Positions 1 to 64,000 of a DNA stretch of 64,000 bases are shown here, piece after piece (positions within the stretch are counted from its first letter, which is position 1; the number at the start of each line of letters is the position of its first letter). Both the position numbers and the translations under genes were made by a program. This DNA comes from Naegleria gruberi (taxonomy: Eukaryota), in assembly GCA_000004985.1 (NCBI GenBank), contig GG738910.1, one strand, 5' to 3'. Below the pieces are notes generated by a model that saw only the letters and a program-made list of their open reading frames with translations, did not search any database and was not told where the DNA came from.

Positions 1-1751
1 CACTTCATGGTGATGCTTTGAATCAAAGTATTAGAACAGCAGCATCCCAGGCAATTGAAGCAATATTTGAAAGAAATGAAAGTGGTTCCAAGTTTAAAGT
101 AAATATGGATTTGAATGGTTCCGATCAAAATTCTGGAAGAATTGGAACTGCACCAACTGGAGGATTTGGTGTTTTTGGAGGAGGAGTAGGAAGTTCAGAC
201 TATGGTAACGACTATACACACGCTTCCGATACTGAAAATAGACCAGCTTTTGGTGGAGGTTTTGGACCTAATACTCCTGCTTTTGGTGGAGGTTTTGGTT
301 CAAATACTGTTAATAATCAAGCTTCTAATGCAGGAAGAGTTGGTACCATGACTGGTATTGGTAGTACATTTGCGAATGAGCAAATAGCAAAACAAAATCA
401 ATCTGCTGGTTGGACTGGTACTCTCAGTAATTTAACAAACTACCTCCCAACTTGGTCTAAACAGAAGGATACTCACGGTATGGATAAAAACAATTTCCCA
501 GGACTAATTGCTGGATCAGAATACGAAGGTGCTGATGCAAATGGCTCATATGTTGGAGTTATTCTTCCACCTGGAGGATCTTCTGGTCTATCTGGATCAT
601 CTCATGTTCCTGGAAAGAAACTTTGGGAAACTGATACCCCTTCAACAAAATCAACTAACAATACAGTGGGAGAGTTAGAAATTAAGGTGGTGAATGAATT
701 TACTTCACCAGGAGGTATTCGTAAACCTGCTCCAACGAAGAAGGAATGTACAGACTTTGCTCAAAAGTGTTCATCGCTCAACTTATTGCAAGTAGCCGAA
801 TTATTGAATCAAAAATTGGATGATCATGAATGGATTGTAAGACTTAAGGCTCTGTATGGTATTGAGGCTCTTTTGAAGGCTGAAAATAAGGCTGTCACTG
901 AATTTTATTCCGAAAATTGTGAAAATATCTTAAAACAATCAGAATCCGTGCAAGAAAGTGTTAGACAACAAGCAGAAAAGGTTGCCAAATTGTTGAACTT
1001 TGATGAAGGAGATGATGCTCAGTATGGACCAACACTTCTCGAAGATTTTGGAGGCATGTCCATTTCAACCTCCTCTCCATCTACCTCTAAAACTACTAGA
1101 AAACAAATCAATTTTGTTCCATCCAGTGGTTCTACCACAACCACTAACAATAACTCAAATGATGCCTCTGACTTCTTTGATATGATGAATGATAATTCAA
1201 CAAGTAATTCAGGTGATGATATATTAAGCGGATTTGAGGTGAAGAACTACCAACCAACACCAAAGCAACCTGTTCAACAAAAGACAACAAGAACACCAAC
1301 AGAGACAAAGCCAAGAGTACAACCAAGTCAAAAGACTCCATCAAGTGCAACAACCCCAACCAAATCAGATTTGTTGGACCTTGATACCTTACTCTCTGCT
1401 CCAACAATTCCCTCCCAAAAGACAACTACCACTACACCAACATCCATTCCATACACTGTCCCTGTACAACAACCAATCTATGCTATTCCAACATATCCAC
1501 CAATGTACCAACCATATGGCGTAGTACCTCAACCTGGAGTACCAATTTACCCTGTTTATCAACAACCTTATTATCCACCACAAACCTTTGCAAATGTCGG
1601 AACAATTCCAAACAGATCAAATCCTCCTCCAATTATGCCAAAAGGTTCACAAAGTCAAGCTTTTGATTTTATCAATAATACTCAACCTCAAGAGCAACCA
1701 AAAGAAGAAAAGGATTCTTTTGATTTTGTTAAGCAAGTTTATCTTAAATAA
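1..1751 (+). CDS. 5'-truncated (window edge) low-complexity adaptor-like protein: FGGGFG repeats, helical VHS/ENTH-like segment (ECTDFAQKCSSLNLLQVAELLNQ...), clathrin-box-like DLLDLD, Pro/Gln/Tyr-rich tail
   Basis: The frame is open from base 1 with no upstream stop. The long ORF stops with TAA at 1749-1751. The L[LI][DEN][LF][DE] clathrin-box consensus is matched by SDLLDLDTLL. Confidence 0.45.
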   Translation, partial: LHGDALNQSIRTAASQAIEAIFERNESGSKFKVNMDLNGSDQNSGRIGTAPTGGFGVFGGGVGSSDYGNDYTHASDTENRPAFGGGFGPNTPAFGGGFGSNTVNNQASNAGRVGTMTGIGSTFANEQIAKQNQSAGWTGTLSNLTNYLPTWSKQKDTHGMDKNNFPGLIAGSEYEGADANGSYVGVILPPGGSSGLSGSSHVPGKKLWETDTPSTKSTNNTVGELEIKVVNEFTSPGGIRKPAPTKKECTDFAQKCSSLNLLQVAELLNQKLDDHEWIVRLKALYGIEALLKAENKAVTEFYSENCENILKQSESVQESVRQQAEKVAKLLNFDEGDDAQYGPTLLEDFGGMSISTSSPSTSKTTRKQINFVPSSGSTTTTNNNSNDASDFFDMMNDNSTSNSGDDILSGFEVKNYQPTPKQPVQQKTTRTPTETKPRVQPSQKTPSSATTPTKSDLLDLDTLLSAPTIPSQKTTTTTPTSIPYTVPVQQPIYAIPTYPPMYQPYGVVPQPGVPIYPVYQQPYYPPQTFANVGTIPNRSNPPPIMPKGSQSQAFDFINNTQPQEQPKEEKDSFDFVKQVYLK

Positions 1752-1773
1752 AGTTTTGTTTTATGTACAATTT

Positions 1774-2238
1774 TTACTCGATTTCACCAATAGCGTCTAT
1801 TGGATCCTTAGTATCATCATTATCAACTGCCTTATTATCTCCAAATTCTTCTTCAATGTTATCCAGTTCTTTTGGAACATCATCATTATTATTAGCAGCT
1901 GATTCATCCATTTTCTTCATTTCTTCAGCAATCAATTCGTTCAATTCCTCATCTTCTGCCTCTTTCTTTTCTGCTGACTGATTTAAATCAGTTTGAGGGT
2001 TTTCAACCATTTCCTCTAAAATATCGTTATTGTTTGTTGTTCCATTATTATCAGTTTGTTCTTGAGTGTTTTTTGGAACATCACCTGTTGTTGTATTAAG
2101 TTGTTCCGACGATATATCTTGGACAACTGTTGTTGATGTATTATTTACAGGTTCTACTGTATCTTTGTCCCTTGGCGATTCTGGTTGTTGGCTATTGGCG
2201 ACATCAGTGGCTTTAGTCGTTGAACAAGAACTTCCCAT
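1774..2238 (-). CDS. small acidic protein with N-terminal MGSSCS (N-myristoylation/palmitoylation consensus) and D/E-rich C-terminus
   Basis: 154-aa ORF with an ATG start; MGxxxS/T motif; no homolog recognised. Confidence 0.35.
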   Translation of the reverse strand: MGSSCSTTKATDVANSQQPESPRDKDTVEPVNNTSTTVVQDISSEQLNTTTGDVPKNTQEQTDNNGTTNNNDILEEMVENPQTDLNQSAEKKEAEDEELNELIAEEMKKMDESAANNNDDVPKELDNIEEEFGDNKAVDNDDTKDPIDAIGEIE

Positions 2239-2540
2239 TCTAATGAATCTCTTGTTGTTACGTTTTTTTCAGTTGTGTGGCAAATTCATTAAAAACCACT
2301 GAAAGTACCAACCGTTTAATGTGGGAACTTGTTATTGAGGGTGATTGATATTGAGCGACACAACAAAATATCATTCAATTTTTAAAATCGATGTATTTAA
2401 TTCTAATTGAAAAGTAAAGTGGCTTAAATTTTCTTCCAAATTCTTTGGATTAATAATTTTATTATCAAATATCAATACATCAATGTATTTAAATATTTTC
2501 AATTAAATAACATTCAATCAATTTTGTCGTCTTCAAAAAA

Positions 2541-5342
2541 ATGCAAAAACTGACTGTTAAACTTTTAAACAAGGCTTCCTCATCCATCAACGGCAGTTAT
2601 CTTCAACAGGTGTTGGCACAAAATTCATGCCGTCATCTATCCCAAAGAGCAGCCTTTTCTACATCAATAATTAAAAGAGAAGATGTTGTAGTTGAATCAC
2701 AGGACTCAAATGCCTCTTTCAGAAAACCTGCATGGGAAAATAACATCACAACAGCCACCCTCTTCGAAGAAAATCCTGCCATTGAAGAAGGTATTGTCGT
2801 TTCTCAAGGTTTATACGGAGAACAAGCAGCTAAGTTGGAAAGAGACAGCAGAAACCAAATTCAAAAGAAGTTTGAACAATTTATTGGTGAAATCGGACAA
2901 CAAATTGATGAAGTTAAATTGTTACTTAAACAAAAAGAATTAGAAACACGTTCTATGGATATTGCAAAGGCTAGGTATAGAAAAGATTTAAAATCAGCCA
3001 CATCAAGAAATCAAAGTGCTTGCCTTCCACCAGCAAAGAAAATAATGTTGGAATGGTATGAACCATTAACAAAAATTATTCGAGAAAAACAAGATGAAGT
3101 TAATTTCTCTTGTTCTAAAAAGAAATCATCATCAACCAATACTACAACCACCACTTCCCAAGACAATTTTGCCATTCCTCTCTACCTAACCTCCATTTCA
3201 GCTGAAAAACTCGCCATTATCACTCTCCATGAACTTTTGGCATCATGTCTCAAAGAAAGAGGTGGATCACCAGTTTCTTCAATTTCCTATCAAATTGGTG
3301 ACGCTATCCAAGCAGAAATTAACGTTGAAAAGTTGAAGAGGACAAACTATTTTAAACTCATCATTAAGAATCAAATGATTTACCACAATATTAACAAAAT
3401 CTCCAAATTGAAATTGAATGAATACGTTACATTCACAAAGGAAGAGCTCGTACAATTGGGCTCGTATTTAATTCAACTTGCTCTCTCCACTGCCCACGTA
3501 CCTCTTATCTCAAATCCAAAAGAAACAGTTCCTGCCTTCATTCACAGAAATATTACCAGAAATTCCAAGATTATTGGTGTAGTTGAACCAGATGATAATT
3601 TACTTCATTTAATTGGTAGAGAACACGTCGCTCAAGAAATATTATATCCAAATCATTTGCCAATGTTGGTTCCTCCAAATCCATGGACAAGTTCTACCGC
3701 TGGTGGTTACATCGCTCTTAAAGTTTTAATAATGAGAACAAGAGGTTCTCACTTACAGGCCTATACACTAAAGTCTGCCGAATTGAACGATCTTTTATCT
3801 GGTTTAAATACACTCAATGAAACTAGATGGAGAATCAATCCAACAGTATATGAAACAGTTCTTAAAGTTTGGAATTCAGGAGGTGGATTGGGAGAATTGC
3901 CATCAAGATTTGACGATACTCTTCCAGAAGAACCAGAAACTGATGATCCAGAAATTAAGAAAAAATGGAAACGTACAGTAGAAAAGATTAAGACTCACAA
4001 TAGAAACTTACACTCTCTCAGATGTGACATGCTTCTCAAACTTAAAGTTGCTGAAGATTTCAAGGATAACACTTTCTATTTCCCACACAACATCGATTTT
4101 AGAGGAAGAGCTTATCCAATCCCTCCTCATTTGAACCATCTTGGTGCTGATATCAACAGAGGTTTACTCACTTTTGAAAAGGGAATGCCAATTGGTAAGA
4201 GGGGTATCTTTTGGCTCAAGATTCACTTGGCAAACTTGTACGGAAAAGACAAATTACCATTCGATGAAAGAGTTCAATTTGTTGATGAATATATTAATGA
4301 AATTATTGATTCTGCCGATCAACCTTTAGAAGGAAACAGATGGTGGTTGAAATCTGAAAATCCATGGCAAACATTGGCAGCTTGTGTCGAACTTGCTGAG
4401 TGTTTGCGCTCTCCAAACCCAGAAGAATTCTTATCACATCTCCCAATTCAAATGGATGGTTCATGTAATGGTTTACAGCATTATGCTGCCCTTGGTAGAG
4501 ATAACCTTGGTGCTTTGCATGTGAACTTGTTACCAACCTCTAAGCCTATGGACGTCTATGTTGGTGTATTGGAAGTTGTAAAGAAACATATTGAAAGAGA
4601 TATGAAGGCAGGAAACAAACTTGCTAAACTTTTGCATGGTAATGTTTACAGGTCTACAATTAAGCAAACTGTCATGACCAGTGTGTATGGTGTGACATTT
4701 GTCGGAGCTAGAGAACAAATTCAAAAACGTCTTAAGGAAAAGAAGGAAGTTCCAGAAGATGATGTATTTGCCTGTGCCTCATACCTTGCTTCTATTACAC
4801 TTAAATCACTTGGTGAAGTTTTTAGTAGTGCTCAAAATATTATGGAATGGCTCAATGATTGTGCTCTTTTAATATCCTCATCAGATACACCTGTAAGCTG
4901 GATTACACCTTTGGGTTTACCTGTCATTCAACCATACAGATCTAAACGATCAAAGATTGTGAAGACGGTTATGCAAAGCATTACTCTTGCCGATTCATCT
5001 GATAAACTTCCAGTAAGCAGAACCAGACAAAAATCCGCATTCCCACCTAACTATGTTCACTCCCTTGATTCATCCCACATGTTTATGACTGCTAGTGCAT
5101 GTCAAAAAGAAGGAATTGAATTTGCTGCTGTTCACGACTCTTTCTGGTGTAATGCTGGTAACGTTGACAGAATGAACACAATTATCAGAGAACAATTCAT
5201 CAATCTCCATTCTCAACCTTTGCTTGAAGAATTGAATGCTACCTTTACTAATTTATATCCACAAATCCAATTCCCACCTCTTCCAAAGAAGGGATCTTTA
5301 GATTTAACTCGAGTTTTAGATGCCCCATATTTCTTCGATTAA
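2541..5342 (+). CDS. mitochondrial DNA-directed RNA polymerase, single-subunit T7-phage type
   Basis: 933-aa ORF with T7-like RNAP motifs (FPHNIDFRGRAYP, MDGSCNGLQHYAALGRD, AAVHDSFW) and an N-terminal presequence-like region. AAAATG start context. Confidence 0.9.
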   Translation: MQKLTVKLLNKASSSINGSYLQQVLAQNSCRHLSQRAAFSTSIIKREDVVVESQDSNASFRKPAWENNITTATLFEENPAIEEGIVVSQGLYGEQAAKLERDSRNQIQKKFEQFIGEIGQQIDEVKLLLKQKELETRSMDIAKARYRKDLKSATSRNQSACLPPAKKIMLEWYEPLTKIIREKQDEVNFSCSKKKSSSTNTTTTTSQDNFAIPLYLTSISAEKLAIITLHELLASCLKERGGSPVSSISYQIGDAIQAEINVEKLKRTNYFKLIIKNQMIYHNINKISKLKLNEYVTFTKEELVQLGSYLIQLALSTAHVPLISNPKETVPAFIHRNITRNSKIIGVVEPDDNLLHLIGREHVAQEILYPNHLPMLVPPNPWTSSTAGGYIALKVLIMRTRGSHLQAYTLKSAELNDLLSGLNTLNETRWRINPTVYETVLKVWNSGGGLGELPSRFDDTLPEEPETDDPEIKKKWKRTVEKIKTHNRNLHSLRCDMLLKLKVAEDFKDNTFYFPHNIDFRGRAYPIPPHLNHLGADINRGLLTFEKGMPIGKRGIFWLKIHLANLYGKDKLPFDERVQFVDEYINEIIDSADQPLEGNRWWLKSENPWQTLAACVELAECLRSPNPEEFLSHLPIQMDGSCNGLQHYAALGRDNLGALHVNLLPTSKPMDVYVGVLEVVKKHIERDMKAGNKLAKLLHGNVYRSTIKQTVMTSVYGVTFVGAREQIQKRLKEKKEVPEDDVFACASYLASITLKSLGEVFSSAQNIMEWLNDCALLISSSDTPVSWITPLGLPVIQPYRSKRSKIVKTVMQSITLADSSDKLPVSRTRQKSAFPPNYVHSLDSSHMFMTASACQKEGIEFAAVHDSFWCNAGNVDRMNTIIREQFINLHSQPLLEELNATFTNLYPQIQFPPLPKKGSLDLTRVLDAPYFFD

Positions 5343-5475
5343 CAAGTTTCTTCTAATAAATCATACCACCTTTTCGATTTTTACGTAGTCTTCGGAGCTC
5401 TTTCTCCGTTTGCCAAATTTTCTATTTAAAAATTTATAAAATAAAATATTTATTTTTTAATCATAATAATAAAAA

Positions 5476-6240
5476 ATGTCTGACTCAAAGAATAGACTTC
5501 AAGTCCTTCCAAGTCGTATGACTTTGTCTAACATGAAAATTCGTTTGCAAGGTGCCAAGAAGGGTTACAGTTTATTAAAGAAAAAGTCTGATGCTTTGAA
5601 TATTAAATTCCGTTCCATCTTGAAGGATATCAAGGATCAAAAGGAAGGCATGTCGGATATGTTCCGTAAAGCCTACTTCTCACTTGCTGAAGCTCGTTAT
5701 AATGCTGGAGATATTTCATATGCTGTGATTGAAAGTGTTAAAAGTGCTGCTACAAAAGTCAAGATGCGTACAGACAATATTGCTGGTGTTACTTTGCCAG
5801 TTTTCCAACAAGATGATAGTTCACAAAGTGAAGAAGGAATGACATCAATGATTTCACGTGGTGGTGAACAAATTCAAAACTGTAAATCCATCTTTACTGA
5901 AGCACTTCAAAGTCTCATCAAACTTGCCAGTTTACAAACCAGTTTCGTTACACTCGATCAAGCAATCAAATTAACAAATCGTCGTGTTAACGCTTTGGAA
6001 AAGGTTATTCAACCAAGAATTCAAAATACTATTAGTTATATTATCAGTGAATTGGATGAATTGGAAAGAGAGGAATTCTTTAGATTGAAGAAGATTCGTA
6101 ACAAGAAGATCAAGGACGCTCAAAGGAAACAAAAGATTGCTGATGAATTGAAGAAGTTGAATCCAACATCATCCGAACCAGTTCATCAAACCCAACAAAA
6201 GAACGTTTTGGATACATTCGATGATGAAATTGTTGTGTAA
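5476..6240 (+). CDS. V-type proton ATPase subunit D
   Basis: 254 aa. The N-terminus [34 protein letters not shown] and the segment [26 protein letters not shown] match conserved V1 subunit D blocks. Confidence 0.92.
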
Positions 6241-6441
6241 ATTATTAATAAAAACCCATTTAATTAAAAATTAGTTTACTTCTAAGATTTTTACAAGGAG
6301 ATTGTCCAAACTTATTCAAACATATGACAATTGAGGTCTTCTCTACTTTCATCCCTATTGGTTTCTTAATTGAGCCAGTAACCGTTGGAATGAAAGAGTG
6401 CCACCCATGTACGACCTTGACTCAAACAACATCAAATAAAA

Positions 6442-8907
6442 ATGTCCACAAGACTAGTGGATTACATTGCAGTTGTTGGCTCTCCCTATGACCCCAGGGA
6501 AATGATGCACACCAAGAGGTTGTCGTCAACAATAACAAAATACACTTCAACAGTGGGAAGGGATCAAACAATTGATAGTGAAGAAGATGAAGAACAGAGA
6601 AGTAATTTATCTGAAGTTGAATCTGAAACTTTGTCTGTTGGGGAAAATTCATCTAATATAATTGATGATAAAGTTTCTGTTGGAGTTGTAGTCGAGGAGG
6701 TAGGAATGAATAGTTATGATGCAGTGTTTGATAATAGTGCGGAAATGTTTATGGACAAACTTAGGAAACCAATTGTATTGGACAGATATCCAAGAGAGGA
6801 CTATCCTTCAGCTCCACTATCACCTGAAATACCTCTCTTTTGTTTTCCGAATGGAGAGATTGGAATTCGTATTGATGAATGTACTTTACCAATGTATTAT
6901 ACTTTTGTTTTAACTGCTGCTGATGGTAACAAAACCTATGGAGCTTGCCTAAATATTTGGGAGGAATATCATTTGGAAGATGAATTATTGAATACTGAAA
7001 AGAAGGATAATGATGACGGAATGATTTCCATAACTTTTGATCCAATCAAGACTGAACGAGAGACTTCTACAATTTATATGTCAAAAAGCATTGTACTAAT
7101 TTCTCATTATCCATTCTATAATTTATTCAAATTCTTTCTGACTCAAATGTATAGAATTAGTATTACACCATCTAAAATACCAATTGAAAGATTTATTTCA
7201 AATTTCATTTTTGAGGTACCTCTACCTTGTCAGGGAAAAGTACAGGTCCACTACAGCATTGGTGATAAGGAGATTTTTATAACAAGACCTCCACCTAATG
7301 AGTTACCGATGGCTGAAGTTGATTTTGAACTCTTATTTTGTACATTAAGCATTGAGAACATTATGATTTTATTTGATTTAGTATTACAAGAAAAAAAAAT
7401 TTTATTTACTTCAAGTCATGTAGCTTTATTGACTCAAATTTCTGAGATTATTTGCCATTTAGTGTTTCCTTTCAAGTGGCACCATATTTATATTCCATTA
7501 TTACCTGCCAAATGTGCAGAATTTTTATTTGCTCCAGTTCCCTTTATGATGGGATTGGCAAAGGATTTTGTAAATAATATCGAGATACCATCAGATGTTT
7601 TCCAAATAGATTTGGATAACAATCAAATTGTTTGTTCAAAGCAGCAATCAATTCCAAATCTTCCTGAAAAACAAAAGATTAGATTACAAAACACTTTGAA
7701 TAGCTTGGTAAGGACAAAAGTTGGATCCCAAAGAGCTATTGATAAGTTGCACTTTGTAGATCTAGCTTATGCTATGGCTCCAATTACAGAAGAGATTGAC
7801 CCAAAAACAGGAGAGGCATTTCCATTCCCAACACGAGAAGTAAGAATGGCTTTCACACGATTTTTCGTTTCTCTCTTTTTCAAATATAAGAATTTTTTCA
7901 GAGAAGCTCAGGATTCTGAGCTAGAGAGCATGTTAGATTTAGATCATTTCTTTAATAAGAATGCATTCACACACCAACTTCCAGAACAGGCTAGATCATT
8001 TATGGAAATATTTCTGCATACTCAAACATTTGAAAGGTTTTTATTAGATAGATTGGAAAAAGTAAATCAGAATGAAGTTCAATATTTCGAAGAATTAATG
8101 ATACAGAAAGATAATGAATCAAAGTTCAAGTTCAGAAAGCAACCAACCCCATTTCTCTCCAAAAATTTTGCCATCTCAAGAACGTTGATGGCTCTTTCAC
8201 CAGATAACTCCAATCTTACTTCAAGTACTGAACCATATATTTATTTATATTTTCCAACTAAGTTAGATCATACGCTATTCACTAAAAGAGAATATACTCA
8301 ACTATTAGTTTCAGAATCTGACGTGGTTTCTAATAATGAAATTAACTTATCATGGAAATCTTGTATTGCTGCTCTCTCATCCCTTTCTACAAATCAGTAC
8401 TCCAACAAAACAGATAATAATACAAAGATGGCATCAGCAAATATAATACTAGATGAAAATAGAAATGAGAACCTTTTTGATAGATTCTCATTCCAGACGG
8501 ATTCAAAATGTTATCATTGTGAGCATATTTGTAAGGAATCTGAAATAAGGTCTGGTTGGAGTTCAAGTAATTCGCAGAGTTATACAACAACATGTACACA
8601 TTGCTCCAAACAATTCGTTCCTTACTTTTCAGTTTACTTTAAACTTCCTTCAGTCACACAAGAATTACACCAGTTAACCTCTGTTGAATATCTATCACCT
8701 CTAGTGATAAGAAAAGAAATTGAAAATTTGATATCACATGATGTCAAAGCAGATTCTGCCCTGTGTTGGCAGCACCCAGTACTTTTTTGGAATCTTGTGG
8801 TACATTTCAGATCACTTCCTCTTTCGTTTATATTTCCATGTATTGATTGGAATGCTATTCAATCTCATCTTGTTACATCTCTATCTCAAAATTCTACTGT
8901 TAATTGA
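6442..8907 (+). CDS. DENN domain-containing protein (uDENN-DENN-dDENN; Rab GEF family)
   Basis: 821 aa. uDENN segment YTFVLTAADGNKTYGACLNIWEEY; core DENN segment FITRPPPNELPMAEVDF...LFDLVLQEKKILFTSSHVALLTQISEIICHLVFPFKW. Confidence 0.8.
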   Translation: MSTRLVDYIAVVGSPYDPREMMHTKRLSSTITKYTSTVGRDQTIDSEEDEEQRSNLSEVESETLSVGENSSNIIDDKVSVGVVVEEVGMNSYDAVFDNSAEMFMDKLRKPIVLDRYPREDYPSAPLSPEIPLFCFPNGEIGIRIDECTLPMYYTFVLTAADGNKTYGACLNIWEEYHLEDELLNTEKKDNDDGMISITFDPIKTERETSTIYMSKSIVLISHYPFYNLFKFFLTQMYRISITPSKIPIERFISNFIFEVPLPCQGKVQVHYSIGDKEIFITRPPPNELPMAEVDFELLFCTLSIENIMILFDLVLQEKKILFTSSHVALLTQISEIICHLVFPFKWHHIYIPLLPAKCAEFLFAPVPFMMGLAKDFVNNIEIPSDVFQIDLDNNQIVCSKQQSIPNLPEKQKIRLQNTLNSLVRTKVGSQRAIDKLHFVDLAYAMAPITEEIDPKTGEAFPFPTREVRMAFTRFFVSLFFKYKNFFREAQDSELESMLDLDHFFNKNAFTHQLPEQARSFMEIFLHTQTFERFLLDRLEKVNQNEVQYFEELMIQKDNESKFKFRKQPTPFLSKNFAISRTLMALSPDNSNLTSSTEPYIYLYFPTKLDHTLFTKREYTQLLVSESDVVSNNEINLSWKSCIAALSSLSTNQYSNKTDNNTKMASANIILDENRNENLFDRFSFQTDSKCYHCEHICKESEIRSGWSSSNSQSYTTTCTHCSKQFVPYFSVYFKLPSVTQELHQLTSVEYLSPLVIRKEIENLISHDVKADSALCWQHPVLFWNLVVHFRSLPLSFIFPCIDWNAIQSHLVTSLSQNSTVN

Positions 8908-9192
8908 ACCAGCTGCCCTGTCCAATTTAAAATGAGCAAGATTTTAATTATGATTTGTAGTATTTAGATAACTAAATAAATGAATTATAGTATTAATATA
9001 ACCTCTTGACGTTGAATAACTGAAACAAAGGAGCTGTTTGTCGTTAATGGATGGGTATTAAAACTCTAATTGAATATACTTCAAACAAAGAAAAATCTGA
9101 ATAGCCTTCAAAAGGAATCAAGCTCTGAGAAAACTCAAATATTCATGTATTGAATCATACATATGGTCCTTCTGTTTAGCACGATCTAAAAA

Positions 9193-10860
9193 ATGTCTCC
9201 ATACCCTACAACAGGCTTTGGATTTCATAGTATAGGGAAATTTTTGAAACAAGGAGATGATAAATCCTTATTACCTCATTTTCAACAGGCCGAAAACACC
9301 TCAAATATATTTATCTTAAGAAGATATAGATGGTTTTTGGTTGGTGTTTTCGTGTGTTTCTTTATGTGTTTTGTACGGTGGAATACTAATTCTGAGGATG
9401 AAATCAATAATAATACTGTGATCATAACCTCTGATCATAAAATTGGAAACAAGATTGAATCAATGCAAACTCATTCTACACTTGTGGTGAGTGAACAAGG
9501 CATTAGACTTGAACCAGAGGTGAAGCAGGTACCTATGGTTAAGGAGGATCCAAAACACACCTTCACCGGAATTTTATTACATTTTAAAAGAAGAAATGGT
9601 ATTAAGAAAATCCTTTCAATGATGATTAAATACCCTTTTATTTCTCAAGTAATTGTGTGGAATAACAATCCTGACGTTAGCATAACTCACCAAAATCTGA
9701 TAGAGGACTATCTTTCTGATGGAGAAAAATCAAAAACACTCGAAAAGTACAAGGAAATGGTTTTTATTCACAATCATAATGAAAATATTAAGGACAAAGC
9801 AAAATATTTAGCTTGTGAATTGGCAAATACTACAGCTTGTTTCTACTGTGATGATGATTGGGATATAACAAGATACGCCAACGCTCTACTAGCAGACTTC
9901 TACAATGAGCCTAGCGTTATGCATAGTGTAACAGAACCATACACGTATTACACAAACCTTGTTTGGTCCTTTTATGATTCAAATATTAATCTTCACACAG
10001 CTTTTGCTTGGATTGGTTGTGGGTCTATGTTCTTGAAGTCACTTGCTGTTAACCACCTCCAAAAAGTTGACAAGTTTTTGGAATCGAATCCAAAATTGAA
10101 AAATCTTGTTCCTCTGAGTGATATATTTTTCTCAATATGGCAAAATAATGCTCCTTCACAGATTGTTGCTAACATTGCAGAAATAAGTGTAGAGAAGGAA
10201 AATGTGGCATTTTCTAGTCAGGGTGGGTTTTTACAATTACAACATGAATCAAGTATGATGGCTATTAAGATTCTTCATGATGAACTCACATACAACTCTT
10301 TCTTTACAATATTCCCAAAGAAAGAGATTGAAAATCCATTTCCTCTCTTCCTTAAATCACCTTCTTCAAAGGATTCATTCTTATTTTATTCAGACTTGTT
10401 TCCGTTCTTATTGAAAAATGTTTCCTTTGACATTACAAACCATGTTCATGCAAAAAGAAGCACTAGAGATAACCTTCCTCAAGGTGCTGATGTTGATTTT
10501 TTTTACAACAACAACCCAACAAGGGCGGTTGATTCTGATCCATCATCTTGTTGGCAATCAAACAGAAACGTTGGCATGGACAGTTTTTTTGGAGTGGATC
10601 TGTATTCTGTTGTAACAGATATCGCTATTGAAATTATTTACTCACACACAAAAGATTTTCATGCAACCCTCAAAACAAGACACTCCATTGACAGGAAAAA
10701 TTGGGTTGACACAAGTGCAGCCAGCTATGAATCGAATAACTTTTCTCGCCACTCATTCAAAGACTCAGTAAGATATATCGAGTTCTTCACTCAAACTGGC
10801 TCAAGAAACAAATTTGGTATTTGTGATTTTAAAGTTTTCAAGAATGGAACCTCTATCTAA
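9193..10860 (+). CDS. type II membrane (Golgi glycosyltransferase-like) protein with C-terminal discoidin/F5-8 type C-like domain
   Basis: 555 aa. N-terminal signal-anchor WFLVGVFVCFFMCFV and a CDDDWD (DxD-like) motif. The C-terminal ...SCWQSNRNVGMDSFFGVDLYSV...ICDF resembles FA58C. Motif-level call only. Confidence 0.4.
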   Translation: MSPYPTTGFGFHSIGKFLKQGDDKSLLPHFQQAENTSNIFILRRYRWFLVGVFVCFFMCFVRWNTNSEDEINNNTVIITSDHKIGNKIESMQTHSTLVVSEQGIRLEPEVKQVPMVKEDPKHTFTGILLHFKRRNGIKKILSMMIKYPFISQVIVWNNNPDVSITHQNLIEDYLSDGEKSKTLEKYKEMVFIHNHNENIKDKAKYLACELANTTACFYCDDDWDITRYANALLADFYNEPSVMHSVTEPYTYYTNLVWSFYDSNINLHTAFAWIGCGSMFLKSLAVNHLQKVDKFLESNPKLKNLVPLSDIFFSIWQNNAPSQIVANIAEISVEKENVAFSSQGGFLQLQHESSMMAIKILHDELTYNSFFTIFPKKEIENPFPLFLKSPSSKDSFLFYSDLFPFLLKNVSFDITNHVHAKRSTRDNLPQGADVDFFYNNNPTRAVDSDPSSCWQSNRNVGMDSFFGVDLYSVVTDIAIEIIYSHTKDFHATLKTRHSIDRKNWVDTSAASYESNNFSRHSFKDSVRYIEFFTQTGSRNKFGICDFKVFKNGTSI

Positions 10861-11018
10861 TAAAATCCGTTGCAGTACTACTAATGGGACTGAATTGCAA
10901 TAAATTTAGCACTAGATATTAAAAAAAAAACAAAAATGGTGCTAGAGGAATTAACAGATGCCGAAAGACCTTCATCACAAAAGAAGAAAAAGGAAAACAA
11001 CCACTTCCACCCGATGCT

Positions 11019-11591
11019 ATGGGCCATTCGGGAGAAGTCTATCATCCTATTTTGACAAGGTCTGCAGGCTATTCAAATGAACAACAGAAACAGGAACACA
11101 CTTTTCTTGTGAGTCATACACATGGCTTTGAACAAATTGTGAAGGATGAAATTCTTTTACTTTTTGACTCATTAAATTTGATGTAATTTAATTGGTATGA
11201 AAAATTAAATCCGAAAATTAGGGTCCACGATTATCCAACAACTATTGCTGGTAAATTTATGAAAAAGGTGGAAAACTCGGTACCAAACTACCTAAAAACT
11301 TTGAGTGAGAGTCACAAAGTGACATTTGTTAATTTTTCTAATTTATTTGAAATTGAATTTTTATATTCTAGAAATGGATTATTAATATTTAATGTTTCTT
11401 CTAAAGGAAGTGATAATAATTTATTTATGGAAAATCTAGTTTATTTAGTCTGCCATTTAAATGCTATTCCTAGTATTGATTTTGTGTATTCATTTATTTG
11501 CATTGTTCCTGATATACCCTTTGATAAAGAGACTACAATGCCAATATTTGCAGAAACTATACCAAAAAGAGAACAAGATACTCAAACATAG
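11019..11591 (+). CDS. N-terminal part of a THUMP-type RNA methyltransferase: exon A 11019..11182, 39-nt intron 11183..11221, exon B 11222..11591 ending at in-frame TAG
   Basis: Exon A encodes ...FLVSHTHGFEQIVKDEILLLFDSLNL, resembling the THUMPD3 TGFEQ block. The GTAATT...TTAG intron contains an in-frame TAA, and splicing restores the frame. Exon B has a THUMP-like FEIEFLYSRNGLLIFNVSS. The same frame stays open beyond the TAG at 11589-11591. Confidence 0.45.
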
Positions 11592-11705
11592 AAACAATCC
11601 TTTGAACTATTCGAAAAATTATATTGCAAAAAGTTTGAAAAACAAAATCTTTATTCCAAGGATACCAACTTTAGGGCTACTGGTGTAAGAAAACAAACAA
11701 GTATT

Positions 11706-13073
11706 TTGAAGCATGACTACAAATCAATGGATATGGCCGCTGAGTATGGATATGGAATTGGGGAAACAATTTGCAAGGACATGAAGGTTAACCTGAAAAA
11801 GTATGACCTTGACATGTTAATTTATTTGGATATTGATAGAGTGTTTATAGGAATGCTATTGTCCCCTCCATTACATGCTTTAGAAGAATTGAAAATTAGT
11901 TCAGCATGTTCAGGACATGGTGGTTGCATCTCACCAAATAATTGTTCATGTGTCTCTGGATATTATGGAAGTGATTGTAGCCAATTTGATTGTTATGGAA
12001 CTGCCTCCACAAATACATCAACATGTACTAATCACGGTAGTTGTATATCCCCAAATAACTGTTCCTGCTTATCAGACTATTATGGAAAAGAGTGTACTCA
12101 ATATGATTGTTTTGGAACTATTTCAACAAATGGTTCAGTATGTTCTGGACACGGTACCTGTCTCTCACCAAATAACTGCTCATGCTTAGCTGGATATTAT
12201 GGAAATGATTGTAGTGAATTTGATTGTTACGAAACTGCCTCCACAAATGCATCAGCATGTTCTGGACATGGTGGTTGCATCTCACCAAATAATTGTTCTT
12301 GTTTAGATGGATACTACGGAAATGTTTGTAGTCAATTTGATTGTTATGGAACTGCCTCAACAAGACATTTTTCTTTGAATAATCAAGTTATTGATAGAAA
12401 TCTCAGTGAGGACGAATTGAATGAATTGAATTCATGTGATTTGATTTATTCATACACTAAACAAGATATTAGATTAACCTTCGGAAAATCTATCTTGAAA
12501 CCTCAAACAAGTTACATGCTTTGGAAAACTTTACTGATGGAAAATTCAATTTTACGAGACAAATTATTCCAACAATCACAATTAGTTACTTTTGTTGATC
12601 CATTTGCAGGAAGTGGTACTCTTTCACTCTCACTTAATTATCTCTTCACTGATAATGATCCTAAAGTTCAACTTTATAATATTGATTTCAATCTAGATGA
12701 AGTGAGTGTTATGAAGGATAATTGCAGCAAAAACAGAAATAATCATATTTTAAATTGTGATTCTAGATTCTTACCTTTTAGAAATGAAAGCATTGATGTT
12801 GTTATATCAGATATGCCATTTGGAGTTTTATGTGAAAATCACTCTAGAAACTCAAAGGTCTACCCAAAGATTGTAAAACAACTCGAAAGAATTGTTAAGC
12901 CTGATGGAATTGTAATGCTGTTGACAATTGAACTTACCTTACTGGAATCTCAACTGAATGCCAGAAATCGGTGGACATTCACAACACAAAAAGTAACACT
13001 TGGAGATTTAGGTAAGGAATCCAAGCAACCATTTACATTGGCAAGAAGAAACCTCCACAAAATAAATTTATGA
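11706..13073 (+). CDS. continuation of the same frame: 4 tandem EGF-like repeats followed by a class I SAM-dependent methyltransferase domain (THUMP-family, motif I FVDPFAGSGT, motif IV ISDMPFG)
   Basis: 455-aa ORF in the same frame as 11019..11591, separated only by a single TAG. LTFGKSILKPQTSYMLW precedes motif I, as in THUMPD-type MTases. Confidence 0.5.
   Translation: MKHDYKSMDMAAEYGYGIGETICKDMKVNLKKYDLDMLIYLDIDRVFIGMLLSPPLHALEELKISSACSGHGGCISPNNCSCVSGYYGSDCSQFDCYGTASTNTSTCTNHGSCISPNNCSCLSDYYGKECTQYDCFGTISTNGSVCSGHGTCLSPNNCSCLAGYYGNDCSEFDCYETASTNASACSGHGGCISPNNCSCLDGYYGNVCSQFDCYGTASTRHFSLNNQVIDRNLSEDELNELNSCDLIYSYTKQDIRLTFGKSILKPQTSYMLWKTLLMENSILRDKLFQQSQLVTFVDPFAGSGTLSLSLNYLFTDNDPKVQLYNIDFNLDEVSVMKDNCSKNRNNHILNCDSRFLPFRNESIDVVISDMPFGVLCENHSRNSKVYPKIVKQLERIVKPDGIVMLLTIELTLLESQLNARNRWTFTTQKVTLGDLGKESKQPFTLARRNLHKINL
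11901..12368 (+). repeat. 4 tandem 117-nt (39-aa) coding repeats, EGF-like C-x3-G-x-C-x4-C-x-C-x2-GYYG-x2-C; copies 1 and 4 nearly identical at nucleotide level
   Basis: Repeats start at about 11901, 12018, 12135 and 12252. Cysteine spacing and codon phase are conserved. Confidence 0.7.
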
Positions 13074-13303
13074 TCAGTAATCAATTAAACCTCTTTTGCT
13101 GACAAGTCATCCGGCCGTGTTCTGTAATCACATGTCATTAATGTAACAAGCAGAAGAAAGGCTAGATTTTTCCACATCAAAAAAACAAAAAAATATTTGG
13201 TAAGTGTTTGGCTGTTCTCACTCTTTGCTCTTACACTGCTCGTATTGATGATTTGATAATGATGATGCGATCGCAAAAACAACAACAGTAGTATACTATC
13301 AAG

Positions 13304-14399
13304 ATGATTTTCTTAGAAGCTGGAAACAAAATTATTCAAGAAATCCTTCTCAAGCAATTTGATGCTTCGTACGTATTTGATGTTTTTAGCTTGATGTTTT
13401 ACTAACAACACCACAACATTTAATCTTTAATCTATTCTTTATACTGTGTAAATTAATATAACAACAACATACCATGATTCAATTTATCATCGCTCACATA
13501 TTAACAACAAAAACAGAACAAGACAACCAAGCGTCCATGTTAACGGAGGTGATTTTGATGGTACTAAATTTGTTATTCAATCTGATGCTGGTAATAAGAA
13601 CCTTCTCACCTTGTCCATCTATGTTCATGGTGAAAAGGAATTTAATCAATATGGAGGTATTGAATTGGTCAAGAAAACTTTACCAGGATTGGATGTTAAA
13701 GCACCAGGTTTAACAGTCGATGATCAAAAACATACTTTCACAGTTACTATTGATGTTGAAAAGGAAGAAAAGAATAAGGACAAGTGGTTAAAGGAATTGC
13801 CACGTGTCAAAACTACATATATGAGTGCTGTCTTTTTGCAAGCCATGGATAAACACGCAAAGGGAGAACAATTCGAACCAATCAAAGTTCCATACAGACC
13901 AGATGAAAATATTTACATTATTTCTTATAAGGGCAAGTCTTTGGTTGTTGTTTATAGTATTTTGTTCAGAGATCCTGATGATGTCGTTTTTGCCAATGGT
14001 TTCTTGTGTGAATTCAAGGATGCCAAGAAGGATCGTGCTCTCAATGCTGCTCCAAATATGAACTTTTCACAAGGTCAATTGGCTGGTGAATTGGTTGACG
14101 TAAAGAGTGTTACTGAACCAAAGGACGAAAGAACTTTGAAGAAGGAAGGTTGGGGCTTTGTTTCTATTGGTTTGTTGGATAATCATACCAAGGCTGATAA
14201 GCAATTGAATACTGCTGAATTATTGCTTGGTTTCCGTTCATATTTGCACTACCATTTGAAGTGTATGAAGGCTTACATGCACATTCGTATGAGAGAATCT
14301 GTTGAAAAGTTAATGTTGAACTTGAATGCTGCTAAGGATTTGAGCGGTAAGAAGACTGAAAAGAAGACCATGTCTGGTAGAACTTTCAAACAACAATAA
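13304..14399 (+). CDS. Arp2/3 complex subunit 2 (ARPC2/p34-Arc), two exons: 13304..13368 and 13517..14399
   Basis: Exon 1 MIFLEAGNKIIQEILLKQFDA matches the ARPC2 N-terminus. Exon 2 ...GGDFDGTKFVIQSDAG...HYHLKCMKAYMHIRMR matches the ARPC2 C-terminal block YHIKCSKAYIHTRMR. The intron restores the frame. Confidence 0.85.
13369..13516 (+). other. intron (148 nt) of ARPC2 gene, donor GTACGT, TACTAAC branch-like motif at 13398-13404, acceptor AG 13515-13516
   Basis: The only GT...AG pair that joins the two homologous coding blocks in phase. Confidence 0.7.
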
Positions 14400-15145
14400 C
14401 TTGTTTGAGTGAGAGAACATAATGACATCAGTGTCATTCACATCTTTTTGTAGTTATAAAATCACCTTATTTATTTATTTATAATTAAGTAGACTCATAT
14501 TGATGATTATTCTCAATCATATCTTCCACATTTGTATGGGGAATACCCTAACGTTTATAAAAACAAAATACTGTTTTACATGCACAAAAGCTTGTCAAGG
14601 TTGCAACTTCTCCCTCAACTATAATATAATATGGAAACTGGATAGAAAAAAGTACTGAAATCTACATAGATTTTAAACAATGCAAATATCTAAGCAAGTT
14701 ATATTGTTCCTTAATGATATTGAGGTCTCATTCTACTTTTCCTTTTACTAGTTCCTCGAATTGAGACTTTTTCTCCCATCCTAATTCAGTTTCAGCCTTT
14801 GTTGTTGGGTCACTAATAAACTTGTGTTGCAGGTCTGAAAGTTTTCATTCCTTTGTATGGCCCAATCTCTTTTGAACAGCCCTACAAATCAAAGAGTACA
14901 CCGTATGGTAAGATTAAGAAAAAGGCCAAAATTCTCAAAGATCTCACGCCCACTCCTTCTCGTCCCTCGTTCAAGCTTAGTAGAGGATCGGACCGTCCGT
15001 ACCTGATCATATCATTTCCTCATTCCATGCTCCTAGCCGACTTTGGGATGTTGAAATGTCCAAGTCTGCCTTAATACCACTCCCTTCAATTCAACAAACA
15101 GATCATAGGCTTAAAAAATCAAGTTTCTTGAAATTAACTACAAAC

Positions 15146-16680
15146 ATGAAAGAAAAAATGCAAAAGAATCAATTGATTATCACGTTGGTTGTCTTATTGA
15201 GTGTGGTCGCTTGTACTGTCTATGGTTTCTCAGCTAATCCATGCACATTCTGTCAAACAAGTTTTGATATGGTTGCTACAGATAAGAGTAAGTATGATAT
15301 TTCTTTTTGAATGGTCATGAACTCGTTGCATGAATAATCCATTCAATCCTCAACCGATTAATCCAACTCCAGTGAAGCAATTAGTTCCTCCAGTTGCTCC
15401 ACAAAACGCAAGTGAAACTGCCATCTTTTCTGATAGTAACGGAAATGCCACAACTAATAGTTCTTCGATCTTGAATGGCACCTTGGTAACTTCACACTCA
15501 ACTCAACTCATAGTCTTCATATTAATGGAAGCATTGAACACGCCAACGGTTCTATTACAGTTGGTAATTTGACCTTTGAAGGTGATTTCCATGCCAGTGG
15601 AATTATTGCCATGATTAATGACTCTTTGATTGTTGATGGTTCATCTTTAATCAATGGTTCAATTGATCACGGATTGATTCAAGTAAATGGTAGTGTTGCT
15701 TCTAATGGTTCCTTAATGATTTCCATCTCAACTTGGTTCTCTAATGGGTCTCTCTTAATTAATGGATCGTTCGATACTGATGAAGGAAATGCTTTTGAAT
15801 TGAATGGTACTTTGGGTCATAGTGGTGGTTTCGTCTATTCAAACCAGTCTTGGAACACTAATGGTTCCTTGACCATTCAAGGTGATTTGATTCTTCCTTC
15901 CATGGACGAATTCAGTGGTACTCTTCAAGTTAATGGTACTGTTAATTCCTCAATCAGTGGTGATTTGAGCATCATCGGTTCCATGCTTTTAGATGGTTCT
16001 TTCAATGGAAATGAAACTGATTTCAACATGAACGGTATTTTGACACACAACGGTTTGTTCTTCCAAGATAATGAAACTGTTCACATTGCTGGTTCATTGG
16101 TTTTTGAAGGTAACATGTCTCCCATCCAACAACTCACTTAATGGAACTGCTGTTATCGATGGTACCATGAAATCCTCAGATGGTCAATTGTATATTAATG
16201 GTTCAATGATTATCAGTGGTACATTCTTGAGTAATGAAAATCTTGAATTGAGTGGTTATTTGGCTAATAACGGTTCATTCTTAATTGATAACTCCTCCAT
16301 GACAAGTAATGGTTCTCGAAATGACTGGTACCATTTCATTGCCATGCTCAACCTTAATTGATGGTAATTTGACTGTCAATGGTAACTTGAACTCAACAGT
16401 TGGAAGTATGTTAACTATCAATGGAACTACCCATGTTAATGGTAACTTGACATTGAGCCATGCCTTACTCATCACTGGTAACTTGACAATTCACGGAACT
16501 GTTCATTTGAATAACACAAATGTTGCAATCATTGTTCAAGGGGGCGATTTCACATCTGTTGGTGGTATTGTTGCTAATAACACTGCTGATGGTGCTTTGA
16601 GAGCTGACAATGTTTTAACTTTCATGAATATTACTGATATGACTTTCACTAGTATCAAGGTGAAGAGTACAATGAAGTAA
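15146..16680 (+). pseudogene. frameshifted gene for a secreted, N-glycosylation-rich repeat protein (xINGS/LNGT repeats); signal-peptide exon 15146..15287, 85-nt intron 15288..15372, then repeat exon broken into frames 0/2/0/1
   Basis: Five overlapping ORFs in three frames (15056, 15330, 15569, 16071, 16309) all encode the same N-G-S/T repeat. Frame changes occur near 15510 (at an (ACTCA)3 pentanucleotide run), near 16125 (at a ccc run) and near 16335. Confidence 0.5.
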
Positions 16681-16938
16681 TTGAAACTCTGTAACCATAT
16701 GGATTAATTGGTAAGAATGTTGTTAAATAGTTTACAAAATAAGAGTTTGGCAAAAAAATTTTCTTTGAATCATATCTTACTACCTTATCGCAAAGGTTCC
16801 AGTCAACGAATCGACCATTAAATATTTCATCTAGTGAAGTTCACAAAATTCTAAGCAAACCTGTTGATTGGACAAGAATGTTGTGAGATGGCTTGGCAAT
16901 CTGGAGATTCATTTACTGGCATTTTAGTGTTAGAACTA

Positions 16939-17853
16939 TCATTGAAAAATTGAAATTTCTTTGGATTTGTTATTAATAACATAGAGTAAACCAGTTCTCT
17001 TATCAACAAACAATCCAAAATTTCTTGAAAAGGCATTAGAATCTTCAAATGTTTTTACAATTGAGAAATCAAACAATCTAATGACAAAAATTCGATGATT
17101 TTCAGTATCCGATAAGTAAACTAATCCAGATTCCTTCTCATAAAATATTGAATAGGCAGTTGAACACTTGGGAATGACCACTCTTCTTTTAGAGATCCAA
17201 TTATTTTCTTGCTTTTTGAAAATTTCCAAAGATTGTTGATTGGATGTTAATATTTCACTTTCAGATAAAAATTCAATTCCATATCCATTAACTAAACTAA
17301 TCCCATCTTCACCTTCATCCTTTCCTGTTTCCTTATTTGCTTTACAAACTACTGATCTATTGTAATCAAGAAAAAACACTTGATTTCCCATCAAATCCAA
17401 CCCCCAAATATTCGTGTTTGATTTTTTACATTCCCACACAATTCCTTCCTTTCCTTCCATCAAATCCTTCACTCTAATTTTAATAATTCCTCCACTTGTA
17501 CTTGCATAAATAAATTCCTCTGAATTCTCATTCACCAATCGCAAACAATGAAACACAAATTCCTTATACTTGACAGCAAATAAAAGGGAATTTTCAGAGG
17601 TGACAACTTTTGATTTATCGAAAATCATTAATGATGATCCACCAACTACAATAATTACGTCGAAACAATTAGAAATTGCAATATCAAAGCTCGGCTCGAA
17701 ATTAGCAACATTCAACGTTCGTACAAGTTTAAAATTTAAAGAAAATTGGAGGAATTTGGAAGCGAGTGATTGCTTTAAATATTTAAATAATTGATCAATG
17801 TTGTTGTCTTCCGAGGAGGATTTTAGATCAATTAGTGAAATGATTGTTGACAT
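16939..17853 (-). CDS. small cytosolic protein with NHL-repeat-like motifs (LVYLSDTENHRIFVI, LLYVINNKSKEISIF)
   Basis: 304-aa ORF with an AAAATG start; weak NHL/beta-propeller-like repeats. Confidence 0.4.
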   Translation of the reverse strand: MSTIISLIDLKSSSEDNNIDQLFKYLKQSLASKFLQFSLNFKLVRTLNVANFEPSFDIAISNCFDVIIVVGGSSLMIFDKSKVVTSENSLLFAVKYKEFVFHCLRLVNENSEEFIYASTSGGIIKIRVKDLMEGKEGIVWECKKSNTNIWGLDLMGNQVFFLDYNRSVVCKANKETGKDEGEDGISLVNGYGIEFLSESEILTSNQQSLEIFKKQENNWISKRRVVIPKCSTAYSIFYEKESGLVYLSDTENHRIFVIRLFDFSIVKTFEDSNAFSRNFGLFVDKRTGLLYVINNKSKEISIFQ

Positions 17854-18043
17854 TTTTTAATAATACATTTGAGAGATATGAGGCTGTTCCTAAAATAATT
17901 ACTATTTGATGAAAATAATCCACTAATATCAATTACTATCACTACAATATAATGTTGAGTTACATGATGTGTGTAAACCACCAAACTCCGAAATATAATC
18001 ACTAAGAATTACTAGTTGAAATTAGTATTTCATTTTGGCGCCT

Positions 18044-18052
18044 TACTAACCG
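18044..18052. promoter_or_regulatory. TTTGGCGCC E2F-like motif in divergent intergenic region
   Basis: Exact match to the E2F core TTTSGCGC. GGCGCC is otherwise almost absent from this AT-rich window. Confidence 0.3.
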
Positions 18053-18262
18053 TAAACTTTCAAGTTCGCCGCCATATGTAATTTCACCTTAAAAAAAATG
18101 AAAAAAGAAATCTCCCTTAGCACATTTTTTAAGTAAGTGCCTTGTTAAATTATTAAAAACTGAAAATGTTTAAGGGGAGAGAAGAAACGTAAAATAGATT
18201 GCGTTTCGGAAGAGTTTGAGGATGAAGAGGGAGTTTGGGTCCTGATATATGGAACATTTGGA

Positions 18263-20745
18263 ATGTTAAATTGGCCTGGTTTGTATGATAAGAAGAATCA
18301 CAAGGCAATAATATTGAATGTCGATGATTTAGGTGATTATGAGGTATTATCGGTCCTTGATTTTTCATTATGTGATTCGGATGTTTTCATGACCAAAGTA
18401 CCTGATTATCTTCAAAGTTCTTGGAAGAGTGCTTTGGAATTAACGAATAATAATACAAAAGAGGAATTAATAATGAAACACGTTTTTGAAAAACAAGAAA
18501 AGACTGTTATTGATAGAATAGAGGCAGAGAACAATGATGTTGCTCCTGACTTGCCACTAAGTACAAAATCTTTTCTTGCAAAAGGTTTGATTTCTCTTAA
18601 ACCAACAGGCATAGTGTTTGATGATAATAGGGACATGTTAAAAGTTGAAGAAGATATGGAGTGTGTGTTTGATAGGGACAAAATAGAAAATGTTGATTGT
18701 CCTATTGAGTTCTCCAAAAAACTGTTCCTCTCCTACAAAAACAACAATCCAACTCCATTACTGTCACCACTGTATGCATTACAGAACATGTATTTTGAAC
18801 AAAATTCAGAAATGAACTATCAGGAAACTCTTTCTATTCTGTTTGCCTATCTCATTAGTATTTCAAATGGAAACTTGGCCTCTACTGAGTATGTTCACCA
18901 ATTCTTTTAAATTCCAACTTTAACTCTTTTAGAAATGTCAGACAACAATCACCTGAAAATCAAACTAGATTGGCTTCATATTTCACAACAAAATATTTCC
19001 TGCCTGATAAAATATTGACTCGCAGAAATATTATTCAAGACTATGATTGGAGATGCTTTTTTGGAGAATGGAAACCAGTGGAAGTGGATACAATTTACGA
19101 CCATCCAGACTTTAAGAAAATTGTGTTACTAATGAGAGGATCTTTAAAAGAATTGATGAATAAGTTGTTCTCAAATAATTTACTTAATTCAGATACTGAA
19201 CTGGACAACTTTGGATCGCTCTCTTGTGGGACTAAAATTTGCTTTTTAAGACTTTTTCTTGTACCAAAGAGTAGAAATACTGACATTTTTTGTTATTGTT
19301 TTAGATTATTCAGTTCGGAATGGTATGATATTAAAACATCGAAAGGAAGAGCAAAAGTTATATCAATAATTCTTCAAATTGGAAAAAACTGCTTGAATAA
19401 GAATTTCAATGAAGTCAAAAAAAAGGTGGCAACAATATCTGACACACCAACAACTTCAAAGTCCAGGACAGATCCAGGACCTTTTGATATAACCAATCAG
19501 TCAATTATGATACATCAATTATTCCCTCAACATTTGTTATACGAATTTAAAACACCCGATGATGCTATTGAACATTTTTCTCTAATACTACGATATCCAG
19601 TACCTGTTGAAGAAATAGTTCAAAAAGAATACAAAAGGTCTTTTATCAAAAATTATCTGAACCAAAAAGGAAGAACCTTACTGTTTTTTACAAAGGAAAA
19701 ACCTTTCGAATTGAATGTTTGTCCAAGGGGACAATTATGTCCCCATCCTATGAATGAAATTCAGTTGTTGTCCAGTATTAAAGGAGAGAAGCAGACTTAT
19801 AGGTATTGGTTAGTTAAAGTTTCAATGAGAACAATTGAATATATATATTCTAGAATTGAAGATGGACACGATCAAGAGGATTTTGAGGACGATGAAAGGG
19901 AGGATGATGAAAGGAAAGGCGATTATAACAAAGATAATAACAATGATCAAAGCGATAACAACAATACTTCTCTTTTTCGTCTTTCCCAAAGTATTCATGA
20001 TCTTGATTTAGGATCAGACTTTAGCAACTTGCAAATGGAAAAACTAGAACAAAAATCAATTCTAGGAACCATACAATATAAGAATAAGGAATCGTATTTC
20101 AAGATTACAAATAGAGAATTTGATAATGTGTTTGTAATGAAATTGATGCAAGAAATTAGAGACCCTAATATTTGCAATATTTTCTATTATGGACCTGTAA
20201 ATAGCCAACTAAATATTACAGTTCAAGAAAAATTATTAAACTATGATGAGCTGATAAAAAAGATGCAAAGCAATCAAGAATATCAAGGAAATTCCATAAT
20301 AAGAACCATCATACTGAAGACATTGATAGGTTGTTTACATGCTCTTAAATGCATTCATAATAAGGGCATTGTTCATTGTGATGTCAGTGTTCATAATATT
20401 ATGTTTAGAATGAAAACCAGTTGCGATTTCGATGCTGTTTTAATAGATTTCAATAACTCGAAATACTTGAATTCCAATCAACCAAGTATATTGAATTACA
20501 AAGATGATTACACACCCCAAGATCCGAATATCAGATTCACGGTAAAACATGATATATTCGCTCTATCTGTGGTTATTAAAAAGTTAATGGCCAACTACTC
20601 CAGTGTTTGTGAAGAGATTTGTAGTGACATTCATTTTGAAGAATACAACATTATTCCAATCTCCAATTGTATGGAGAAAATGAGTGCACTTAAGTATTCA
20701 AGAGTTACTGAAGTATTGGATGACATTGTCTCCATGACCATTTAA
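18263..20745 (+). CDS. one gene from two ORFs: exon 1 18263..18888, 44-nt intron 18889..18932 (GTATGT...TTTTAG), exon 2 18933..20745; C-terminal divergent protein-kinase-like domain (HCDVSVHNIM, IDFNNSKY)
   Basis: Splicing joins ...NGNLASTE to ENVRQQSPENQTRLAS... in phase, and the second ORF lacks its own ATG. The kinase catalytic-loop and DFG equivalents are degenerate, so this is probably a pseudokinase. Confidence 0.5.
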
Positions 20746-21433
20746 CGTATACAAATAGCAAATATCTAAGAGCAGAAATAGTTTGCTTACTGAATATGAT
20801 CTATTCCAAAATCTCCATCCTCTGTTCGAACAATAGCAAAATGATATCTAGCAAGAATGTGAACTGGATTATCTACAAATTCAAAGATACATGTTGAAGA
20901 AGATTTGATTGTTCATCTTGTAATTACATGAATTTTGGAAAGTTGTATATAGCTCAATGTGGTTCAAAAATGGTTTGCCACCTTCAAGTGTACCAAAACA
21001 TGTGATCACACGTCTTTAACACGGCACATGTTGAGGAAATTCATATGCTCATCATCCATATGTACATGCGTTGTGGTAGTTACTCTGTGTAAATGAACCA
21101 GCTCCTTGTATTGTTGTGAGATTAAGGAGTTCTGTTTTTTTAGTTTCAGAGTGAGATGGTGTATTATATTTTTATAGAAAATCATCACTGTCTTTCATTA
21201 TTTACCATTATAGAGAAGGCCCTTAATTGAACATTAAGGCCGTGTTGCCACTTTTAGAGAAGATTACAATGTGAAGAAGAGTTGACGGTTTATTTTGATT
21301 GTATAAACTTTATTTTGAGCTTGTAAATTCATCAAGGAGAGAACTCATCTTTTTCGTATGGATTATTGTTCCTCTTGGCAATTATTATGATGATTAAAAA
21401 GAGAAGAATGGAGAAGGGTAATTAGTCATTTTA

Positions 21434-22384
21434 TTAATTTAACGAACTTGTGTTGTAATTATCATTTTCATCATCAGATCCATCATCAGATTCAGAGTAA
21501 TACGGTACAGATTCATCATTTTCATCTGCTGTGCAAAGAGTTATTCTGCCTTGCCTTGCTTCATCATAAATTTGCTCAATTTCGGCTGCTGACATCTCGG
21601 CACCTCTTGTTTTATGGTTATAATTGATATGATACAACTTAACTCTTTCTGCTTCATATTCCAACAATGAAACAGTTTTATAATCTTTCTGGCTTGAAAT
21701 AAAATTGTTTTCCACCAAGTTGGCATAGAGGCCTTGGTCCTTATTGAATAACATTTGGATGATTTTGCTTCTGCATGGGTGAGAATGTAGTTTCAGATTA
21801 CTAAATTCTGAGTTGTTGTCAGTATTGAATTTTGGGAGATTGTCAAGAGAGCTACTAAGAACGTCTCCAAAAATGGAATAGATCACATATGTCTCACCAT
21901 ATGAAAACCAAACTCTGTCTAAATGTAATTGTACATTCTTGTTGTTTTTGAAAAGAAACTTGGATCTGTGTACTTTCATTGGATAGGTGAAACAAAAGTA
22001 CTCCATACTTTGGAACCTGACATAATCTGTATCTGATTCTTCAATTCTTGTCTCTGAAAAACTAATTGGGTAAATTTCATTTCTGTATGCAGACGATTCT
22101 GCCAGAGTTTCATTTGTTTTAACAGAAAAACCCATTTGTTTCCCTTGATGTTGCACTCGCTTAATCCACAACTTGTGGTTCATGAAATAATTTCCTGGAG
22201 TATCAAAGAAAGCTTCCTCAAACTCATCATATCCAACAAAATATAGATTGGGACGTAACAGCTTTTTAAAATCCTCTCTTCCCATCACAAACGAATACTT
22301 TACACGAACCTTCTCGGCACTGTCAATACGATTTGTTGCTGCCTTGAATAGAAAGTCAGGAAAAACAGAATATTCCAGCACCAA
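21434..22384 (-). CDS. hypothetical protein (acidic C-terminus; possible CYTH/triphosphate-tunnel-like, very tentative)
   Basis: 316-aa ORF. The frame is open upstream without an ATG. The first in-frame ATG (MGREDF) is at 22285, so the true start is uncertain. Confidence 0.35.
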   Translation of the reverse strand: MVLEYSVFPDFLFKAATNRIDSAEKVRVKYSFVMGREDFKKLLRPNLYFVGYDEFEEAFFDTPGNYFMNHKLWIKRVQHQGKQMGFSVKTNETLAESSAYRNEIYPISFSETRIEESDTDYVRFQSMEYFCFTYPMKVHRSKFLFKNNKNVQLHLDRVWFSYGETYVIYSIFGDVLSSSLDNLPKFNTDNNSEFSNLKLHSHPCRSKIIQMLFNKDQGLYANLVENNFISSQKDYKTVSLLEYEAERVKLYHINYNHKTRGAEMSAAEIEQIYDEARQGRITLCTADENDESVPYYSESDDGSDDENDNYNTSSLN

Positions 22385-22602
22385 AGTTGCTGTTTTGTGG
22401 TTTGAAACTTTCGACTGGCAATAAGTTACGAACTCGGCATATGGAGGAGGCCTGTACTATTCATTTTTTTTCTTCATGTATTGCTGGAAACTTGAGGCTT
22501 AATCTCAAACCTTACTCAATTGTTAAACAATTCACAACTAAGCGGTAGATTAAGGACTTGTTTAATTATAAAAAGGAGTAAATGTCGACTGACATGTAAA
22601 TA

Positions 22603-24401
22603 TTAATGTTCACACAAGGAAAATTCTCTTTCATATTGTTCGTTTTTGTCATCTCTCTTATACTTTCTGTGATCCATGAGAATTTCACGAGTTTCATTTG
22701 CTTGTTCCTCAGTCATTTGTGGAATGAAGGGAATGACATTTTTCACAAGCACTGGATAGGTAATCTTTTGAGCTAACGAGAAGGAATTTGAAATAATGAC
22801 ATCTCTTCTCTGATTATCAATGTGACTTGTTGAGATAATTGGTGCATCTGGATCAACAAAGAAAAAGACAAGGATTTTTCTAGTTGCTGTCTTTTTTGGG
22901 TCTTCAGGGAAGAAATGTTTCACTCTGTGTTGATTTGTATTTGGGAAAATGATGCATTTACCTTCAGTTGTCTTGACCTTTCCAATTACTTCACATAATT
23001 TGTCTCCGTCATGAATCTGAATTTCCAATTAATTTCCAAAATAAAAAGTCAACTTACACCAAATCGTTCCCAAGCTTGCAAAACATTATCCTGTTCAATG
23101 TAATAAAAGTTTTCCTCACGTAACGATTGTCTAAATTCCAAGAAACTTTGCTTAATATTTTGACATTCATAATAGAAAATGCCAGTTGCCACAATATTCT
23201 CAGTATCTCCCTCAGTATGCCAAGTTCCTCCTGGATAGAAACCTTGTTCTGGAGTGACAATTACATTAGCTGCCTTGACAATTACTTGAACCTTATCCTT
23301 AATGTTAACAAAATTGTTGACAGGTTCAATAAAATGTGATAAGACTTCACAAATGGTATCTTGCAAATCCTTTTGAGTAATTGGATTAACATTGTTAATA
23401 TAAGATAGAGGAGTAACCTTATTATCACTATCCACTTTGAAATCAGTTGGTATCCATTGAGTTTCAGCAACTCCAACACGAACTTCACCTTTCTTTTCAT
23501 TCAAAACACTCAACTCTTTCGAATAGCAATACAAAGAAGGATGAATAATATCCAAAACTTGTTGATTTGAACCTGGATGCCAATCTAACTTGTCAACTGG
23601 AGTATTTTCCACAATTTCGTTCAATTGTTTCTTTAACCTTTCAGTCAAATCTGCAGGAATTAAATTTTCCTTTTCGAGACAAACATAGCTTGAAACACCT
23701 CTTTCATCAAATGCACAATGGGCACAGGGACACAAACAGAATTTTGTAGATCTTGGGTAATAACCTTCTTCTTCTTCTTCTTCGTCATCTTCAATTATTT
23801 CGTCATCATCTTCAATCACTTCGTCTTCATTTTCATTCATTTCGTCTTCATTGTCTTCATCTTCCTCATTTTCGTCTAGTTTCTTTTTAATTTTCTGGTC
23901 AGCATTACCTTCTGCTTTCTTTTTTTCCTCCTCTTGAACTTTCTTCTTTTTCTTTTCAGGTTCTTCTTCAGTACTTTCGAATAATGTTTCATTCTCATCA
24001 ATTGTCTTCTCCTCTCTATCACTCCAATTTTTAATTTTCTTTGGATTGGCATTGCAACAACCACAACAACGTTTCCTATAGGTAGAAATTTCAAGTAAAT
24101 CGTTCAAAATATCCATCGCTACGAGGAAACTACTTTCGGATATTCCTTGTGAAATAGTTTCCTTTCTCCATTTTGCAACAATGGTATTGAATATGATCTT
24201 TTCTTGCCAATTGTCCTTGTCTAGTATTTGGCGAACAATCTTTTCGGCATCTAGTGGATTGACCTGAACTCTTGGATGTCTGTGTGAAATAAATTCTTCT
24301 TCCTCTTGAGAAGATTCTTCAAATTCTTCTTCGTCTTCTTCGTTACCAGAGATTTGGCTGGTTGGCTCTTCTTCGGTATCGCTGAGTGATCGTTTCGACA
24401 T
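22603..24401 (-). CDS. two-exon gene: exon 1 24401..23058, 41-nt intron 23057..23017 (GTAAGT...TTCAG), exon 2 23016..22603; acidic E/D-rich N-terminal region with Cys clusters, C-terminal 2OG-Fe(II)-oxygenase-like/DUF4246-like region
   Basis: The GTAAGT donor directly follows ...WERFG. Splicing joins it in phase to IHDGDKLCEV...IIFPNTNQHRVKHF. Without splicing the protein ends at GVS*. Confidence 0.5.
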
Positions 24402-24479
24402 TTTTTTGTGGAATTTGATGAGAGATTCTCACTGATTAGTATCTGTAATTACAATGGTGTGTATTTTAAAAGTACATGT

Positions 24480-26732
24480 TTATTGGATAACACTCTCAGT
24501 CTTGTGTGTAACTGTTACTCCTGCCAACACTTTGGAAACAAATTGATTTTCAAATTCCTTCATTCCTAAATAATGGGTCTTGTAGGTTGGTGTTTGTTTC
24601 AATCGACTGAAAGCTTCAATTAGTTGGAAGGTTACTATACTGGTGAATTTCTTTTTCCATTCAAGATTGTTTGCGACAATTCCCTGATGTTGTGTTGGAG
24701 GAAATTTTGTGGATGATTCCTCAATGACTTGCTCAAGTTTTTTCAAATTAGTTTCAACACTTTCTTTCAATTTGAATGAAGTTGACCCTACATTAATAAT
24801 ATTTTGAATAACATAATATGAGAATGTATCTATCATTTCCTTTTCGGTAAAGCTATTGTTATTGTTAATAAAAAAGTATATTTCCAATAGTTCAGCCCTG
24901 AATTCGGCTGTTAAAAATCTTTTCATAATATCTACACATGGTATTTCATCAATAGTGTTGGCAAAGAACATTTCCATTTCTGATTTCAATTGTTTCAATC
25001 CTTCAAATTCAATTGCTGGTTGGTGATATTCATGCCAGTAGATGAAAAGTAAATAACCTGGCTCGAAACAAACTAGACATACTTCGAATATTGTTTTGGA
25101 AATACCGTACATTGCATATCCAACAATATGGGTGGCTAACATGTTGGAAACTGGTAAAAAGAACTTGGACATATAATTATTATTGATCCAACTAAGTAAA
25201 AAGTACAAAACTCCAGAAATAGCTGTAATAATTACAGTAAAAAATTCAGCATGATATTTAAAAGTATCATCATAAAGGAAATACCACTTGACAACTTGAA
25301 CAAAACTTCCCAATTGTTTGATAATAACTCTATTTGCCAACAAGTACAGAACTGTTGAGCCAAGACTGAGAATAATCATAACAGCAAAGGCTGCAACTGT
25401 TAAATAATCTAAAACGTCATTCTTAATACTAAAATCCTCAATGTCAGACGCCAGATAAATCACAATAATTTCAATTCCAATCACCAAAACAGAACAGATA
25501 ACGTAGGTGAATTTTGAGGATATAAATCTAAACCAAAAAGTTTCCTTCCTTTCAGATTCATAATATTTCTTATAAAACCATCTAGAAAGAAAGTATCTAA
25601 CTGTTTGTAGGGTGTACAGAGAAAATACCAGTATTAAAATGGCAGTCATTACAAGATTCATGTAATAATTGTCAGCTAGTGCCACTACAAAACCAAACCT
25701 CAAAGAACTGGCAATGAAGAATAGAATTGTGGAAAAGTACGGTGAGAAGAATCTCGATTGAATGTATCTATTCTTTCGAGCAATAATGAGCATTATGAGA
25801 AGACCTACACAAACAAGGGCTACAATAAGACATGATATACCCTTCCATATATTATACAGTGGTCTGGTTTGGAAATATGCAGAATCACAGTCCGATTCCC
25901 ATCCATGTGATTGAATCAATTTGAATGTTTGTGACATCTCAAATTGCTGTTCCTCTAGTATAAATGATCTTGAATAAGATTGATTGTTAGAATATTTTAC
26001 AAACTCCTGTAGTCCAATACTCCTCTTAAAAACTACTTGTACCATTGTTTCATTGTCCAAACCAGGTAGTAAGGTACTGTTGATTCTGAGATTGGTCATC
26101 AACTGGAGTGGAGTAAAGGTCAATTGTTCTTCCTCGTGTGTATACCTACTAGTGTTGGAACCAAATATAACATTCTCCAACTGAGACGGCTCACACTTTT
26201 CCCAATATGTCTCATTCTTAAATTTAACACACGTTGAATATGAATACCCTCCAAATGTATCATAATTTCTCGGCTCATACACAATATGATTACAGAAAAA
26301 GTAATAAGGAACATTAATAAACATTCCCTTTGGTGTGAATGAAGGAGATTTTGCTGCTCCCGATACTATAAACGAAAATCCTTGACAAATGAATATTCTA
26401 TCAATGGTTGATGAGTAAAGTCTGAAATCCATACTCGTCAAATTTGTTCCTGTTGTTGAATGGGACATGTCCCACTCTACTCTTACTTGACCATTCACCA
26501 TACAATTTCTATTGCCATCTCTAGCCTCCACTCCTACAATAAAACCCTTACTATTACCAATCAGCCCTCCAATTATTATTATATATATTAAATAACTAAA
26601 TATCCAATTATTATTATTATTATTACAATTATTATTCTGCTCAATATCATCATCACCATGCCTCTCATTATTATTATTTACTTCTATTCTACATTTAAAA
26701 TTCTTCTTATTATGATAAGTATGATAACACAT
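24480..26732 (-). CDS. multi-pass membrane receptor-like protein: signal-anchor, about 250-aa extracellular domain, 7 or more TM helices, C-terminal cytosolic domain (RGS-like, tentative)
   Basis: 750-aa ORF. Hydrophobic segment pattern after residue about 290. Poly-N N-terminus. Confidence 0.45.
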   Translation of the reverse strand: MCYHTYHNKKNFKCRIEVNNNNERHGDDDIEQNNNCNNNNNNWIFSYLIYIIIIGGLIGNSKGFIVGVEARDGNRNCMVNGQVRVEWDMSHSTTGTNLTSMDFRLYSSTIDRIFICQGFSFIVSGAAKSPSFTPKGMFINVPYYFFCNHIVYEPRNYDTFGGYSYSTCVKFKNETYWEKCEPSQLENVIFGSNTSRYTHEEEQLTFTPLQLMTNLRINSTLLPGLDNETMVQVVFKRSIGLQEFVKYSNNQSYSRSFILEEQQFEMSQTFKLIQSHGWESDCDSAYFQTRPLYNIWKGISCLIVALVCVGLLIMLIIARKNRYIQSRFFSPYFSTILFFIASSLRFGFVVALADNYYMNLVMTAILILVFSLYTLQTVRYFLSRWFYKKYYESERKETFWFRFISSKFTYVICSVLVIGIEIIVIYLASDIEDFSIKNDVLDYLTVAAFAVMIILSLGSTVLYLLANRVIIKQLGSFVQVVKWYFLYDDTFKYHAEFFTVIITAISGVLYFLLSWINNNYMSKFFLPVSNMLATHIVGYAMYGISKTIFEVCLVCFEPGYLLFIYWHEYHQPAIEFEGLKQLKSEMEMFFANTIDEIPCVDIMKRFLTAEFRAELLEIYFFINNNNSFTEKEMIDTFSYYVIQNIINVGSTSFKLKESVETNLKKLEQVIEESSTKFPPTQHQGIVANNLEWKKKFTSIVTFQLIEAFSRLKQTPTYKTHYLGMKEFENQFVSKVLAGVTVTHKTESVIQ

Positions 26733-26889
26733 GCTGAATATTATTATTCTTATTAATGATGACTATTCAGTGTTTCAAATAGAATGGTTGTTCATTCAGG
26801 ACTGTAGTGAGCGCTTTTTTGTTGTGCATGTTTTGGTGGTGAGGCTGTGGACTTTTTCGGTCTCCAGTGGTTTGTTTTTGTTGGTAATA

Positions 26890-26898
26890 TTTGGCGCC
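26890..26898. promoter_or_regulatory. TTTGGCGCC E2F-like motif
   Basis: One of four GGCGCC-core motifs within 1 kb upstream of the cyclin gene. Confidence 0.3.
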
Positions 26899-27299
26899 AC
26901 GAGTTGTTTTTCTGTGGTTGATCTTGACCAGTAGGGTTTGTTGTTGTTTGATTAGAGTTTCAATTTAGAAAATAGCTTTAAATTCATCACGGAATTGTTG
27001 AAGAGGAGGTTGAGCATTTTCTTTTGATGTTTGAATTTGATTGAATGAGACTATTGGCAGAAATCGATCAAGTTGAATTGACTACTTAACAAATGGAATC
27101 AACTTTAAAGATTTCCCTCCTAGTATAGCAATCTATTGGAGCGTGAAAGAGGCTGCTTCATTGTACCCATGTTCAAGCAATTAAGTTTCTTAATATTTCT
27201 CTGAACCATCCTCAAAACTCCTTAATTCTCCTGGATAGTGGAGTTTGATCAATCGTACAAGGATTACTCCCTTAATATAGCTCTGCATTTCCATCCCAA

Positions 27300-27334
27300 T
27301 TTGGCGCCAATAACAGTAAAAAAAATGGCGCCAA
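27300..27334. promoter_or_regulatory. two E2F-like motifs, palindromic TTTGGCGCCAA (27300-27310) and ATGGCGCCAA (27325-27334)
   Basis: Palindromic E2F consensus, paired 25 bp apart. Confidence 0.3.
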
Positions 27335-27857
27335 CAAGTAGAGTTCCATTAACTCTTCAGACAAAAACTTTCGAGTTACCATCATACAATGATTGTATCA
27401 ATATTATTCCAGAAAGTCTACTACAATGTTCTTTTAAGTGTTTGTATTAAATCTCAACAACCATCAAAAAGTCTCAACATTTTTCCTTTCTCACCAATTC
27501 AATGAAGAGATTTTCCCAAATATTCAAAATAGAAAAAATCTATTAATAATCTTATTGTTTAGAATTGTTTCCAACACGTCACATAACATGACCATTTGTG
27601 ACATTTTTAATGTTTGATTGCTTTGTAAACTTTCAAGAATCCATTAATAGTGAGACAGAGATGAAAATATTCAATATCAACAACGTTACTAACAAAGCCA
27701 TTGCTTTATCCCACTTTCCAATGGCTCACCACCACAACAATATTATGAACAACTCTCTCAGGCACAATACCGTATTTCAGCTGTACTTCCCACCAAAATC
27801 ATCATCGCTACAAGGATGCCTTCAATTTGATAATGTGTGTTCTACTTCTCATCTAAT

Positions 27858-27867
27858 AAGGCGCCAC
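27858..27867. promoter_or_regulatory. AAGGCGCCAC E2F-like motif about 165 bp upstream of the cyclin ATG
   Basis: GGCGCC core. Confidence 0.25.
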
Positions 27868-28023
27868 TGGAACCTGCTAATGTGTAGCCAACGATTCGAG
27901 TACGTGTTGACAAACGTGGCTGAGTGCGAAGTTGTTTCTGAAAGGAGAAGGGGATCGCAACAACTTTGCTGTTGGTCATCATTTAAAAAAAAAATTGCCG
28001 TACAATTTTATCCGCAAAGTACA

Positions 28024-29108
28024 ATGGCAAGACAACAACGAACCAATTCTTCGAAACAGGGAGGACGCAGAAGAAGATATTCCAATGATGGGGACTCGAG
28101 AGAGGAATATAGCAGCACTACAACAACAACAAATAATGGTGTTGCTCATACTAATAACACTACTTCAGTTGCTGCTGCTGTGAGTTCTCAAGCTTATTCT
28201 TCTAAAAAGTCTGAAGATTGTAAGGGAACTTCTCCTGCAAGAGATGTTGGCGTTGTTCAAAATAACAATTCCACTATTAATAATAATAACAATAATACTA
28301 CCACCACTACTTCCCAATCATCATCAATTCCTTCCTCTACAACAAATTCTTCAACCACCTCCACTACTTCTAAAGATGAAGTTATCCCAGCTAAACTCTC
28401 CCAAGAAAATTCATATTTTGGATTAAACCAAGATGAATTCATCAATGCCTTCTCTTCTGTAATTCAAGAAATTTCATCACAAGGAGACATGATCCCTATT
28501 GAAGCCCAACAAAAAACACAATTCCACACCTCTCTTCCACCAAGAATATCACTTCGTAAATATTTGGACAGAATTATCAAGTTTGCTTTCTGTTCTGCTG
28601 AATGTTATATTCTCAGGTATGTTGTTTCAACGAAATTCATAATTATTCATCATCTTTCTACAGTCTTGTATATATGGATAGGTTGGTACAATCGAATCCT
28701 AATTTTGTGATTAGCAGCTTGTCTATTCATCGTTTACTCATCACCAGTATTATGGTTGCTGCCAAGTTCTTTGATGACAAGTTCTATAGCAATGAATACT
28801 ATGCCAATATTGGTGGTATCAAGAAGGAGGAAATTAATAAGTTGGAGATTGAATTTCTCTACATGATTAACTTTTCTCTCCACTTCCAACCACCTGAATT
28901 TGAGCAGTATAAGGAAGAGTTTATTGTTGCTCCAGCCCTCAGAGAGAGAGCTCTCAAGAAACGAACAACAGCTGTTGGTTCTTCTAAACAGTACTCTGTG
29001 GGACAATCACATCATAGTTATGGTGATGAAGTGAGCATTGAGGAATCATGTATATCCATATGTTCAGAACAACAACAATATCCACGACATTCGTCTCCCA
29101 TCCATTAA
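28024..29108 (+). CDS. PHO80-like / U-type (P-type) cyclin, two exons: 28024..28616 and 28664..29108 (47-nt intron GTATGT...CTACAG)
   Basis: The spliced protein reads ...RKYLDRIIKFAFCSAECYILSLVYMDRLVQSNPNFVISSLSIHRLLITSIMVAAKFFDDKFYSNEYYANIGGIKKEEINKLEIEFLYMINFSL, matching the cyclin-U/PHO80 core block. The start ATG at 28024 was chosen as the first Met of the conserved part; the ORF extends further upstream. Confidence 0.75.
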
Positions 29109-29281
29109 CTTATTTGAATAAATTATTTTCTATAGTTTATTCTACTCTATCCATACCTTTATTCTGCAGCACATGGCAGATAAATTCACTGAATTCGTTA
29201 TCTTCCTCCAACCAAGTGGTGTGAAGAAACTATTTTAAATTATTTAAAATAAAATTAAAATCGAATTCAATCAAATAAAAA

Positions 29282-30094
29282 ATGCAACAAGACAAAGACA
29301 TCACAACACCACCAACAACAACTACATCGGAACAAAAATCATTCAATACAAAAACATGGTCGAAACAGGTGATTAAAAAAACAAGTTATGGAGTAGGAGT
29401 TGGAGCATTGATGGGATTAACATTAGGCTTGCTCAGGAAGAGGTTCAATGCATCCTCTTTTCTCAACAGATGGTCTATTGGAGTGAAACCACTGAGAATG
29501 TCAGAGACCGTAGTGACTACAGGATCCGTGCAACCTCCAACATCCATTTTCAATACGACAGTTGCATTGGCAGGAAATGTAGGCATTAGTTGCTATGTAT
29601 ATTTTAGTGTCGAGGAATACCTACACCTGAGCAACCTTATACCTTCGCAGTTTATTTCACACTTTGTGACTGCATTTGGACTATATTCGAGTATAACATT
29701 TTTCAAAAGGTTAATGCTGTCAAATGCAGGTAATAAGGGATTGGCAGTTCCTTATTATTTATTGAGATCGATGGCAGGTGGATTGGGAGCAGGTACTGCT
29801 GCCATGTCTCTTTCACTATTGGGGCTATACATCGAACACAGAATTCAATTATACAAACTCAAGAATAATCTTACTGCTGATGAATACAGAGAAATGATGG
29901 GAATTTCTAAGGAAGAAGAAGAGAAAACCTTCATGGCTAAAATTGAGGAAAGACTTCCTGTGTGGTTAACTGTCCCATCATCTCAAAACAGAAATGCATT
30001 GGACGAAATTAGAAAGTATCACTCATTGAGGTCAGTTGAGATTACAACTCTGGATAAAAAATCAAAGGAGGAGAAGGAAAATCAAGAAAATTGA
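29282..30094 (+). CDS. hypothetical membrane protein with glycine-zipper segments (GVGVGALMGLTLG; AGGLGAGTAAMSLSLLG)
   Basis: 270-aa ORF with an AAAATG start. Confidence 0.35.
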   Translation: MQQDKDITTPPTTTTSEQKSFNTKTWSKQVIKKTSYGVGVGALMGLTLGLLRKRFNASSFLNRWSIGVKPLRMSETVVTTGSVQPPTSIFNTTVALAGNVGISCYVYFSVEEYLHLSNLIPSQFISHFVTAFGLYSSITFFKRLMLSNAGNKGLAVPYYLLRSMAGGLGAGTAAMSLSLLGLYIEHRIQLYKLKNNLTADEYREMMGISKEEEEKTFMAKIEERLPVWLTVPSSQNRNALDEIRKYHSLRSVEITTLDKKSKEEKENQEN

Positions 30095-31170
30095 ATGTTG
30101 CATAACCTTGCAATAAAAACAGATGGTTCTGGAATTTATTCAAGTACTAGGATTGATAACCATCTGTAACAGGAGAACAAGCCACGGTTGGCCAACCATT
30201 TGTGTCACCTTTCGCAAGCTTCGTATCGTTCAATAAATCGTAGAGTGTATAACTCAACGATGGCGACAAGGGAAAACTGAGCTTAATATAGGCATTCAGT
30301 TTTGGTGTTCATCCTTATGTGGAATATACAATCAGACATTTGGTGGTTTTCGAACATTTTTTAATTGCCAAATTCCAAAATGGATACATTTCACGTATTT
30401 GTTAATGTATTATACAGTTACTGACTTATAACCAACTTTATAAGGTCGGTTTTTGGACAGGGAGAAGTCTCCATAATCAAGCCAATTGGAGACATTTAAG
30501 GAAGCAGGAACTGGACAGTGAGATTCTTATCACACCTTGATCTGGCATTGAGTTTTTAAAATTGAGGAACATATCCCAATGTCGTAGATATGAATGACAT
30601 CGCCTTGTCTATTATTGTCAAGGTATTAAGGGTGAAAATAACCTCACTGTAAACATAATGGCACTGATAGATGAATTAATGTTGTGCTATTTGGCTTTTC
30701 TCTAACATGGACTACACAATCACTGTACCATCACCAATTAAATCACTAGATCCTTAATGGACTACCTTAATGCTGAGTTGGAGTCATTGAATATTCTTCA
30801 ATTGATAGCGAATATTCATTCAATTGAAGAAAACACATCGAAAAAAACTCTCAACATAATCCCATCAAGCGAACGTTGGTTGTACACGACTCTTTCCTTA
30901 ATATAACCCTCAAGCGTGAAAAGAACACATTACTGGCATTCCATTAACAGCTTTAATCAAATCTGGCCATCCCCCTTCGTACATATTTTGCACAACACCA
31001 CACAGACACAACTGCTTCCTAGCCACAACACAACAAAAAAAACAACAATAACCTAGCTTAATAGAGAATCTTCCTTATTATCCAAACACAAACACATACA
31101 GCTTGATCAATTGAAAAGCGACAAACAGTGTTTAATTACCTCCCTGTATCATTTCCTTACCACAGAATAC

Positions 31171-34100
31171 ATGTTTCCTATCAGACAATTCAATCAACAA
31201 GGGTTGATGAATAGCAATGCTGCTTCCTTTTCCAGTTCAACTACTACCCCAGGTGGCGCTTCTGGAAGTGAATGGACAGGTCGTCCACAAGAGCAAGAAA
31301 TCTTCAATGCCATTTATAATTGCAGCAGCAAGAGCTTGCCTGGATCTCCTTCTCTTGATACCTTCCTTGATAGTGCTCAATTGCAACAATTGGACAACTT
31401 GGCTCGTTGTGAAAAGCAATTCTGTAGAGGAACAACTCCAAGTAATGAAAGCATTGCAGCTCAATGGCTCAATGACTTCTCGAACGTTGGTGAACACCGT
31501 CTCACTCACTTTATCCAATCTCACAGCAACTTGGTTGTATACTTGCCTGATTATCCATATCCTGTGTTTGTATTCAATCTTGGTTATTTGAATAACATTT
31601 GCCAACAAGTGAGCGTCCTGGAGAGTAGAAGAATGTTATCATTGGCTCTTCCACATCTAGAGATTGGAACCTTGCTGAATAGTGAAGTGGTTGTAACCGA
31701 TTTACCATTTGCCAACTCAGCCACCTATCCAACCCTCTACTTGGACATTCCATTGCCAAGCAGTTACAATGGACACTTTAAAAAGTATGTCCCTTCCCCT
31801 GAGACCTTACCTACATTGAAGACCTTGAGAGAGAGCTATGCCTTCCAAAGATCAGTTCCACTCACTCTCGACATTGAACGTGCCTTCAAGTTAGCTCAAG
31901 CAGTTCCATACTTTTTTGGCTCAAAGAGATCGAACCTTGCTACTCAAGTGTTGAGAGAGTGCTACTCTATTGAACCTCACTCAATCTATGTCTATTGTAT
32001 GATCTATATATGCCTCTTTGGTTATACCTTCCAACCTAATGGTAAGGAGGTTAGTGCACTCGACCTGATCATTAGACAAGCACTCTTTGAATGCTCGACC
32101 ATTGATGCCATTGTATTGTTGAGAGCTTCCATAAAACTCTTGGAATTCCCTGAGGGAGCCAAAGGCAATTGGGTCAAGGTCTCTGCAAGAGAATTCAATG
32201 CAGTCAAGATGAAAATCCTTGAATATATTGATGACAAATTCACAAGAATGTTTTACAAATTATTCAATAGTCCAGAAAGTGATTTGTTGAACTATACTGG
32301 CTTCTTACTCATCGCCAACTTGATCAGATCATCAAGATTGGTAGTTGACGATGAGAATCAAGTATTAAGAGCTCTCAGACAATATCTCATTATCAATGCT
32401 GATGTCATTATTGCTGAAAAGTCAAAAATGACAGTTCCTGAGCACATGGCTGAAAGAATTCAACAAATACCAGTCACTCGTGAAATTTACAGCCAAAAAA
32501 AGCAAATACCAAAGAAGCAAATTGAAGTTTTCCAAGAAAGATATGGAAGAATCTTCTTTAGAATTTCCAGATATTCTCAACTTGTTGAAGATGCCATTTG
32601 TTACATGATTGCTGGCATTAGATGGCATTCATTTGGTGATAATGCCTTATCCATGTTGCAATATCTCTATGAAGACTTGAATCACGTTGGTGTTATTACT
32701 GAATTTAGTTTTGATACTTTCTGTTACATGGTCGAATCTCACAGAGATCCAACAACCATGTTGAATAGAACCATTAAGCAAGTTAGTAATGGAAAGGGTG
32801 GTAACAGAAATATCTCTCAAAATATGTTGACTTTCAAGTCAACTGCTGGCAATGGTGTCATGTATCCAAGAGAAATCATGTTGAGCTATAATTGCTTTGA
32901 CAACCGTCATTATTTCCAAACTTTCCACTTGAGTTCTGTTGGTAAGGGTGTTAGATTGAATGATTTGTCCAATTATGCTAGTTATCATGCTCTTAGAATG
33001 AAAGAAAATCGTGTCATTAACAGATTCTTAACCTTTGACATGAAGATTTTCCAATCTTTTATTAGAGATGTTGATGCTATTCAAACCAACAAGTTTGACA
33101 GAATCCTCATCAAGGCACATAATTCCCATGATGAATCCCTTGCCACCTCCTACAATCTCATTACTCGCCATAACAACTTGTTAGCCAACTGTGAAAACAA
33201 GTACAGAAATGGTTATGTCCACGACTGTGTCATGCCTTACAACTTCAACCACTTGATCCAAATACTCAAGAAACAAGTCTTTGCCATGCAACATCCTCAA
33301 TTCATTAACAAGTTGAATAAGGACATTGAAATTGCTGAAAGAAAAGCCAAAAGACTTGCAAGACAACAAGCAAGAAGAGGAAGCATTGCAAGCTCCTCTT
33401 CAAGCACCGAGAGTAATCATCACAATTTCAATGGTGTTGGAATGGATTTCCAAGGACAAGGACACGTTGAAATTGCCTCTTTAAGTGTTGCAGTTGCTCC
33501 CACTCCAAATATCTTGCCAATGATGGCAAATGTATTTAATTGCAGCAATAATCAAACAAGTAGAATACTTGCAGCTCACAACAGAACCATGATGATGAGT
33601 CAATCCAATCAAGGATGTTCCAGCAGTGGTTACAATACTCCATCAGTCACTAATCAAAATTCCAAACAAGGAACCAAACGTACGAGAGAAAGCAAGGAAT
33701 TCCAATTTGTCTTTGAAGATGGAATCAACTCAAACAGAGCAGGTCGTGCTAAGAAGAAGAAGGAATCTATTCAAGGTCAAAATCTTACACTCGAACAACA
33801 AATCAGAGAAAATGCAGACCTATTGAGCTTGAGTGGCGCCAGTAATATTGAAAGAACAGTTGAATTAAATGTTCAACAAGCTCCTCCTTCAAATTTCCAA
33901 ATTCCAACAACCACATTCAGACCAAAGCATTTTGTAAACTTTTTGGTATATAAGGCTGCTGACGAATTCCATTGTAGCTCACCAAATGTTGGACCATCAG
34001 AAGTCGTCTTGGATGAAATCAACTTGCCACTCTACATTTGTCGTCCTTCACACATTAGTCCATCCAGATTTTTAGAAATGATGGATATTAGTTCTATTCT

Positions 34101-34605
34101 AAAGGTCAGCATGAGACAATTCTGTGACATTTTGAATGGTGATGAGGTTCTTGTTGGATTCAAAGATAGTATTAAGGTCCGTGGTGTTCCACAACGTGAT
34201 TTGAATGATCCAACTCTCCATTTCATAGACGAAACTCAAAGAGATCCAGAAGACATTGATTGGGAATCTTTCAATGTCGATGCTTTCTGTGATAGAGTTG
34301 CTGAAGAAGAAATGAAAAAGCAACAACAAAATCAAGAAGTTTACATGCAACAAGTTATGATGAAACAATTCGAAATGATGCATCAACAACCTGCTAACAT
34401 GTTGGAAGATGAAGGATCAGTTTTTGATTTGTTGATTTCAAGTCCACTTGGAGCAAACATGATGCATCAAAATTCAATGATATCTGGCAACGTGGAAGAA
34501 ATGTTTAATAGCTTCCTGGATCCAATTGTTGAAGAAATGAATGAATTGGAAGAAGCTGGTCAATGTGATCTCTTCAAATATGATGAATTTCAACCTCATC
34601 CATAA
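31171..34605 (+). CDS. large (about 1145 aa) hypothetical protein; no domain recognised; Q/N/M-rich C-terminus
   Basis: The ORF track begins at an alternative TTG (31111). The first ATG is at 31171. Confidence 0.5.
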   Translation: MFPIRQFNQQGLMNSNAASFSSSTTTPGGASGSEWTGRPQEQEIFNAIYNCSSKSLPGSPSLDTFLDSAQLQQLDNLARCEKQFCRGTTPSNESIAAQWLNDFSNVGEHRLTHFIQSHSNLVVYLPDYPYPVFVFNLGYLNNICQQVSVLESRRMLSLALPHLEIGTLLNSEVVVTDLPFANSATYPTLYLDIPLPSSYNGHFKKYVPSPETLPTLKTLRESYAFQRSVPLTLDIERAFKLAQAVPYFFGSKRSNLATQVLRECYSIEPHSIYVYCMIYICLFGYTFQPNGKEVSALDLIIRQALFECSTIDAIVLLRASIKLLEFPEGAKGNWVKVSAREFNAVKMKILEYIDDKFTRMFYKLFNSPESDLLNYTGFLLIANLIRSSRLVVDDENQVLRALRQYLIINADVIIAEKSKMTVPEHMAERIQQIPVTREIYSQKKQIPKKQIEVFQERYGRIFFRISRYSQLVEDAICYMIAGIRWHSFGDNALSMLQYLYEDLNHVGVITEFSFDTFCYMVESHRDPTTMLNRTIKQVSNGKGGNRNISQNMLTFKSTAGNGVMYPREIMLSYNCFDNRHYFQTFHLSSVGKGVRLNDLSNYASYHALRMKENRVINRFLTFDMKIFQSFIRDVDAIQTNKFDRILIKAHNSHDESLATSYNLITRHNNLLANCENKYRNGYVHDCVMPYNFNHLIQILKKQVFAMQHPQFINKLNKDIEIAERKAKRLARQQARRGSIASSSSSTESNHHNFNGVGMDFQGQGHVEIASLSVAVAPTPNILPMMANVFNCSNNQTSRILAAHNRTMMMSQSNQGCSSSGYNTPSVTNQNSKQGTKRTRESKEFQFVFEDGINSNRAGRAKKKKESIQGQNLTLEQQIRENADLLSLSGASNIERTVELNVQQAPPSNFQIPTTTFRPKHFVNFLVYKAADEFHCSSPNVGPSEVVLDEINLPLYICRPSHISPSRFLEMMDISSILKVSMRQFCDILNGDEVLVGFKDSIKVRGVPQRDLNDPTLHFIDETQRDPEDIDWESFNVDAFCDRVAEEEMKKQQQNQEVYMQQVMMKQFEMMHQQPANMLEDEGSVFDLLISSPLGANMMHQNSMISGNVEEMFNSFLDPIVEEMNELEEAGQCDLFKYDEFQPHP

Positions 34606-35835
34606 ATTGTAAATAGAAGAATATTAAGGCAAACCATCTGATGAGAAACATTGGAAGGAAATTTGTAATTTTAGAATAAATTGTACATATAACATGTTGA
34701 TGAAAACCAATTGAATGTTAAATCAAATCGCTCGTTCCAGCTAAAATTGTTCATGTCATGTATGTATGTATGTGTTCATGAAGTGATATTAGCAAATGTG
34801 CATGTGTTCATGTATTGCATGCATTCATTCAATAAGACTGAATTAACAGATGATGTGAAGATGAGAATTCATTATTCATGCATGTGTTCTCAGTTTACTC
34901 TTGAGAATGGACAGCATGTGTGCAACATCTGATGTGTTTTCCATCCTCCTTCATTGAATGCTTGAATTATATAATAACCGAACAGATGGCATGAATGCTC
35001 TCCATCAACATTAACATCCAAACATCTTAACATCTATGCAAATTAATTATTACATTTCTTCTCCCCGAATCTTTGCATACATACATACATACACATCCAT
35101 CTATTCATGGTGGTCAATATATAATAATTATCTTTCTCTAATACGTTGTATAAAAACATACTTAATACAGTCTGGTCTTGATGTAATATTGCTCCTGCTG
35201 CTTAATGAAAAACACTCATTCCTGACCAGGAGGCGGACAAAAGCATCTCGTTTTGATTTTTTATCACATTTATCAATTTATGGATTGTCCTCTCATGAAA
35301 TTTATTGAGGATGGAGATAGTAGGGACCTTTAAAGGGTGTTGACCACAATGAACCTTAAGGATGAAACAAATGGTGAGGAAGTGTTTTTGCGCAGTTAAG
35401 TGTGTTTGAAATATTTCATGGCACTTGTTTCAAAAGTCTTCAAGAATTCTGAAGCTAATTGTAAATTGATATTATGTTCGATTCCATAGAAGAACCTACA
35501 ATATTGCTAAGGTGTTGTAACACCAACTAAGGTTTGGCCGAAATGTAAAATGGTGTAACAAATTGATTCTGGGGCGTTTGTCCTCACCTACAACACTGTA
35601 CTTTGCAAAAAACTTTTATTTGAGCTAAGAGAATGGCCCATTTTCATAATTGGGTTCTTAATACTCCAAATTGATTGAATGTTCGATTTACAATCCATAA
35701 ACTATTACATCTTTCTTTTTGATGCGTGCATTTTCTTGTGTAAAGTTTCAACGTTCACTCATTGTTTGAATTACAAGATAAAAACATCTGCTTAATACAA
35801 ATTTTCAAAAGATCTGGTAATGTGCAGCCGATTCT

Positions 35836-37719
35836 TTATGTTTGCTTGAACAATCCTGTTATTAGGAAGGTATTTGGATAAAGTGCTCTCACATTTTCTT
35901 CATTCCAATCATCCAAATTTTGTATAAAATCATGATAAATAATTCGACTCTTGATATGTTTGTACATTTCCTGATTTTCATTCTTGTGAAGGAATTCATA
36001 GATTTGTGAAGTGAGTTCAGCATTAGTTGGTTTGCTGGTGAGGGAGGATACTTCTCTGAAGAGAGTTCTCAGAGAGATGTGTGTTGAAAATATCGAATTG
36101 GAACTAATTGAGGCCTGAGGCGTTGATCCTTTGTGTAAAGTCGCAATCATCCAAAAGCTAGGATTGGATTGACGATTTTTGGAAATAATTGAATCCATTT
36201 CATTGATCCAATTGGCTCTGATTGGTTTGCTGTTAGATTCCATGAAGAGAAAATATTCATAATTATTGAAAATCGAATCATCTTGCATTACCTTACTGAG
36301 AATTGCTTCCTGAGTTTCAGTATATTTGAAACTAATCTTGTTGAAACAGTGAGAATATTTAGTGGTCTTTTGGTTCACATCCGATTCAAATGTTTCGTCC
36401 TTTCTGTGAGTCATGTAAATCACCAAATCAACTTTCATGCTTGTTGGATAATTCCAACATGGCGAATATTTGTTTTCATTCCACAAATCCAATTTTTTCA
36501 ACACGTTCGATTTTTCATTTTCCTTCACTGGGATTACTATTGCCAAGCCCTTTTCATATTCAATATTCCTAATGTGAGGTTTGTTTGGATCCCCCTTTCT
36601 CAAATAAATAACAAATTCTGAATCTGGAATTCCAGCTCTATTTCCTGGATTTCCCCATAATCGAGGATCCGTTTCACATACCAAACCTGCCTTGTGAATG
36701 AAGAGTGAGAAAACCGATTGGTCTTGTCTGTGGTTAGCCAAGCTAGAGCCCTTTGGAGCAATACATTCAGAATTCCAAGCACACTCCAGGGTTGGCAATA
36801 GAACATTCTTATAAGCTGGCGAATCTTTGATATATCCTTGAATACCACCACTACACATGACCTTTGGTCCATATTCTTTTTGGCTGAATCCCAAATAATT
36901 GAATGTGGAAATGTGAGTGAGCTCACCAACTGTTCCACAACACTTCCATCCAGTGGTCAATCCCTCCTGAACCACATGGAAATATCCCTTCTCCATCAAA
37001 ATCGACTCGTATCGATCCAATCGATTCCAAACTTCCACTCCACTATCCAAAAAGAAAATTGCTGGATATCTCTGTAATGCTAAATACATAACCAGTGGCT
37101 TCCAGGCAAATGATTTCAAATTATTAAAGTGAGATGGTAACAATTTGAAATCAATATCAACCACTTCTACATTTTTAAAAGTTTTTGCTCTTTGAACTTG
37201 TTCACTTGTCATTCCTAAATTATAAACAATTATTGGTCTGCTTTCAGATGTCAAATAACTATTCCAATTCCACCAATACGAAGATTTATCAGATATCATT
37301 CTTTCAATATTCGAATCCTTATTCAAAAAACTTGCTTGAATATTAAATAATTTCTCCTTAGTTTCGTATATTCTATGAATGGATCCAACAAAATTTTCAA
37401 ATCTTTCAAAATAACCAGAAGAAACAGCCGTTACAATATATGGATTACCATGTTGCTGGAGTGGATACTTCATACTTGCTGTATTTCGTGTTAGAATTTC
37501 CAATACTTGCTTCATGGATAATGATTTTCCATTATTATTATTATGCAAATAATAACAATAATCGGAAAGTGTCGATGATTCTCCATTCGGATGATAATAA
37601 TTTGGTGTTGATGATCCACGTGACCACGACCACCAAATAATCTGTATCAATATAAAAGTGGAGACAATTCCGAAAATTGCAACTAAAATTTTCTTCTTTC
37701 TTGTGGTGGGCATTGTCAA
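35836..37719 (-). CDS. type II membrane protein, Golgi glycosyltransferase-like (family not recognised)
   Basis: 627 aa. N-terminal KKKILVAIFGIVSTFILIQIIWW signal-anchor, then a large lumenal domain with Cys pairs. Confidence 0.4.
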   Translation of the reverse strand: MTMPTTRKKKILVAIFGIVSTFILIQIIWWSWSRGSSTPNYYHPNGESSTLSDYCYYLHNNNNGKSLSMKQVLEILTRNTASMKYPLQQHGNPYIVTAVSSGYFERFENFVGSIHRIYETKEKLFNIQASFLNKDSNIERMISDKSSYWWNWNSYLTSESRPIIVYNLGMTSEQVQRAKTFKNVEVVDIDFKLLPSHFNNLKSFAWKPLVMYLALQRYPAIFFLDSGVEVWNRLDRYESILMEKGYFHVVQEGLTTGWKCCGTVGELTHISTFNYLGFSQKEYGPKVMCSGGIQGYIKDSPAYKNVLLPTLECAWNSECIAPKGSSLANHRQDQSVFSLFIHKAGLVCETDPRLWGNPGNRAGIPDSEFVIYLRKGDPNKPHIRNIEYEKGLAIVIPVKENEKSNVLKKLDLWNENKYSPCWNYPTSMKVDLVIYMTHRKDETFESDVNQKTTKYSHCFNKISFKYTETQEAILSKVMQDDSIFNNYEYFLFMESNSKPIRANWINEMDSIISKNRQSNPSFWMIATLHKGSTPQASISSNSIFSTHISLRTLFREVSSLTSKPTNAELTSQIYEFLHKNENQEMYKHIKSRIIYHDFIQNLDDWNEENVRALYPNTFLITGLFKQT

Positions 37720-37884
37720 GTTATTTTTTTTAAACTTTTTTTTAAAAGAATTATTAAATAGTTAAATAGTTAAATATATTTAATATATTAAAAATTAATT
37801 GTAATTGTAATATTTAAATTCCTTATTAGGATAGAAACGCCCTTAAAAAAAATTGGTCTCTCAGAATTAACGCCTTAGAAAAAA

Positions 37885-40320
37885 ATGAGTCAACAACAAT
37901 TCGTTGGGAATGGAAGCCCGCCAAATATTTCAACTACTTCTATGAATGCTGCTGCTACTAATACTACTACTGGTAATGTTGTGGTTGGTACCTCAACAAC
38001 ACCATCAACAAACACTGGGAATGTGGGAGGGATATCGAATGGTGCTGGAACAGCTTCCCTTAAAACCTCACCGAATGATCTGTTGCTGAATTTACGTAAA
38101 TACACGAACAAATTGTTGGAGATTAATGGAACAAATCAAGTGGTTTCTGTTCCTTCGAACGTTGGTGTTGGAAAAGAGGTTGCACAGCCTCTTGCTTCTC
38201 TCTCCACTCCGACACTGAACCTTAATCAAAATATTGAGGAGAATAGAAATAATCAACAAATTGAAGAGGAAAGAGTGGAACCACAACAAGTATTCAAAAT
38301 TCCTCAACAGCAAACAAGTAGACCAGCAAGTCCAAAAAGGAGTGAAAGTTTGGTGATAATGGATGACCAAATTTCGGATATTGAAAGTGTTACTGATAAT
38401 GACCAGAGTAATACTAGCAAAACAGTTGTAAATTATAGAGATTTAGAAGTGAAAAAGTGTTATGATATTATTTTCAAGCTAAGAAATAGGCTTGCTAAGG
38501 AAAAGGAAAAGAATGATCAACAGGAAAGAAGAAAGGAAGATTCCACAAAGATGCTAGGAAAGTTAATTGATCATTATAAATCGGAAAACTCTAGATTGAT
38601 TCAACAATTAGATTTACTGAGAAGAGATTCTGATGCACAAATTGAGGAACAGTTACATCAGATGAATGATTTGAGGATTTCAAACTTTACTCTATCAGAA
38701 GAAATTAACATTCTAAGAAATTCAGTGAACATTGAGAAACAAAAAGGAGATCAAGATATTGAGAGACACATTAGAGAAAAGTCAAAAACACAATCAGAGT
38801 TAATTGAATGTAAAAGGGAAAATTCCAAACTTAGAGAAACAATAATGGTGCTGGAAGAAAATATTAAAAAGGCAGAACTCAACGCAGCAGAATCTGTGAA
38901 AAATTTTGAGGAAATTGAAATACCATCATTGAAAAGAAAGTGTGGGTATTACGAAAAGACAATCTCTGATTTGGAAAAGAAACTAGATGAGATTCGGAAA
39001 GATCAAGAACGGTCTGTGAATCAACATGTGGAGAGATTTAAATCAAAAGAAGCAGTCATGGGAGAAACCATCAAGCGATTGGAAGAAGATTTGAAAAAGC
39101 AACGAGAATCAATGAAGCAAAACTCCAATTCAAGTTCAGAGGAGAAGAAGCAACTTGAAATTCAATTGAAAGAACAAGTTAATTTGAATGATGAAACAAG
39201 ATTAGAATTGGCTAATTTAAAGTCTTCTCTAGAGGATATAGAAGTTAACATGTTGAATCACCTCATTCAAGAACATGAAGAATTAATTATTGAAGTTTCT
39301 CAAATGGATGCTTTTATGACTGAGGTATTTTCAGTAAAATCAAGAAAGGAAATTAAGAGATTGGTGACTGAAAATTTGGAACTCAAGAATCAATTGAGTT
39401 TGATGAATGAACAATACGAGATTAACAAAAAGCAACTCCAACACGCAACTCTTGAATTGGATGAACTAAAATCTTCCTTCAATAAGGGTGATCAAGTGTT
39501 GAGTCAATTAGAGAACCAAAGAAAGACTCAATCTGAGAGACATAGAATAGAATTGGAAGAATTGAGAACAGAAATGAGAAATTTTACAATTTCACAAAAA
39601 GCAGAAAAAGAGAACTTGTTAGATTTGTTGGACAATACCAAAACTCAACTGGATACTTGCCAACATAAAATGGAGCAAATGCAACTGGAAAGAAGTGATG
39701 GCCAAAAAGAGGTTCAATACCTCAGAAAAAGAAACTCTGAGCTTGAAACTCAACTTCTCAACGCAGAATCAGATAGACAAAGATTGGTTTCAGAAGTTTC
39801 CAATCTTAATTGTACATTAGATCAATTGAGAGATGAAGTCGATGCCAAGAACGATGAAAATAGAAAGATTGTAGAGCAATCAAGATCTTCCATGCAATCT
39901 ATTCAAGTCAAACTCAACAGAGACCAACAAATCTATCAGAAGAGTGAATATGATTGGAATCAAAAAGTGAAACATCTGAATGATATGGTACTTCAAGCGG
40001 AGTACAATCTTTCGGAATATAAAAAGAAGTACAAGGAAGAAATTAGCAGCTTTAATAATGATTTAATTATGAGGCAACAACAAATTGAAAGTTTACAAAC
40101 CGATGTCCAAAGAATGAAACAGGAAGGCATGTCTATTACAGCTCAAAACAAGAAAGACTTGGATGTGAGAGAACAGGAAATTCAAAAGATCAAGAGAGAA
40201 AAACAACAATTAGAGCATTCAATTGTTCAAAAAGAAAGAGAGAAAGACTCATTCAAACTGAGATTGGAAATGATGGAAAGAGAATTATCAAGACTGAAAT
40301 CTCAATATAATGTAAAGTAA
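37885..40320 (+). CDS. long coiled-coil protein (E/K/Q/L heptad-rich, S/T/N-rich head)
   Basis: 811 aa. About 650 aa of uninterrupted heptad-like charged sequence. Confidence 0.55.
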   Translation: MSQQQFVGNGSPPNISTTSMNAAATNTTTGNVVVGTSTTPSTNTGNVGGISNGAGTASLKTSPNDLLLNLRKYTNKLLEINGTNQVVSVPSNVGVGKEVAQPLASLSTPTLNLNQNIEENRNNQQIEEERVEPQQVFKIPQQQTSRPASPKRSESLVIMDDQISDIESVTDNDQSNTSKTVVNYRDLEVKKCYDIIFKLRNRLAKEKEKNDQQERRKEDSTKMLGKLIDHYKSENSRLIQQLDLLRRDSDAQIEEQLHQMNDLRISNFTLSEEINILRNSVNIEKQKGDQDIERHIREKSKTQSELIECKRENSKLRETIMVLEENIKKAELNAAESVKNFEEIEIPSLKRKCGYYEKTISDLEKKLDEIRKDQERSVNQHVERFKSKEAVMGETIKRLEEDLKKQRESMKQNSNSSSEEKKQLEIQLKEQVNLNDETRLELANLKSSLEDIEVNMLNHLIQEHEELIIEVSQMDAFMTEVFSVKSRKEIKRLVTENLELKNQLSLMNEQYEINKKQLQHATLELDELKSSFNKGDQVLSQLENQRKTQSERHRIELEELRTEMRNFTISQKAEKENLLDLLDNTKTQLDTCQHKMEQMQLERSDGQKEVQYLRKRNSELETQLLNAESDRQRLVSEVSNLNCTLDQLRDEVDAKNDENRKIVEQSRSSMQSIQVKLNRDQQIYQKSEYDWNQKVKHLNDMVLQAEYNLSEYKKKYKEEISSFNNDLIMRQQQIESLQTDVQRMKQEGMSITAQNKKDLDVREQEIQKIKREKQQLEHSIVQKEREKDSFKLRLEMMERELSRLKSQYNVK

Positions 40321-40381
40321 AAAGTTAGTACTTGTAAAATAAATAACTAGGATTAAAAGACGAAGACTATATATTACATAT

Positions 40382-43117
40382 TTATTGACCCAACAATTTG
40401 GTTCTCAAGACGTATGGCAAGATACCACCATGCTTGAAGTATTCAAGTTCTGGTTCAGTATCGAATCTCAAAATTGTGGTGAATTCCTTGACATTTTCGT
40501 TACCAGTAACAGAGACAGTAACTTCTTGGAATGGCTTCATACCAGCAGACAAATCAATGCTGAATTGTTCCTTACCAGTCAAACCCAAAGAGTCAGCACT
40601 TTGGCCTTCCTTGAATTGCAATGGAATGATACCCATACCAGCCAAGTTAGATCTGTGGATTCTTTCGAAAGAGGTAGCAATAACAGCCTTAACTCCCAAA
40701 AGATATGGACCCTTAGCAGCCCAATCTCTTGATGAACCTGAACCATATTGTTCACCACCAATAACGATCAATTCGTTACCAGCTTCACGATACTTGACGG
40801 AAGCATCGAAAACTGAAACAGCTTCACCAGATGGAACGTGGAGAGAAATTGGACCTGGTTTACCGATCATCTTATTGTAAAGTCTAACGTTAGCAAAAGT
40901 ACCTCTGACCATGACTTCATCGTTACCACGACGAGCACCATAAGTGTTAAAGTCCTTTCTTTCAACACCTCTTTCCAAGAGATATTGAGCAGCAGATGAC
41001 TTCAATGAGATACTACCAGCTGGAGAAATGTGGTCAGTAGTAGTGAAATCACCCAAATTCAACAAACAGTAAGCATCCTTAATTGGCTTGCTTTCATTGG
41101 TTTGAGATTCAACAGCCTTGAAGAATGGTGGATCGTGAATATAAGTTGACTTTTCATCCCATGGATACAACATGCTTTCTGGAGCATCCAACTTATTCCA
41201 GTTATCAGTACCCAAAGCAATCTTTTCATAGACAGACTTGAACATTTCTGGAAGAACATTGTTAGTGACACATTCTTGAACTTCTTCGTGAGTTGGCCAA
41301 ATGTCTCTCAAGAAAACTGGTTGATTAGTGGTTGGATTGACACCCAATGGTTGAGTTTCAAAATCAATCTTAACATTACCAGCAAGAGCATAAGCAACAA
41401 CCAAAGGTGGAGAAGCCAAATAGTTAGCTTGGACAATTGGGTGAACACGAGCTTCAAAGTTTCTGTTACCAGACAAAACTGAAGCAGAAACCAAGTTGGA
41501 ATTAACAATAGTTTCATGAACAACTTCTGGCAATTCACCAGAGTTACCAATACAAGTCATACAACCATAACCAACAACGTTGAAACCCAACTTGTCAAGA
41601 TATCCTTGCAAACCAGACTTAGTCATATATTCAGAAACGACACCTGAACCTGGTGAGAGAGATGTCTTAATGTATGGATTAACAGTCAATCCTTGTTCTA
41701 CAGCCTTCTTGGCAAGCAAAGCAGCAGCAAGCATGACAGAAGGATTTGAGGTATTTGTACAACTGGTAATAGCAGAAATAACAACTGAACCATGAGTTAA
41801 ATTGTACTTCTTTCCTTGATATTCAATTTCAACAGTCTTTTCAGAATCTTCAGCTGGAATTTCGAATCCCTTGAAACCTCTCTTGGCAGTCAAACCTTCC
41901 TTGAATTCCTTATGGACATCAGTCAAAGAGACACGATCGTGTGGTCTCTTTGGACCAGCCAAAGATGGAACAACAGTAGTCAAATCAAGTTCCAATTTAG
42001 CACTATAACGAATGTTAGCAGCATCTGAATCAGATGTGACGAATAACTTTTGAGCCTTCAAATATTCAGCAACCAAAGCAACCTTCTTTTCATCTCTGTT
42101 AGATTGTTTCAAGAAAGTAAGAGTAGTGTTATCAATTGGGAAGAAACCCATAGTAGCACCATATTCTGGAGCCATGTTTGAAATAGTGGCACGATCAGCA
42201 ACAGACAAGTTATTGACACCTTCACCATAGAATTCAACAAACTTTCCGACAACACCCAACTTTCTCAAGTTTTGAGTAAGAGTCAAAACCAAATCAGTAG
42301 CAGTAGCAGCACCAGTCAATTTACCAGTTAATTTGTAACCAACAACTTCTGGCAAAACCATGGCACTTGGTTGACCAAGCATGGCAGCTTCAGCTTCAAT
42401 ACCACCAACACCCCAACCTAAAACACCCAAACCATTGATCATAGTAGTGTGTGAATCAGTACCAACCAATGAATCTGGATATAACAAAGCTTGTAAATTA
42501 TTTTCCTTATCAGTTGATGAAAGTTCTTCATTATTTTCAAAAACAACTCTAGCCAAATATTCCAAGTTAACTTGATGGACAATACCACTTCCTGGTGGAA
42601 CAATTTGCAAATTCTTGAAGGCCTTGCTACCCCACTTTAAGAACTTGAATCTTTCATAGTTTCTATTGAATTCCTTTTCTTGATTTTGTTGTAAAGCATC
42701 CTTTGAACCAAAGTCATCAACTTGAACACTGTGATCGATAACCAAATCAACAGGAACAAGTGGATTAACATTAGCTGGATTACCACCGAGTCTCTTGACA
42801 GCATCACGAATAGCAGCCAAATCGACAACAGCAGGAACACCAGTAAAGTCTTGCATCAAAACTCTAGCTGGTTTGAATGGAATTTCAATAGACTTCTTGC
42901 TTGATTCTTCCCAGTTAAGGATCTTTTCAACATCTTCCTTCAAGACAGCAAATTCATCACAATTTCTTACACAATTTTCCAACAAGACACGAATACAGAA
43001 AGGGAGAGTATCGAGTCTATCGTCCTTCAATTCAGGTAAGCTAAAGTATTTATACTTGCCACCGTTAACTTCGAGAGAACGAGCAACGCTTTCAAATGGA
43101 TTTGGTTGTGCTGGCAT
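40382..43117 (-). CDS. cytoplasmic aconitate hydratase / iron regulatory protein 1-like (ACO1 family)
   Basis: 911 aa. The N-terminus [32 protein letters not shown] and the spacing of downstream conserved aconitase blocks match ACO1/IRP1. Confidence 0.93.
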
Positions 43118-43819
43118 TCTGATGATGATTTATTTCTTGTGTTTGATGAAGATGAATCAGCAACAACAGAGAAGGGTTGGAAATTTTTTTTAAAAGTGCT
43201 GTTGAAAACTTGTTGCGATCAAAAGCTTCGAAGGAGAAAGCTGCAACCTTTATCAATCCGCTTATTGTGGACGCGACTTTTAAGCTTCATTCGGAAAAGC
43301 AAAAGACGCGAATTTTTTATCAAGGTGGAAGAGAACAGATCAAGTCACAATAATTCATGGTACTTTGATTCTCATCATGAATTGAATTTAACCCAATTCA
43401 TCATGATATGTAAAGAAATTGTGTTGTGGTAGTAAAAGAAATTTGTTTTTGAATTTTTTGTAATACTTCGGTCAGTTCTTGTATCGGAGAAATTTTCCAT
43501 TGTGTTTTAATAAATGAACGAGAAGAAGATGATGACGATTGGTGCATAGTTGTTGGTGAAAGTTAACAAATATTGTTGTAATAATTGGCTGTAGTTGTTG
43601 ATAGTTAAATTTGTTGTGGAGGTTTCATCAACTACTTCAACTGAAAGGCATACCAAATGTGATTTTTCAGATTGATGCATTAAGAAGCTTCATTAGATGA
43701 AGAAGGAGAACAAGTTTACAATGGACAATTTACTTCATAATTATTTGATGACAATTTTCTATGCAATGATGAACATTAAATGGGAAAGCAAATGAAAGAA
43801 GGGATAAGAACTGAAAAAA

Positions 43820-44735
43820 ATGGCGGCAAGTCAAGAGAATTGTATTAGGAATTGTCGGACGAAAGGTTCATCATCATCTTCAGTGTGGATTAGTTTTCAT
43901 CAGGTCATCCTTTCATGTTTTTTAATTTTAGTGATGAGTAATTGTTGTTGTATTAATTTTACAAGAGCAGCAACAACACTAGTATCCATTCCGAAATGTA
44001 GTAATGCAACTGGAGGTGAAATTATTGTGGACGATATTAGTGAGTGTGTACAGTATGATCCGAATACACCTCTTGTTCCTTGTTTATTAGTGTATGTGCA
44101 ATTATTTAGAATTTAGTTTTGAATCATTACATTGAATTAATTTATTATTACTGAAAATTAAATAATTTAAATGTTGGATATTGATGATTTTGTGGAAATA
44201 TTACAGTCCTAATGAATTTAGAGTTTGTGATTTTCCATTGACATCTCCAAGTGCAAGTATTCCAACTTGTGCCTATGAAGAATTTATTGCACAGAATGGA
44301 GCTTTTCAAAATAATACCAAGTATGGATATGCTAATTGTACTGTTCTCGCTAGTATTGAATGTGTGGGACCAAGATCATGGCATCAACTATTTCCATGTA
44401 AAACGTATGTTATTTTGCTTTGAACAATATTCGAATGTTGGACAATTTACATTTTCATATTTTAATTAATAGTATTTATTCAAATTTCCAATTTGTGACA
44501 GCTTTGGTATTGTCTGTATTTGCTGGAATTTTTGGAGCTGATCGTTTCTATTTACAGCATATTGTTTTAGGGTGAGTTTTTACAATCTAATAGAATTTGT
44601 GTGGAATAACTTTATAGTGTTATTAAATTATTGACACTTGGAGGGGTTGGAGTTTGGTGGATTGTCGATATAGGTCTCCTAGTTGCAGGTATCATTGTTC
44701 CAGCCGATGGTAGTAGTTGGCAACAATATTATTAA
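43820..44735 (+). CDS. TM2 domain-containing protein, four exons: 43820..44091, 44207..44404, 44473..44571, 44618..44735
   Basis: Signal peptide and Cys-rich ectodomain. The spliced protein reads ...FVTALVLSVFAGIFGADRFYLQHIVLGVIKLLTLGGVGVWWIVDIGLLVAGIIVPADGSSWQQYY, which is the TM2-domain signature. Introns are 115, 68 and 46 nt (GTATGT/GTATGT/GTGAGT donors), all restoring phase. Confidence 0.75.
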
Positions 44736-44834
44736 TCATTTTGTACATACTATTGTATAATAATCTAGTTCCTAATTTATTTAATTTATCATTTTACAAA
44801 AAAAGAAACTTCCAAATAAAAACATCATCAAAGA

Positions 44835-45809
44835 ATGACTATATTACACCATCGTCATCAGCCTCACCCTAACCTCCCAACGAACAATAAGTATGATCAT
44901 CAATTATTCTTCACTTCATCATTTGGCAAATATCTCCTTCTTCTCACCTTATTCCTAATTTTCACATCAGCAGCTGCAGCAACCCTCAATTGTACCTATT
45001 CCCATTCAGATACTTCCGATTCTTCTTCCACCTCATCCAACATCTATGAATATTCATCATTGAGTCCTCCTGTGAAAGGAACTTGTCGAGGACCAATGCA
45101 TAGAACCATCTCTGCAATGAATGTAATTTCCAAGCTTAATCTCGGTTGTCCAAGAAATCAAATTCCCTACAGTAAGGAAGGAGTTTTGCAAATTCAATGT
45201 GGGGAGTGTATTCCTGGAACGAGTGGAACCAGTAACTTGTTGAATTCATTTCAATGTGCTGTCAATGAATATTGTACAGATGGTGGTAAATGTAAATTAA
45301 TTAAGGAGCATCCATTGTATGGAGCTGATTGTCCATTTGAGGTTTCTTCATCGATTGTTAGATCTGACACTGAGGGAATTGACACTTGGTGTGGAACTGG
45401 TTTGATTTGTGTTCAACATAAATGCGTCAGTTGTAGTGAGGGAGATGTTGATATGAACACTGGTGTGAAATGTATCTTGGGAGAGTGGACATATGCCTCA
45501 TGGATGGATTCCACCTTGGAGCCTTCTCCCTTATTACTTTTTGCATTATGTGGAATTACATTACTGTATGCTTTGGTCAATTGTAGTTGCAGAAGTGTGA
45601 AATTATTGAGCAAGGTTGTTGATGACTACAAAGAAGGAAAAGAACACGAATCTATTAGAAAATTAACTCAGGAATTTGTTTCAGCTCTCGAAAAGGTTCC
45701 AGAAAATTCCAATCAAGAACCAAATAATCATCAACAAGTATTATCGCCTCGAACAACTATTAAAGATGTTGAAATGGCAGATCTAACAAACAAGAAACGA
45801 AATAAATAA
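44835..45809 (+). CDS. type I membrane protein with Cys-rich extracellular domain and short cytoplasmic tail
   Basis: 324 aa. Signal-like LLLLTLFLIFTSAAAA. TM segment LLLFALCGITLLYALV near the C-terminus. Confidence 0.4.
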   Translation: MTILHHRHQPHPNLPTNNKYDHQLFFTSSFGKYLLLLTLFLIFTSAAAATLNCTYSHSDTSDSSSTSSNIYEYSSLSPPVKGTCRGPMHRTISAMNVISKLNLGCPRNQIPYSKEGVLQIQCGECIPGTSGTSNLLNSFQCAVNEYCTDGGKCKLIKEHPLYGADCPFEVSSSIVRSDTEGIDTWCGTGLICVQHKCVSCSEGDVDMNTGVKCILGEWTYASWMDSTLEPSPLLLFALCGITLLYALVNCSCRSVKLLSKVVDDYKEGKEHESIRKLTQEFVSALEKVPENSNQEPNNHQQVLSPRTTIKDVEMADLTNKKRNK

Positions 45810-45975
45810 TAATTTCAAATCTCGTTCTTCAGTATTTAGTTTATCAGTCTTGAATGGACTAAAAATCCATTCTTCCTTATCAAAATTAGCTTTTCTTTAA
45901 GTTCCCCATACCAATTTCAAAGGTCAACCATGATTTTCATCATCACAAATAAAAATTTTTTAAAAAATTAAAAAA

Positions 45976-47058
45976 ATGCAAAATCATGTCCTGATGGGAA
46001 AGAGGACGAGTTGTGCTCGTGTGGCTGTGTACGTGCTGATGGCAATGATGGGTGCTGTTTTTCTGATCATGCTCCAGTTTATGTTGAAGGAGAGGAGCGA
46101 TAAGATGAGATCGTCTTCGGATGAAGAAAATATAATAATCAATAATGATCGAGCAATGATTATGACTACTCAGCAACAACAACAAGAAATTAAACAAGAT
46201 AAACAACAATCTATTTCGGAAAGATCGGCAACAAGTAATGGTAGAAGATCAAGATCAACTTCTTCATCATCATTAAATTCCGAATACGAATATTGGCTAC
46301 GAAATTATATTATTAAATCAGATCCACACTTGTTAGCTTGTCATAATGATATTGGATTTGGATTGATTGAGAGATGGAGAAAGTCTGAACGAGTAATTTG
46401 TGGAGATGAGAAAAATACACAAAATAGCAGAGTTTACATGTACAGAATTCAACAAACCAGACATACTGCACAGGATAATTTTGTGAGGATTAGGAATTTT
46501 GTTACTCTGACTGATGGATTTTTCTCAAATGGATTTACACAGGGCTGGTTTACCTCTGGATGTTCAATGAAAGTGGACAATTTGAAGAGTAGAGAGGGAC
46601 ATAATTTATTCCAAATGCATTTGGATAAGTGGATGGGTCAATATCAAGGAGAGAGGGCTTGTTCAAAGAAAATTAATAGGAGAGTTGTCTTTTTGCAAAG
46701 AGATGGTGAATATAACTTGTTCCACTCAATGACTGATTTCTCATCCTTGTTTGTGAATTATCTCATGATGATTTTTAAGAGAATTGAAGAGGAAGGAATT
46801 GAAGTAACTGATACTATGGAATTATTGGATGAATATGTGCAAGGTACTGATGTGGTCTATTTGGATGGTTATCAAATGGGACCATACATGCCAATTCTGC
46901 AAGCCTTTGGATCTGTATTTTCATACAGTGAATATACTCAACATTTAAAGAAGGAATATGAAGTCAAAGATAAGGATTCTATCTGCTTTGATGAAGTTTT
47001 ATTTGCCACTCCTGGTGGATCTAATTTCCTATTCAAGGACGCATGGAGACCAAAGTAA
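45976..47058 (+). CDS. GT61/DUF563 (EOGT-like) glycosyltransferase paralog, C-terminally truncated relative to 53988..55649 (no HGAGLTH motif)
   Basis: VFLQRDGEYNLFHSMTDFSSLFVNYLMM aligns to IFVSREQDEHVNMFHAMSDFFATHVVIEMF of the downstream paralog. N-terminal signal-anchor. GTAAGT directly after the last sense codon. No in-phase acceptor reconstructs the catalytic C-terminus before the next gene. Confidence 0.45.
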   Translation: MQNHVLMGKRTSCARVAVYVLMAMMGAVFLIMLQFMLKERSDKMRSSSDEENIIINNDRAMIMTTQQQQQEIKQDKQQSISERSATSNGRRSRSTSSSSLNSEYEYWLRNYIIKSDPHLLACHNDIGFGLIERWRKSERVICGDEKNTQNSRVYMYRIQQTRHTAQDNFVRIRNFVTLTDGFFSNGFTQGWFTSGCSMKVDNLKSREGHNLFQMHLDKWMGQYQGERACSKKINRRVVFLQRDGEYNLFHSMTDFSSLFVNYLMMIFKRIEEEGIEVTDTMELLDEYVQGTDVVYLDGYQMGPYMPILQAFGSVFSYSEYTQHLKKEYEVKDKDSICFDEVLFATPGGSNFLFKDAWRPK

Positions 47059-47403
47059 GTATTTCTCTTCTACAAGCTGTCTCACCACACATACTAGCCA
47101 ATGTAAGGATTCTGAAGTTTTGAAAGTCTTCTCCAGGTTTATTACCAAGAGACCAGAACGAGAAGCAGGAAAACGTTGTAGATAGAGAATCACATTGGAC
47201 TAAGATTGATCCAAATGATTTTGTTCAAATGGTGAGGTCTGCTGTATTGATAGCAGAAACATTCCACTTAGGTCCTGGTGTTACTGCCACCAAATTCGAT
47301 GTTGTGAATGAACATCATCGTATGTAGAAGATAAAGAGTTGTGTTATTAAATATGATACAAATTTTACTTCAGATTTGAATTGATTCAATGATCTCCAAA
47401 TAC

Positions 47404-48747
47404 TTACAAAGTTGGACGTCCCATAAAAGTCATCCAAGAATTAATGACATCTATGCTTGTTAAATCTGCTCTATTCATTAAACCGGCTAGTTCTGGATGT
47501 TGATTAAGAGCCTCTTCACTCTGATTTTGACATTCATTAATCTCCTGAATGAATGCCTTCTTGAAAGGTTCGGGTTTTTTGAGTTTATGACTCAAAGGAA
47601 ATACAGTTTCTTTCAATGTTTTCCACATTGTATAGGCATCCTCAGGAGAGTAGGTGGATTTGGAAAGTTTGAAATGATTATGAGATAGCGCCTCCTTATC
47701 CTCACTCCATTGAATATAATTATCAGACCCTTTCCAGTTGGATAGTATTTCACAAATTTGACTTTTTAATCCACCATTCCTCAATTGTTCTACTTCTTTG
47801 TGAACACGTTCACAAAGTGCTCTGAATAATAAATTCCAAGAAGAGGATTCATGTATAGAATTCAAAATAGAGACCATATCTGCTGCTGAATAACTAAACC
47901 TTATTGAATTCAGCATCTCATTACAAGCACTGAAAATAACTGCATCACATTCGAATATCGTTGCTATTTGGGCTACCTTATAAAAATGTATGAGTGATTG
48001 CTCTGGGCATCTATTGGTGTACATTAAATCTAAAAAACTCTTTACATGTGCTTCAGTAATAGATAATGAACTTCCAAGCACAATTTGATTCTTTTTTGGA
48101 CTCTTATCGAAATACTTTTTGAAATAGTTACAAAAAATTGAAAGAAACATTTTGTGAGCTGGCAATGAGCCTTCCTTCCCAGTTGAAGTATCTTTAAATT
48201 TGATTGTAATATCAAAATCCTTCTTTTTCTTGTACAATTCCTCAAAATGTTTGAAGAGTGATGAATTTCTTTCCTTCTTTGAAAATTCTGCTGTTTTAGT
48301 GCTAAATACATACGCTACATTATCAAACACAGGTTTCTTGTGGGTAAAATCAAAAAACAGTGGTCCATTATATGGAGTAATGATTGCATGTCCAGGATCA
48401 GATATTTCATCAAGAATCTCTGCTGCATTCGCCTTACTATAGGCTGAAACCAATGAAAAATCACCATTTGGCCATCTGCAAACATATAAAGAAACTGGTT
48501 TTCCAATCGAATCATCTCCAAAACCTTCTTCATCTTCATCTCCAAACTCATCAGCATCATCTTCATCTTCGGAATCAATATCAAAATCTTCTTCATCTTC
48601 CTCTGCTATTTTTCTTTTCTTAGCCTCTTGTTCTTCATTATTTGTTTTTGTTACTTGTTGTGGTTGATCATCTTCATCTTCGTCATCACTCGATAAAACG
48701 AGCGTTTCTTGTTTTTGGGAAATAACAGGTTTTCTCTTTGGCGCCAT
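47404..48747 (-). CDS. BTB/POZ domain-containing protein with acidic N-terminus
   Basis: 447 aa. BTB-like block ITIKFKDTSTGKEGSLPAHKMFLSIFCNYFKKYF...SFLDLMYT. The start codon is embedded in TTTGGCGCCAT. Confidence 0.5.
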   Translation of the reverse strand: MAPKRKPVISQKQETLVLSSDDEDEDDQPQQVTKTNNEEQEAKKRKIAEEDEEDFDIDSEDEDDADEFGDEDEEGFGDDSIGKPVSLYVCRWPNGDFSLVSAYSKANAAEILDEISDPGHAIITPYNGPLFFDFTHKKPVFDNVAYVFSTKTAEFSKKERNSSLFKHFEELYKKKKDFDITIKFKDTSTGKEGSLPAHKMFLSIFCNYFKKYFDKSPKKNQIVLGSSLSITEAHVKSFLDLMYTNRCPEQSLIHFYKVAQIATIFECDAVIFSACNEMLNSIRFSYSAADMVSILNSIHESSSWNLLFRALCERVHKEVEQLRNGGLKSQICEILSNWKGSDNYIQWSEDKEALSHNHFKLSKSTYSPEDAYTMWKTLKETVFPLSHKLKKPEPFKKAFIQEINECQNQSEEALNQHPELAGLMNRADLTSIDVINSWMTFMGRPTL

Positions 48748-49304
48748 TTTTTTGTTGTGTTTGTTTTAAAAAGTGTTGGCGGCAAAAAAAGGCTGTTGAT
48801 TCAATTATGGTTATTTTCTAAGCTTGAAACAGTTCGAGTGTGTGCTGGATTATACTAGAATGCACAGACAGACATGGTTGAAGAATGAATTCATCAAATA
48901 TTGTGCTCGCTTTAATTTTGACCAATTAAAGATTAAGGATAATGCCCGAATTATCCAATAGAAACAGCTCAAAATGACCATAAATAATATGAAATTGTTG
49001 GGTTGTGTCCATTCTATTGATTTTCTATTATCACAAAATGATCATTGAGTAATATTATTATAAAAACAACATAAATTGTTGCCTCACTTTCTACCAGCAA
49101 CAAATATTGAGAATCAAACACATTGCTTATTTTGGCCAAGTTGAACAAATTGAGGTAGTACGCACACTAACCTTTCATAAATCACTTTGAAAAACAACAA
49201 CAAGAATCAATTCCATCGCATCACATCAAGATTTTCAAAATTGTTCCCTACAAAATCAATATTGAGAGTGGTGAAATTCCAAGTTAAAAAACAACAAGTA
49301 ATTC

Positions 49305-52300
49305 ATGAGAGCTTCATCTTCGGGTGACGATTCATCCTCCACTTCGAATCTTGTTGCTCATCATTATCAGCAAAATTCCAATCATCATCATCAGCGGCCC
49401 AGTTTAATTGATCATATTTTGATGAATAATAATCAGACAAATAATAATAATTATTATCAGCAAGATAGGGAATTGGAAGAAGTTTCAACAAGTGTTGTGC
49501 AACATTATAATAATAATGGTGATTTAAATTTTCCAATTTCTTCTTCTACATCGTCGTCTTCATCCACCAATACAACAAATAATAGTCCTAATCATACTCC
49601 TTCTCCATCAACAACAAATCAACAACATATAATTAGTAATAATAGTATAATTAATTGTGAAGAAGATGAAGAATACTTTAATCGAACAACAACAAATAAT
49701 AATCAAAGTAGTAATACGAGTCATAATAATATCATACCAACTAATATTCATACAACATCATCCTCAGCCCATCTGGTGGGCGAAATTAATGTACATAACA
49801 ATAATAATAATTTAACGTCTCCTGCTGATGATCAATCAACTGATGAAGGAATCTTCCAAAAAACCAAGAGAAAGGGAGAGAACATTTTGGAAACTATTCT
49901 TAGATACTTTTGCTGTGTTTCTCACTTTTCGAGGAATAATACACAACTACTCGAATCACACAATGTTTCGAGTAGTGATTATGGAGCACATAGTTCTGCT
50001 TTCATTAAAGTATTGAAAAAGAATGATCATATTAATATAGTGAACGAGTCGAATGTTTCATCGAGGAGGAGAAGTCGTTTATCACAAGAGGCTGTCAAGA
50101 AGATTAAAAAGAAAAAGAGAATTAGACTGATGAGTGATATTGATGAGGATAGTGATAACGAGGATCAAATTATTGAGAGTGAATATTCATTTTGGATATG
50201 GTTGAAATGTTTCTTTGGAAATTTGACATTCATGTGTCATCCTCCAAAGTGTTGCACCATTTTGAATATTTTAATTATTTTGTTTATTGTTCAAGGAATT
50301 TTTGGAATTATTTCTTCCTTTATTTTACTTTATTCGAGTGGTGAGAGTGTTTTGAAACAAACAGAATCGATCCAACAAATTCAAATCAAAACCTATTCCA
50401 AGAATGAAATTTTAAAGATTGTGGACTATACAAATCTTGCGGTAGAGACAATCAAGTTTGAGATGGCCGAATCTGATTTTAATATTAACAACCAATTACA
50501 TTGGACTAAACTTTTTAATTATGTGGCTAGTATTTATGGGAATAGTATACCAATAGATGGCATATTTTATGGTAAATCGGATAATTTCTATGTAGGATAT
50601 AATAGAAACGTTCAACACACGATAAGAAATGGTACAGCTGGTAAATCCCAATGTCAATACTTTTATCGTGCTCATCTCGACACTATCATAACTGATGATT
50701 CTTACTATTATGAAAACTTTGACTATGTTGCTTGTAATTTGTCAGTTTCGAACACAAAGAGACCTTGGTACTTGCCATATACAAAAGAATCTGATGCATC
50801 AAATTCTATCAAGTGGGCCCCTGTATTCAAATCAATTTATGGAGACCAAAGTATTGCTGTGACAATACCAATCTATGTTAATCAGACAATTTCACAAGCA
50901 CTCAATCAGACAACGCTCAGATACATTCCTGTTGATACTGCTCCTTCATCAATTAAGGTTCCATCTCGCCTATATGGTGTTGTTGGATTTCAATTACAAT
51001 CTAGAGCTTTAGGTGAGCTATTGAAAAATAGCTCTGGTTCATTTGGAGAGGTTGATATGGTATTTATTACGAATCCAGATGGTGATTTAATAGCAGTCAA
51101 TGCTCAATCTGGTTCAGATTACTTTCTGTTTGCCAAATATATCATACAGGATTATAGTGAAAGAGGAGTGTTGCACACTCTCAATACCACTACTTGCCAG
51201 ATAACCAATGGAGTATTATGTTCTCTTTCTTTGGAAAAGAAATCATATTCTTTTGAAGGTGAGGCATATTCTGTTGAGCTTTTATTTGCTACAGATTTGT
51301 ATAGTCTTGGATGGGGAGTGGCAATAGCTTCGAAAGTGAAATCATTTGCAGATGAAGTAGTGACAGGCGGTGTCACTTCTGTAGTTGTATTCGTTATTGT
51401 TTTTATATTTGGTATGATTATACTCTTCTTTACCCTCAAAGCAATTAGTAATCCAATACAACAATTGTCAATAGACATGCTCAAATTGACCAACTTGAAA
51501 GATAACAAGTCAAAGGAACAGACTTTAAGTATTTTCAGTGATATCAGAGAAATGCAAATTCACATCAAGGCAATGAAAAAAGGTCTAATTACATTTTCCA
51601 AGTATGTACCTGAGATTGTTGTAGAAAAGGTAATGATCAAACAAGACTATTCCTATGGAGAGGCTGGATTAACAACACAGAACATGTCAGTATTATGTTG
51701 TGAGCTCAATCCATCCGAAATATTTAGGGAAATGAAACCTTCCGACCTGTTAGACTTGCTCAATGATTACTTTGTGCTTGTTTGCAATGCAACTCACAAT
51801 CATGGAGGATTAGTTGACAAGTTTAACACTAATGCATTGGTTTGTTATTTTAACGAGTCAACATTCCCTGTCTTGAATCATGAACAAAATGCTTGCAGTG
51901 CTGCTTTGGAAATTGTCAATCAGATAAGCGAATTAATTGAAAAGCACTCAAAGAAAACCTCCTCCAAAATATCCATCAAGGTTTCAGTCAATAGTGGAGA
52001 CATTATTTGTGGGCTATTAGGATCTAATACTAGAATGAATTTCTCCATGATTGGAAAAAATTATGACATGGCAATTAACATGCTACAAATGAATAACCAT
52101 TACAAAACCAAGGTACTTATTGGTCAAAACACCTTACGTAAGGTGAGGGAGAACTTTATTTGCTACTTTGTAGACAGTTTGGAGACTGAAAAGATTTCAA
52201 TGCCATGTTCAACATTTAAATGTACATCAAGTGGGGATTTATCAAAATATGATGAAGAGGATAATAATGGCATTTGTAATGTTTATGAATTGATTTGTCA

Positions 52301-52490
52301 TAAGGACGAAGCGACAGAACTCCACAAAAAGATTCAATCTGATTTATACCAAATCGAGTCTTTCTTAGCGAACCAACAGTATCACTATCTGTACGACAAG
52401 TGCCTCTGCGTACTATCCTTAGAAGATCTTCAGAGTGTTGAATATTTAAAATCCAAATATAAAGCCGAATTGAATCGACAGATCCTTTAA
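49305..52490 (+). CDS. receptor-like protein: low-complexity cytosolic N-terminus, TM, extracellular Cache-like sensor domain, TM, HAMP-like linker, class III nucleotidyl cyclase homology domain with degenerate metal-binding residues
   Basis: 1061 aa. TM1 CTILNILIILFIVQGIFGIISSFILLY and TM2 VTSVVVFVIVFIFGMIILFF. Cyclase homology block ISIKVSVNSGDIICGLLGSNTRMNFSMIGKNYDMAINMLQ. The FxDIxGFT and TIGD positions read CCELNPSE and FNTNA. Confidence 0.6.
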   Translation: MRASSSGDDSSSTSNLVAHHYQQNSNHHHQRPSLIDHILMNNNQTNNNNYYQQDRELEEVSTSVVQHYNNNGDLNFPISSSTSSSSSTNTTNNSPNHTPSPSTTNQQHIISNNSIINCEEDEEYFNRTTTNNNQSSNTSHNNIIPTNIHTTSSSAHLVGEINVHNNNNNLTSPADDQSTDEGIFQKTKRKGENILETILRYFCCVSHFSRNNTQLLESHNVSSSDYGAHSSAFIKVLKKNDHINIVNESNVSSRRRSRLSQEAVKKIKKKKRIRLMSDIDEDSDNEDQIIESEYSFWIWLKCFFGNLTFMCHPPKCCTILNILIILFIVQGIFGIISSFILLYSSGESVLKQTESIQQIQIKTYSKNEILKIVDYTNLAVETIKFEMAESDFNINNQLHWTKLFNYVASIYGNSIPIDGIFYGKSDNFYVGYNRNVQHTIRNGTAGKSQCQYFYRAHLDTIITDDSYYYENFDYVACNLSVSNTKRPWYLPYTKESDASNSIKWAPVFKSIYGDQSIAVTIPIYVNQTISQALNQTTLRYIPVDTAPSSIKVPSRLYGVVGFQLQSRALGELLKNSSGSFGEVDMVFITNPDGDLIAVNAQSGSDYFLFAKYIIQDYSERGVLHTLNTTTCQITNGVLCSLSLEKKSYSFEGEAYSVELLFATDLYSLGWGVAIASKVKSFADEVVTGGVTSVVVFVIVFIFGMIILFFTLKAISNPIQQLSIDMLKLTNLKDNKSKEQTLSIFSDIREMQIHIKAMKKGLITFSKYVPEIVVEKVMIKQDYSYGEAGLTTQNMSVLCCELNPSEIFREMKPSDLLDLLNDYFVLVCNATHNHGGLVDKFNTNALVCYFNESTFPVLNHEQNACSAALEIVNQISELIEKHSKKTSSKISIKVSVNSGDIICGLLGSNTRMNFSMIGKNYDMAINMLQMNNHYKTKVLIGQNTLRKVRENFICYFVDSLETEKISMPCSTFKCTSSGDLSKYDEEDNNGICNVYELICHKDEATELHKKIQSDLYQIESFLANQQYHYLYDKCLCVLSLEDLQSVEYLKSKYKAELNRQIL

Positions 52491-52922
52491 CTGTGGATTC
52501 AAAATTTCCTCAAAAAGACAATTTTCATTCTTGCTCCTTTAAATAATAGTAGTATTAGTTGTTCCTTAGTTCTGACATTGTGTGAATCAAAGCCGCTTAG
52601 TTCTTCCAAACAATTCAATGAGAGTTGATTAGCATCAAACCGGTTCGGGCTATTAAGGAACCATTTTGTGAAAAAGGATCTGTGAGCAATAAATTCAATA
52701 TCAAAAATAGAGTGGTGCATCCAGAAAAGTCTAGTCCTTAGTTCTTCAGTTCTACTCCTCCTCACTCGTTAACACCTCAAGAGTTTAAGCCAAATCGAAG
52801 CACTCTAAAAAACATTAAGAAAAAAACATTAACACAAAAATATTAAGCAGGTGCACACAAAGTACTTTTTTAACGGTTAAGGGTAACTCTCCTCTTTATA
52901 AGAATAATTGAATAAGAGAAAC

Positions 52923-53933
52923 ATGGGATCAGCACCATCAACAACATTTATTTCCTCATTTGCTGGTAATTCACTAGTGATGGATAAACAATCCATGATG
53001 GTGAGACAATTACTATTGGGTAACGATTCTAAGAAAGGTGATGTAGATGTTTCAAACCGATCGAAGACTTACTCCTTACCTAGTCATCATTCGAGTAGTG
53101 GAAGCAGTATTACACATGCCTCCAAGAGTCATGAATCTTCTCCAGTTGAGCTTTGTGAACATCATGCACCATTGCGATCAATCTCACCTACAAGAAGAAG
53201 AGCAAGTGAAAATGGTTCAATAGGAAGCAGTATTAGCTCTCTGAGTGACTCTATGGATATAAGTAAGGGAAGAGTCAAATCAATTCAATCGAATGGTGTA
53301 TTGCACTCTTATGAGTTTTGGAGTAATGAATCAATAGATTTTGAAAATTGCAGACAAGAAACTGAAATGCAAAACATCCAGATGGAAATCAAAATGAAAT
53401 CTCCAAAGCATTCAGAAAAGCATGATTCAGATTCTCTTCATCACAACCCAGAACATAAGAAAAAGAAGAAGTACAATGGATGGGTTGAAGAACCTCTCAG
53501 TCAATCGATGCATCATTCACCATCCCACCATCACTCAACTCATCACTCCAACAATCATCATTCCACAAACCACCATCACTCAACTCACCACCATCACGCC
53601 AGCAGACATGAACATCATCATTCAAATCATTCAGCTCACTCAACTACCACCTCCAAACCAAGTTCTGTTCTTTCTCCTATTACAACTCGTCATTCTCATG
53701 ATTCAAGCATTCTTGCAACTAATTCCAAACTAAGTCCACTGCATCACGAAGCACCTAATTTCAACAGTGCAATCCAACAACCATCTGTCCAACACAATGC
53801 TTTCAATCTTCCTCTCATTCCTTTCCATTTAAATTTATCAGCTTCTTGGGATCGTCAAAAAGCCATCGAGTTATATGAAAAATCAATGAAACAACATCAT
53901 GATTCTAAATCAACTCACGAATTTGGCTCATAG
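52923..53933 (+). CDS. histidine/serine-rich low-complexity protein with N-terminal MGSAPS myristoylation consensus
   Basis: HHSTHHSNNHHSTNHHHSTHHHHASRHEHHHSNHSAHS tract. The ATG at 52923 is the first Met; the ORF track starts at an alternative codon at 52908. Confidence 0.4.
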   Translation: MGSAPSTTFISSFAGNSLVMDKQSMMVRQLLLGNDSKKGDVDVSNRSKTYSLPSHHSSSGSSITHASKSHESSPVELCEHHAPLRSISPTRRRASENGSIGSSISSLSDSMDISKGRVKSIQSNGVLHSYEFWSNESIDFENCRQETEMQNIQMEIKMKSPKHSEKHDSDSLHHNPEHKKKKKYNGWVEEPLSQSMHHSPSHHHSTHHSNNHHSTNHHHSTHHHHASRHEHHHSNHSAHSTTTSKPSSVLSPITTRHSHDSSILATNSKLSPLHHEAPNFNSAIQQPSVQHNAFNLPLIPFHLNLSASWDRQKAIELYEKSMKQHHDSKSTHEFGS

Positions 53934-53987
53934 GATTGGACCGAAAATGTTGCTCTTTGTCATCAATAAAGGTCTAATAAAGAAAAA

Positions 53988-55649
53988 ATGGCGAGACTTT
54001 CATGTATTAAAGGTTTATTTAAAATATATATTGCTGTCTTTGCTATTGTTTTATTAATTCTAGTGATTATCAACATTCAACGACATGAATCTGTTTTCAA
54101 GAAATCATCAACCTTTGAATCTATTCGAAACAAAATTTCGAATATAAATTCGGATGTATTAACAGATGAAAAAACAAACGAACAACAAAAAGATCAAGTA
54201 CAAACAATAACTAAACCATCATCAAATTTAAATACAAATATTGCTAATCAACAATTGCAAAACAAACAATCAGAAACTACAACACCTCTGATTTGTCTAA
54301 ATTCCGACTCGAATAGATTGAAAACTAAACAAGAAGAATTATGTGATTCGGAATATGGATGTGGAATGCTTCGTCAATGGAAACAAAATCAATTATTAAT
54401 GTGTGAACGAAAGGAATCCCATCAAAAAACACAATTGACTTGTTATGAACATAATAATTATCACTTGCCAACTGCCACCTTTCCACACACAATTTGTGAT
54501 TCTGAAAATCTAGTCATGGATTTCTCAAAATTAGTAAGAGCACCATGTTTGAAATATAGACCTGGATATTTTTGTAAAAAGGAAACTTATTACAATTACA
54601 AATCTGGAGCATTGATTGGAAATTGTCATAGAACGAATGAATTTTCAAATTTGAATCATTTTGCAAATGATTTTGGAAAGGATATCTTTTCCAGTTTTAT
54701 AACATTTGAAGAAAAACAAGTTGATTTGCAAAATGTGAAATTTTTTGATGGAATTACTATTTTCGTATCGAGAGAACAAGATGAACATGTCAATATGTTT
54801 CATGCAATGAGTGATTTCTTTGCCACACATGTTGTCATTGAAATGTTTAAACTGAACAGTTCAAATATTCAAATAGTCATTTTGGATGAGCATTTTGATG
54901 GACCTTTTGATTTCTTGTGGGATAAGGCACTTTCCTTCAAGAGACCAATGAAAAAGGCCTCTTCCTTTTCAAATGGAATGGTAAGATTTGAGAGGGCAAT
55001 CTTTCAACATGCTGGCTATGCTACACATTTCCTCTCAAATTTGATGAATTTTAATGAGAATGATGCTACTATGTGTCACTCAAAAATTCCACTCGTTGCC
55101 AATTTTGCCAATAGAATTTTGAATGGTTTGGGTATCAAGAAGAGAGAAATCAATAAGGGTGATGTGATTCGTGTCTTGTTCATCAGTCGAAGACCTTATG
55201 TGAAATTTGGAGTCGAGCACAATTTCATGTCTCGTCAAATTAGCAATGAAGAAGAGGTGTTGGATCGAATGAAGACTCACAGAGAATATGGCAAGAAATT
55301 CACAGTGGAAAGAGTTGATTTTGCACATTTGAAATTAGTTGAACAAATTCAAAAAGTTCACGATTCAGATTTCTTAATTGGATATCATGGAGCTGGATTG
55401 ACTCACTCATTGTGGATGCCTGAGGAAACCTCTGCAGTTCTTGAAATTTGGAATACAGTAACAACAAGAGGATGGAGATGCTTTGAACAATTCACATTTT
55501 GGAAGGGAAACGACTATACATTGTGGAGTAATTCAAATCCAAAGAATTTGAGAAAGGACAGTTTGGGAGATTACTTGACTGTGGATGTTGCGGACTTTTA
55601 CAAAACATTTGATAGAATGGTTAACAAGTTGATTGACTCTAGGAATTAG
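53988..55649 (+). CDS. GT61/DUF563 family glycosyltransferase (EGF-domain O-GlcNAc transferase-like), type II membrane
   Basis: 553 aa. N-terminal signal-anchor IYIAVFAIVLLILVII. C-terminal FLIGYHGAGLTHSLWMP matches the GT61/EOGT HGAGL motif. Confidence 0.7.
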   Translation: MARLSCIKGLFKIYIAVFAIVLLILVIINIQRHESVFKKSSTFESIRNKISNINSDVLTDEKTNEQQKDQVQTITKPSSNLNTNIANQQLQNKQSETTTPLICLNSDSNRLKTKQEELCDSEYGCGMLRQWKQNQLLMCERKESHQKTQLTCYEHNNYHLPTATFPHTICDSENLVMDFSKLVRAPCLKYRPGYFCKKETYYNYKSGALIGNCHRTNEFSNLNHFANDFGKDIFSSFITFEEKQVDLQNVKFFDGITIFVSREQDEHVNMFHAMSDFFATHVVIEMFKLNSSNIQIVILDEHFDGPFDFLWDKALSFKRPMKKASSFSNGMVRFERAIFQHAGYATHFLSNLMNFNENDATMCHSKIPLVANFANRILNGLGIKKREINKGDVIRVLFISRRPYVKFGVEHNFMSRQISNEEEVLDRMKTHREYGKKFTVERVDFAHLKLVEQIQKVHDSDFLIGYHGAGLTHSLWMPEETSAVLEIWNTVTTRGWRCFEQFTFWKGNDYTLWSNSNPKNLRKDSLGDYLTVDVADFYKTFDRMVNKLIDSRN

Positions 55650-55726
55650 AAAAATAAGATGATTTAATAGTAAATTAAGGATTTTATTTAATTGATGTAC
55701 AAAAGGAGACGAAATTAATTTAAGTT

Positions 55727-56425
55727 TCAAATTTTCACCTTTTTTAAAGTTTCGACTGGTGAATGATTTGGAATAACTTTTCTCTTCTTTGAATTGGAAC
55801 AATTTGAGTGGACGTATAATTGCAGAGAAGGTGAAAACTCTGCCTCACTCAAAACCCAATTCATTCTCTGAGAATCGTATGATTTATCCAAATCTTCTTC
55901 ACAGATTGGACACACTGACTGATCTGTATTGGCAATGATTGTTTTGAGAGAGGAGTTTTTGTTTTGAGAGAGTTCAGCAACACTTTCCTTCCTTTGAACC
56001 TTGAAGAAATCAAAAGCAGAAACGACACTCTGTTTATTATTCGAATCTTGTTTTAAAACTGATGAATCAGTTTGATTGAACAACAAGAAACTTGGACTTT
56101 GAACAGGAACAACATTTCCCTGCAGCCAATCGTCTTCACTGCCAAACCAACTTCTCGATTGAATGATTTTAATTGGCTTTTGAATGTTTCGTTTCTTTCT
56201 GTGTCCGTTATTTACATTATTGTTTGATTTTCTATTGTTATTCTTGGAAGACGAGTACATTGCCTGTCTATTATTCGAAGGTGTATTGTTATTCGACACA
56301 ATGGAAGAGGGAGCAATGGGAAAGGAATTTTTGTTTGATGACTTGTTGGTTAATTGCTTGAGAATGTAATTTAGAAATTGCGGAGTAGTAGCAGGTTGAT
56401 TGTTAGAATGGCTTGGTTTCATCAT
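55727..56425 (-). CDS. hypothetical N/S-rich protein
   Basis: 232-aa ORF; no recognised domain. Confidence 0.3.
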   Translation of the reverse strand: MMKPSHSNNQPATTPQFLNYILKQLTNKSSNKNSFPIAPSSIVSNNNTPSNNRQAMYSSSKNNNRKSNNNVNNGHRKKRNIQKPIKIIQSRSWFGSEDDWLQGNVVPVQSPSFLLFNQTDSSVLKQDSNNKQSVVSAFDFFKVQRKESVAELSQNKNSSLKTIIANTDQSVCPICEEDLDKSYDSQRMNWVLSEAEFSPSLQLYVHSNCSNSKKRKVIPNHSPVETLKKVKI

Positions 56426-57096
56426 TTTAGATTAAATGTTGGCGATAGTGTAGTATTATTATGTTGTTGGAAAAAAACGTTATTTATTAGATAAATCCAC
56501 AGTAGTGATATGTTGTGGTATTTTTTTTGAAATTATTAATAGATTAAATCCGTTACAGGAAACTTTTACAATTTTTTTCAATTATCCTTAAAATATCTTG
56601 CACCAAGATCATGAATGGATTGAAGATTTTCATTTGTGTCTTTTAAATATTTGGTACAAAGAAACAGGATACTATATTCTTGCCTTTTTAAAACCTTGAT
56701 GTAGTTTAAACCCAAAATCATTGTGGAATTATGTGCAGGATTACATAAGATAGATCCTCATCTCTCAAAGACGATTCTTCAATTTATGAAAGTTCATATT
56801 CCTTTTGTCCATTTTCTGGTCATTCTCTCTTGTCCAGTATTCAACAATATAATACATTCAAGAGAGATGGTATTGAAAGTTGTAGAACGATCTTCCTTAA
56901 AAGCCAATACCACAATCCTTAATTGGTGAGCACTCTCGCAATAAGTAAATGATTCTCTGAGGAAGAATATTAATTAATTTGGCCCTATAACCCCACAACT
57001 GGAATCGGCCCTTTGCTTTCCACAACGACCCTGTTATAACATCTCCAAAAAAAGATCTCGATTGTTGCTGCTCATTCTTTCACATTCCTATGTAAA

Positions 57097-57930
57097 ATGG
57101 GCTCAAATACATCAACAACTATTATTGAACAACAACAAGCAGGTGAGGAAGAAAGATCTTTGACCAAGTCAAGATCTATGAGGCAGCCCTCCCTTAAGAG
57201 ATCATCAAGTAATACAGCTTCCGATGATGAGAAGAGTCCAATAGAAGAAATTTTGATGGAAAACCAACCATCAATTATTGGATTTGTTGGAAATTTGATG
57301 GGAATTAAGCAATCACATCATCATAAAGCCATTCGAGTTGTGGATATGGAACAAGCACACAAAATTTCTGAATCTTCGATATTATCATCACCCTTAAAGA
57401 GTGGTAATACAAATGGTGGTGAAGAAGCTTTCCAACCAATCTATTCATCAAAAACTGCCTTTACAAGACCTAGAGCCAAATCATTTGGTCCTTCATTGAA
57501 GAATAGTCTCTCATCAAATAATTCAGTGAATTCTTCAATTTCCAATAGTATCCTTACCAGAAATCAGGTGCATCTCAATTCTTCATACGACGGCTGGAAT
57601 AGAGATGCTATCTGTTGGGAGGAATTTAAGAGAAAAAGTATAGAACGTGAAAATAAGAGAAAGAAGGTTAAGGATGTATCAGCATCATGGTCACCTTCAC
57701 CTTCCAGTCAATCACCAAATGGAAAACAACCACAAGCAACAAATAACGTGTCAATAAGTGTGAGCTTATCAACTCAATCTTCACCACGAGGCAAAGGTAA
57801 CAACAGAAGATATGGAATTATACTTGCACCAATCACAAACCGTGTTGGTATGGAAGTTGAACGAACAGGAATAGGAAACTTTTTGAAGAACCTTGAACAA
57901 CCCTCACTGTTATCCCAATCAATCAAATAG
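57097..57930 (+). CDS. Ser-rich hypothetical protein with N-terminal MGSNTS myristoylation consensus
   Basis: 277-aa ORF with an ATG start. Confidence 0.4.
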   Translation: MGSNTSTTIIEQQQAGEEERSLTKSRSMRQPSLKRSSSNTASDDEKSPIEEILMENQPSIIGFVGNLMGIKQSHHHKAIRVVDMEQAHKISESSILSSPLKSGNTNGGEEAFQPIYSSKTAFTRPRAKSFGPSLKNSLSSNNSVNSSISNSILTRNQVHLNSSYDGWNRDAICWEEFKRKSIERENKRKKVKDVSASWSPSPSSQSPNGKQPQATNNVSISVSLSTQSSPRGKGNNRRYGIILAPITNRVGMEVERTGIGNFLKNLEQPSLLSQSIK

Positions 57931-58204
57931 AATAGAATCTCTTTGAATTGGAGAGGAAATGATAGTAGAGCTCGCAAATTGTGATGCGAATCATATAGAC
58001 TAAAAAAGAACTAATAAGCACTGAGGAAAATCTCTTCCTTAATATGGACCTTATGAAGTTTTAGGACAAAACCAAAGGCCAAAGATAATACACTGATAAA
58101 TTAGATATGTTTGTGCTTGATACTAATTTTACAGGTCCCTTATCTGTGAGATGTGAATCAAACTAGGCAAACTCAAAACATGTTTATTTACAGGCAGTTT
58201 ATTT

Positions 58205-60319
58205 TTAAACACTTGAGGAGGTTGAAGGAGAACTCACTTTCAATTGATCTTGTAATTTGGCTTGTAACTTTTTCCTGTTTTCAGCATTCTTTCTTTTGGA
58301 TCTTAGTAACAGGACTGTTGTAAAGATTACAATAATCAAAATAATTAAAAGAATGACCACCACACCAACAACACCCACAGTGATACCAATTGTTACTGCT
58401 GACTGATCAGAAGAGGTATATGTTGAGGTTTGTACCTTATTTTCACTCAGTGTCTTCTTAACAGACATGTCAATGACTCCAAATGAAGTAAGGTGACTCG
58501 TTTCACATTTGACTGATATTACAACTTGGAAATTGGTGTTATCTATTGTCTTGTTCAAGAAGGAGAGAATAGTAGTTTTCAACCCTGAAGATTCCCAAGT
58601 GTTTTTCAAAGTATTGTAATAGGCACAGGAATAATTCAAGTGCTCAGATTTACCAATTGAAACATTGAAGAAAGCTAATGAAATTGGATCTTGTAAACCC
58701 TTGATTGCAATTTCTTGAGCCGATTGTCTGTCATAGAGTGAAATGGACATAACTGTACTCTTCAATTTGTCACTATTCGAAAATAAAACTGGAGCAGAAT
58801 TAGTGCTTGGATCGTAAATGGACGAAACTAACACAATCTCGCTTACATTATTAATTTGATCACTCATTGTCGCTGGAAATTCAAAACTAGTCTTGAAACC
58901 GTCAAAGGAAACTGATTTGGAATCAAGTTCTGTAACATCCTTCACAACTGTCAACTTTTCAACATAACCGTTTACCAAAGAAGTGTTCAAACATGTAGAA
59001 TTTGCAGCCACAATCTTTCCATAACAATACTTGTATTCACAATATTGTCCAAAGTAATTTTCTTGGCATTCAACAACAGGTTCTTCCTCATTCATCCAAT
59101 AATCTCCAATGTCAGTTTCTCTCCAGTCTGGTATTGTGAGATTAAGTGGTTTTGTGACGCATAATGTACCATTAGAATTAATGGAATAATTTGTTGAATT
59201 ACACGAATATTCCATCATTAGAATTCTTTGATTATTGGTATCGGTTACTGTTATGGCCATAGAGGAAACTCCTGGTTTAGACAGAATGTTGATAGACACA
59301 CTTTCAGGACCTGACATGATTGTAGTTCCAGATACGGTTTGAATAATACCAGTACGCAAATCAATTCTTCTCAATCTGTGATTCCAACTGTCGGCAATGT
59401 ACAAATCATTTTGTAATCCCAAGAATAAATCTCGAGGACTGTTAATCATGGCAGAAGTTGCTGCCGAACCGTCACCTGCAATACCTCCATTTCCTGTTCC
59501 ACATATGGTTGAGATTATTCCAGTGGCAGCTGTTATTTTTCTGATTCTGTTGTTTTGAGTATCAGCAATATAAATGTCACCATTAGACATGATAGCAACA
59601 GCTTGAGGACCATTCAACTTGGCAGATGTTGACAATACGTTATCTGTAAATCCTGATGAACCTGCTGTTCCAGCAATTGTTGTAATAATACCAGTAAATA
59701 TATCAAGTTTTCTGACAATATGGTTAAGAGTGTCTGAAATGTACAAATATTTCTGTGTTGTGGTATCGAATGTAACTCCTCTTGGACCATTAAGCATGGC
59801 TTGAGTAGCTATTTTACCATCGCCTGAAAACCCAGCTGTCAAGTTGCCAGCAACAATAACGAGCTGACCTGTCATTAAATTTAACTTTCGAATAATATTA
59901 TTACCACTCTCAGCAATGTATAACGCATTCTCTGTAGTACTCATGGTAATCTGTCTAGGTTCATTGAGTTTCGAATATCTTGCTTTGAACTTTCCACCAA
60001 CGAGTGGTGATTCAGCAAAACCTTTCTCACCAGTTCCACATAAAGTCAGTAAACTGCCATTCGAATGAATAAACTTCAATTGATGATTGCCAGTATCAGC
60101 AATCAACACTCTTGAATAATTAGAAACCCTTACTCCAGCTGGCCAAACTAGAGCATAGTTATTGCCAGCATCAGCAATAGTTTTATAACTTGTGGCCGTT
60201 GGCGTTAATTGACCATTGACATGTTGTTGATCTAGCTGTGTCAGTTGACTAAAGAGCAGAGTTGTTATGATCGTTATTATTAAATGTAGAATAGTCATAG
60301 ATGAAACTGTTTGCTGCAT
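58205..60319 (-). CDS. type I membrane NHL-repeat (6-bladed beta-propeller) protein with EGF-like module, GPS-like autoproteolysis motif (HLTSFGV), single TM and short cytoplasmic tail
   Basis: 704 aa. Signal peptide. Repeated YIADTQNNRIRKI / YIADSWNHRLRRI NHL motifs. CQENYFGQYCEYKYC. ...VKCETSHLTSFGV lies 89 aa before the C-terminus, followed by TM VTIGITVGVVGVVVILLIILIIVIF. Confidence 0.7.
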   Translation of the reverse strand: MQQTVSSMTILHLIITIITTLLFSQLTQLDQQHVNGQLTPTATSYKTIADAGNNYALVWPAGVRVSNYSRVLIADTGNHQLKFIHSNGSLLTLCGTGEKGFAESPLVGGKFKARYSKLNEPRQITMSTTENALYIAESGNNIIRKLNLMTGQLVIVAGNLTAGFSGDGKIATQAMLNGPRGVTFDTTTQKYLYISDTLNHIVRKLDIFTGIITTIAGTAGSSGFTDNVLSTSAKLNGPQAVAIMSNGDIYIADTQNNRIRKITAATGIISTICGTGNGGIAGDGSAATSAMINSPRDLFLGLQNDLYIADSWNHRLRRIDLRTGIIQTVSGTTIMSGPESVSINILSKPGVSSMAITVTDTNNQRILMMEYSCNSTNYSINSNGTLCVTKPLNLTIPDWRETDIGDYWMNEEEPVVECQENYFGQYCEYKYCYGKIVAANSTCLNTSLVNGYVEKLTVVKDVTELDSKSVSFDGFKTSFEFPATMSDQINNVSEIVLVSSIYDPSTNSAPVLFSNSDKLKSTVMSISLYDRQSAQEIAIKGLQDPISLAFFNVSIGKSEHLNYSCAYYNTLKNTWESSGLKTTILSFLNKTIDNTNFQVVISVKCETSHLTSFGVIDMSVKKTLSENKVQTSTYTSSDQSAVTIGITVGVVGVVVILLIILIIVIFTTVLLLRSKRKNAENRKKLQAKLQDQLKVSSPSTSSSV

Positions 60320-61585
60320 GTTGTACAGATGTGTGTTGTTTCTTTTTAGTTTTTGGGAATAAATCTTGTGCTGATTTAACCACCATTGGATTTACCATTG
60401 TTTCGTAAAAGGAATACACAAGCAATAGATTTTTCTGTTATCCAATAGTTCAGGAACTCTGTTTCTTAATCGGATAACATTCGGTTAAAAGACCAAATCG
60501 ACAAGGACATGATGGGTACTAGAATAAAATTCTTTCATTGGCCAAGTGTGCCTCTAAAAAACCAAGTAGCCTTTCAAATGTATAACCTCACCTTGATTAA
60601 GATTTCGCACGCGGTGGACTCTAGACACAGCAGATGCTTGATGGAGGAGATTTGCCTTCTTATTTGTGTAATTGATTTTTGATGTTGAAATGACGAGATG
60701 GATATTAATACAGATCAAGCATTCCAATTTGGTCCTAAATAATGAATATTATTTGAATGAAGAAATTGATGGTTATGGAATGTTATTTGGCTAAAGGCTT
60801 TTTGATATCATCAGGGTTGTGTACCTGTCTGTATTGCTGAAATTATCCATCGATTGTAAATAAATACTGATGTTGGTGAGGAGAAGGAATTGTGGAGGTT
60901 GTAATACATCTTCTTATTGTTCTCCGAGGAAGAGTTTGATGTTATCAGAACATGAAGGAACAGTTGTTGGGAATTTTTAATTTTTTAATTAAAAAATACA
61001 ACAATTTCCTTCAGATCCTTGTTGTGTAGAGAAGAATGAAGATTTTAGTTGGTGATGAGGAATTTATTAAATAATAATTTTGTGATTTCTAATCTATGAA
61101 TCTGTGAGCATCAAGCTATGATGTAAATGTTGATTTTCTTGGTTACATCATAAGAGCGTGAAAAAGCGAATCGGAACAACATTATAGGATAATCCAATCA
61201 CGTGCATTGGTTGTTAAATGGTTAGAGTAGATATTAGGAAGAACAATTACAACTTGTATGCTAAAGGAACAATTTATCTTTTGCAACTTTGTTCAGGGCA
61301 TTTGTAGGCCTTTATGTGGACTGAAAAAAGACAATTGAGTCAGTTTACAAAACAATCTAAAGCATTAATGACCTGAAATCAAGTCATTAGGCGGAGTTTT
61401 TTTTGACATGTGTACCTTAATCTCCGAATTTTAAGGAAGGAAAGAGGAAGTACCACCAAATTGATCCACAATAGGGTTTGTAAAACAAACTTTTTAACAG
61501 TCTCATTCATTGTGTGGGTTTTTGAAACGATACTTTGACAATCTTTGAAAGGCCTACTTCAAGATGTTTGTGAAAAAAATTGAAA

Positions 61586-64000
61586 ATGCTGAACCGAGTC
61601 TTTCAAACTGGTGTCCTGTTGGTACTCACTCTTACTGTTTTAGTTTTGATTATTGACAATCAACTCTGTGTAAATGCAACATTTAAACCATTGTACAAGA
61701 TGAGTACTGTTGTGGGTGGTGGATTTGATGATGGTCAAGATGCTAAACAAGTTTGCCTTGCTCCAACCAAAGTCAAGTTTGATAGAAAGAGTGAGAATAT
61801 TTATATTTCAGGTGAGTTTTTATTCTAAACATGCTTCAAGATTATATGATTAGATAGAATCAATAATAGAATCAGAAAGTTGGATGTGATGAGTGGAAAG
61901 ATCAGCACTATTGTTGGAAATGAATTTATTGGATTTTCAGGAGATGGTCAAGCAGCAACTCTTGCTCATATCAATAATCCAGGAAAGGTTGAGGTCTCTT
62001 CAAATAATGATATTTACTTTGCTGTAAGTTCTCTTTGTTCTGTTTCTAATACACTCATTTCAAAAAGGACACTAACAATCACAGAATTAGAAAGGTATTT
62101 GCCAATGGAACGATTTTAACCATTGCTGGTTGTGGAGAATTTGGTTTTGATCTGGAAGAGAAATCTCCAGTTCCTGCTCTAGAAGCCAAAATCAATTATC
62201 CTAAAGCAGTTCTTCTCTCTTCTGATGAAAAGATATTGTACATTACAGATACAGCTTCTCACATGATCAAAGCTCTTTCATTCGAAACTGGTTTAGTTTC
62301 CATTATTGCTGGCTCTTTATACCGTGATAGTTCTCAAAACTCAACGATTGTTCAAGGACCAATCAGTTTGGCTTTGAGCCCTCTGACTAGTGAGGTTTAT
62401 TTTGTAGATGATGATGGTATTAAAAAGATTACTAATGAAGGAAAGATCGAAATGATAACAAGAAATTCTAAATTTGGTGGAGATGGAGGTCTAGCAATCA
62501 ATGCTGGAGTTTCAGCTGTTGATATTGAGTTTTTGGGCACTAGTAATACATTGTTAATTGCTGATTACGGCAATAATCGAATTAGAATTATTGGTACCAA
62601 TGGCTTTATTGAAACCTATGCTGGTAATGGTAATGTGACTTCAAGTATTGATGGCGAAAGAGCTTTAGATTCTCCACTGACGGCTTTTGGAGTTTCCACA
62701 TCTAATGAGGGTGAAGTTTATTTTGCTGATTATGCCAGAGTTTCAGTTGTCACCATTAATGGCTTAATCAAACACGTGGCTGGTAATGGGAAATTGCAAT
62801 ATTTGGGAGATGGTAATTTAGCAACCCAAAGTCAATTATTCAAGCCAAGAGGTGTTGCTGTTTCCACAAGTGGAGAGCTATTTATCAGCGATTCTGCTCA
62901 AGATACTATTCGAAAAGTTTCTACTGAAGGTGTAATTAATACCATTGCCGGTGGAACTTTTCCATTGGGAGGTTATATTCAAGATGGTGTTGACCCATTG
63001 AATACATTCCTTAATAATCCAAGCGCTCTAGAATTTTCATCAAGTTCAGGAGAATTGTTTCTTTCAGATTCTCACAATTTTAGAGTGAGAAAGATTTCAA
63101 AGGAAAATATCATTTCTACAATCGCTAACCATACCTCAATCACCAGACCACACGGCATTGCTCTTTATAATGACTTGGTTTATGTGGCTGATTCTCAATC
63201 CAATAGAGTGATACGAGTTGATAAGAATGATGGCTCTGTAACTCTGATAGCAGGAAATGGAACTGCTGGTTATTCAGGAGATGGAAGTTTGGCTACTCAA
63301 GCTCAATTATTCAATGTTTCTGGAGTTACTGTTCTTCCTAATGGTGAAGTTTTGATTGCAGACACCAACAATCATAGAATTCGTAAGGTCAACTTGGAGG
63401 GTATTATTCAAACAATTGCTGGTACAGGAATTCCCGGATTTAATGGTGATAATATCCTCGCCACTAGTGCTCAATTGAATTCTCCAACTGACATCGAAGT
63501 TTCTCCAGTTTCAGGTGAAATTATTATTGTTGATTCGAATAATCATCGTATCAGAAAGATTGATTCCTTTGGTAATATTTCTACAATTGCAGGAACAGGT
63601 ATTGCATCATTGAGCTCACATGGTAAACTTTCCATCTATGGAAGTCTTAACACTCCAACTACGCTTTCAATTTCTGCTTTCAGTGGTCATGTCTACATTG
63701 CAGATTACGAAAATAGAAGAATTAGAAAATTGGAACAATTTACTATTGAAAAATACAATCTTCCAGTTCAAGATGATGGTGAATTGAGAACCGAAACTAT
63801 CCAAGATTCTACAAATCTTAAAACAATTAATTATGATAATATTCAAATTGAACCTCCAAAGGAAAGTTTAAAGAATTCAGAGCTGAGTCTTGCCACTTCA
63901 GTTTACCAAGTCGACAGAAATGGAAAATTAACATCTTTTGAAAAGTCTATTAAGAGTGGAATTGTCACTGTTGCAATTTTGGATTCTGATTGTAATGTTA
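61586..64000 (+). CDS. paralogous NHL-repeat secreted/membrane protein, 3'-truncated by window edge; exons 61586..61811, 61854..62023, 62068..>64000
   Basis: Signal peptide. Introns of 42 nt (GTGAGT...TTAG) and 44 nt (GTAAGT...AAAAAG) restore the NHL motifs (GD-RINNRIRKLD and DTNNHRIRKVFANGTILTIAGCG). At least 10 further NHL repeats follow (IADTNNHRIRKV, IVDSNNHRIRKI). Confidence 0.7.

What the first reader, a model, noticed from the sequence alone, without database searches (positions are those of the whole stretch)
10923..13073. THUMP-type RNA methyltransferase reading frame with four EGF-like repeats inserted and a single in-frame TAG
One frame is open for about 2.1 kb. It encodes a THUMP-like N-terminus (HGFEQIVKDEI, FEIEFLYSRNGLLIFNVSS), four cysteine-rich EGF-like modules, and a THUMP-family class I methyltransferase core (LTFGKSILKPQTSYMLW, FVDPFAGSGT, DMPFG). 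EGF modules are extracellular disulfide domains, so their presence between the THUMP and catalytic parts of a cytosolic RNA methyltransferase is architecturally odd. The only interruption is one TAG at 11589-11591. This could be a sequencing error, a polymorphic nonsense mutation, or a true boundary between two genes. A 39-nt intron (11183-11221) is needed upstream.
Basis: partly seen in the sequence, partly recalled or inferred. Interest (0 to 1): 0.6.

Follow-up and report, generated by a model that had tools for sequence, protein, structure and literature searches.

The report
Decaying methyltransferase gene with captured EGF repeats
This is a broken duplicate copy of a Naegleria gruberi RNA methyltransferase gene that has two premature stops, two frameshifts and a stray 465-base piece of an EGF-repeat gene, so the odd "enzyme plus EGF" architecture is most likely genomic debris and not a new protein design.

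Summary
The sequence observation is real. One frame (10923-13073) carries a Trm14/THUMPD3-like methyltransferase, four 39-aa EGF-like units and a TAG at 11589-91. The window is Naegleria gruberi, and the public model XP_002670926.1 covers only 11727-13073.

An intact N. gruberi paralog (XP_002670961.1, ~95% identical, same scaffold) and three intronless orthologs show what happened:
- The TAG replaces an invariant Trp (TGG->TAG).
- A -1 frameshift at 10994-97 disconnects the ancestral ATG (10936).
- A -1 frameshift at 13016-17 destroys the conserved C-terminal GxxATIYICKKK strand.
- The EGF block (11898-12362, 465 nt) is absent from every relative. It splits the THUMP/MTase junction (ELKI|RHF).

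The four units diverged under purifying selection (dN/dS 0.14-0.39, dS 0.3-1.1). They were therefore probably imported ready-made from one of Naegleria's giant EGF-array genes. No donor was found.

The window copy sits beside the single-copy Arp2/3 p34 gene, as in other Naegleria, so the ancestral-locus copy appears to be the one decaying.

Verdict: a young pseudogene with an ectopic insertion. It is ordinary, of low interest, and probably mis-annotated in the public record.

The parts
10936..10938 (+). Ancestral start codon (MV...), now out of frame with the body of the gene
   Evidence: The frame from 10930 reads TKMVLEELTDAERPSSQKKKKE. This matches the paralog P0001 N-terminus MVNQEG..PSSQKKKKKE.
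10994..10997 (+). Lesion 1: -1 frameshift in an A-run (GAAAACAA, where the paralog protein implies GAAAAACAA)
   Evidence: Three-frame translation: SSQKKKKE is in one frame and KQPLPPDAMGH in another, whereas P0001 reads SSQKKKKKEKQPLPPDAMGH continuously. The N-terminal extension is not conserved in the orthologs, so this lesion alone need not be disabling; ATG 11019 could serve as a start.
11019..11588 (+). N-terminal (pre-THUMP, ferredoxin-like-domain-equivalent) region of the methyltransferase
   Evidence: About 95% identical to P0001 by tblastn. The family profile aligns FLVSHTHGFEQIVKDEI to the first strand/helix of Trm14 3TLJ, though weakly at 3.7 bits. No Pfam hit.
11184..11186 (+). Lesion 2: in-frame TAA, with a 6-nt length difference just upstream; Gln in the paralog
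   Evidence: The window reads DSLNLM*FNWYEK and P0001 reads DS--NLQFNWYEK. Orthologs are coding here, and W89 and P95 just downstream are invariant.
11183..11221 (+).
   Evidence: The paralog translates it (FNWYEKLNPKIRV identical). The N. fowleri and N. lovaniensis genes are single uninterrupted ORFs of 1782 and 1725 nt.
11589..11591 (+). Lesion 3: TAG at the position of an invariant Trp (TGG->TAG, one G->A transition)
   Evidence: P0001 has QAWKQSFELF, N. lovaniensis and N. fowleri have MAWKQSFELF, and P0004 has PIWNQSFDLF. W221 is invariant in A2.
11625..11852 (+). THUMP-like domain
   Evidence: Pfam THUMP scores 15.5 bits, E=0.024 (cutoff 20.6) in the window. The same region of P0001, P0003 and P0005 scores 20.4, 18.1 and 19.2 bits.
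11727..13073 (+). Extent of the public gene model NAEGRDRAFT_74071 / XP_002670926.1 (448 aa), which starts inside the THUMP domain
   Evidence: P0002 is 100% identical to the window translation from MDMAAEYG onward.
11898..12362 (+). Lesion 4: 465-nt in-frame insertion encoding ~4 EGF-like units of 39 aa (24 Cys) at the THUMP/MTase junction
   Evidence: It is absent from the paralog (ELKI|RHFSL contiguous) and from three orthologs. TRF period 117 x 4. EGF_2 x 4. Between-unit dN/dS is 0.14-0.39 and dS 0.33-1.06. The nearest relatives are Naegleria/Acrasis giant EGF-array proteins at <=55% identity. There are no TSD/TIR at the edges. By my reading of the Cys pattern, the block starts at Cys2 of one module and ends after Cys1 of a fifth, so the breakpoints are not at domain borders.
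12588..13004 (+). Class I SAM methyltransferase domain (UPF0020/RlmKL-Trm14 type), with motif I VDPFAGSGT at 12594-12620 and motif IV DMPFG at 12810-12824
   Evidence: Pfam UPF0020 E=8.8e-13. The family profile hits Trm14 3TLJ at E=1e-6. NCBIfam Trm14_Arch is the best hit but far below its cutoff. Window-specific substitutions at invariant residues: T367I, I450N and G481E, the last following the DMPFGVLC segment.
13016..13017 (+). Lesion 5: -1 frameshift in a G-run (AAGGAA, where the relatives imply AAGGGAA), which replaces the conserved C-terminal strand
   Evidence: The frame from 12992 reads GIQATIYIGKKKPPQNKF, equivalent to P0001 GIQATIYICKKKPATVNKF and ortholog G(M)xATIYICKKK. The frame in use reads GKESKQPFTLARRNLHKINL*.
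13304..14399 (+). Neighbouring Arp2/3 complex p34 gene (NAEGRDRAFT_81704), used as the synteny anchor
   Evidence: Pfam P34-Arc E=1.8e-62. It is single copy in N. gruberi. It lies near the methyltransferase in N. fowleri and N. lovaniensis, and on the same 8,144-bp contig in a fourth relative.

Best explanation
Window 10936-13106 is a young, non-processed pseudogene. It is the positional (ancestral-locus) copy of a Naegleria Trm14/THUMPD3-like RNA guanine-N2 methyltransferase gene.

The gene was duplicated within the N. gruberi lineage. The other copy (NAEGRDRAFT_74053) stayed intact and presumably does the job. This copy, released from constraint, accumulated the following:
- two nonsense mutations (CAA->TAA at 11184, TGG->TAG at 11589);
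- two single-base deletions in homopolymer runs (10994-97 and 13016-17);
- missense changes at invariant residues;
- a 465-nt ectopic insertion.

The insertion is a stretch of about four already-diverged EGF-like repeat units. It was copied from one of the many Naegleria genes that encode long arrays of this 39-aa module, most plausibly as filler or templated DNA during break repair or ectopic recombination. The mechanism is inferred, not shown.

The insertion is in frame and stop-free because it was copied in sense orientation from coding sequence and is recent. This has roughly a 1-in-6 chance for orientation plus phase. It does not imply that the chimera is selected. The 'THUMP-EGF-methyltransferase' architecture is therefore not a functional protein design.
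For: - Organism and annotation: P0002 (N. gruberi XP_002670926.1) is 100% identical to 11727-13073.
- Intact paralog: P0001 (XP_002670961.1, 563 aa, same 243,952-bp scaffold) is ~95% identical on both sides of the insert and lacks it.
- Stops: the TAG falls on an invariant Trp, and the TAA falls inside sequence that is coding in the paralog and orthologs.
- Orthologs in N. fowleri and N. lovaniensis are single intronless ORFs.
- Both frameshifts are shown by three-frame translation, with the conserved peptide continuing in the other frame.
- Missense changes: where all three outgroups agree, the window copy carries 6 derived changes (including W->stop, T367I, I450N, G481E) against 1 for the paralog, excluding the frameshifted tail.
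- Insert history: the insert units differ by 11-28% in nt with dN/dS 0.14-0.39. This is far more than the ~5% aa divergence of the host copies, so the units diverged as coding sequence before insertion.
- Repeat family: the 39-aa repeat is abundant in giant Naegleria/Acrasis proteins (1994 representative hits).
- Position: Arp2/3 p34 is single-copy and adjacent here, and it is linked to the methyltransferase in three other genomes.
- Genetic code: neighbouring genes (555-aa ORF, p34, RNA polymerase, aconitase) are clean long ORFs under the standard code.
Against: - No transcript, read-level or population data could be consulted. N. gruberi is absent from the contig index.
- The excess of derived substitutions is not statistically significant: 6 vs 1 gives two-sided binomial p~0.13 by my calculation, and 10 vs 5 is also not significant (counts).
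- 493 codons after the TAG remain open, and the SAM-binding and catalytic motifs are intact. Residual expression of a truncated product is therefore not excluded.
- The donor of the EGF block was not found (best 55% identity), so the insertion mechanism is inferred.
Confidence: 0.8

Rival explanations
1. This is a functional chimeric neo-gene. The annotated 448-aa product (ATG 11727; half a THUMP domain + 4 EGF units + methyltransferase), or a read-through product, is expressed and has a new role.
For: The ORF 11706-13073 is open for 455 codons. The insert is in frame and all Cys are intact. Motifs I and IV are intact, and UPF0020 scores as well as in the paralog. JGI/NCBI annotate it as a protein.
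Against: - The product would lack the whole N-terminal domain and the first part of THUMP, the RNA-binding module.
- It loses the conserved C-terminal strand through a frameshift.
- It carries substitutions at invariant residues, including G481E after the DMPFGVLC segment.
- By eye, no hydrophobic leader follows any candidate start (MGHSGEV.., MDMAAEYG..), so 24 cysteines would sit in the reducing cytosol.
- The insert breakpoints cut through an EGF module.
- No relative has this architecture.
Confidence: 0.08
2. This is an intact THUMP-EGF-methyltransferase fusion gene, and its apparent lesions are sequencing or assembly errors.
For: Both frameshifts lie in homopolymer runs, and both stops are single-transition changes from sense codons.
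Against: Four independent errors in 2.1 kb would be needed, while the flanking genes are clean and match their orthologs. The TAA site also has a 6-nt length difference from the paralog. Missense changes at invariant sites accompany the lesions. The annotation pipeline also saw the TAG, since its model starts downstream of it.
Confidence: 0.05
3. The window copy and NAEGRDRAFT_74053 are two diverged haplotypes (alleles) of one locus that the assembler laid out as separate loci. The EGF insertion and lesions would then be a null allele, not a fixed pseudogene.
For: Both proteins are on one scaffold and are highly similar, at 95% aa. The genome is not haploid, but that is my own recollection and was not checked here.
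Against: About 5% amino-acid divergence is high for alleles. UniProt/GenBank accession order places the paralog ~16 gene models upstream of the window copy, apparently on the other strand; this is an inference. It is not within the 64-kb window. The adjacent p34 gene is represented only once.
Confidence: 0.05

Closest known systems
Archaeal Trm14 (tRNA m2G6 methyltransferase, PDB 3TLJ) and its eukaryotic counterparts THUMPD3 and THUMPD2 (TRMT112-dependent m2G methyltransferases; PMC8599901, PMC11014329)
   Same: The N-terminal domain, THUMP and UPF0020 class I methyltransferase occur in the same order. The profile of the Naegleria family hits Trm14 at E=1e-6. Trm14_Arch is the best NCBIfam hit. 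Motif IV is D-x-P-F-G (DMPFG), and motif I is DPFAGSGT.
   Different: The window copy is interrupted by two stops, two frameshifts and a 155-aa EGF insert. Even the intact Naegleria proteins are distant: THUMP is sub-threshold in Pfam, and the NCBIfam scores are far below the equivalog cutoffs. Their substrate (tRNA G6/7, U6 G72 or another) is unknown.
Duplicated (non-processed) pseudogenes
   Same: A near-identical intact paralog exists on the same scaffold. The copy has multiple independent disabling lesions, excess change at conserved sites, and retained flanking genomic context with no poly-A or retroposition signature.
   Different: The decaying copy appears to be the one at the ancestral syntenic position, not the daughter copy. 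It has additionally captured an in-frame coding fragment from an unrelated gene family.
Heterolobosean giant EGF-array proteins (e.g. N. gruberi NAEGRDRAFT_63708, _82303, _70916, _53247; N. fowleri FDP41_005437; Acrasis kona AKO1_010380)
   Same: The 39-aa unit, C-x5-C-x5-C-x-C-x8-C-x4-C spacing and Pfam EGF_2/EGF_Teneurin signatures are the same.
   Different: Here there are only ~4 units, embedded in a methyltransferase frame. Identity to any retrieved array is at most 55% over the block and at most 67% per unit, so none of these is the donor.
Templated or filler-DNA insertions at repaired double-strand breaks, and ectopic gene conversion
   Same: A foreign genomic segment of a few hundred bp is inserted without target-site duplication or terminal repeats. 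Its breakpoints are unrelated to domain borders.
   Different: The donor and the junction microhomology could not be examined, so the mechanism is only inferred.

Membership tests
THUMP-domain RNA m2G methyltransferase (Trm14/THUMPD2/THUMPD3 type) | UPF0020-type class I SAM methyltransferase domain | tested here: met
   Pfam PF01170 E=8.8e-13, 48.8 bits, cutoff 22.3. The family profile against Trm14 3TLJ gives E=1e-6.
THUMP-domain RNA m2G methyltransferase (Trm14/THUMPD2/THUMPD3 type) | SAM-binding motif I (D/E-P-x-x-G-x-G) and catalytic motif IV (D/N-x-P-F/Y-G) | tested here: met
   Read directly from the sequence: VDPFAGSGT at 12594-12620 and DMPFG at 12810-12824. Both are invariant in the family alignment.
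THUMP-domain RNA m2G methyltransferase (Trm14/THUMPD2/THUMPD3 type) | THUMP domain upstream of the methyltransferase domain | tested here: inconclusive
   Pfam PF02926 scores 15.5 bits (E=0.024) in the window and 20.4, 18.1 and 19.2 bits in P0001, P0003 and P0005. All are at the equivalent position and all are just under the 20.6-bit cutoff. The AlphaFold model was too poor to test the fold (mean pLDDT 36.9).
THUMP-domain RNA m2G methyltransferase (Trm14/THUMPD2/THUMPD3 type) | N-terminal ferredoxin-like domain preceding THUMP | tested here: inconclusive
   The only support is a 3.7-bit alignment of QFLVTHTHGFEQIVKDEI to Trm14 residues 2-28. There is no Pfam hit, and the structure model is unusable.
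THUMP-domain RNA m2G methyltransferase (Trm14/THUMPD2/THUMPD3 type) | Continuous reading frame encoding all domains (needed to be a working member) | tested here: not met
   TAA at 11184-86, TAG at 11589-91, -1 frameshifts at 10994-97 and 13016-17, and the 465-nt insert at the domain junction.
THUMP-domain RNA m2G methyltransferase (Trm14/THUMPD2/THUMPD3 type) | m2G-forming activity on tRNA/snRNA, with a TRMT112 partner | not testable with these tools
   This needs biochemistry. It is known for human THUMPD3 and THUMPD2 from PMC8599901 and PMC11014329 (titles and abstracts).
EGF-like domain (Pfam EGF_2) | Six-cysteine module with the C-x-C-x(2)-G-[YF]-x-G-x(2)-C core | tested here: met
   PF07974 E=1.6e-21 in 4 stretches. 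There are 6 Cys per 39-aa unit, conserved in all units. The block aligns with WIF-1 EGF repeats 2YGQ.
EGF-like domain (Pfam EGF_2) | Secretory/extracellular context (signal peptide or TM) allowing disulfide formation | not tested
   No predictor was run. By eye, no hydrophobic leader follows any candidate start (MVLEEL.., MGHSGEV.., MDMAAEYG..).
Duplicated (non-processed) pseudogene | Clear homology to an intact parent or paralog in the same genome | tested here: met
   P0001 aligns at 94.8% and 95.4% identity over 306 + 218 aa by tblastn.
Duplicated (non-processed) pseudogene | Disabling lesions relative to the intact relatives | tested here: met
   Two stops, two frameshifts and one large insertion.
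Duplicated (non-processed) pseudogene | Relaxed selective constraint on the lineage | tested here: inconclusive
   There are 6 window-derived changes against 1 paralog-derived change at sites where three outgroups agree (10 vs 5 by majority). Neither difference is significant. dN/dS is not computable without the paralog DNA.
Duplicated (non-processed) pseudogene | No functional transcript or protein | not testable with these tools
   No N. gruberi transcript data are reachable.

The most novel reading that the evidence does not exclude
The locus could be a snapshot of domain accretion without introns. In that reading, a block of EGF repeats was copied in frame into the inter-domain linker of a cytosolic RNA methyltransferase, and a truncated EGF-methyltransferase chimera (the annotated 448-aa model) is still expressed and on its way to a new function, not to decay.
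Probability: 0.06. Interest if true: 0.5.

Novelty: new member of a known kind. Interest (0 to 1): 0.15.

Why it matters
The main value is for annotation. NAEGRDRAFT_74071 / XP_002670926.1 (UniProt D2VYC5) is carried in public databases as a protein with an EGF + methyltransferase architecture. Such entries seed spurious 'novel domain combinations' in domain-architecture surveys.

It is also a small, clean example of two evolutionary processes in an intron-poor protist:
- gene relocation by duplication followed by decay of the ancestral-locus copy;
- ectopic capture of coding repeats.

It bears on no open question in RNA modification or EGF biology.

Tried and rejected
1. Intron explanations.
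- The 39-nt 'intron' (11183-11221) is rejected because the segment is coding and conserved in the paralog and in intronless orthologs.
- I looked by eye for a GT...AG pair that would remove the TAG in frame. The candidate GTs at 11486, 11488 and 11509, paired with the AG of the TAG itself, give lengths of 106, 104 and 83 nt, none a multiple of 3.
- Splicing out the EGF block from GT 11899 to AG 12364 removes 466 nt and breaks the frame.

2. Codon reassignment or read-through of TAG. Rejected because the position is an invariant Trp and the neighbouring genes use the standard code.

3. Donor search for the EGF block.
- There is no other copy in the window.
- The word-indexed search returned only <=51% hits and did not even return the self protein, so its negative result is weak.
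- The exhaustive representative search, followed by local BLASTP and ungapped scans, gave at most 55% identity over the block and at most 67% per unit.
- P0064, a 4,502-aa EGF/NHL protein on the same scaffold, is only 44-52% identical.

4. Transposon hallmarks. No target-site duplication or terminal inverted repeats were found at the insert edges.

5. Independent sequence evidence. Exact-product look-ups for five N. gruberi products (P0001, P0002, the 110-aa and 455-aa ORFs of this locus, and the clean 555-aa neighbour) found nothing. N. gruberi is simply not in that index.

6. Structure. The AlphaFold model of the intact paralog, built from a 4-sequence alignment, had mean pLDDT 36.9 and was unusable, so no fold search was run.

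7. Literature. Searches for Naegleria + EGF/pseudogene and for intron statistics returned nothing relevant.

8. tRNA, Rfam and tandem-repeat scans of the whole window found nothing else bearing on the finding.
Full report
**Observation.** Frame 3 of the + strand is open from 10923 to the TGA at 13071-73, apart from TAA 11184-86 and TAG 11589-91. Tandem Repeats Finder reports a 117-nt period with 4.0 copies at 11901-12363, 76% matches and no indels. Pfam finds four EGF_2 stretches (E=1.6e-21) and a UPF0020 class I methyltransferase domain (E=8.8e-13), both above their curated cutoffs. The THUMP match at 11625-11852, after the TAG, is sub-threshold (15.5 bits against 20.6). With local base composition, 493 stop-free codons has P~1e-17, so this is real former coding sequence.

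**Identity of the window.** A search with the EGF-less reconstruction returned five proteins.
- P0002, N. gruberi XP_002670926.1 / NAEGRDRAFT_74071 (448 aa), is 100% identical to 11727-13073. The public gene model therefore starts at an ATG inside the THUMP region, downstream of the TAG.
- P0001, N. gruberi XP_002670961.1 / NAEGRDRAFT_74053 (563 aa), lies on the same 243,952-bp scaffold. It has no EGF domains and is ~95% identical to the window on both sides of the EGF block.
- The other three are orthologs from N. lovaniensis (P0003), N. fowleri (P0005) and an unnamed relative (P0004), at 48-51% identity.

The window holds only one copy.

**What the relatives show.**
1. The TAG aligns with a Trp that is invariant in all four intact proteins (QAWKQSFELF). 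It is a one-step TGG->TAG change.
2. The orthologs also translate it, and it includes invariant W89 and P95. The N. fowleri and N. lovaniensis genes are single uninterrupted ORFs. The TAA at 11184-86 is therefore a second nonsense codon (Gln in the paralog), with a 6-nt length change beside it.
3. The paralog's start (MV...SSQKKKKKEKQPLPPDAMGH) is found in the window split across two frames. The ATG is at 10936, and a -1 shift lies in the A-run 10994-97.
4. The conserved C-terminal peptide G-x-x-ATIYICKKK is found in the window only in another frame (GIQATIYIGKKK, frame from 12992). A base is missing from the G-run at 13016-17. The frame in use ends in unrelated sequence.
5. The EGF block, 11898-12362 (465 nt, 155 codons), is absent from all relatives. 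The paralog reads ELKI|RHFSL without a break. The insertion sits at the THUMP/methyltransferase junction, immediately before the invariant R324-x-F326.

**Substitution pattern.** I excluded the frameshifted tail and the unalignable N-terminus. Where all three outgroups agree, the window copy has 6 derived states: A203T, W221stop, I296M, T367I, I450N and G481E (after DMPFGVLC). The paralog has 1. By majority rule the counts are 10 against 5. The direction fits relaxed constraint, but the counts are too small for significance. The case rests on the lesions, not on rates.

**Origin of the EGF block.**
- Divergence of the units: the four units differ by 11-28% at the nucleotide level, with dS 0.33-1.06 and dN/dS 0.14-0.39, and all cysteines are retained. 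This is much older divergence, under purifying selection, than the ~5% protein divergence between the two methyltransferase copies. The units were therefore already diverged members of a working EGF array when the block was copied in; they did not amplify in place.
- Related arrays: an exhaustive search of 1.84 billion representatives found 1994 hits. The best are giant proteins (up to ~7,000 aa) with many tandem copies of the same 39-aa unit. Those looked up are from N. gruberi, N. fowleri and Acrasis kona.
- No donor: none of the retrieved arrays is close enough to be the donor, with at most 55% identity over the block and at most 67% per unit.
- Breakpoints: by my reading of the cysteine pattern, the block begins at Cys2 of one module and ends just after Cys1 of a fifth. 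The breakpoints ignore domain borders.
- Edges: no target-site duplication or terminal repeats flank it.

I infer a DNA-level ectopic capture (templated repair or illegitimate recombination). Being sense and in phase has about a 1-in-6 chance and needs no selection.

**Genomic context.**
- Synteny: in N. fowleri and N. lovaniensis the methyltransferase lies two genes from Arp2/3 p34. In a fourth relative both genes share an 8,144-bp contig. In the window the p34 gene (13304-14399) is the immediate downstream neighbour, and N. gruberi has a single p34 protein. The damaged copy is therefore the positional ortholog, and the intact copy is the relocated duplicate.
- Location of the paralog: UniProt and GenBank accession order is positional for the window genes I checked. 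By that order the intact paralog lies about 16 gene models upstream, probably on the opposite strand. This is an inference from numbering, not from sequence.

**Family assignment.** A profile of the Naegleria proteins hits archaeal Trm14 (tRNA m2G6 methyltransferase, 3TLJ) at E=1e-6, including a weak match of the N-terminal FL(V/I)THTHGFEQIVK motif to Trm14's first strand/helix. NCBIfam's best hit is Trm14_Arch, far below its equivalog cutoff. THUMP scores 18-20.4 bits at the same position in each intact homolog, just under the 20.6 cutoff. The DMPFG motif IV resembles the D-x-P-F-G of THUMPD2/THUMPD3; that comparison rests on my own knowledge. The intact family is best described as a divergent Trm14/THUMPD3-like enzyme. 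The window copy fails the requirement of a continuous frame. An AlphaFold model from the shallow alignment was unusable (pLDDT 36.9), so the THUMP and N-terminal folds remain untested structurally.

**Rivals.**
- A functional chimera (the annotated 448-aa model) cannot be excluded without expression data. It would lack the RNA-binding N-terminal half and the conserved C-terminal strand, carry changes at invariant residues, and place 24 cysteines in the cytosol with no leader peptide.
- Sequencing error would require four independent errors in 2.1 kb among otherwise clean genes.
- A mis-assembled allele is unlikely, given the divergence, the separate position on the scaffold and the single adjacent p34 gene.

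**Verdict.** This is a young pseudogene of a duplicated RNA methyltransferase that has captured a fragment of an EGF-array gene. Novelty is low, being a new instance of a known kind. The practical consequence is that XP_002670926.1 should be treated as a pseudogene fragment.

Noticed in passing
window 13304-14399 (+); L001 12952-16055; L004 12037-14916: The Arp2/3 p34 gene is linked to the methyltransferase in all Naegleria genomes seen. In N. fowleri and N. lovaniensis a NamZ-like gene lies between them and p34 is on the opposite strand. In the N. gruberi window p34 is directly adjacent, on the same strand, and the NamZ-like gene is missing. This points to a local rearrangement at the locus that also holds the decaying gene. 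By eye, p34 appears to have one intron (GTACGT 5' site at ~13368, TACTAAC at 13401-07).
   Followed up: partly
window 58205-60319 (-) and ~62170-63738 (+): These are NHL/teneurin-NHL repeat ORFs. They are 23-28% identical to parts of P0064 (NAEGRDRAFT_53247), a 4,502-aa EGF+NHL repeat protein encoded further along the same scaffold. EGF/NHL giant-protein genes thus cluster near the locus, though none retrieved is the donor of the insert.
   Followed up: partly
window 11727-13073: The public annotation XP_002670926.1 / UniProt D2VYC5 presents this locus as a 448-aa protein beginning inside the THUMP domain. It is probably a pseudogene fragment and a source of a spurious EGF+UPF0020 domain architecture in databases.
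   Followed up: yes
window 37885-40320 (+): This 811-aa ORF has no Pfam hit at E<=1e-5. It lies in the only part of the window with a strong strand composition bias (AT skew 0.27 and GC skew 0.18 in 38001-40000). It may be a purine-rich, low-complexity coding region.
   Followed up: no
window 2541-5342 (+) and 40382-43117 (-): These are a single-subunit phage-type (mitochondrial) RNA polymerase and an aconitase. Both are clean, intron-free long ORFs, and I used them as internal controls for the standard genetic code and for assembly quality.
   Followed up: partly
window 9193-10860 (+): This 555-aa ORF (NAEGRDRAFT_74070) lies immediately upstream of the pseudogene. It has only a weak F5/8 type C match at its C-terminus (E=0.0047, below cutoff). 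It has no counterpart upstream of the methyltransferase in N. fowleri.
   Followed up: no
tool behaviour: The word-indexed homolog search with the 155-aa EGF block collected only 322 candidates and did not return the 100%-identical self protein P0002. Negative results of that tool for cysteine-rich repeats are therefore unreliable. The exhaustive representative search did return it.
   Followed up: yes

Follow-up and report, generated by a model that had tools for sequence, protein, structure and literature searches.

The Naegleria gruberi NEG-M gene NAEGRDRAFT_81705 (XP_002670928.1, EFC38184.1, UniProt D2VYC7), which is deposited as encoding a 'predicted protein' of 394 amino acids, can be read through its long exon only with three changes of reading frame. 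The locus is already known in that it is present in the databases, where its gene model conceals the frame breaks. The most likely reading, to which we give about even chances, is that of a unitary pseudogene of recent origin or a null allele, the indels of which would then reside in the DNA of the organism itself. The sequence examined is a stretch of 64 kb, hereafter called the window, that has a GC content of about 34%, is gene-dense, and contains few and short introns. All 394 residues of XP_002670928.1 were reproduced exactly by splicing window positions 15158-15287, 15561-16078, 16110-16272 and 16307-16680. Therefore, the source sequence is the N. gruberi NEG-M reference, or is identical to NEG-M at this locus. 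NEG-M was also the sole N. gruberi genome used in a pangenome study of 2023 (PMC9928731). The literature search retrieved no papers naming the identifiers of this gene. Its parts, as we read them, are the following:

15146-16680, + strand: whole gene, composed of a signal-peptide-like exon, an 85-nt intron and about 1.3 kb of Asn-Gly-Ser/Thr repeats
15146-15287, + strand: exon 1, starting with the ATG at 15146 and ending in phase 1, with a signal-peptide-like N-terminus
15288-15372, + strand: intron 1, 85 nt, GTAAGT...CTCCAG, joining the long exon in phase 1
15373-15484, + strand: coding segment a, in the frame of 15147, reading KQLVPPVAPQNASETAIFSDSNGNATTNSSSILNGTL, with a codon log-odds score of +33.5 bits
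15485-16120, + strand: coding segment b, in the frame of 15146, about 212 codons with hexapeptide repeats of the x-L-x-I-N-G type
16121-16317, + strand: coding segment c, in the frame of 15147, delimited by frame openness and stop distribution
16318-16680, + strand: coding segment d, in the frame of 15148, ending with TAA at 16678-16680 as stop codon

The product of exon 1 consists of MKEKMQKNQ followed by LIITLVVLLSVVA and CTVYG. It combines a basic n-region with a hydrophobic core of 13 residues, and small residues occupy a potential cleavage position between VVA and C or between VYG and F, so that it looks like a putative signal peptide. In the public model, translation starts from the second ATG at 15158, as compared to the ATG at 15146 in our reading. 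The codon log-odds of intron 1 are at or below zero in every frame, as is the case for the other real introns of the window. An earlier inspection of these letters, here referred to as the sequence-only reading, had proposed a signal-peptide exon and an 85-nt intron, and both were recovered at the positions listed above. The start, the splice sites of intron 1 and the stop are intact, the gene contains no nonsense codons, and the codon signature is undiminished throughout the segments (0.9-1.4 bits per codon).

Between 15373 and the stop, four open stretches follow one another: up to 15569 in the frame of 15147, 15461-16138 in that of 15146, 16044-16358 once more in that of 15147, and 16303-16677 in that of 15148. 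Outside its own segment each of these frames is rich in stops, with up to about one stop per 7 codons. The need for three frame switches that had been claimed previously was thus confirmed, since the stop distribution leaves each frame open over its own segment only. The stops permit switches in the zones 15461-15569, 16044-16138 and 16303-16358. To place the switches within these zones, we trained a table of codon log-odds, comparing in-frame with off-frame reading, on those core parts of the gene whose frame is unambiguous, and determined the best change point per permitted zone. For the first break, S1, the change point was 15482-15484 (95% set 15476-15493), and a nearby ACTCA run received only about 4% of the weight. 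For S2 the change point was 16122 (95% set 16116-16138), and for S3 it was 16316-16318 (95% set 16313-16326). Combined with comparisons between repeats of the gene, this locates the breaks as follows:

15484-15487, + strand: frame break S1, lacking one base (or carrying 2 or 5 extra), placed by change point, repeats D6 and D8, and codon register
16116-16124, + strand: frame break S2, a deficit of two bases or a surplus of one at ATGTCTCCCATCC, placed by change point and paralogous 12-mers
16313-16320, + strand: frame break S3, a deficit of two bases or a surplus of one at GGTTCTCGAAATG, placed by change point and a paralogous unit

Of the switch sites that had been suggested earlier, the one near 16125 was upheld (S2 at about 16120-16124), whereas those near 15510 and 16335 have to be moved upstream to 15482-15484 and to about 16316-16318, respectively.

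At S1, two internal repeats meet. In the first of these, D6, TTGAATGGCACCTTGG (15471-15486) matches TTGAATGGTACTTTGG (15800-15815), and the latter continues as TTGGGT with a third G (L-N-G-T-L-G). In the second, D8, TGGTAACTTCACACTCAACTCAACT (15484-15508) matches TGGTAACTTGACAATTCACGGAACT (16476-16500; G-N-L-T-I-H-G-T) with 76% identity at the DNA level. These matches, which differ in register, join between TTGG and TAAC. Furthermore, TGGTAACTT is present in four copies in the gene, all in one common codon register, the other four GGTAAC hexamers all encode Gly-Asn in frame, and GN[LF]T is seen at four further places. Because of this junction and of the codon register of TGGTAACTT and GGTAAC, our best guess for the simplest lesion at S1 is the loss of one G, TTGG(G)TAAC, which would have converted TTGGGTAAC into TTGGTAAC. 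The reference sequence at the three break sites reads TTGGTAAC (S1), TCTCCCATCC (S2) and GGTTCTCGAAATG (S3). For S2, the paralogous 12-mers TISLPCSTLIDG and DLILPSMDEFSG were compared with NMS-PSNNSLNG. Our best guess from this comparison is that the Leu codon of the S-L-P motif is short by two bases (TCT CTC CCA to TCTCCCA), the alternative being one surplus C in CCC. For S3, the paralogous unit AATGGGTCTCTCTTAATTAATGGA at 15743, which is encoded by AAT GGG TCT CTC TTA, was compared with AAT GGT TCT C GAA, and here the best guess is that TC was lost from TCTCTC. Repair of S3 in this way brings back the 6-residue unit SLEMTG, and the three repairs together result in an open CDS of 485 codons. 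While the positions of the breaks are reasonably secure, the exact lost bases are deduced from the repeats, and the indel sizes at S2 and S3 would follow from periodicity and analogy to paralogous units only. All breaks fall within 833 nt, the first being at about 15486 and the last at about 16317. Their local contexts are GG (S1), CCC (S2) and TCTC (S3), so that at least two of the three are homopolymer or dinucleotide contexts.

A tandem repeat is located close to S1:

15496-15510, + strand: (ACTCA)3 run, read as T-L-N-S-T-H in the downstream frame

This run is the sole perfect pentanucleotide triple in the 64 kb, where 0.16 would be expected. The sequence-only reading had placed the first switch within it and had attributed the shift to the gain or loss of one ACTCA unit. 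The run is indeed present, but the placement of the switch in it is not borne out by the change-point weights, and while the gain of a unit fits the required shift, a loss does not. Slippage at this site is not supported as the mechanism, as the run is in the downstream frame, with 9-12 nt separating it from the break on its upstream side. Because it belongs to the downstream frame, the run is probably not the lesion. We therefore consider it unlikely that S1 arose by expansion of (ACTCA)2 to (ACTCA)3, with S2 and S3 having arisen as outlined above. This view would be in line with the uniqueness of the run in the window, with its position inside the 109-nt permitted zone, and with the fact that deletion of one unit reopens the frame to give NGTLVTSHSTHSLHINGS. 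However, apart from the low share of the change-point weight, the 11 nt preceding the run (GGT AAC TTC AC) are already in the downstream frame, as judged by the register of TGGTAACTT, GGTAAC and GN[LF]T. The match of D8 to the unit at 16476-16500 also backs the downstream-frame reading, and a paralog of the L-N-S-T that the run encodes lies at 16384-16395.

The public gene model bypasses the three breaks with introns of 273 nt (15288-15560), 31 nt and 34 nt. The two short ones are:

16079-16109, + strand: annotated 31-nt 'intron', GTTCAC...GAAG, GC 0.39, +7.6 bits, encoding VHIAGSLVFEG
16273-16306, + strand: annotated 34-nt 'intron', GTTCAT...CAAG, GC 0.35, +9.5 bits, encoding GSFLIDNSSMTS

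The values of +7.6 and +9.5 bits are coding log-odds over 10 codons of the upstream frame. Both encoded peptides, VHIAGSLVFEG and GSFLIDNSSMTS, are repeat-like and carry the repeat onward, and the GTTCAC and GTTCAT donors coincide with the dicodon GGT TCA, which encodes Gly-Ser in the repeat. The credible introns of the window are 41-115 nt long, start with GTAAGT, GTATGT or GTGAGT, and have a GC content of 0.19-0.35 and log-odds at or below zero. It should be noted that the low GC values in this range belong to introns outside NAEGRDRAFT_81705, and that this reference set is small and includes one member validated by domain continuity, namely the 47-nt intron at 28617-28663, across the junction of which a Pfam Cyclin domain (131 bits) is continuous. 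In view of their GTTCA donors, short lengths or coding-like contents, the annotated introns appear to be devices by which the gene caller kept the frame open, and those of 31 and 34 nt are probably gene-modelling artefacts that skip S2 and S3. The sequence-only reading had stated that no introns with canonical sites were found at the breaks. This was too strong, because frame-restoring GT..AG pairs can be found, yet these would make poor introns, and not a single consensus donor was encountered among all frame-restoring GT/GC..AG pairs that we enumerated at the breaks. The two best-looking alternative introns, with the donors GTAACA (16110-16179) and GTAATG (16306-16399), were rejected as they enclose coding-like repeats scoring +14.2 and +23.4 bits.

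It is accordingly very unlikely that the public annotation is right, and that the gene is functional with introns at 15288-15560, 16079-16109 and 16273-16306 and a product of 394 amino acids. All three of these introns are of the GT..AG type, they leave an open frame, and the database protein is matched exactly. In addition, a study on N. fowleri chose a minimum intron length of 30 bp on the basis of its predicted genes (PMC8296547). However, the donors GTTCAC and GTTCAT lack the A/T-G-T at +4 to +6 that is present in every credible intron of the window, the lengths of 31 and 34 nt compare with 41-115 nt for the others, and the GC content of 0.35-0.39 is exon-like as compared to 0.19-0.35. Moreover, their coding log-odds are positive and the excised peptides continue the repeat. 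The stretch 15373-15484 inside the 273-nt intron was not part of the training set and nevertheless scores as coding in its own frame, at +33.5 bits. That we keep some small weight for the annotated introns is due to the small size of the intron reference set. There is likewise a very slim chance that the 31- and 34-nt introns are truly spliced, or that the breaks are recoded in some other way, leaving the gene functional. If so, Naegleria would possess ultra-short introns with non-consensus GTTCA donors within repeat-coding sequence, far outside the 41-115 nt GTAAGT/GTATGT introns of the window.

A mode of recoding that can be considered separately is programmed ribosomal frameshifting, which would have to involve one -1 and two +1 shifts. 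The sole support for it is that the overlaps of 56-109 nt between the open frames would in principle allow a ribosome to shift. Yet the S1 zone contains no heptamer of the X XXY YYZ type in any frame, and the coding signature departs from each frame about 85 nt (S1), 20 nt (S2) and 40 nt (S3) before the closing stop. Since the coding signal leaves the frame 20-85 nt ahead of the stop, shifting at stop codons does not fit. To our knowledge, Euplotes offers the only precedent for an mRNA that requires three shifts in mixed directions. Programmed frameshifting was therefore rejected on account of the missing slippery heptamer and the disappearance of the coding signal before the stops, and we attach almost no probability to it.

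If the breaks are not spliced or recoded, they are either lesions in the genome or errors in its sequence. In the former case, N. gruberi would once have had an intact, single-copy and lineage-specific gene whose secreted product was about 485 amino acids long, and the long exon would have acquired indels: a lack of 1 nt at about 15486 and, at about 16120 as well as at about 16317, either 2 nt too few or 1 nt too many. Translation from the start would then end at 15570, after about 112 residues. The first indel would have lifted selection, upon which two further indels may have followed by slippage at short repeats, and the time elapsed would have been too short for nonsense codons to appear or for the start and splice signals to be lost. 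Slippage-prone micro-repeats at the breaks would be in keeping with real lesions, and two of the losses may be of 2 nt. Such lesions would predate laboratory culture, because decades are too short for three indels in 1.3 kb.

In the latter case, the gene would be intact in the organism and the indels would represent base-calling or consensus errors in a low-coverage or low-quality patch of the 2010 Sanger draft. We consider this a real possibility, if a somewhat doubtful one. It is a serious rival because S1 to S3 lie within 833 nt, which is about the length of one Sanger read, because the contexts GG, CCC and TCTC include homopolymers and dinucleotides, and because the gene is otherwise intact. 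Indeed, an intact gene hit by base-calling errors would look just like this, free of nonsense codons and with its start, splice sites and stop preserved, and every segment has kept its codon signature. Against this stands the scarcity of such breaks elsewhere. A scan for overlapping open frames on the same strand revealed no other convincing frameshift chain in the window. The flanking genes within 600 nt are unbroken, and no interruptions were seen in neighbouring ORFs, which reach up to 3.5 kb, in agreement with the earlier remark that neighbouring genes of 3 kb and more are intact. Thus, three indels in 833 nt at this locus compare with none detected in about 45 kb of other ORFs of the window, and this excludes a uniform random error rate. 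The preference of the sequence-only reading for decay over random assembly error is therefore supported with respect to a uniform error rate, whereas a local patch of low quality would be a serious rival to it. The losses at S2 and S3, if they are of 2 nt, would also be less typical of Sanger miscalls than single-base indels. Repeat collapse was rejected as an unlikely cause, given that identity among the DNA repeats inside the gene is only 60-88%.

The lack of nonsense codons is too weak to discriminate between a pseudogene and sequencing errors. Among all single substitutions in the gene, 3.3% create a stop. With about 30 neutral substitutions taken as a rough equivalent of three indels, the probability of finding no stop is about 0.37, and it ranges from 0.13 to 0.5 for 20-60 substitutions. 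A young pseudogene is therefore compatible with the absence of nonsense codons, which at the same time reduces the weight of this absence as evidence for sequencing errors.

Exact-product look-ups, run with the public model as well as with two gene segments and two neighbouring ORFs, retrieved no independent copies of the sequence, and two metagenome scans, either protein-guided or with a DNA pattern spanning S3, gave no match. Neither an ortholog nor a paralog was present in 5.8 billion clusters or 1.84 billion representatives, and a word-indexed search matched the locus only. In an exhaustive HMMER search, the next-best hits beyond the locus itself were unrelated T/S/G-rich repeat proteins (E-values of 2.6e-5 and weaker). 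Intact paralogs, for which the sequence-only reading had suggested to search, were found neither in these protein searches nor by tblastn within the window, where no second copy was detected. The gene looks like a single-copy orphan, and it looks dispensable because no ortholog or paralog was found. Unitary pseudogenes with small indels at short tandem repeats present a similar picture, with several frameshifts at G, C or TC runs in a recognisable single-copy gene. The present locus differs from these in that the ancestral frame was inferred without an intact ortholog or allele.

To characterise the encoded protein, we analysed the repaired product of 484 amino acids. It contains 37 N-x-S/T sequons and 16 NG[ST] motifs, and cutting it after [NDSEHQAT]-G turns yields pieces that are mostly 6, 12 or 13 residues long, which indicates a hexapeptide strand periodicity. 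The Asn-Gly-Ser repeats reported by the sequence-only reading are thus borne out by the sequon and motif counts and by the 6-residue periodicity. The protein would be arranged as an N-terminal signal peptide, a short Ser/Thr/Asn-rich linker and a long right-handed parallel beta-helix, the strands of which would follow the hexapeptide-periodic pattern x-L-x-I-N-G-[ST] and carry about 37 N-glycosylation sequons. An AF2 model has a helix at residues 2-25 and superposes on solved right-handed parallel beta-helices with a high score and low rmsd, this being a single-sequence model with a mean pLDDT of 59.9. A right-handed parallel beta-helix fold of the pectin-lyase-like or autotransporter-passenger-like kind is suggested by this model. 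Foldseek against the PDB gave weak matches only (E-values of at least 0.01), and a sequence search of the PDB returned no meaningful relative. With its signal-peptide-like N-terminus and 37 sequons, the product is a candidate secreted N-glycoprotein. Judged from the fold and the signal peptide only, it would probably serve as a surface or extracellular rod that is adhesin-like or interacts with glycans.

The main value of these observations lies in annotation hygiene. This is an ordinary case of annotation or pseudogenisation, and specialists would be surprised by neither outcome. Compared to the public model, our reading keeps the 85-nt intron, restores about 90 coding-like residues and calls the frame broken. 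XP_002670928.1/D2VYC7 is probably a chimera in which about 90 real coding residues are skipped by artificial introns, and users of the N. gruberi proteome inherit this error in AlphaFold models, in orthology assignments and in Pfam counts of 'eukaryotic bactofilins'. If the indels are real, the locus would provide an example from a free-living amoeba of the decay of a lineage-specific secreted beta-helix glycoprotein. If they are errors, which we hold possible to the tentative degree stated above, the true product would be a beta-helix protein of about 485 amino acids, and this intact orphan surface protein could be of interest for adhesion or prey recognition.

The one match in Pfam was to Bactofilin (PF04519, DUF583), with 41.9 bits for the repaired protein and 37.6 bits for the public model, as compared to a gathering score of 27.9. 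The uninterrupted segments b and d scored 20.7 and 24.1 bits, both of which are below 27.9, and the match covers only positions 4-66 of the 98 profile positions. A certain likeness to bactofilins is given by the right-handed beta-helix with rungs of about 17-18 residues and strands of about 6 residues. However, bactofilins are cytoplasmic polymer-forming domains of about 100 amino acids with 6 windings, disordered tails and, at the N-terminus, a peptide for membrane targeting (bioRxiv 10.1101/617639), whereas the Naegleria protein would be a solenoid of about 400 amino acids behind a signal-peptide-like N-terminus. No bactofilin chains were among the best structural matches. Eukaryotic PF04519 hits outside stramenopiles and ascomycetes have moreover been judged to be repetitive non-bactofilin sequences or isolated hits (bioRxiv 10.1101/617639). 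A bactofilin identity was not adopted in view of the length of the solenoid, the 37 sequons and the signal-peptide-like N-terminus as opposed to a compact domain of about 100 amino acids. We therefore name the putative product a secreted beta-helix protein, since bactofilins are compact and cytoplasmic and other eukaryotic hits of this kind have been dismissed. The beta-helix proteins with which it can be compared are Vag8 and pertactin of Bordetella, HMW1 of Haemophilus, EtpA and Ag43 of Escherichia coli, and the wall adhesins Awp1 and Awp3 of Candida glabrata. Its identity to these passengers and adhesins is 7-19%, at which level homology is undetectable from sequence. The Naegleria protein differs from them in its dense N-x-S/T sequons, and it would leave the cell by means of a putative eukaryotic signal peptide as opposed to an autotransporter or two-partner system.

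The (ACTCA)3 run at 15496-15510, where the sequence-only reading had placed the first frameshift of the Asn-Gly-Ser/Thr repeat gene NAEGRDRAFT_81705, is the sole perfect pentanucleotide run of three units in the 64-kb window, where shuffled sequences are expected to yield 0.16. It is separated by only 9-12 nt from S1, the inferred first frame break of this gene, for which the best guess is the loss of one G in TTGG(G)TAAC. On this reading, the run lies so close to S1 by coincidence, the chance of which is roughly 0.002-0.005.

The gene is followed downstream by a convergent neighbour, whose stop codon lies 259 nt from its own:

16939-17853, minus strand, intact ORF of 304 aa

The sole match of this ORF was a marginal one to an NHL-repeat (E 2.6e-4).

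An unusual domain combination was found in the region 11187-13073 (+), where one open frame, 11592-13073, encodes a SAM methyltransferase domain of the THUMP/RMKL-like type (Pfam PF01170; residues 295-433 of the ORF 11706-13073 (+)). Upstream of this domain, in the same frame, comes a tandem array of four Cys-rich, EGF-like repeats, each about 38 aa long (CSGHGGCISPNNCSC..GYYG..C..FDCYGTASTN; EGF_2 match at 1e-21). Such repeats are an odd companion for an RNA methyltransferase, which is presumably cytosolic. The preceding open segment, 11187-11588, shares the frame of 11592-13073, and a lone TAG (11589-11591), possibly the 3' end (...ACATAG) of an intron, is all that separates the two.

Two further regions should be mentioned. 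Six open frames that overlap one another in a chain, each 200-375 nt long and drawn from different reading frames, occupy 1243-2299 (+), partly within the long ORF 18-1751; the chain may mark either low-complexity sequence or a further decayed gene. A strong purine excess on the plus strand (GC skew 0.18, AT skew 0.27) characterizes 38001-40000, inside the ORF 37885-40320 (811 aa), and probably reflects a charged low-complexity protein.

Lastly, one short intron and three likely ones were identified elsewhere in the window:

28617-28663, plus strand, intron of 47 nt (GTATGT...CTACAG) interrupting the PHO80-like cyclin gene 27598-29108
18889-18932, likely short intron of 44 nt
23017-23057, minus strand, likely short intron of 41 nt
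62024-62067, likely short intron of 44 nt

The Pfam Cyclin domain continues across the junction of the 47-nt intron, which provides a helpful standard for genuine short Naegleria introns.

What the first reader, a model, noticed from the sequence alone, without database searches (positions are those of the whole stretch)
26735..28023. Cluster of E2F-like TTTGGCGCC motifs upstream of a PHO80/U-type cyclin gene
GGCGCC is almost absent from this window; every occurrence was listed, and only one is inside a coding exon. Four copies with the E2F core (TTTSGCGC) lie within 1 kb upstream of the cyclin: 26890, a palindromic TTTGGCGCCAA at 27300 paired with ATGGCGCCAA at 27325, and 27858. More copies sit in the divergent intergenic region at 18044 and overlap the start codon of the BTB gene at 48737. 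E2F control of a cyclin would be biologically coherent.
Basis: partly seen in the sequence, partly recalled or inferred. Interest (0 to 1): 0.5.

Follow-up and report, generated by a model that had tools for sequence, protein, structure and literature searches.

The report
E2F-type sites in Naegleria promoter
A 1.3-kb gap between two head-to-head genes of the amoeba Naegleria gruberi holds four copies of a rare palindrome (TGGCGCCA) that matches the binding site of the cell-cycle transcription factor E2F/DP; the sites are real and probably regulatory, but it is not shown that they control the cyclin gene.

Summary
GGCGCC occurs 7 times in 64 kb against 0.49 expected. Four copies lie within 970 bp (26893, 27303, 27327, 27860).

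The window is Naegleria gruberi NEG-M. The downstream gene is a PHO80-like cyclin (NAEGRDRAFT_53232).

The motif is TGGCGCCA with A/T flanks. This is the E2F/DP palindrome known from human SELEX and from Cryptosporidium promoters. N. gruberi encodes one E2F, one DP, one DEL and one RB. Their recognition helices are almost identical to those in the E2F4-DP2-DNA crystal.

The wider family WTGGCGSS gives 12 matches against 1.2 expected. All of them lie in or at the edge of five of the seven head-to-head intergenic regions of the window. In a near-identical strain, the only GGCGCC on a 4.3-kb contig sits 252 bp upstream of a CDK1/2-type kinase gene.

- Only two of the four clustered sites match TTTSGCGC.
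- Site 26893 lies nearer the opposite gene.
- Site 27860 may lie in an open in-frame upstream extension of the cyclin.
- PHO80-type cyclins are not classical E2F targets.
- The cyclin loci of N. lovaniensis, N. fowleri and Willaertia carry no GGCGCC.

Verdict: probable E2F/DP sites in a bidirectional promoter, a new member of a known kind. Function and target gene are inferred.

The parts
26888..26901 (.). Site 1: taTTTGGCGCCAcg. TGGCGCCA palindrome, 10 of 12 matches to TTTSGCGCSAAA. It lies 161 bp upstream of the ATG of the minus-strand membrane-protein gene and 1,131 bp upstream of the cyclin ATG.
27298..27311 (.). Site 2: aaTTTGGCGCCAAT. 10-bp palindrome TTGGCGCCAA, 11 of 12 matches to TTTGGCGCCAAA. 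It is the first base block shared with the strain contig L004, so it marks the synteny boundary. It is conserved in L004.
27319..27335 (.). Site 3: AAAAAAATGGCGCCAAC, 24 bp from site 2. The 16-mer AAAAAAATGGCGCCAA is identical to the minus-strand sequence at 48753-48738. In L004 the core is mutated to GGCGTC.
27855..27868 (.). Site 4: aaTAAGGCGCCACT. The weakest E2F match (8 of 12) and not TTTSGCGC. It lies 164 bp upstream of the annotated cyclin ATG, inside the stop-free in-frame upstream stretch, where it reads AGG CGC CAC. It is conserved in L004.
26733..28023 (.). 1,291-bp head-to-head intergenic region (bidirectional promoter). It has no tRNA and no Rfam hit. Apart from the stop-free in-frame stretch 27592-28023, which lacks coding-like codon usage, stops occur in all six frames.
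28024..29108 (+). PHO80-like cyclin gene NAEGRDRAFT_53232. CDS 28024-28616 plus 28664-29108, with a 47-nt intron.
27592..28023 (+). 144 stop-free codons in frame with the cyclin ATG. The frame stays open in strain L004 despite indels with net lengths +18, -24 and -6. This is a possible N-terminal extension (first ATG at 27607) or a translated leader.
24480..26732 (-). Divergent neighbour: 750-aa multi-pass membrane protein NAEGRDRAFT_74079, with no Pfam family.
18033..18076 (.). Second locus: TTTTGGCGCC (18033-18042) plus GGCGGC on the minus strand (18068-18073). It lies in a 409-bp head-to-head intergenic region, 184 and 226 bp from the two ATGs.
48737..48793 (.). Third locus: TTTGGCGCCATTTTTTT overlapping the BTB-gene ATG (48747-48745, minus strand), plus TTGGCGGCAAAAAAA at 48776-48790. 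It is a head-to-head region with a guanylate-cyclase-like gene.
43813..43830 (+). AAAAAAATGGCGGCAAGT: a GGCGGC variant that contains the likely start codon of a multi-exon TM2-domain gene. It lies in the head-to-head region next to aconitase.
37915..37925 (-). TTTGGCGGG, the classical E2F variant, on the minus strand. It lies 32 bp inside ORF 37885-40320 and 198 bp upstream of the divergent gene's ATG (37719).
33834..33841 (.). TGGCGCCA deep inside the 1,164-aa ORF 31111-34605. It is probably coding only.

Best explanation
The four GGCGCC palindromes are a cluster of like binding sites for the Naegleria gruberi E2F-DP heterodimer. They lie in the bidirectional promoter between the membrane-protein gene NAEGRDRAFT_74079 and the PHO80-like cyclin gene NAEGRDRAFT_53232.

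Proposed mechanism (inferred): E2F-DP binds T-GGCGCC-A through its conserved RRxYD recognition helices. RB then represses or releases these promoters according to proliferative state.

Likely layout:
- The tandem pair at 27303/27327 is the distal edge of the cyclin's regulatory block.
- Site 26893 is the proximal site of the opposite gene.
- The status of 27860 is uncertain. It could be a proximal promoter site, or part of an in-frame leader or N-terminal extension.

Shown: the over-representation, the clustering, the confinement to head-to-head promoters, the match to the E2F motif, the presence of the factors, and one hit upstream of a cell-cycle CDK gene. Inferred: the binding, the target gene, and cell-cycle regulation.
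For: Over-representation:
- GGCGCC 7 against 0.49 expected.
- TGGCGCCA 5 against 0.10.
- WTGGCGSS 12 against 1.22, with 0 of 100 shuffles reaching it.
- Four of 7 sites within 970 bp, P about 4e-4.

Position:
- All noncoding loci are head-to-head intergenic regions. These make up 8% of the window. P about 2e-4 for at least 4 of 5 loci, and 0.0075 within noncoding DNA.
- Proximal sites sit 161-226 bp from start codons.

Motif form:
- T precedes GGC in 14 of 16 half-sites, giving TGGCGCCA with A/T flanks.
- This equals the E2F motif of C. parvum (PMC3734150) and the human E2F1 SELEX site TTTGGCGCCAAA (PMC5449588).

Factors:
- N. gruberi has E2F, DP, DEL and RB.
- The E2F DNA-binding domain matches 1CF7_A at E 7e-25, with [24 protein letters not shown] identical. 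DP matches 1CF7_B at E 8e-28.

Other strain (contigs L007 and L004, N. gruberi-like):
- On L007 the single GGCGCC in 4,333 bp is TTTTGGCGCCATTTTTT, 252 bp upstream of the CDKAc start codon.
- On L004, sites 27303 and 27860 are conserved and stay linked to the cyclin although the upstream neighbour is a different gene.
Against: - There is no binding or expression evidence.
- None of the genes flanking the sites in the window is a classical S-phase gene.
- About 86 kb of N. lovaniensis, N. fowleri, Willaertia and a related contig was examined. This includes the orthologous cyclin loci and the N. fowleri CDKAa locus. It holds only one GGCGCC, inside a retroelement ORF, and none lies upstream of the orthologues.
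- Site 27327 is mutated in L004.
- Outside the cluster the enrichment of GGCGCC itself is modest, 3 sites in 63 kb.
- Three sites share the species' normal start-codon context AAAAAATGGCG. Two of these are real start codons.
- The CDKAc hit alone has a chance probability of roughly 0.1.
Confidence: 0.55

Rival explanations
1. The palindromes are functional promoter elements, but they are bound by another factor, possibly specific to N. gruberi. Alternatively they act structurally, for example as a boundary or an unmethylated CpG element. In either case they would be unrelated to E2F or the cell cycle.
For: - The enrichment is seen only in N. gruberi-lineage DNA and not in about 86 kb from sister species.
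- The flanking genes have no cell-cycle theme.
- The genome is CpG-depleted (observed/expected 0.43). Head-to-head regions are somewhat richer in CpG (0.62).
Against: - The motif, including its flanks, is the textbook E2F palindrome.
- The E2F and DP recognition helices are conserved.
- One site is upstream of a CDK1/2-type gene.
- No other known family with this site was identified.
Confidence: 0.2
2. Some or all sites are not transcription-factor sites. They would be by-products of the preferred translation-start context AAAAAATGGCG (current or former start codons or uORFs), or of coding sequence (27860, 33835). The cluster would then be a local historical accident.
For: - 48740 and 43822 contain real start codons with the typical A-run.
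- ATG-GCG occurs at 3 of 23 starts although GCG is 3.5% of Ala codons.
- 27325 and the L007 site (minus strand) have the same AAAAAATGGCGCC form.
- 27860 lies in a 144-codon open frame that is kept open in L004.
Against: - The ATGs at 27325 and on L007 open only 41- and 6-codon ORFs. The 27325 ORF is not conserved in L004.
- Sites 18037, 26893, 27303 and 27860 have no ATG.
- The start context does not explain the CC that completes the palindrome.
- It also does not explain 7 observed against 0.49 expected.
Confidence: 0.15
3. The palindromes mark a recombination or rearrangement hotspot, or the end of a mobile segment.
For: - Homology between the window and strain contig L004 ends exactly at 27298, next to the palindrome.
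- The next 110 bp are 81% identical, against 99.6% elsewhere, and include a micro-inversion of about 45 bp.
Against: - The flanks of the seven sites share nothing beyond about 12 nt.
- There are no terminal repeats and no second copy of the intergenic region in the window.
- L004 is a metagenome assembly, so a chimeric join cannot be excluded.
- The other loci show no sign of rearrangement.
Confidence: 0.07

Closest known systems
E2F/DP binding sites (TTTSGCGCSAAA), for example the palindromic DHFR and E2F1 promoter sites of mammals and the human E2F1 HT-SELEX site TTTGGCGCCAAA
   Same: - Same 6-bp symmetric GC core with T- and A-rich flanks.
- 5 of 8 N. gruberi-lineage sites match at least 10 of 12 positions.
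- Sites occur in pairs (24-38 bp apart) and close to gene starts.
- The cognate E2F, DP and RB proteins are encoded, with conserved recognition helices.
   Different: - The flanking genes are not classical G1/S genes.
- The cyclin is PHO80-like, not of the E or A type.
- There is no evidence of binding or cell-cycle expression.
- The sites are not conserved at orthologous promoters in sister species.
The E2F motif 5'-TGGCGCCA-3' of Cryptosporidium parvum upstream regions (PMC3734150)
   Same: - The identical 8-mer is over-represented in the short intergenic regions of an AT-rich protist.
- It is found upstream of many functional classes and not only replication genes.
   Different: - In C. parvum the finding rests on genome-wide expression clusters covering more than 2,000 genes. 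Here it rests on one 64-kb window plus two strain contigs.
- C. parvum lacks RB, whereas N. gruberi has it.
Plant E2F sites TTTCCCGCC and TTTGGCGGG
   Same: One perfect TTTGGCGGG (37917, minus strand) and three GGCGGC variants accompany the GGCGCC sites at head-to-head promoters.
   Different: In N. gruberi the fully palindromic GGCGCC form dominates, 7 of 11 sites.

Membership tests
E2F/DP cis-element | Sequence matches TTTSGCGC(S), or the palindrome TTTSGCGCSAAA | tested here: met
   Sites 18034, 26890, 27300 and 48737 match TTTSGCGC exactly. Site 27300 matches TTTGGCGCCAAA at 11 of 12 positions. Sites 27325 and 27858 match only the core plus one flank.
E2F/DP cis-element | The organism encodes E2F and DP with the conserved RRxYD DNA-contact helices | tested here: met
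   NgruE2F and NgruDP sequences come from the PMC4862756 supplement. Both are exact entries in NCBI N. gruberi. They match 1CF7 chains A and B at E 7e-25 and 8e-28, with identical RRIYD and RRVYD helices.
E2F/DP cis-element | Over-represented and positioned in promoters near gene starts | tested here: met
   GGCGCC 7 against 0.49 expected. WTGGCGSS 12 against 1.22 expected. All noncoding loci are in head-to-head regions, 161-226 bp from ATGs or overlapping them. This rests on one window only.
E2F/DP cis-element | Present upstream of canonical cell-cycle or DNA-replication genes of the same organism | tested here: inconclusive
   - Positive: one case, CDKAc on strain contig L007, site at -252.
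- Negative: N. fowleri CDKAa.
- Too little sequence: only 204 bp upstream of CTP synthase is present on L007.
E2F/DP cis-element | Occupied by E2F/DP in vivo or bound in vitro, with an RB-dependent effect on transcription | not testable with these tools
   No ChIP, DAP-seq or expression data for N. gruberi were found.
E2F/DP cis-element | Conserved at orthologous promoters | tested here: not met
   There is no GGCGCC or TTTSSCGC upstream of the cyclin orthologues in N. lovaniensis (L001), N. fowleri (L002), Willaertia (L003) or L005. Within N. gruberi strains, 2 of 3 comparable sites are conserved. Conservation is supportive rather than strictly defining.
PHO80-like (P/U-type) cyclin (the flanking gene) | Pfam PF08613 cyclin domain above the gathering score | tested here: met
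   PF08613 E 6e-36, 124.5 bits against a cut-off of 21. Homologues are named cyclin-U4 and cyclin-P3.

The most novel reading that the evidence does not exclude
In Naegleria gruberi the RB-E2F/DP module has a regulon marked by the palindrome TGGCGCCA. That regulon would include a PHO80-like cyclin and a CDK1/2-type kinase. P-type cyclins would then fill the E2F-controlled G1/S cyclin role in this Discoba lineage, as PHO80-like CYC2 does in trypanosomes (from my own knowledge). The regulon would have been rewired recently, because sister Naegleria species lack the sites.
Probability: 0.15. Interest if true: 0.55.

Novelty: new member of a known kind. Interest (0 to 1): 0.3.

Why it matters
No cis-regulatory element has been described for Naegleria. 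The text searches found none.

If TGGCGCCA is the working E2F/DP site, it gives a first handle on transcriptional control in a heterolobosean. [quoted passage not shown] The motif would define candidate RB-E2F targets genome-wide. It would also let one ask whether P-type cyclins are wired into that circuit.

The finding itself, E2F-like motifs in a promoter, is an expected kind of feature and not a surprise.

Tried and rejected
**Hidden genes or RNAs in the 1.29-kb region**
- I found no tRNA and no Rfam family. The only Rfam hits were snoRNA matches at E>1.
- Six-frame translation shows stops in every frame except the in-frame stretch 27592-28023. That stretch has no Pfam hit.

**Repeat, mobile-element or tRNA-primer-site origin**
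- The sites share no more than 12 nt. There are no terminal repeats and no other copy in the window.

**Phylogenetic footprinting**
- The N. gruberi promoter cannot be aligned with those of N. lovaniensis or N. fowleri.
- Those two share ACGTCA-type blocks with each other instead.

**Fetching canonical E2F targets of N. gruberi**
- The NCBI N. gruberi genome is not indexed for contig look-up.
- A chimeric E2F+RB+cyclin A query was swamped by low-complexity words.
- N. fowleri RB is not on record.
- An E2F-core search gave no Naegleria orthologue with DNA. The hit I followed (L006) was an unrelated organism with 65% GC.

**Expression data**
- The gene IDs appear in no searchable paper.
- The two Naegleria differentiation papers are not held.

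**ATG 27325 as an upstream first exon of the cyclin**
- Rejected. The ORF and the candidate splice donor are not conserved in L004.

Full report
**Identity of the window.** The spliced cyclin model (28024-28616 plus 28664-29108, 47-nt intron) is identical to the NCBI Naegleria gruberi protein XP_002670931, apart from a 12-residue difference in the gene model. Eight further ORFs are exact N. gruberi NEG-M proteins from one 243,952-bp scaffold. The window has 35% G+C, and its CpG observed/expected ratio is 0.43. The cyclin is PHO80-like (PF08613, E 6e-36).

**The observation.**
- GGCGCC occurs 7 times, at 18037, 26893, 27303, 27327, 27860, 33835 and 48740. The expectation is 0.49, and none of 100 dinucleotide-preserving shuffles reached 7.
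- It is the commonest all-G/C hexamer, 7 copies against at most 2 for any other.
- The 8-mer palindrome TGGCGCCA occurs 5 times against 0.10 expected.
- Seven of the nine places holding the pentamer GGCGC are these hexamers.
- Four sites within 970 bp has P about 4e-4.

- Only 26890 and 27300 match TTTSGCGC. Site 27325 is AATGGCGC and 27858 is TAAGGCGC.
- Site 26890 is 161 bp from the ATG of the divergent 750-aa membrane-protein gene and 1,134 bp from the cyclin ATG.

**What lies in the 1,291-bp gap.** There is no tRNA, no Rfam family, and no repeat beyond the 12-nt motif itself. Stops occur in every frame except the in-frame stretch 27592-28023, described below. The annotated genes on either side are consecutive in UniProt order (D2VYD3, D2VYD4), so no gene is annotated between them.

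**The motif family.**
- Aligning the seven window sites and one from a strain contig gives T at the position before GGC in 14 of 16 half-sites, with A/T-rich flanks. The element is therefore TGGCGCCA.
GGCGGC occurs at 18068, 43822 and 48778, and a perfect TTTGGCGGG at 37917.
- The half-site pattern WTGGCGSS gives 12 matches at 9 places against 1.22 expected.
- All nine places lie in, or within 32 bp of, five of the seven head-to-head intergenic regions of the window. None lies in the roughly 26 tandem or convergent gaps.
- Head-to-head regions make up 8% of the window. P is about 2e-4 for at least 4 of 5 independent loci, and 0.0075 if only noncoding DNA is considered.
- Sites tend to come in pairs: 27303/27327 at 24 bp, 18037/18068 at 31 bp, and 48740/48778 at 38 bp.
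- They lie 161-226 bp from start codons or directly on them.

**Match to E2F.**
- TGGCGCCA is the sequence reported as the 'E2F' motif, the most over-represented upstream motif of Cryptosporidium parvum (PMC3734150).
- TTTGGCGCCAAA is the human E2F1 HT-SELEX site (PMC5449588). Site 27300 matches it at 11 of 12 positions.
- N. gruberi encodes one E2F, one DP, one DEL (E2F7/8-like) and one RB (supplement of PMC4862756). The E2F and DP sequences are exact NCBI entries.
- The E2F DNA-binding domain aligns to chain A of the E2F4-DP2-DNA crystal 1CF7 at E 7e-25, with [24 protein letters not shown] identical. DP aligns to chain B at E 8e-28, with NIRRRVYDALNVLMA conserved.
- The same DNA specificity is therefore expected. 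This is inferred.

**Test on a cell-cycle gene.** The N. gruberi genome could not be fetched. An ENA metagenome holds a strain about 99.6% identical to it. Its 4,333-bp contig L007 carries CDKAc, a PSTSIRE CDK1/2-type kinase. The only GGCGCC on that contig is gaTTTTGGCGCCATTTTTTag, 252 bp upstream of the start codon. Given the site density in noncoding DNA, the chance probability is roughly 0.1. The hit is supportive but not decisive.

**Strain comparison at the cyclin locus.**
- Contig L004 is collinear with the window from 27298 onwards.
- To the left of ATTTGGCGCC, L004 has the 3' end of a kinase gene that is absent from the window.
- Sites 27303 and 27860 are conserved. Site 27327 is GGCGTC in L004.
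- The segment 27338-27412 is only 81% identical and includes a micro-inversion of about 45 bp.
- The three right-hand sites therefore travel with the cyclin gene, and the pair marks the edge of the shared block. L004 is a metagenome assembly, so a chimeric join cannot be excluded.

**Evidence against a conserved E2F-cyclin link.**
- The cyclin orthologue loci of N. lovaniensis (21 kb), N. fowleri (5.8 kb), Willaertia magna (21 kb) and a related contig (6.9 kb) contain no GGCGCC. None has TTTSSCGC upstream of the cyclin.
- The promoters cannot be aligned with that of N. gruberi. N. lovaniensis and N. fowleri share other blocks, such as GACACGTCAA.
- The N. fowleri CDKAa locus has no site upstream. 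Its single GGCGCC lies in a retroelement ORF.
- The enrichment is therefore seen only in the N. gruberi lineage, in this small sample.
- The genes next to the sites are not classical S-phase genes. They encode an NHL-repeat protein, a kinase-linked ORF, a BTB protein, a guanylate-cyclase-like protein, a TM2-domain protein, aconitase, and two proteins without a Pfam family: the membrane protein NAEGRDRAFT_74079 and the 811-aa product of ORF 37885-40320.
- No expression data were reachable.

**Complications.**
1. The normal start context of N. gruberi is AAAAAATG. ATG-GCG occurs at 3 of 23 starts although GCG is 3.5% of Ala codons. The sites at 48740 and 43822 contain real start codons. Site 27325 and the L007 site have the same AAAAAATGGCGCC form but open only 41- and 6-codon ORFs. 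A start-codon origin can explain a minority of sites at most.
2. The 144 codons upstream of the cyclin ATG are stop-free and in frame. Other genes in the window have 1-33 such codons, and the cyclin orthologues have 7-29.
   - In L004 the frame stays open although the two sequences differ by indels of +2, +17 and -1 (net +18), of -24, and of -4 and -2 (net -6).
   - The codon-usage score is intermediate: above 95% of noncoding windows and below 5% of coding windows.
   - If the CDS starts at 27607, site 27860 is coding (R-R-H). The 27303/27327 pair would then lie 304 and 280 bp upstream, similar to the CDKAc site.

**Conclusion.** The cluster is real and non-random. It is most likely a set of E2F/DP binding sites in a bidirectional promoter (confidence about 0.55). 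This is a new organism for a known kind of element. Whether the sites regulate the PHO80-like cyclin, the opposite gene or both is not established, nor is cell-cycle dependence.

**Rivals, with confidence:**
- Another factor or a structural role: 0.2.
- Start-codon or coding by-products plus local accident: 0.15.
- A rearrangement hotspot: 0.07.

Noticed in passing
window 27592-28023 (and L004 879-1298): There are 144 stop-free codons directly upstream of, and in frame with, the annotated cyclin ATG. A 99.6%-identical strain keeps the frame open through compensating indels (net +18, -24, -6). The codon usage is neither clearly coding nor clearly noncoding. This could be an unannotated N-terminal extension starting at ATG 27607.
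   Followed up: partly
window 27298 and 27338-27412, compared with L004 562-680: Homology with strain contig L004 stops exactly at 27298. In L004 a kinase gene lies upstream of that point. The next 110 bp or so are only 81% identical and include a micro-inversion of about 45 bp around the palindrome ATACAATGATTGTAT.
   Followed up: partly
window 43820-44735 (+): A multi-exon TM2-domain gene does not appear among the long ORFs. Its likely start is AAAAAAATGGCGGCA at 43820. Pfam TM2 matches ORFs 44420-44575 and 44631-44735 at E 6e-9.
   Followed up: partly
start codons across the window: The start context is strongly A-rich, and about half of 23 starts have AAAAAATG. Ala-GCG is the second codon at 3 of 23 starts, although GCG is the rarest Ala codon (17 of 484).
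   Followed up: partly
whole window: CpG is strongly depleted (observed/expected 0.43) and TpA moderately (0.62). CpG observed/expected is higher in head-to-head intergenic regions (0.62) than in other noncoding DNA (0.47).
   Followed up: no
L001 9013-10000 and L002 3407-4474: The roughly 1-kb upstream regions of the N. lovaniensis and N. fowleri cyclin orthologues share conserved blocks: GTTTGTTTTCTTT, GAAAACTGTAA, CTATTTAAATCTCT, CATTGACACGTCAA and ACGTTTTCG. N. gruberi has a similar AACACGTCAC at 27574. These suggest a bZIP/CRE-like element and not an E2F site.
   Followed up: no
window 18-2238 compared with L001 and L002: Gene order differs between species. In N. lovaniensis and N. fowleri the tepsin-VHS-like gene and a small minus-strand gene lie directly upstream of the cyclin. 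In N. gruberi they are 26 kb away, with about a dozen genes in between.
   Followed up: no
window 22603-24401 (-): Two adjacent minus-strand ORFs (22603-23028 and 23049-24401) carry the C- and N-terminal parts of DUF4246 and are separated by 20 bp. They are probably one gene with a very short intron or a frameshift.
   Followed up: no
L009 3624-6678: The N. fowleri CDKAa locus in the NCBI assembly carries a non-LTR retroelement (Exo_endo_phos_2, RVT_1 and RNase_H ORFs). The element is absent from the ENA assembly of the same locus (L008).
   Followed up: no

What the first reader, a model, noticed from the sequence alone, without database searches (positions are those of the whole stretch)
58205..64000. 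Head-to-head paralogous NHL-repeat membrane proteins; the complete one ends in a GPS autoproteolysis motif plus single TM
Two genes diverge from a 1.27-kb shared upstream region (60320-61585). Both have a signal peptide and multi-blade NHL beta-propellers with the ADTNNHRIRK consensus. The complete minus-strand copy adds an EGF-like module and then ...VKCETSHLTSFGV. That is the HL|T GPS/GAIN cleavage signature, encoded at 58475-58495, and it lies immediately before one TM helix and a short basic tail. NHL-propeller plus GPS plus single TM is a combination I do not recognise from described receptor families; GPS motifs normally precede 7TM or polycystin-type bundles. A third, smaller NHL-like gene lies at 16939-17853.
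Basis: partly seen in the sequence, partly recalled or inferred. Interest (0 to 1): 0.6.

Follow-up and report, generated by a model that had tools for sequence, protein, structure and literature searches.

The report
Naegleria single-pass NHL receptors with GAIN-B
Two neighbouring genes of the amoeba Naegleria gruberi encode surface proteins that join a beta-propeller head to a stripped-down version of the self-cleaving GAIN domain of animal adhesion receptors, anchored by one membrane helix instead of seven. This is a real but lineage-restricted variant of a known module, and no paper in the searched library describes it.

Summary
The window is Naegleria gruberi NEG-M. The minus-strand ORF 58205-60319 is XP_002670972.1 (UniProt D2VYE8, "predicted protein").

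It encodes:
- a signal peptide;
- a six-bladed NHL propeller;
- a degenerate Cys-rich/EGF remnant;
- a GAIN subdomain-B domain, with H609-L610|T611 in the turn before the last strand;
- one TM helix and a 32-residue basic tail.

Pfam GPS is sub-threshold for this protein alone (17.6 bits against a cut-off of 22.5). Other evidence supports the domain call:
- Paralogs pass the Pfam cut-off.
- The family profile hits solved adhesion-GPCR GAIN domains (E 6e-9).

The domain lacks helical subdomain A. It keeps only the C1-C3 disulfide; C2 and C4 were lost together.

The plus-strand neighbour has 12 NHL blades and no EGF. Beyond the window it also carries GAIN-B, a TM helix and a short tail, but with K-L-S instead of H-L-T.

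The family appears restricted to Naegleria: only 27 representatives among 1.84 billion proteins. One member carries a cytoplasmic kinase. UniProt already auto-labels some N. lovaniensis members "GAIN-B domain-containing". Cleavage is inferred, not shown.

Verdict: new variant of a known kind, of moderate interest.

The parts
58205..60319 (-). Complete intronless CDS of the 704-aa NHL/GAIN-B/1TM protein (N. gruberi XP_002670972.1, NAEGRDRAFT_53244, UniProt D2VYE8)
   Evidence: ORF listed. Its translation is identical to P0121.
60242..60319 (-). Predicted signal peptide (aa 1 to about 26)
   Evidence: Hydrophobic segment at aa 4-26. Inferred only; no signal-peptide predictor was available.
59207..60187 (-). 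Six-bladed NHL beta-propeller (aa 45-371)
   Evidence: Pfam NHL 1.3e-20 and TEN_NHL 2.3e-20. PDB sequence hits to a teneurin-like protein, SOQ1 and NHLRC2. The full-length model shows 24 strands at high pLDDT.
58979..59206 (-). Cys-rich linker with a degenerate EGF remnant (aa 372-447; CQENYFGQYCEYKYC)
   Evidence: No Pfam EGF hit. pLDDT about 30 in the full-length model but 81-92 with the deeper alignment. Paralogs have genuine EGF repeats here.
58469..58966 (-). GAIN subdomain-B domain (aa 452-617); no helical subdomain A
58472..58630 (-). GPS motif (aa 564-616), containing C565, W575, G579 and C605
   Evidence: Pfam PF01825 covers profile positions 2-45 of 45, at 17.6 bits on the whole protein and 20.5 bits on the fragment. 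Conservation is shown.
58487..58495 (-). Putative autoproteolytic triad H609-L610|T611; the predicted scissile bond is L610-T611
   Evidence: The triad lies in the turn between the last two strands of the model. It aligns with H-L-T of ADGRL3 and ADGRG6. H is kept in 28/31 family members, L in 30/31 and T/S in 30/31.
58304..58399 (-). Single transmembrane helix (aa 641-672)
   Evidence: Kyte-Doolittle peak of 3.67 over aa 638-676. Helix in the full-length model.
58208..58303 (-). Short basic cytoplasmic tail (aa 673-704, RSKRKNAENRKKLQAKLQDQLKVSSPSTSSSV)
   Evidence: Read directly from the translation.
60320..61585 (.). 1266-bp divergent intergenic spacer between the two start codons
   Evidence: Coordinates. 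No repeats, tRNA genes or Rfam hits.
61586..64000 (+). Partial CDS of the paralog. Exons are 61586-61811, 61854-62023 and 62068->64000. It encodes a signal peptide and about 12 NHL blades, and it runs off the window.
   Evidence: Splice sites read. Gene model gives 776 aa in the window. Pfam NHL 1.1e-43.
63847..64000 (+). Start of the paralog's GAIN-B domain (aa 726-776). The remainder (GPS with K-L-S, TM helix, tail KRKQNLSKI) lies beyond the window.
   Evidence: Completed with P0156, taken from a near-identical ENA contig. Family HMM E 2.7e-16 over aa 726-845.

Best explanation
Both genes encode members of a Naegleria-restricted family of type-I, single-pass, heavily N-glycosylated surface proteins.

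The architecture has three parts:
- An extracellular head of one or two six-bladed NHL beta-propellers, which is the presumed ligand-, prey- or substrate-binding part.
- A juxtamembrane domain that is a minimal GAIN domain: subdomain B only, one disulfide, and a GPS motif.
- One TM helix and a very short basic tail.

The architecture and the homology to GAIN are shown here. The following steps are inferred.

1. In the 704-aa protein the intact H609-L610|T611 triad sits in the tight turn before the last beta-strand. I infer that the domain cleaves itself in the secretory pathway by the N-to-O acyl-shift mechanism established for GAIN domains.
2. Cleavage would give a roughly 585-residue N-terminal fragment. 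It would stay non-covalently bound to a 94-residue C-terminal fragment through the embedded strand TSFGVID.
3. No 7TM bundle follows the domain, so the most likely consequence is a force-breakable or ligand-breakable link. Tension on the propeller would pull the N-terminal fragment off, giving shedding and de-adhesion during amoeboid crawling or feeding. A membrane stub would remain. It could be degraded, processed within the membrane, or signal through partners.
4. In the kinase-bearing paralog D2VPM5 the same event could regulate the cytoplasmic kinase.
5. The plus-strand neighbour carries K-L-S, so it may be a slow-cleaving or non-cleaving variant.
For: Identity and architecture.

Homology to GAIN:
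- Pfam GPS matches 23 of 26 family members, with a best E of 4.6e-8. Paralogs score above the gathering threshold.
- The family profile hits ADGRL3 at 5.9e-9, ADGRG6 at 8.1e-9, ADGRG1 at 1e-7 and ADGRG3 at 5.6e-7. The alignments cover about 120-145 residues of subdomain B.
- The AF2 model has pLDDT 85.5 and pTM 0.81.
- Foldseek top hits are CELSR1, BAI3, CL1, ADGRL3 and ADGRG6 GAIN domains.

For catalytic competence:
- H, L and T/S are among the least variable columns in 31 non-redundant members: H 28/31, L 30/31, T/S 30/31.
- These are the residues whose mutation abolishes CL1 cleavage (PMC3321182).
- The triad lies in the turn between the last two strands, as in GAIN domains.
- The retained Cys pair corresponds to the native C801-C832 disulfide of CL1, next to the cleavage turn.
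- GAIN domains with a much reduced subdomain A still self-cleave (PMC13197933).

For a surface adhesion or receptor role:
- There is a signal peptide, 13 N-glycosylation sequons and a single TM helix.
- The family shows expansion and domain shuffling (NHL number, EGF number, kinase) typical of surface receptors.
Against: - No experiment shows cleavage.
- In latrophilin-1, deleting subdomain A abolished cleavage. The two disulfides are described there as holding the scissile turn in place (PMC3321182). This family has no subdomain A and only one of the two disulfides.
- Several animal GAIN domains with apparently intact motifs are not cleaved.
- This protein alone falls below the Pfam GPS threshold.
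- Nothing here addresses the ligand, localisation or expression.
- The shedding and de-adhesion role is an analogy with aGPCRs, polycystin-1 and SEA-domain mucins.
- The C-terminal part of the plus-strand paralog comes from a metagenome contig of a near-identical strain (2 differences in about 579 aa), not from the reference genome.
Confidence: 0.6

Rival explanations
1. The domain is a genuine GAIN-B homolog but does not cleave itself. It would serve only as a rigid, glycosylated juxtamembrane stalk that holds the propeller away from the membrane. The H-L-T residues would be conserved for folding of the last hairpin.
For: - Helical subdomain A is absent and the C2-C4 disulfide is lost. Both were described as important for cleavage in CL1.
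- BAI3 crystallised uncleaved.
- Family members tolerate K-L-S (the plus-strand paralog) and S-L-E (P0138). This shows the fold survives without the triad.
Against: - H, L and T/S are kept in 28-30 of 31 diverged members that share only about 25-35% identity overall. A purely structural role would rarely demand exactly the catalytic base and nucleophile.
- T838 can be replaced by Gly in CL1 without loss of folding, so folding alone does not explain retention of T/S.
- GAIN domains with short subdomain A do cleave.
Confidence: 0.3
2. After cleavage, the exposed TSF(A/G)VID strand acts as a tethered ligand for a separate membrane protein (a 7TM receptor, a cyclase or a channel). Alternatively, loss of the N-terminal fragment licenses intramembrane proteolysis of the stub. 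On this view the protein is a signalling receptor rather than a breakable adhesin.
For: - The strand T-S-F-A/G-V-I-D closely resembles the aGPCR tethered-agonist core TxFAVLM.
- The Drosophila Cirl 1TM isoform works together with the 7TM isoform.
- Bacterial SEAL-domain autoproteolysis primes regulated intramembrane proteolysis (abstract listed).
- One paralog couples the module to a protein kinase.
Against: - No partner has been identified.
- The strand's conservation is explained equally well by its structural role as the last beta-strand of the fold.
- Tails are only 1-32 residues long in most members.
- The +7 position is Asp rather than the hydrophobic Met used by aGPCR agonists.
Confidence: 0.08
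3. The HLT motif is a chance resemblance, or the domain belongs to another autoproteolytic fold (ZU5/FIIND, Nup98-type or SEA) rather than GAIN.
For: - The Pfam GPS score for this protein alone is below threshold.
Against: - The sequence profile hits only GAIN domains, plus EGF proteins through the EGF columns.
- The Cys, Trp and Gly positions of the GPS motif align.
- One family member (P0143) keeps the full canonical four-Cys pattern GC...CGCTHLT.
Confidence: 0.02

Closest known systems
GAIN domain of adhesion GPCRs (latrophilin/ADGRL, BAI/ADGRB, CELSR, ADGRG1/3/6, CD97/ADGRE5)
   Same: - The beta-sandwich subdomain B has the GPS motif as its C-terminal strands.
- The H-L|T triad lies in the turn before the last strand.
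- The C1-C3 disulfide, the conserved Trp and Gly, and a TxFAV-type last strand are present.
- The domain sits 20-40 residues from the membrane.
   Different: - There is no helical subdomain A at all. The known minimum in aGPCRs is 2-3 helices.
- The C2-C4 disulfide is lost and the first Trp is replaced by Tyr/Phe.
- One TM helix follows instead of a class-B2 7TM bundle, so the tethered-agonist mechanism has no in-cis receiver.
- The host organism is a discoban amoeboflagellate, not a holozoan.
Polycystin-1 / PKD1-like / sea-urchin REJ proteins
   Same: These are non-GPCR membrane proteins that use a GAIN/GPS domain next to the membrane and are cleaved there. The review lists polycystin-1 and suREJ3 cleavage at the GPS. 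From memory only: suREJ1 has a single TM helix.
   Different: The window protein shows no REJ module, PLAT/LH2 domain, 11-TM bundle or channel partner (Pfam). Its head is an NHL propeller.
Drosophila Cirl 1TM (and GPR126 1TM) splice isoforms
   Same: An extracellular region with a GAIN domain is anchored by a single TM helix.
   Different: Those are splice variants of 7TM genes and act together with the 7TM isoform. The Naegleria proteins are dedicated single-pass genes, and no 7TM relative was found among the 27 representatives.
'Ancient' GAIN domains of Dictyostelium and Tetrahymena (Arac et al. 2012)
   Same: These are GAIN/GPS modules in unicellular non-holozoan eukaryotes, identified by sequence and secondary-structure pattern.
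   Different: They come from different supergroups (Amoebozoa and Alveolata, against Discoba here). They were reported to match the full GAIN secondary-structure pattern, including the helical part. NHL heads were not reported for them.
Teneurins
   Same: The Pfam sub-families matched are TEN_NHL and EGF_TEN/EGF_Teneurin. The shared feature is an NHL propeller combined with EGF repeats on a single-pass protein.
   Different: Teneurins are type-II proteins with a YD shell and toxin-like C-terminus and have no GAIN domain. The Naegleria proteins are type I and lack these features. The closest NHL relatives by sequence are bacterial.
SEA-domain mucins (MUC1) and bacterial SEAL domains
   Same: They follow the same functional logic: a juxtamembrane self-cleaving domain in a single-pass protein yields two non-covalently associated fragments (SEAL; SEA: from memory).
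   Different: The fold and the cleavage motif are unrelated.

Membership tests
GAIN domain (Pfam GPS PF01825 / PROSITE GAIN-B) | Significant match to the GPS/GAIN-B sequence profile | tested here: met
   The window protein alone scores 17.6 bits (whole) or 20.5 bits (fragment), below the cut-off of 22.5. The match covers the full profile. In addition, 23/26 family members match, and paralogs score 23.2-29.5 bits. The family profile hits solved GAIN domains at E 6e-9. UniProt labels N. lovaniensis paralogs GAIN-B.
GAIN domain | Subdomain B twisted beta-sandwich with the GPS as its last strands | tested here: met
GAIN domain | Catalytic H-L|T/S/C at the kinked turn between the last two strands | tested here: met
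   H609-L610-T611 lies between strands 204-214 and 219-224 of the fragment model. It aligns to the HLT of ADGRL3 and ADGRG6. It is conserved in the family. The plus-strand paralog has K-L-S instead.
GAIN domain | Two conserved disulfides (C1-C3 and C2-C4) | tested here: not met
   Only C565 and C605 are present. They align with C1 and C3. C2 is replaced by a hydrophobic residue and C4 by Thr. The one retained pair is a native pair, so the pattern is compatible with the fold but reduced.
GAIN domain | N-terminal helical subdomain A (2-6 helices) | tested here: not met
   No helix of 5 or more residues lies between the propeller and the beta-sandwich in either model. Only about 80 Cys-rich residues intervene.
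GAIN domain | Demonstrated cis-autoproteolysis | not testable with these tools
   This needs expression and immunoblotting, or mass spectrometry.
Adhesion GPCR (class B2) | 7TM domain directly C-terminal to the GAIN domain | tested here: not met
   There is one hydrophobic segment only (aa 641-672) and the protein ends 32 residues later. There is no Pfam 7tm_2 hit.
Polycystin-1 / PKD1-like | REJ module, PLAT domain and 11-TM bundle | tested here: not met
   No such Pfam hits. The protein has a single TM helix.
NHL-repeat beta-propeller | Five to six NHL repeats forming a propeller | tested here: met
   Pfam NHL 72.7 bits and TEN_NHL 73.3 bits. Six motifs were read in the sequence. The full-length model has 24 strands over aa 45-371. 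The plus-strand paralog scores 145.6 bits with about 12 repeats.
EGF-like domain (in the 704-aa protein) | Six-cysteine EGF signature or profile match | tested here: not met
   No EGF family at E<=1 on the whole protein or E<=0.1 on the fragment. Only the C-terminal half-signature CQENYFGQYC remains. Paralogs do meet the criterion.
Teneurin | Type-II topology, YD-repeat shell and Tox-GHH-like C-terminus | tested here: not met
   The topology is type I (N-terminal signal peptide, C-terminal TM helix). There are no YD or RHS Pfam hits.

The most novel reading that the evidence does not exclude
These Naegleria proteins would be free-standing, minimal GAIN-B 'mechanical fuses'. Self-cleavage would expose a conserved TSFAVID neo-N-terminus, which would signal in trans or cis to a separate membrane partner or would license intramembrane proteolysis. 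That would mean GAIN autoproteolysis and a tethered-ligand-like strand were already used for signalling in single-pass receptors of a discoban. In that case the mechanism would predate the holozoan GAIN-7TM fusion and might date back to the last eukaryotic common ancestor.
Probability: 0.1. Interest if true: 0.8.

Novelty: new variant of a known kind. Interest (0 to 1): 0.5.

Why it matters
GAIN domains are the defining mechanosensitive, self-cleaving module of adhesion GPCRs and polycystin-1. Their origin and minimal functional unit are open questions.

This family offers four things:
- A naturally minimal version: subdomain B only, one disulfide and about 165 residues. It still conserves the catalytic triad and a tethered-agonist-like last strand.
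- A context with no 7TM bundle. This separates what the domain does by itself from what it does as a GPCR activator.
- A third eukaryotic supergroup (Discoba) carrying the domain, which bears on whether the domain is ancestral to eukaryotes.
- Candidate surface adhesins or receptors, including one receptor kinase, in a genus that contains the pathogen N. fowleri, which has family members of its own.

If cleavage were shown, the protein would be a compact model for GAIN chemistry and force-dependent dissociation.

Tried and rejected
- Word-indexed protein search with the C-terminal 274 aa found nothing, not even the query's own protein. An exhaustive phmmer search was needed instead.
- The full-length search was swamped by bacterial NHL proteins. 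These share only the propeller, and none matches the GAIN-B HMM.
- The look-up of encoding contigs for the reference protein P0121 returned no record. The N. gruberi scaffold beyond 64000 could therefore not be read. The plus-strand C-terminus had to be taken from a near-identical metagenome ORF.
- The AFDB Foldseek library was unavailable, so I made no structural census of similar architectures in other protists.
- Literature searches for Naegleria with GAIN, with GPS or with NHL found nothing relevant. The suREJ1 single-TM precedent could not be documented from the library.
- I considered and rejected a chance HLT motif, and ZU5/FIIND, Nup98-type or SEA folds.
- I considered and rejected the idea that the 304-aa ORF at 16939-17853 is a family member.
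- I looked for anything functional in the shared intergenic spacer and found no repeats, tRNA genes or Rfam hits.
- A six-frame scan of the whole window with the GAIN-B HMM found no further copy.

Full report
**Source and gene models**

The minus-strand ORF 58205-60319 (704 aa) is identical to Naegleria gruberi NEG-M XP_002670972.1. This protein is also EFC38228.1, NAEGRDRAFT_53244 and UniProt D2VYE8, and is annotated only as 'predicted protein'. The window's composition (about 34-35% GC), its short GT-AG introns and its neighbouring genes fit a Naegleria nuclear scaffold. Those neighbours include a phage-type RNA polymerase, a DENN protein, aconitase, a cyclase and a GT61 glycosyltransferase.

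The plus-strand gene starts at ATG 61586. It has introns at 61812-61853 and 62024-62067, and its frame then stays open to the window end, giving 776 aa in the window. The two start codons are 1266 bp apart (60320-61585). That spacer contains no repeats, tRNA genes or Rfam matches.

- Both proteins begin with a hydrophobic signal-like segment.
- Both have strong NHL calls: Pfam NHL 1.3e-20 with TEN_NHL 2.3e-20 for the minus gene, and 1.1e-43 with 1.4e-41 for the plus gene.
- The minus protein has six NHL motifs. In a full-length AlphaFold model, aa 45-371 form 24 strands, which is one six-bladed propeller.
- The plus protein has about twelve motifs, which implies two propellers.
- HLTSFGV is encoded exactly at 58475-58495.
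- One strong hydrophobic segment (aa 641-672) follows T611 after 30 residues. A 32-residue basic tail comes after it.

The two proteins are true but distant paralogs, with 26% identity over 677 aa and E 2.6e-37.

**Is the GPS real?**

On its own the 704-aa protein is sub-threshold for Pfam GPS. It scores 17.6 bits (E 0.006) against a cut-off of 22.5, although the match covers profile positions 2-45 of 45. I therefore built the family.

An exhaustive phmmer search with aa 362-645 against 1.84 billion representative proteins found only 27 hits at E<=1e-3. Nearly all end in ...C-x-T-x-H-L-T-S-F-A-V-I-D-x-N-(F/Y)-K-K. A TM helix follows 20-41 residues later, then a tail of a few residues.

The evidence from the family is as follows:
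- Pfam GPS matches 23 of 26 aligned members, with a best E of 4.6e-8.
- Full-length paralogs exceed the gathering score: P0123 23.2 bits, P0134 25.0 bits and N. fowleri P0135 29.5 bits.
- A profile of the family alignment A1, searched against all PDB sequences, hits ADGRL3 (5.9e-9), ADGRG6 (8.1e-9), ADGRG1 (1e-7), ADGRG3 (5.6e-7) and ADGRF1.
- Those alignments span 120-145 residues. They therefore cover most of GAIN subdomain B, not just the 45-residue motif.

**Structure**

AlphaFold2 on aa 394-630 with alignment A1 gave pLDDT 85.5 and pTM 0.81. After a small Cys-rich hairpin, the model has eleven beta-strands and two very short helices. H609-L610-T611 lies in the turn between the last two strands. 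This is the position of the scissile bond in GAIN domains (PMC3321182).

- Foldseek against the PDB ranks CELSR1, BAI3, latrophilin-1, ADGRL3 and ADGRG6 GAIN domains first, with E from 4e-6 to 7e-4.
- That ordering fits the proposed ZU5/GPS superfamily (PMC3482391).

**How it differs from canonical GAIN**

1. There is no helical subdomain A in either model. Only about 80 Cys-rich residues separate the propeller from the beta-sandwich.
2. Only two of the four GPS cysteines are present. In the HMM alignment to ADGRL3, C565 aligns with C1 and C605 with C3. The positions of C2 and C4 hold a hydrophobic residue and Thr. In latrophilin-1 the disulfides are C801-C832 (C1-C3) and C820-C834 (C2-C4). 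The family has therefore kept one native pair and lost both partners of the other. This is what a fold-compatible reduction looks like. One metagenomic member (P0143) still has the full GC...CGCTHLT pattern.
3. The first GPS Trp is Tyr/Phe.
4. One TM helix follows, not seven or eleven.

**Conservation**

In 31 non-redundant members, the counts are:

| Position | Conserved in |
|---|---|
| C1 | 31/31 |
| C3 | 31/31 |
| Leu at -1 | 30/31 |
| Thr/Ser at +1 | 30/31 |
| Trp | 29/31 |
| Phe at +3 | 29/31 |
| His at -2 | 28/31 |

This holds although overall identity is only about 25-35%. H, L and T are the three residues whose mutation blocks latrophilin-1 cleavage without unfolding the protein. I take this as the main argument that the domain is catalytically active.

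Two results argue the other way. Deleting subdomain A abolished cleavage in latrophilin-1, and both disulfides are described as holding the scissile turn. Against that, GAIN domains with only 2-3 helices (G1, G3, E5) do cleave (PMC13197933). I put self-cleavage at roughly 55-60%.

**The plus-strand paralog**

The best database match to the in-window part is P0156. It is an ORF from an ENA metagenome contig that differs at 2 of about 579 overlapping residues. It extends 134 residues past the window. The completed protein of about 910 aa has these features:
- It has no EGF module.
- It enters GAIN-B directly after the twelfth NHL blade. The GAIN-B HMM, which was built without this protein, gives E 2.7e-16 over aa 726-845.
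- Its GPS region reads ...NYSCMSYNQESKEWKNDG...ISCKFSKLSSFAIME, so it has K-L-S where H-L-T would be.
- A TM helix and the tail KRKQNLSKI follow.

Proteins 57-60% identical to it (P0158 and P0159, sources unnamed) keep CKTSHLTSFSVID. BAI3 has R-L-S at this site and crystallised uncleaved, so this copy may cleave poorly or not at all. The reference scaffold beyond 64000 could not be read.

**Family and distribution**

Every member that carries a source name is from Naegleria: N. gruberi, N. lovaniensis or N. fowleri. N. gruberi has at least nine such genes.

Architectures vary:
- One to many propellers.
- Zero to more than ten teneurin-type EGF repeats.
- Short forms with only EGF, GAIN-B and a TM helix (P0134, P0139).
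- One 2807-aa protein (D2VPM5) with NHL, EGF, GAIN-B and a TM helix, followed by a cytoplasmic protein kinase (Pkinase 2e-33).
- Related Naegleria NHL-EGF-TM proteins that lack GAIN-B altogether (P0164, P0179), or have a decayed copy without HLT (P0239).

GAIN-B therefore behaves as a shuffled, optional juxtamembrane module.

UniProt's automatic pipeline already names several N. lovaniensis members 'GAIN-B domain-containing protein'. I found no paper describing them.

**Mechanism proposed**

Shown here: these are type-I single-pass glycoproteins (13 N-glycosylation sequons) with an NHL propeller head and a minimal GAIN-B stalk.

Inferred:
- Cis-autoproteolysis occurs at L610|T611 in the secretory pathway.
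- The fragments stay together through the embedded TSFGVID strand.
- Force or ligand then dissociates the N-terminal fragment. No 7TM bundle follows the domain, so the simplest outcome is shedding and de-adhesion rather than tethered-agonist signalling.

Alternatives are a non-cleaving stalk (about 0.3) and a trans-acting or proteolysis-priming signalling role (about 0.1). Precedents for the second are the Cirl 1TM isoform and bacterial SEAL domains.

**Comparison and novelty**

The domain passes the sequence, fold and catalytic-triad tests for GAIN-B. It fails the tests for subdomain A and the second disulfide. It is not an adhesion GPCR and not a polycystin.

GAIN domains in non-holozoan unicellular eukaryotes were reported for Dictyostelium and Tetrahymena. 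The GAIN-7TM fusion is considered a holozoan innovation. A dedicated family of single-pass NHL/GAIN-B proteins in a discoban is therefore a new variant of a known kind. It is already half-recognised by automatic annotation and lacks experimental support. I rate interest as moderate, at 0.5.

- The 'EGF-like module' in the 704-aa protein is only a remnant.
- The ORF at 16939-17853 has a single marginal NHL repeat, has none of the other features, and is not part of the family.

Noticed in passing
window 11901-12363 (within the stop-to-stop frame 11592-13070, + strand): A 117-bp tandem repeat of 4 copies (76% matches) encodes EGF modules of the type SACSGHGSCISPNNCSC..GYYGNDCSQFDCYG. This is the same teneurin-like EGF type found in the NHL/EGF/GAIN-B family. 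The same frame continues into a segment that looks like a methyltransferase (DMPFG motif), so the gene structure here is unclear.
   Followed up: partly
window 14984-16680 (+ strand, several frames): A likely secreted protein. It begins with a signal-like segment (MKEKMQKNQLIITLVVLLSVVACTVYG), followed by long runs of NGS-rich repeats (NGSLxIxG...). The coding sequence is split over frames, presumably by short introns. It is probably another repetitive, glycosylated surface protein.
   Followed up: no
P0145 (N. gruberi XP_002673894.1, UniProt D2VPM5; not in the window): A 2807-aa paralog combines many NHL blades, more than ten EGF repeats, a long middle region, GAIN-B with H-L-S, one TM helix and a cytoplasmic protein kinase domain. 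It is in effect a GAIN-containing receptor kinase.
   Followed up: partly
P0164, P0179, P0239 (N. fowleri, N. lovaniensis, N. gruberi; not in the window): Related Naegleria NHL-EGF-TM proteins either lack the GAIN-B module entirely or carry a decayed copy without HLT (P0239, HMM E 3.5e-5). The module therefore appears to be gained, lost or degraded within a broader receptor superfamily.
   Followed up: partly
window 58205-60319 and 61586-64000 (NHL regions): The closest sequence relatives of the NHL propellers are bacterial proteins from metagenomes (33-45% identity) and a 'teneurin-like protein' in the PDB, rather than eukaryotic NHL proteins. This hints at a bacterial origin for the propeller part.
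   Followed up: no
window 37885-40320 (+ strand): An 811-aa ORF is rich in Glu, Lys and Gln and looks like a coiled-coil protein, with no Pfam match. Its purine-rich coding strand explains the AT-skew (0.27) and GC-skew (0.18) spike at 38-40 kb.
   Followed up: partly
window 16939-17853 (- strand): A 304-aa ORF without a signal peptide or TM helix. It has one marginal NHL repeat (21.3 bits against a cut-off of 20). It is unrelated to the GAIN-B family apart from that motif.
   Followed up: yes
window 2541-5342, 6442-8907, 40382-43117, 49305-52490, 53988-55649: Ordinary housekeeping or signalling genes surround the locus: a phage-type (mitochondrial) RNA polymerase, a DENN-domain protein, aconitase, a protein with an adenylate/guanylate cyclase catalytic domain, and a GT61 glycosyltransferase. 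None has an evident functional link to the finding.
   Followed up: partly
L001 (ENA ERZ929261 contig k127_273566) and the contig carrying P0156: Metagenome assemblies contain N. gruberi-like contigs whose proteins differ from the reference by 2 residues each. A closely related strain is therefore present in those environmental samples.
   Followed up: no
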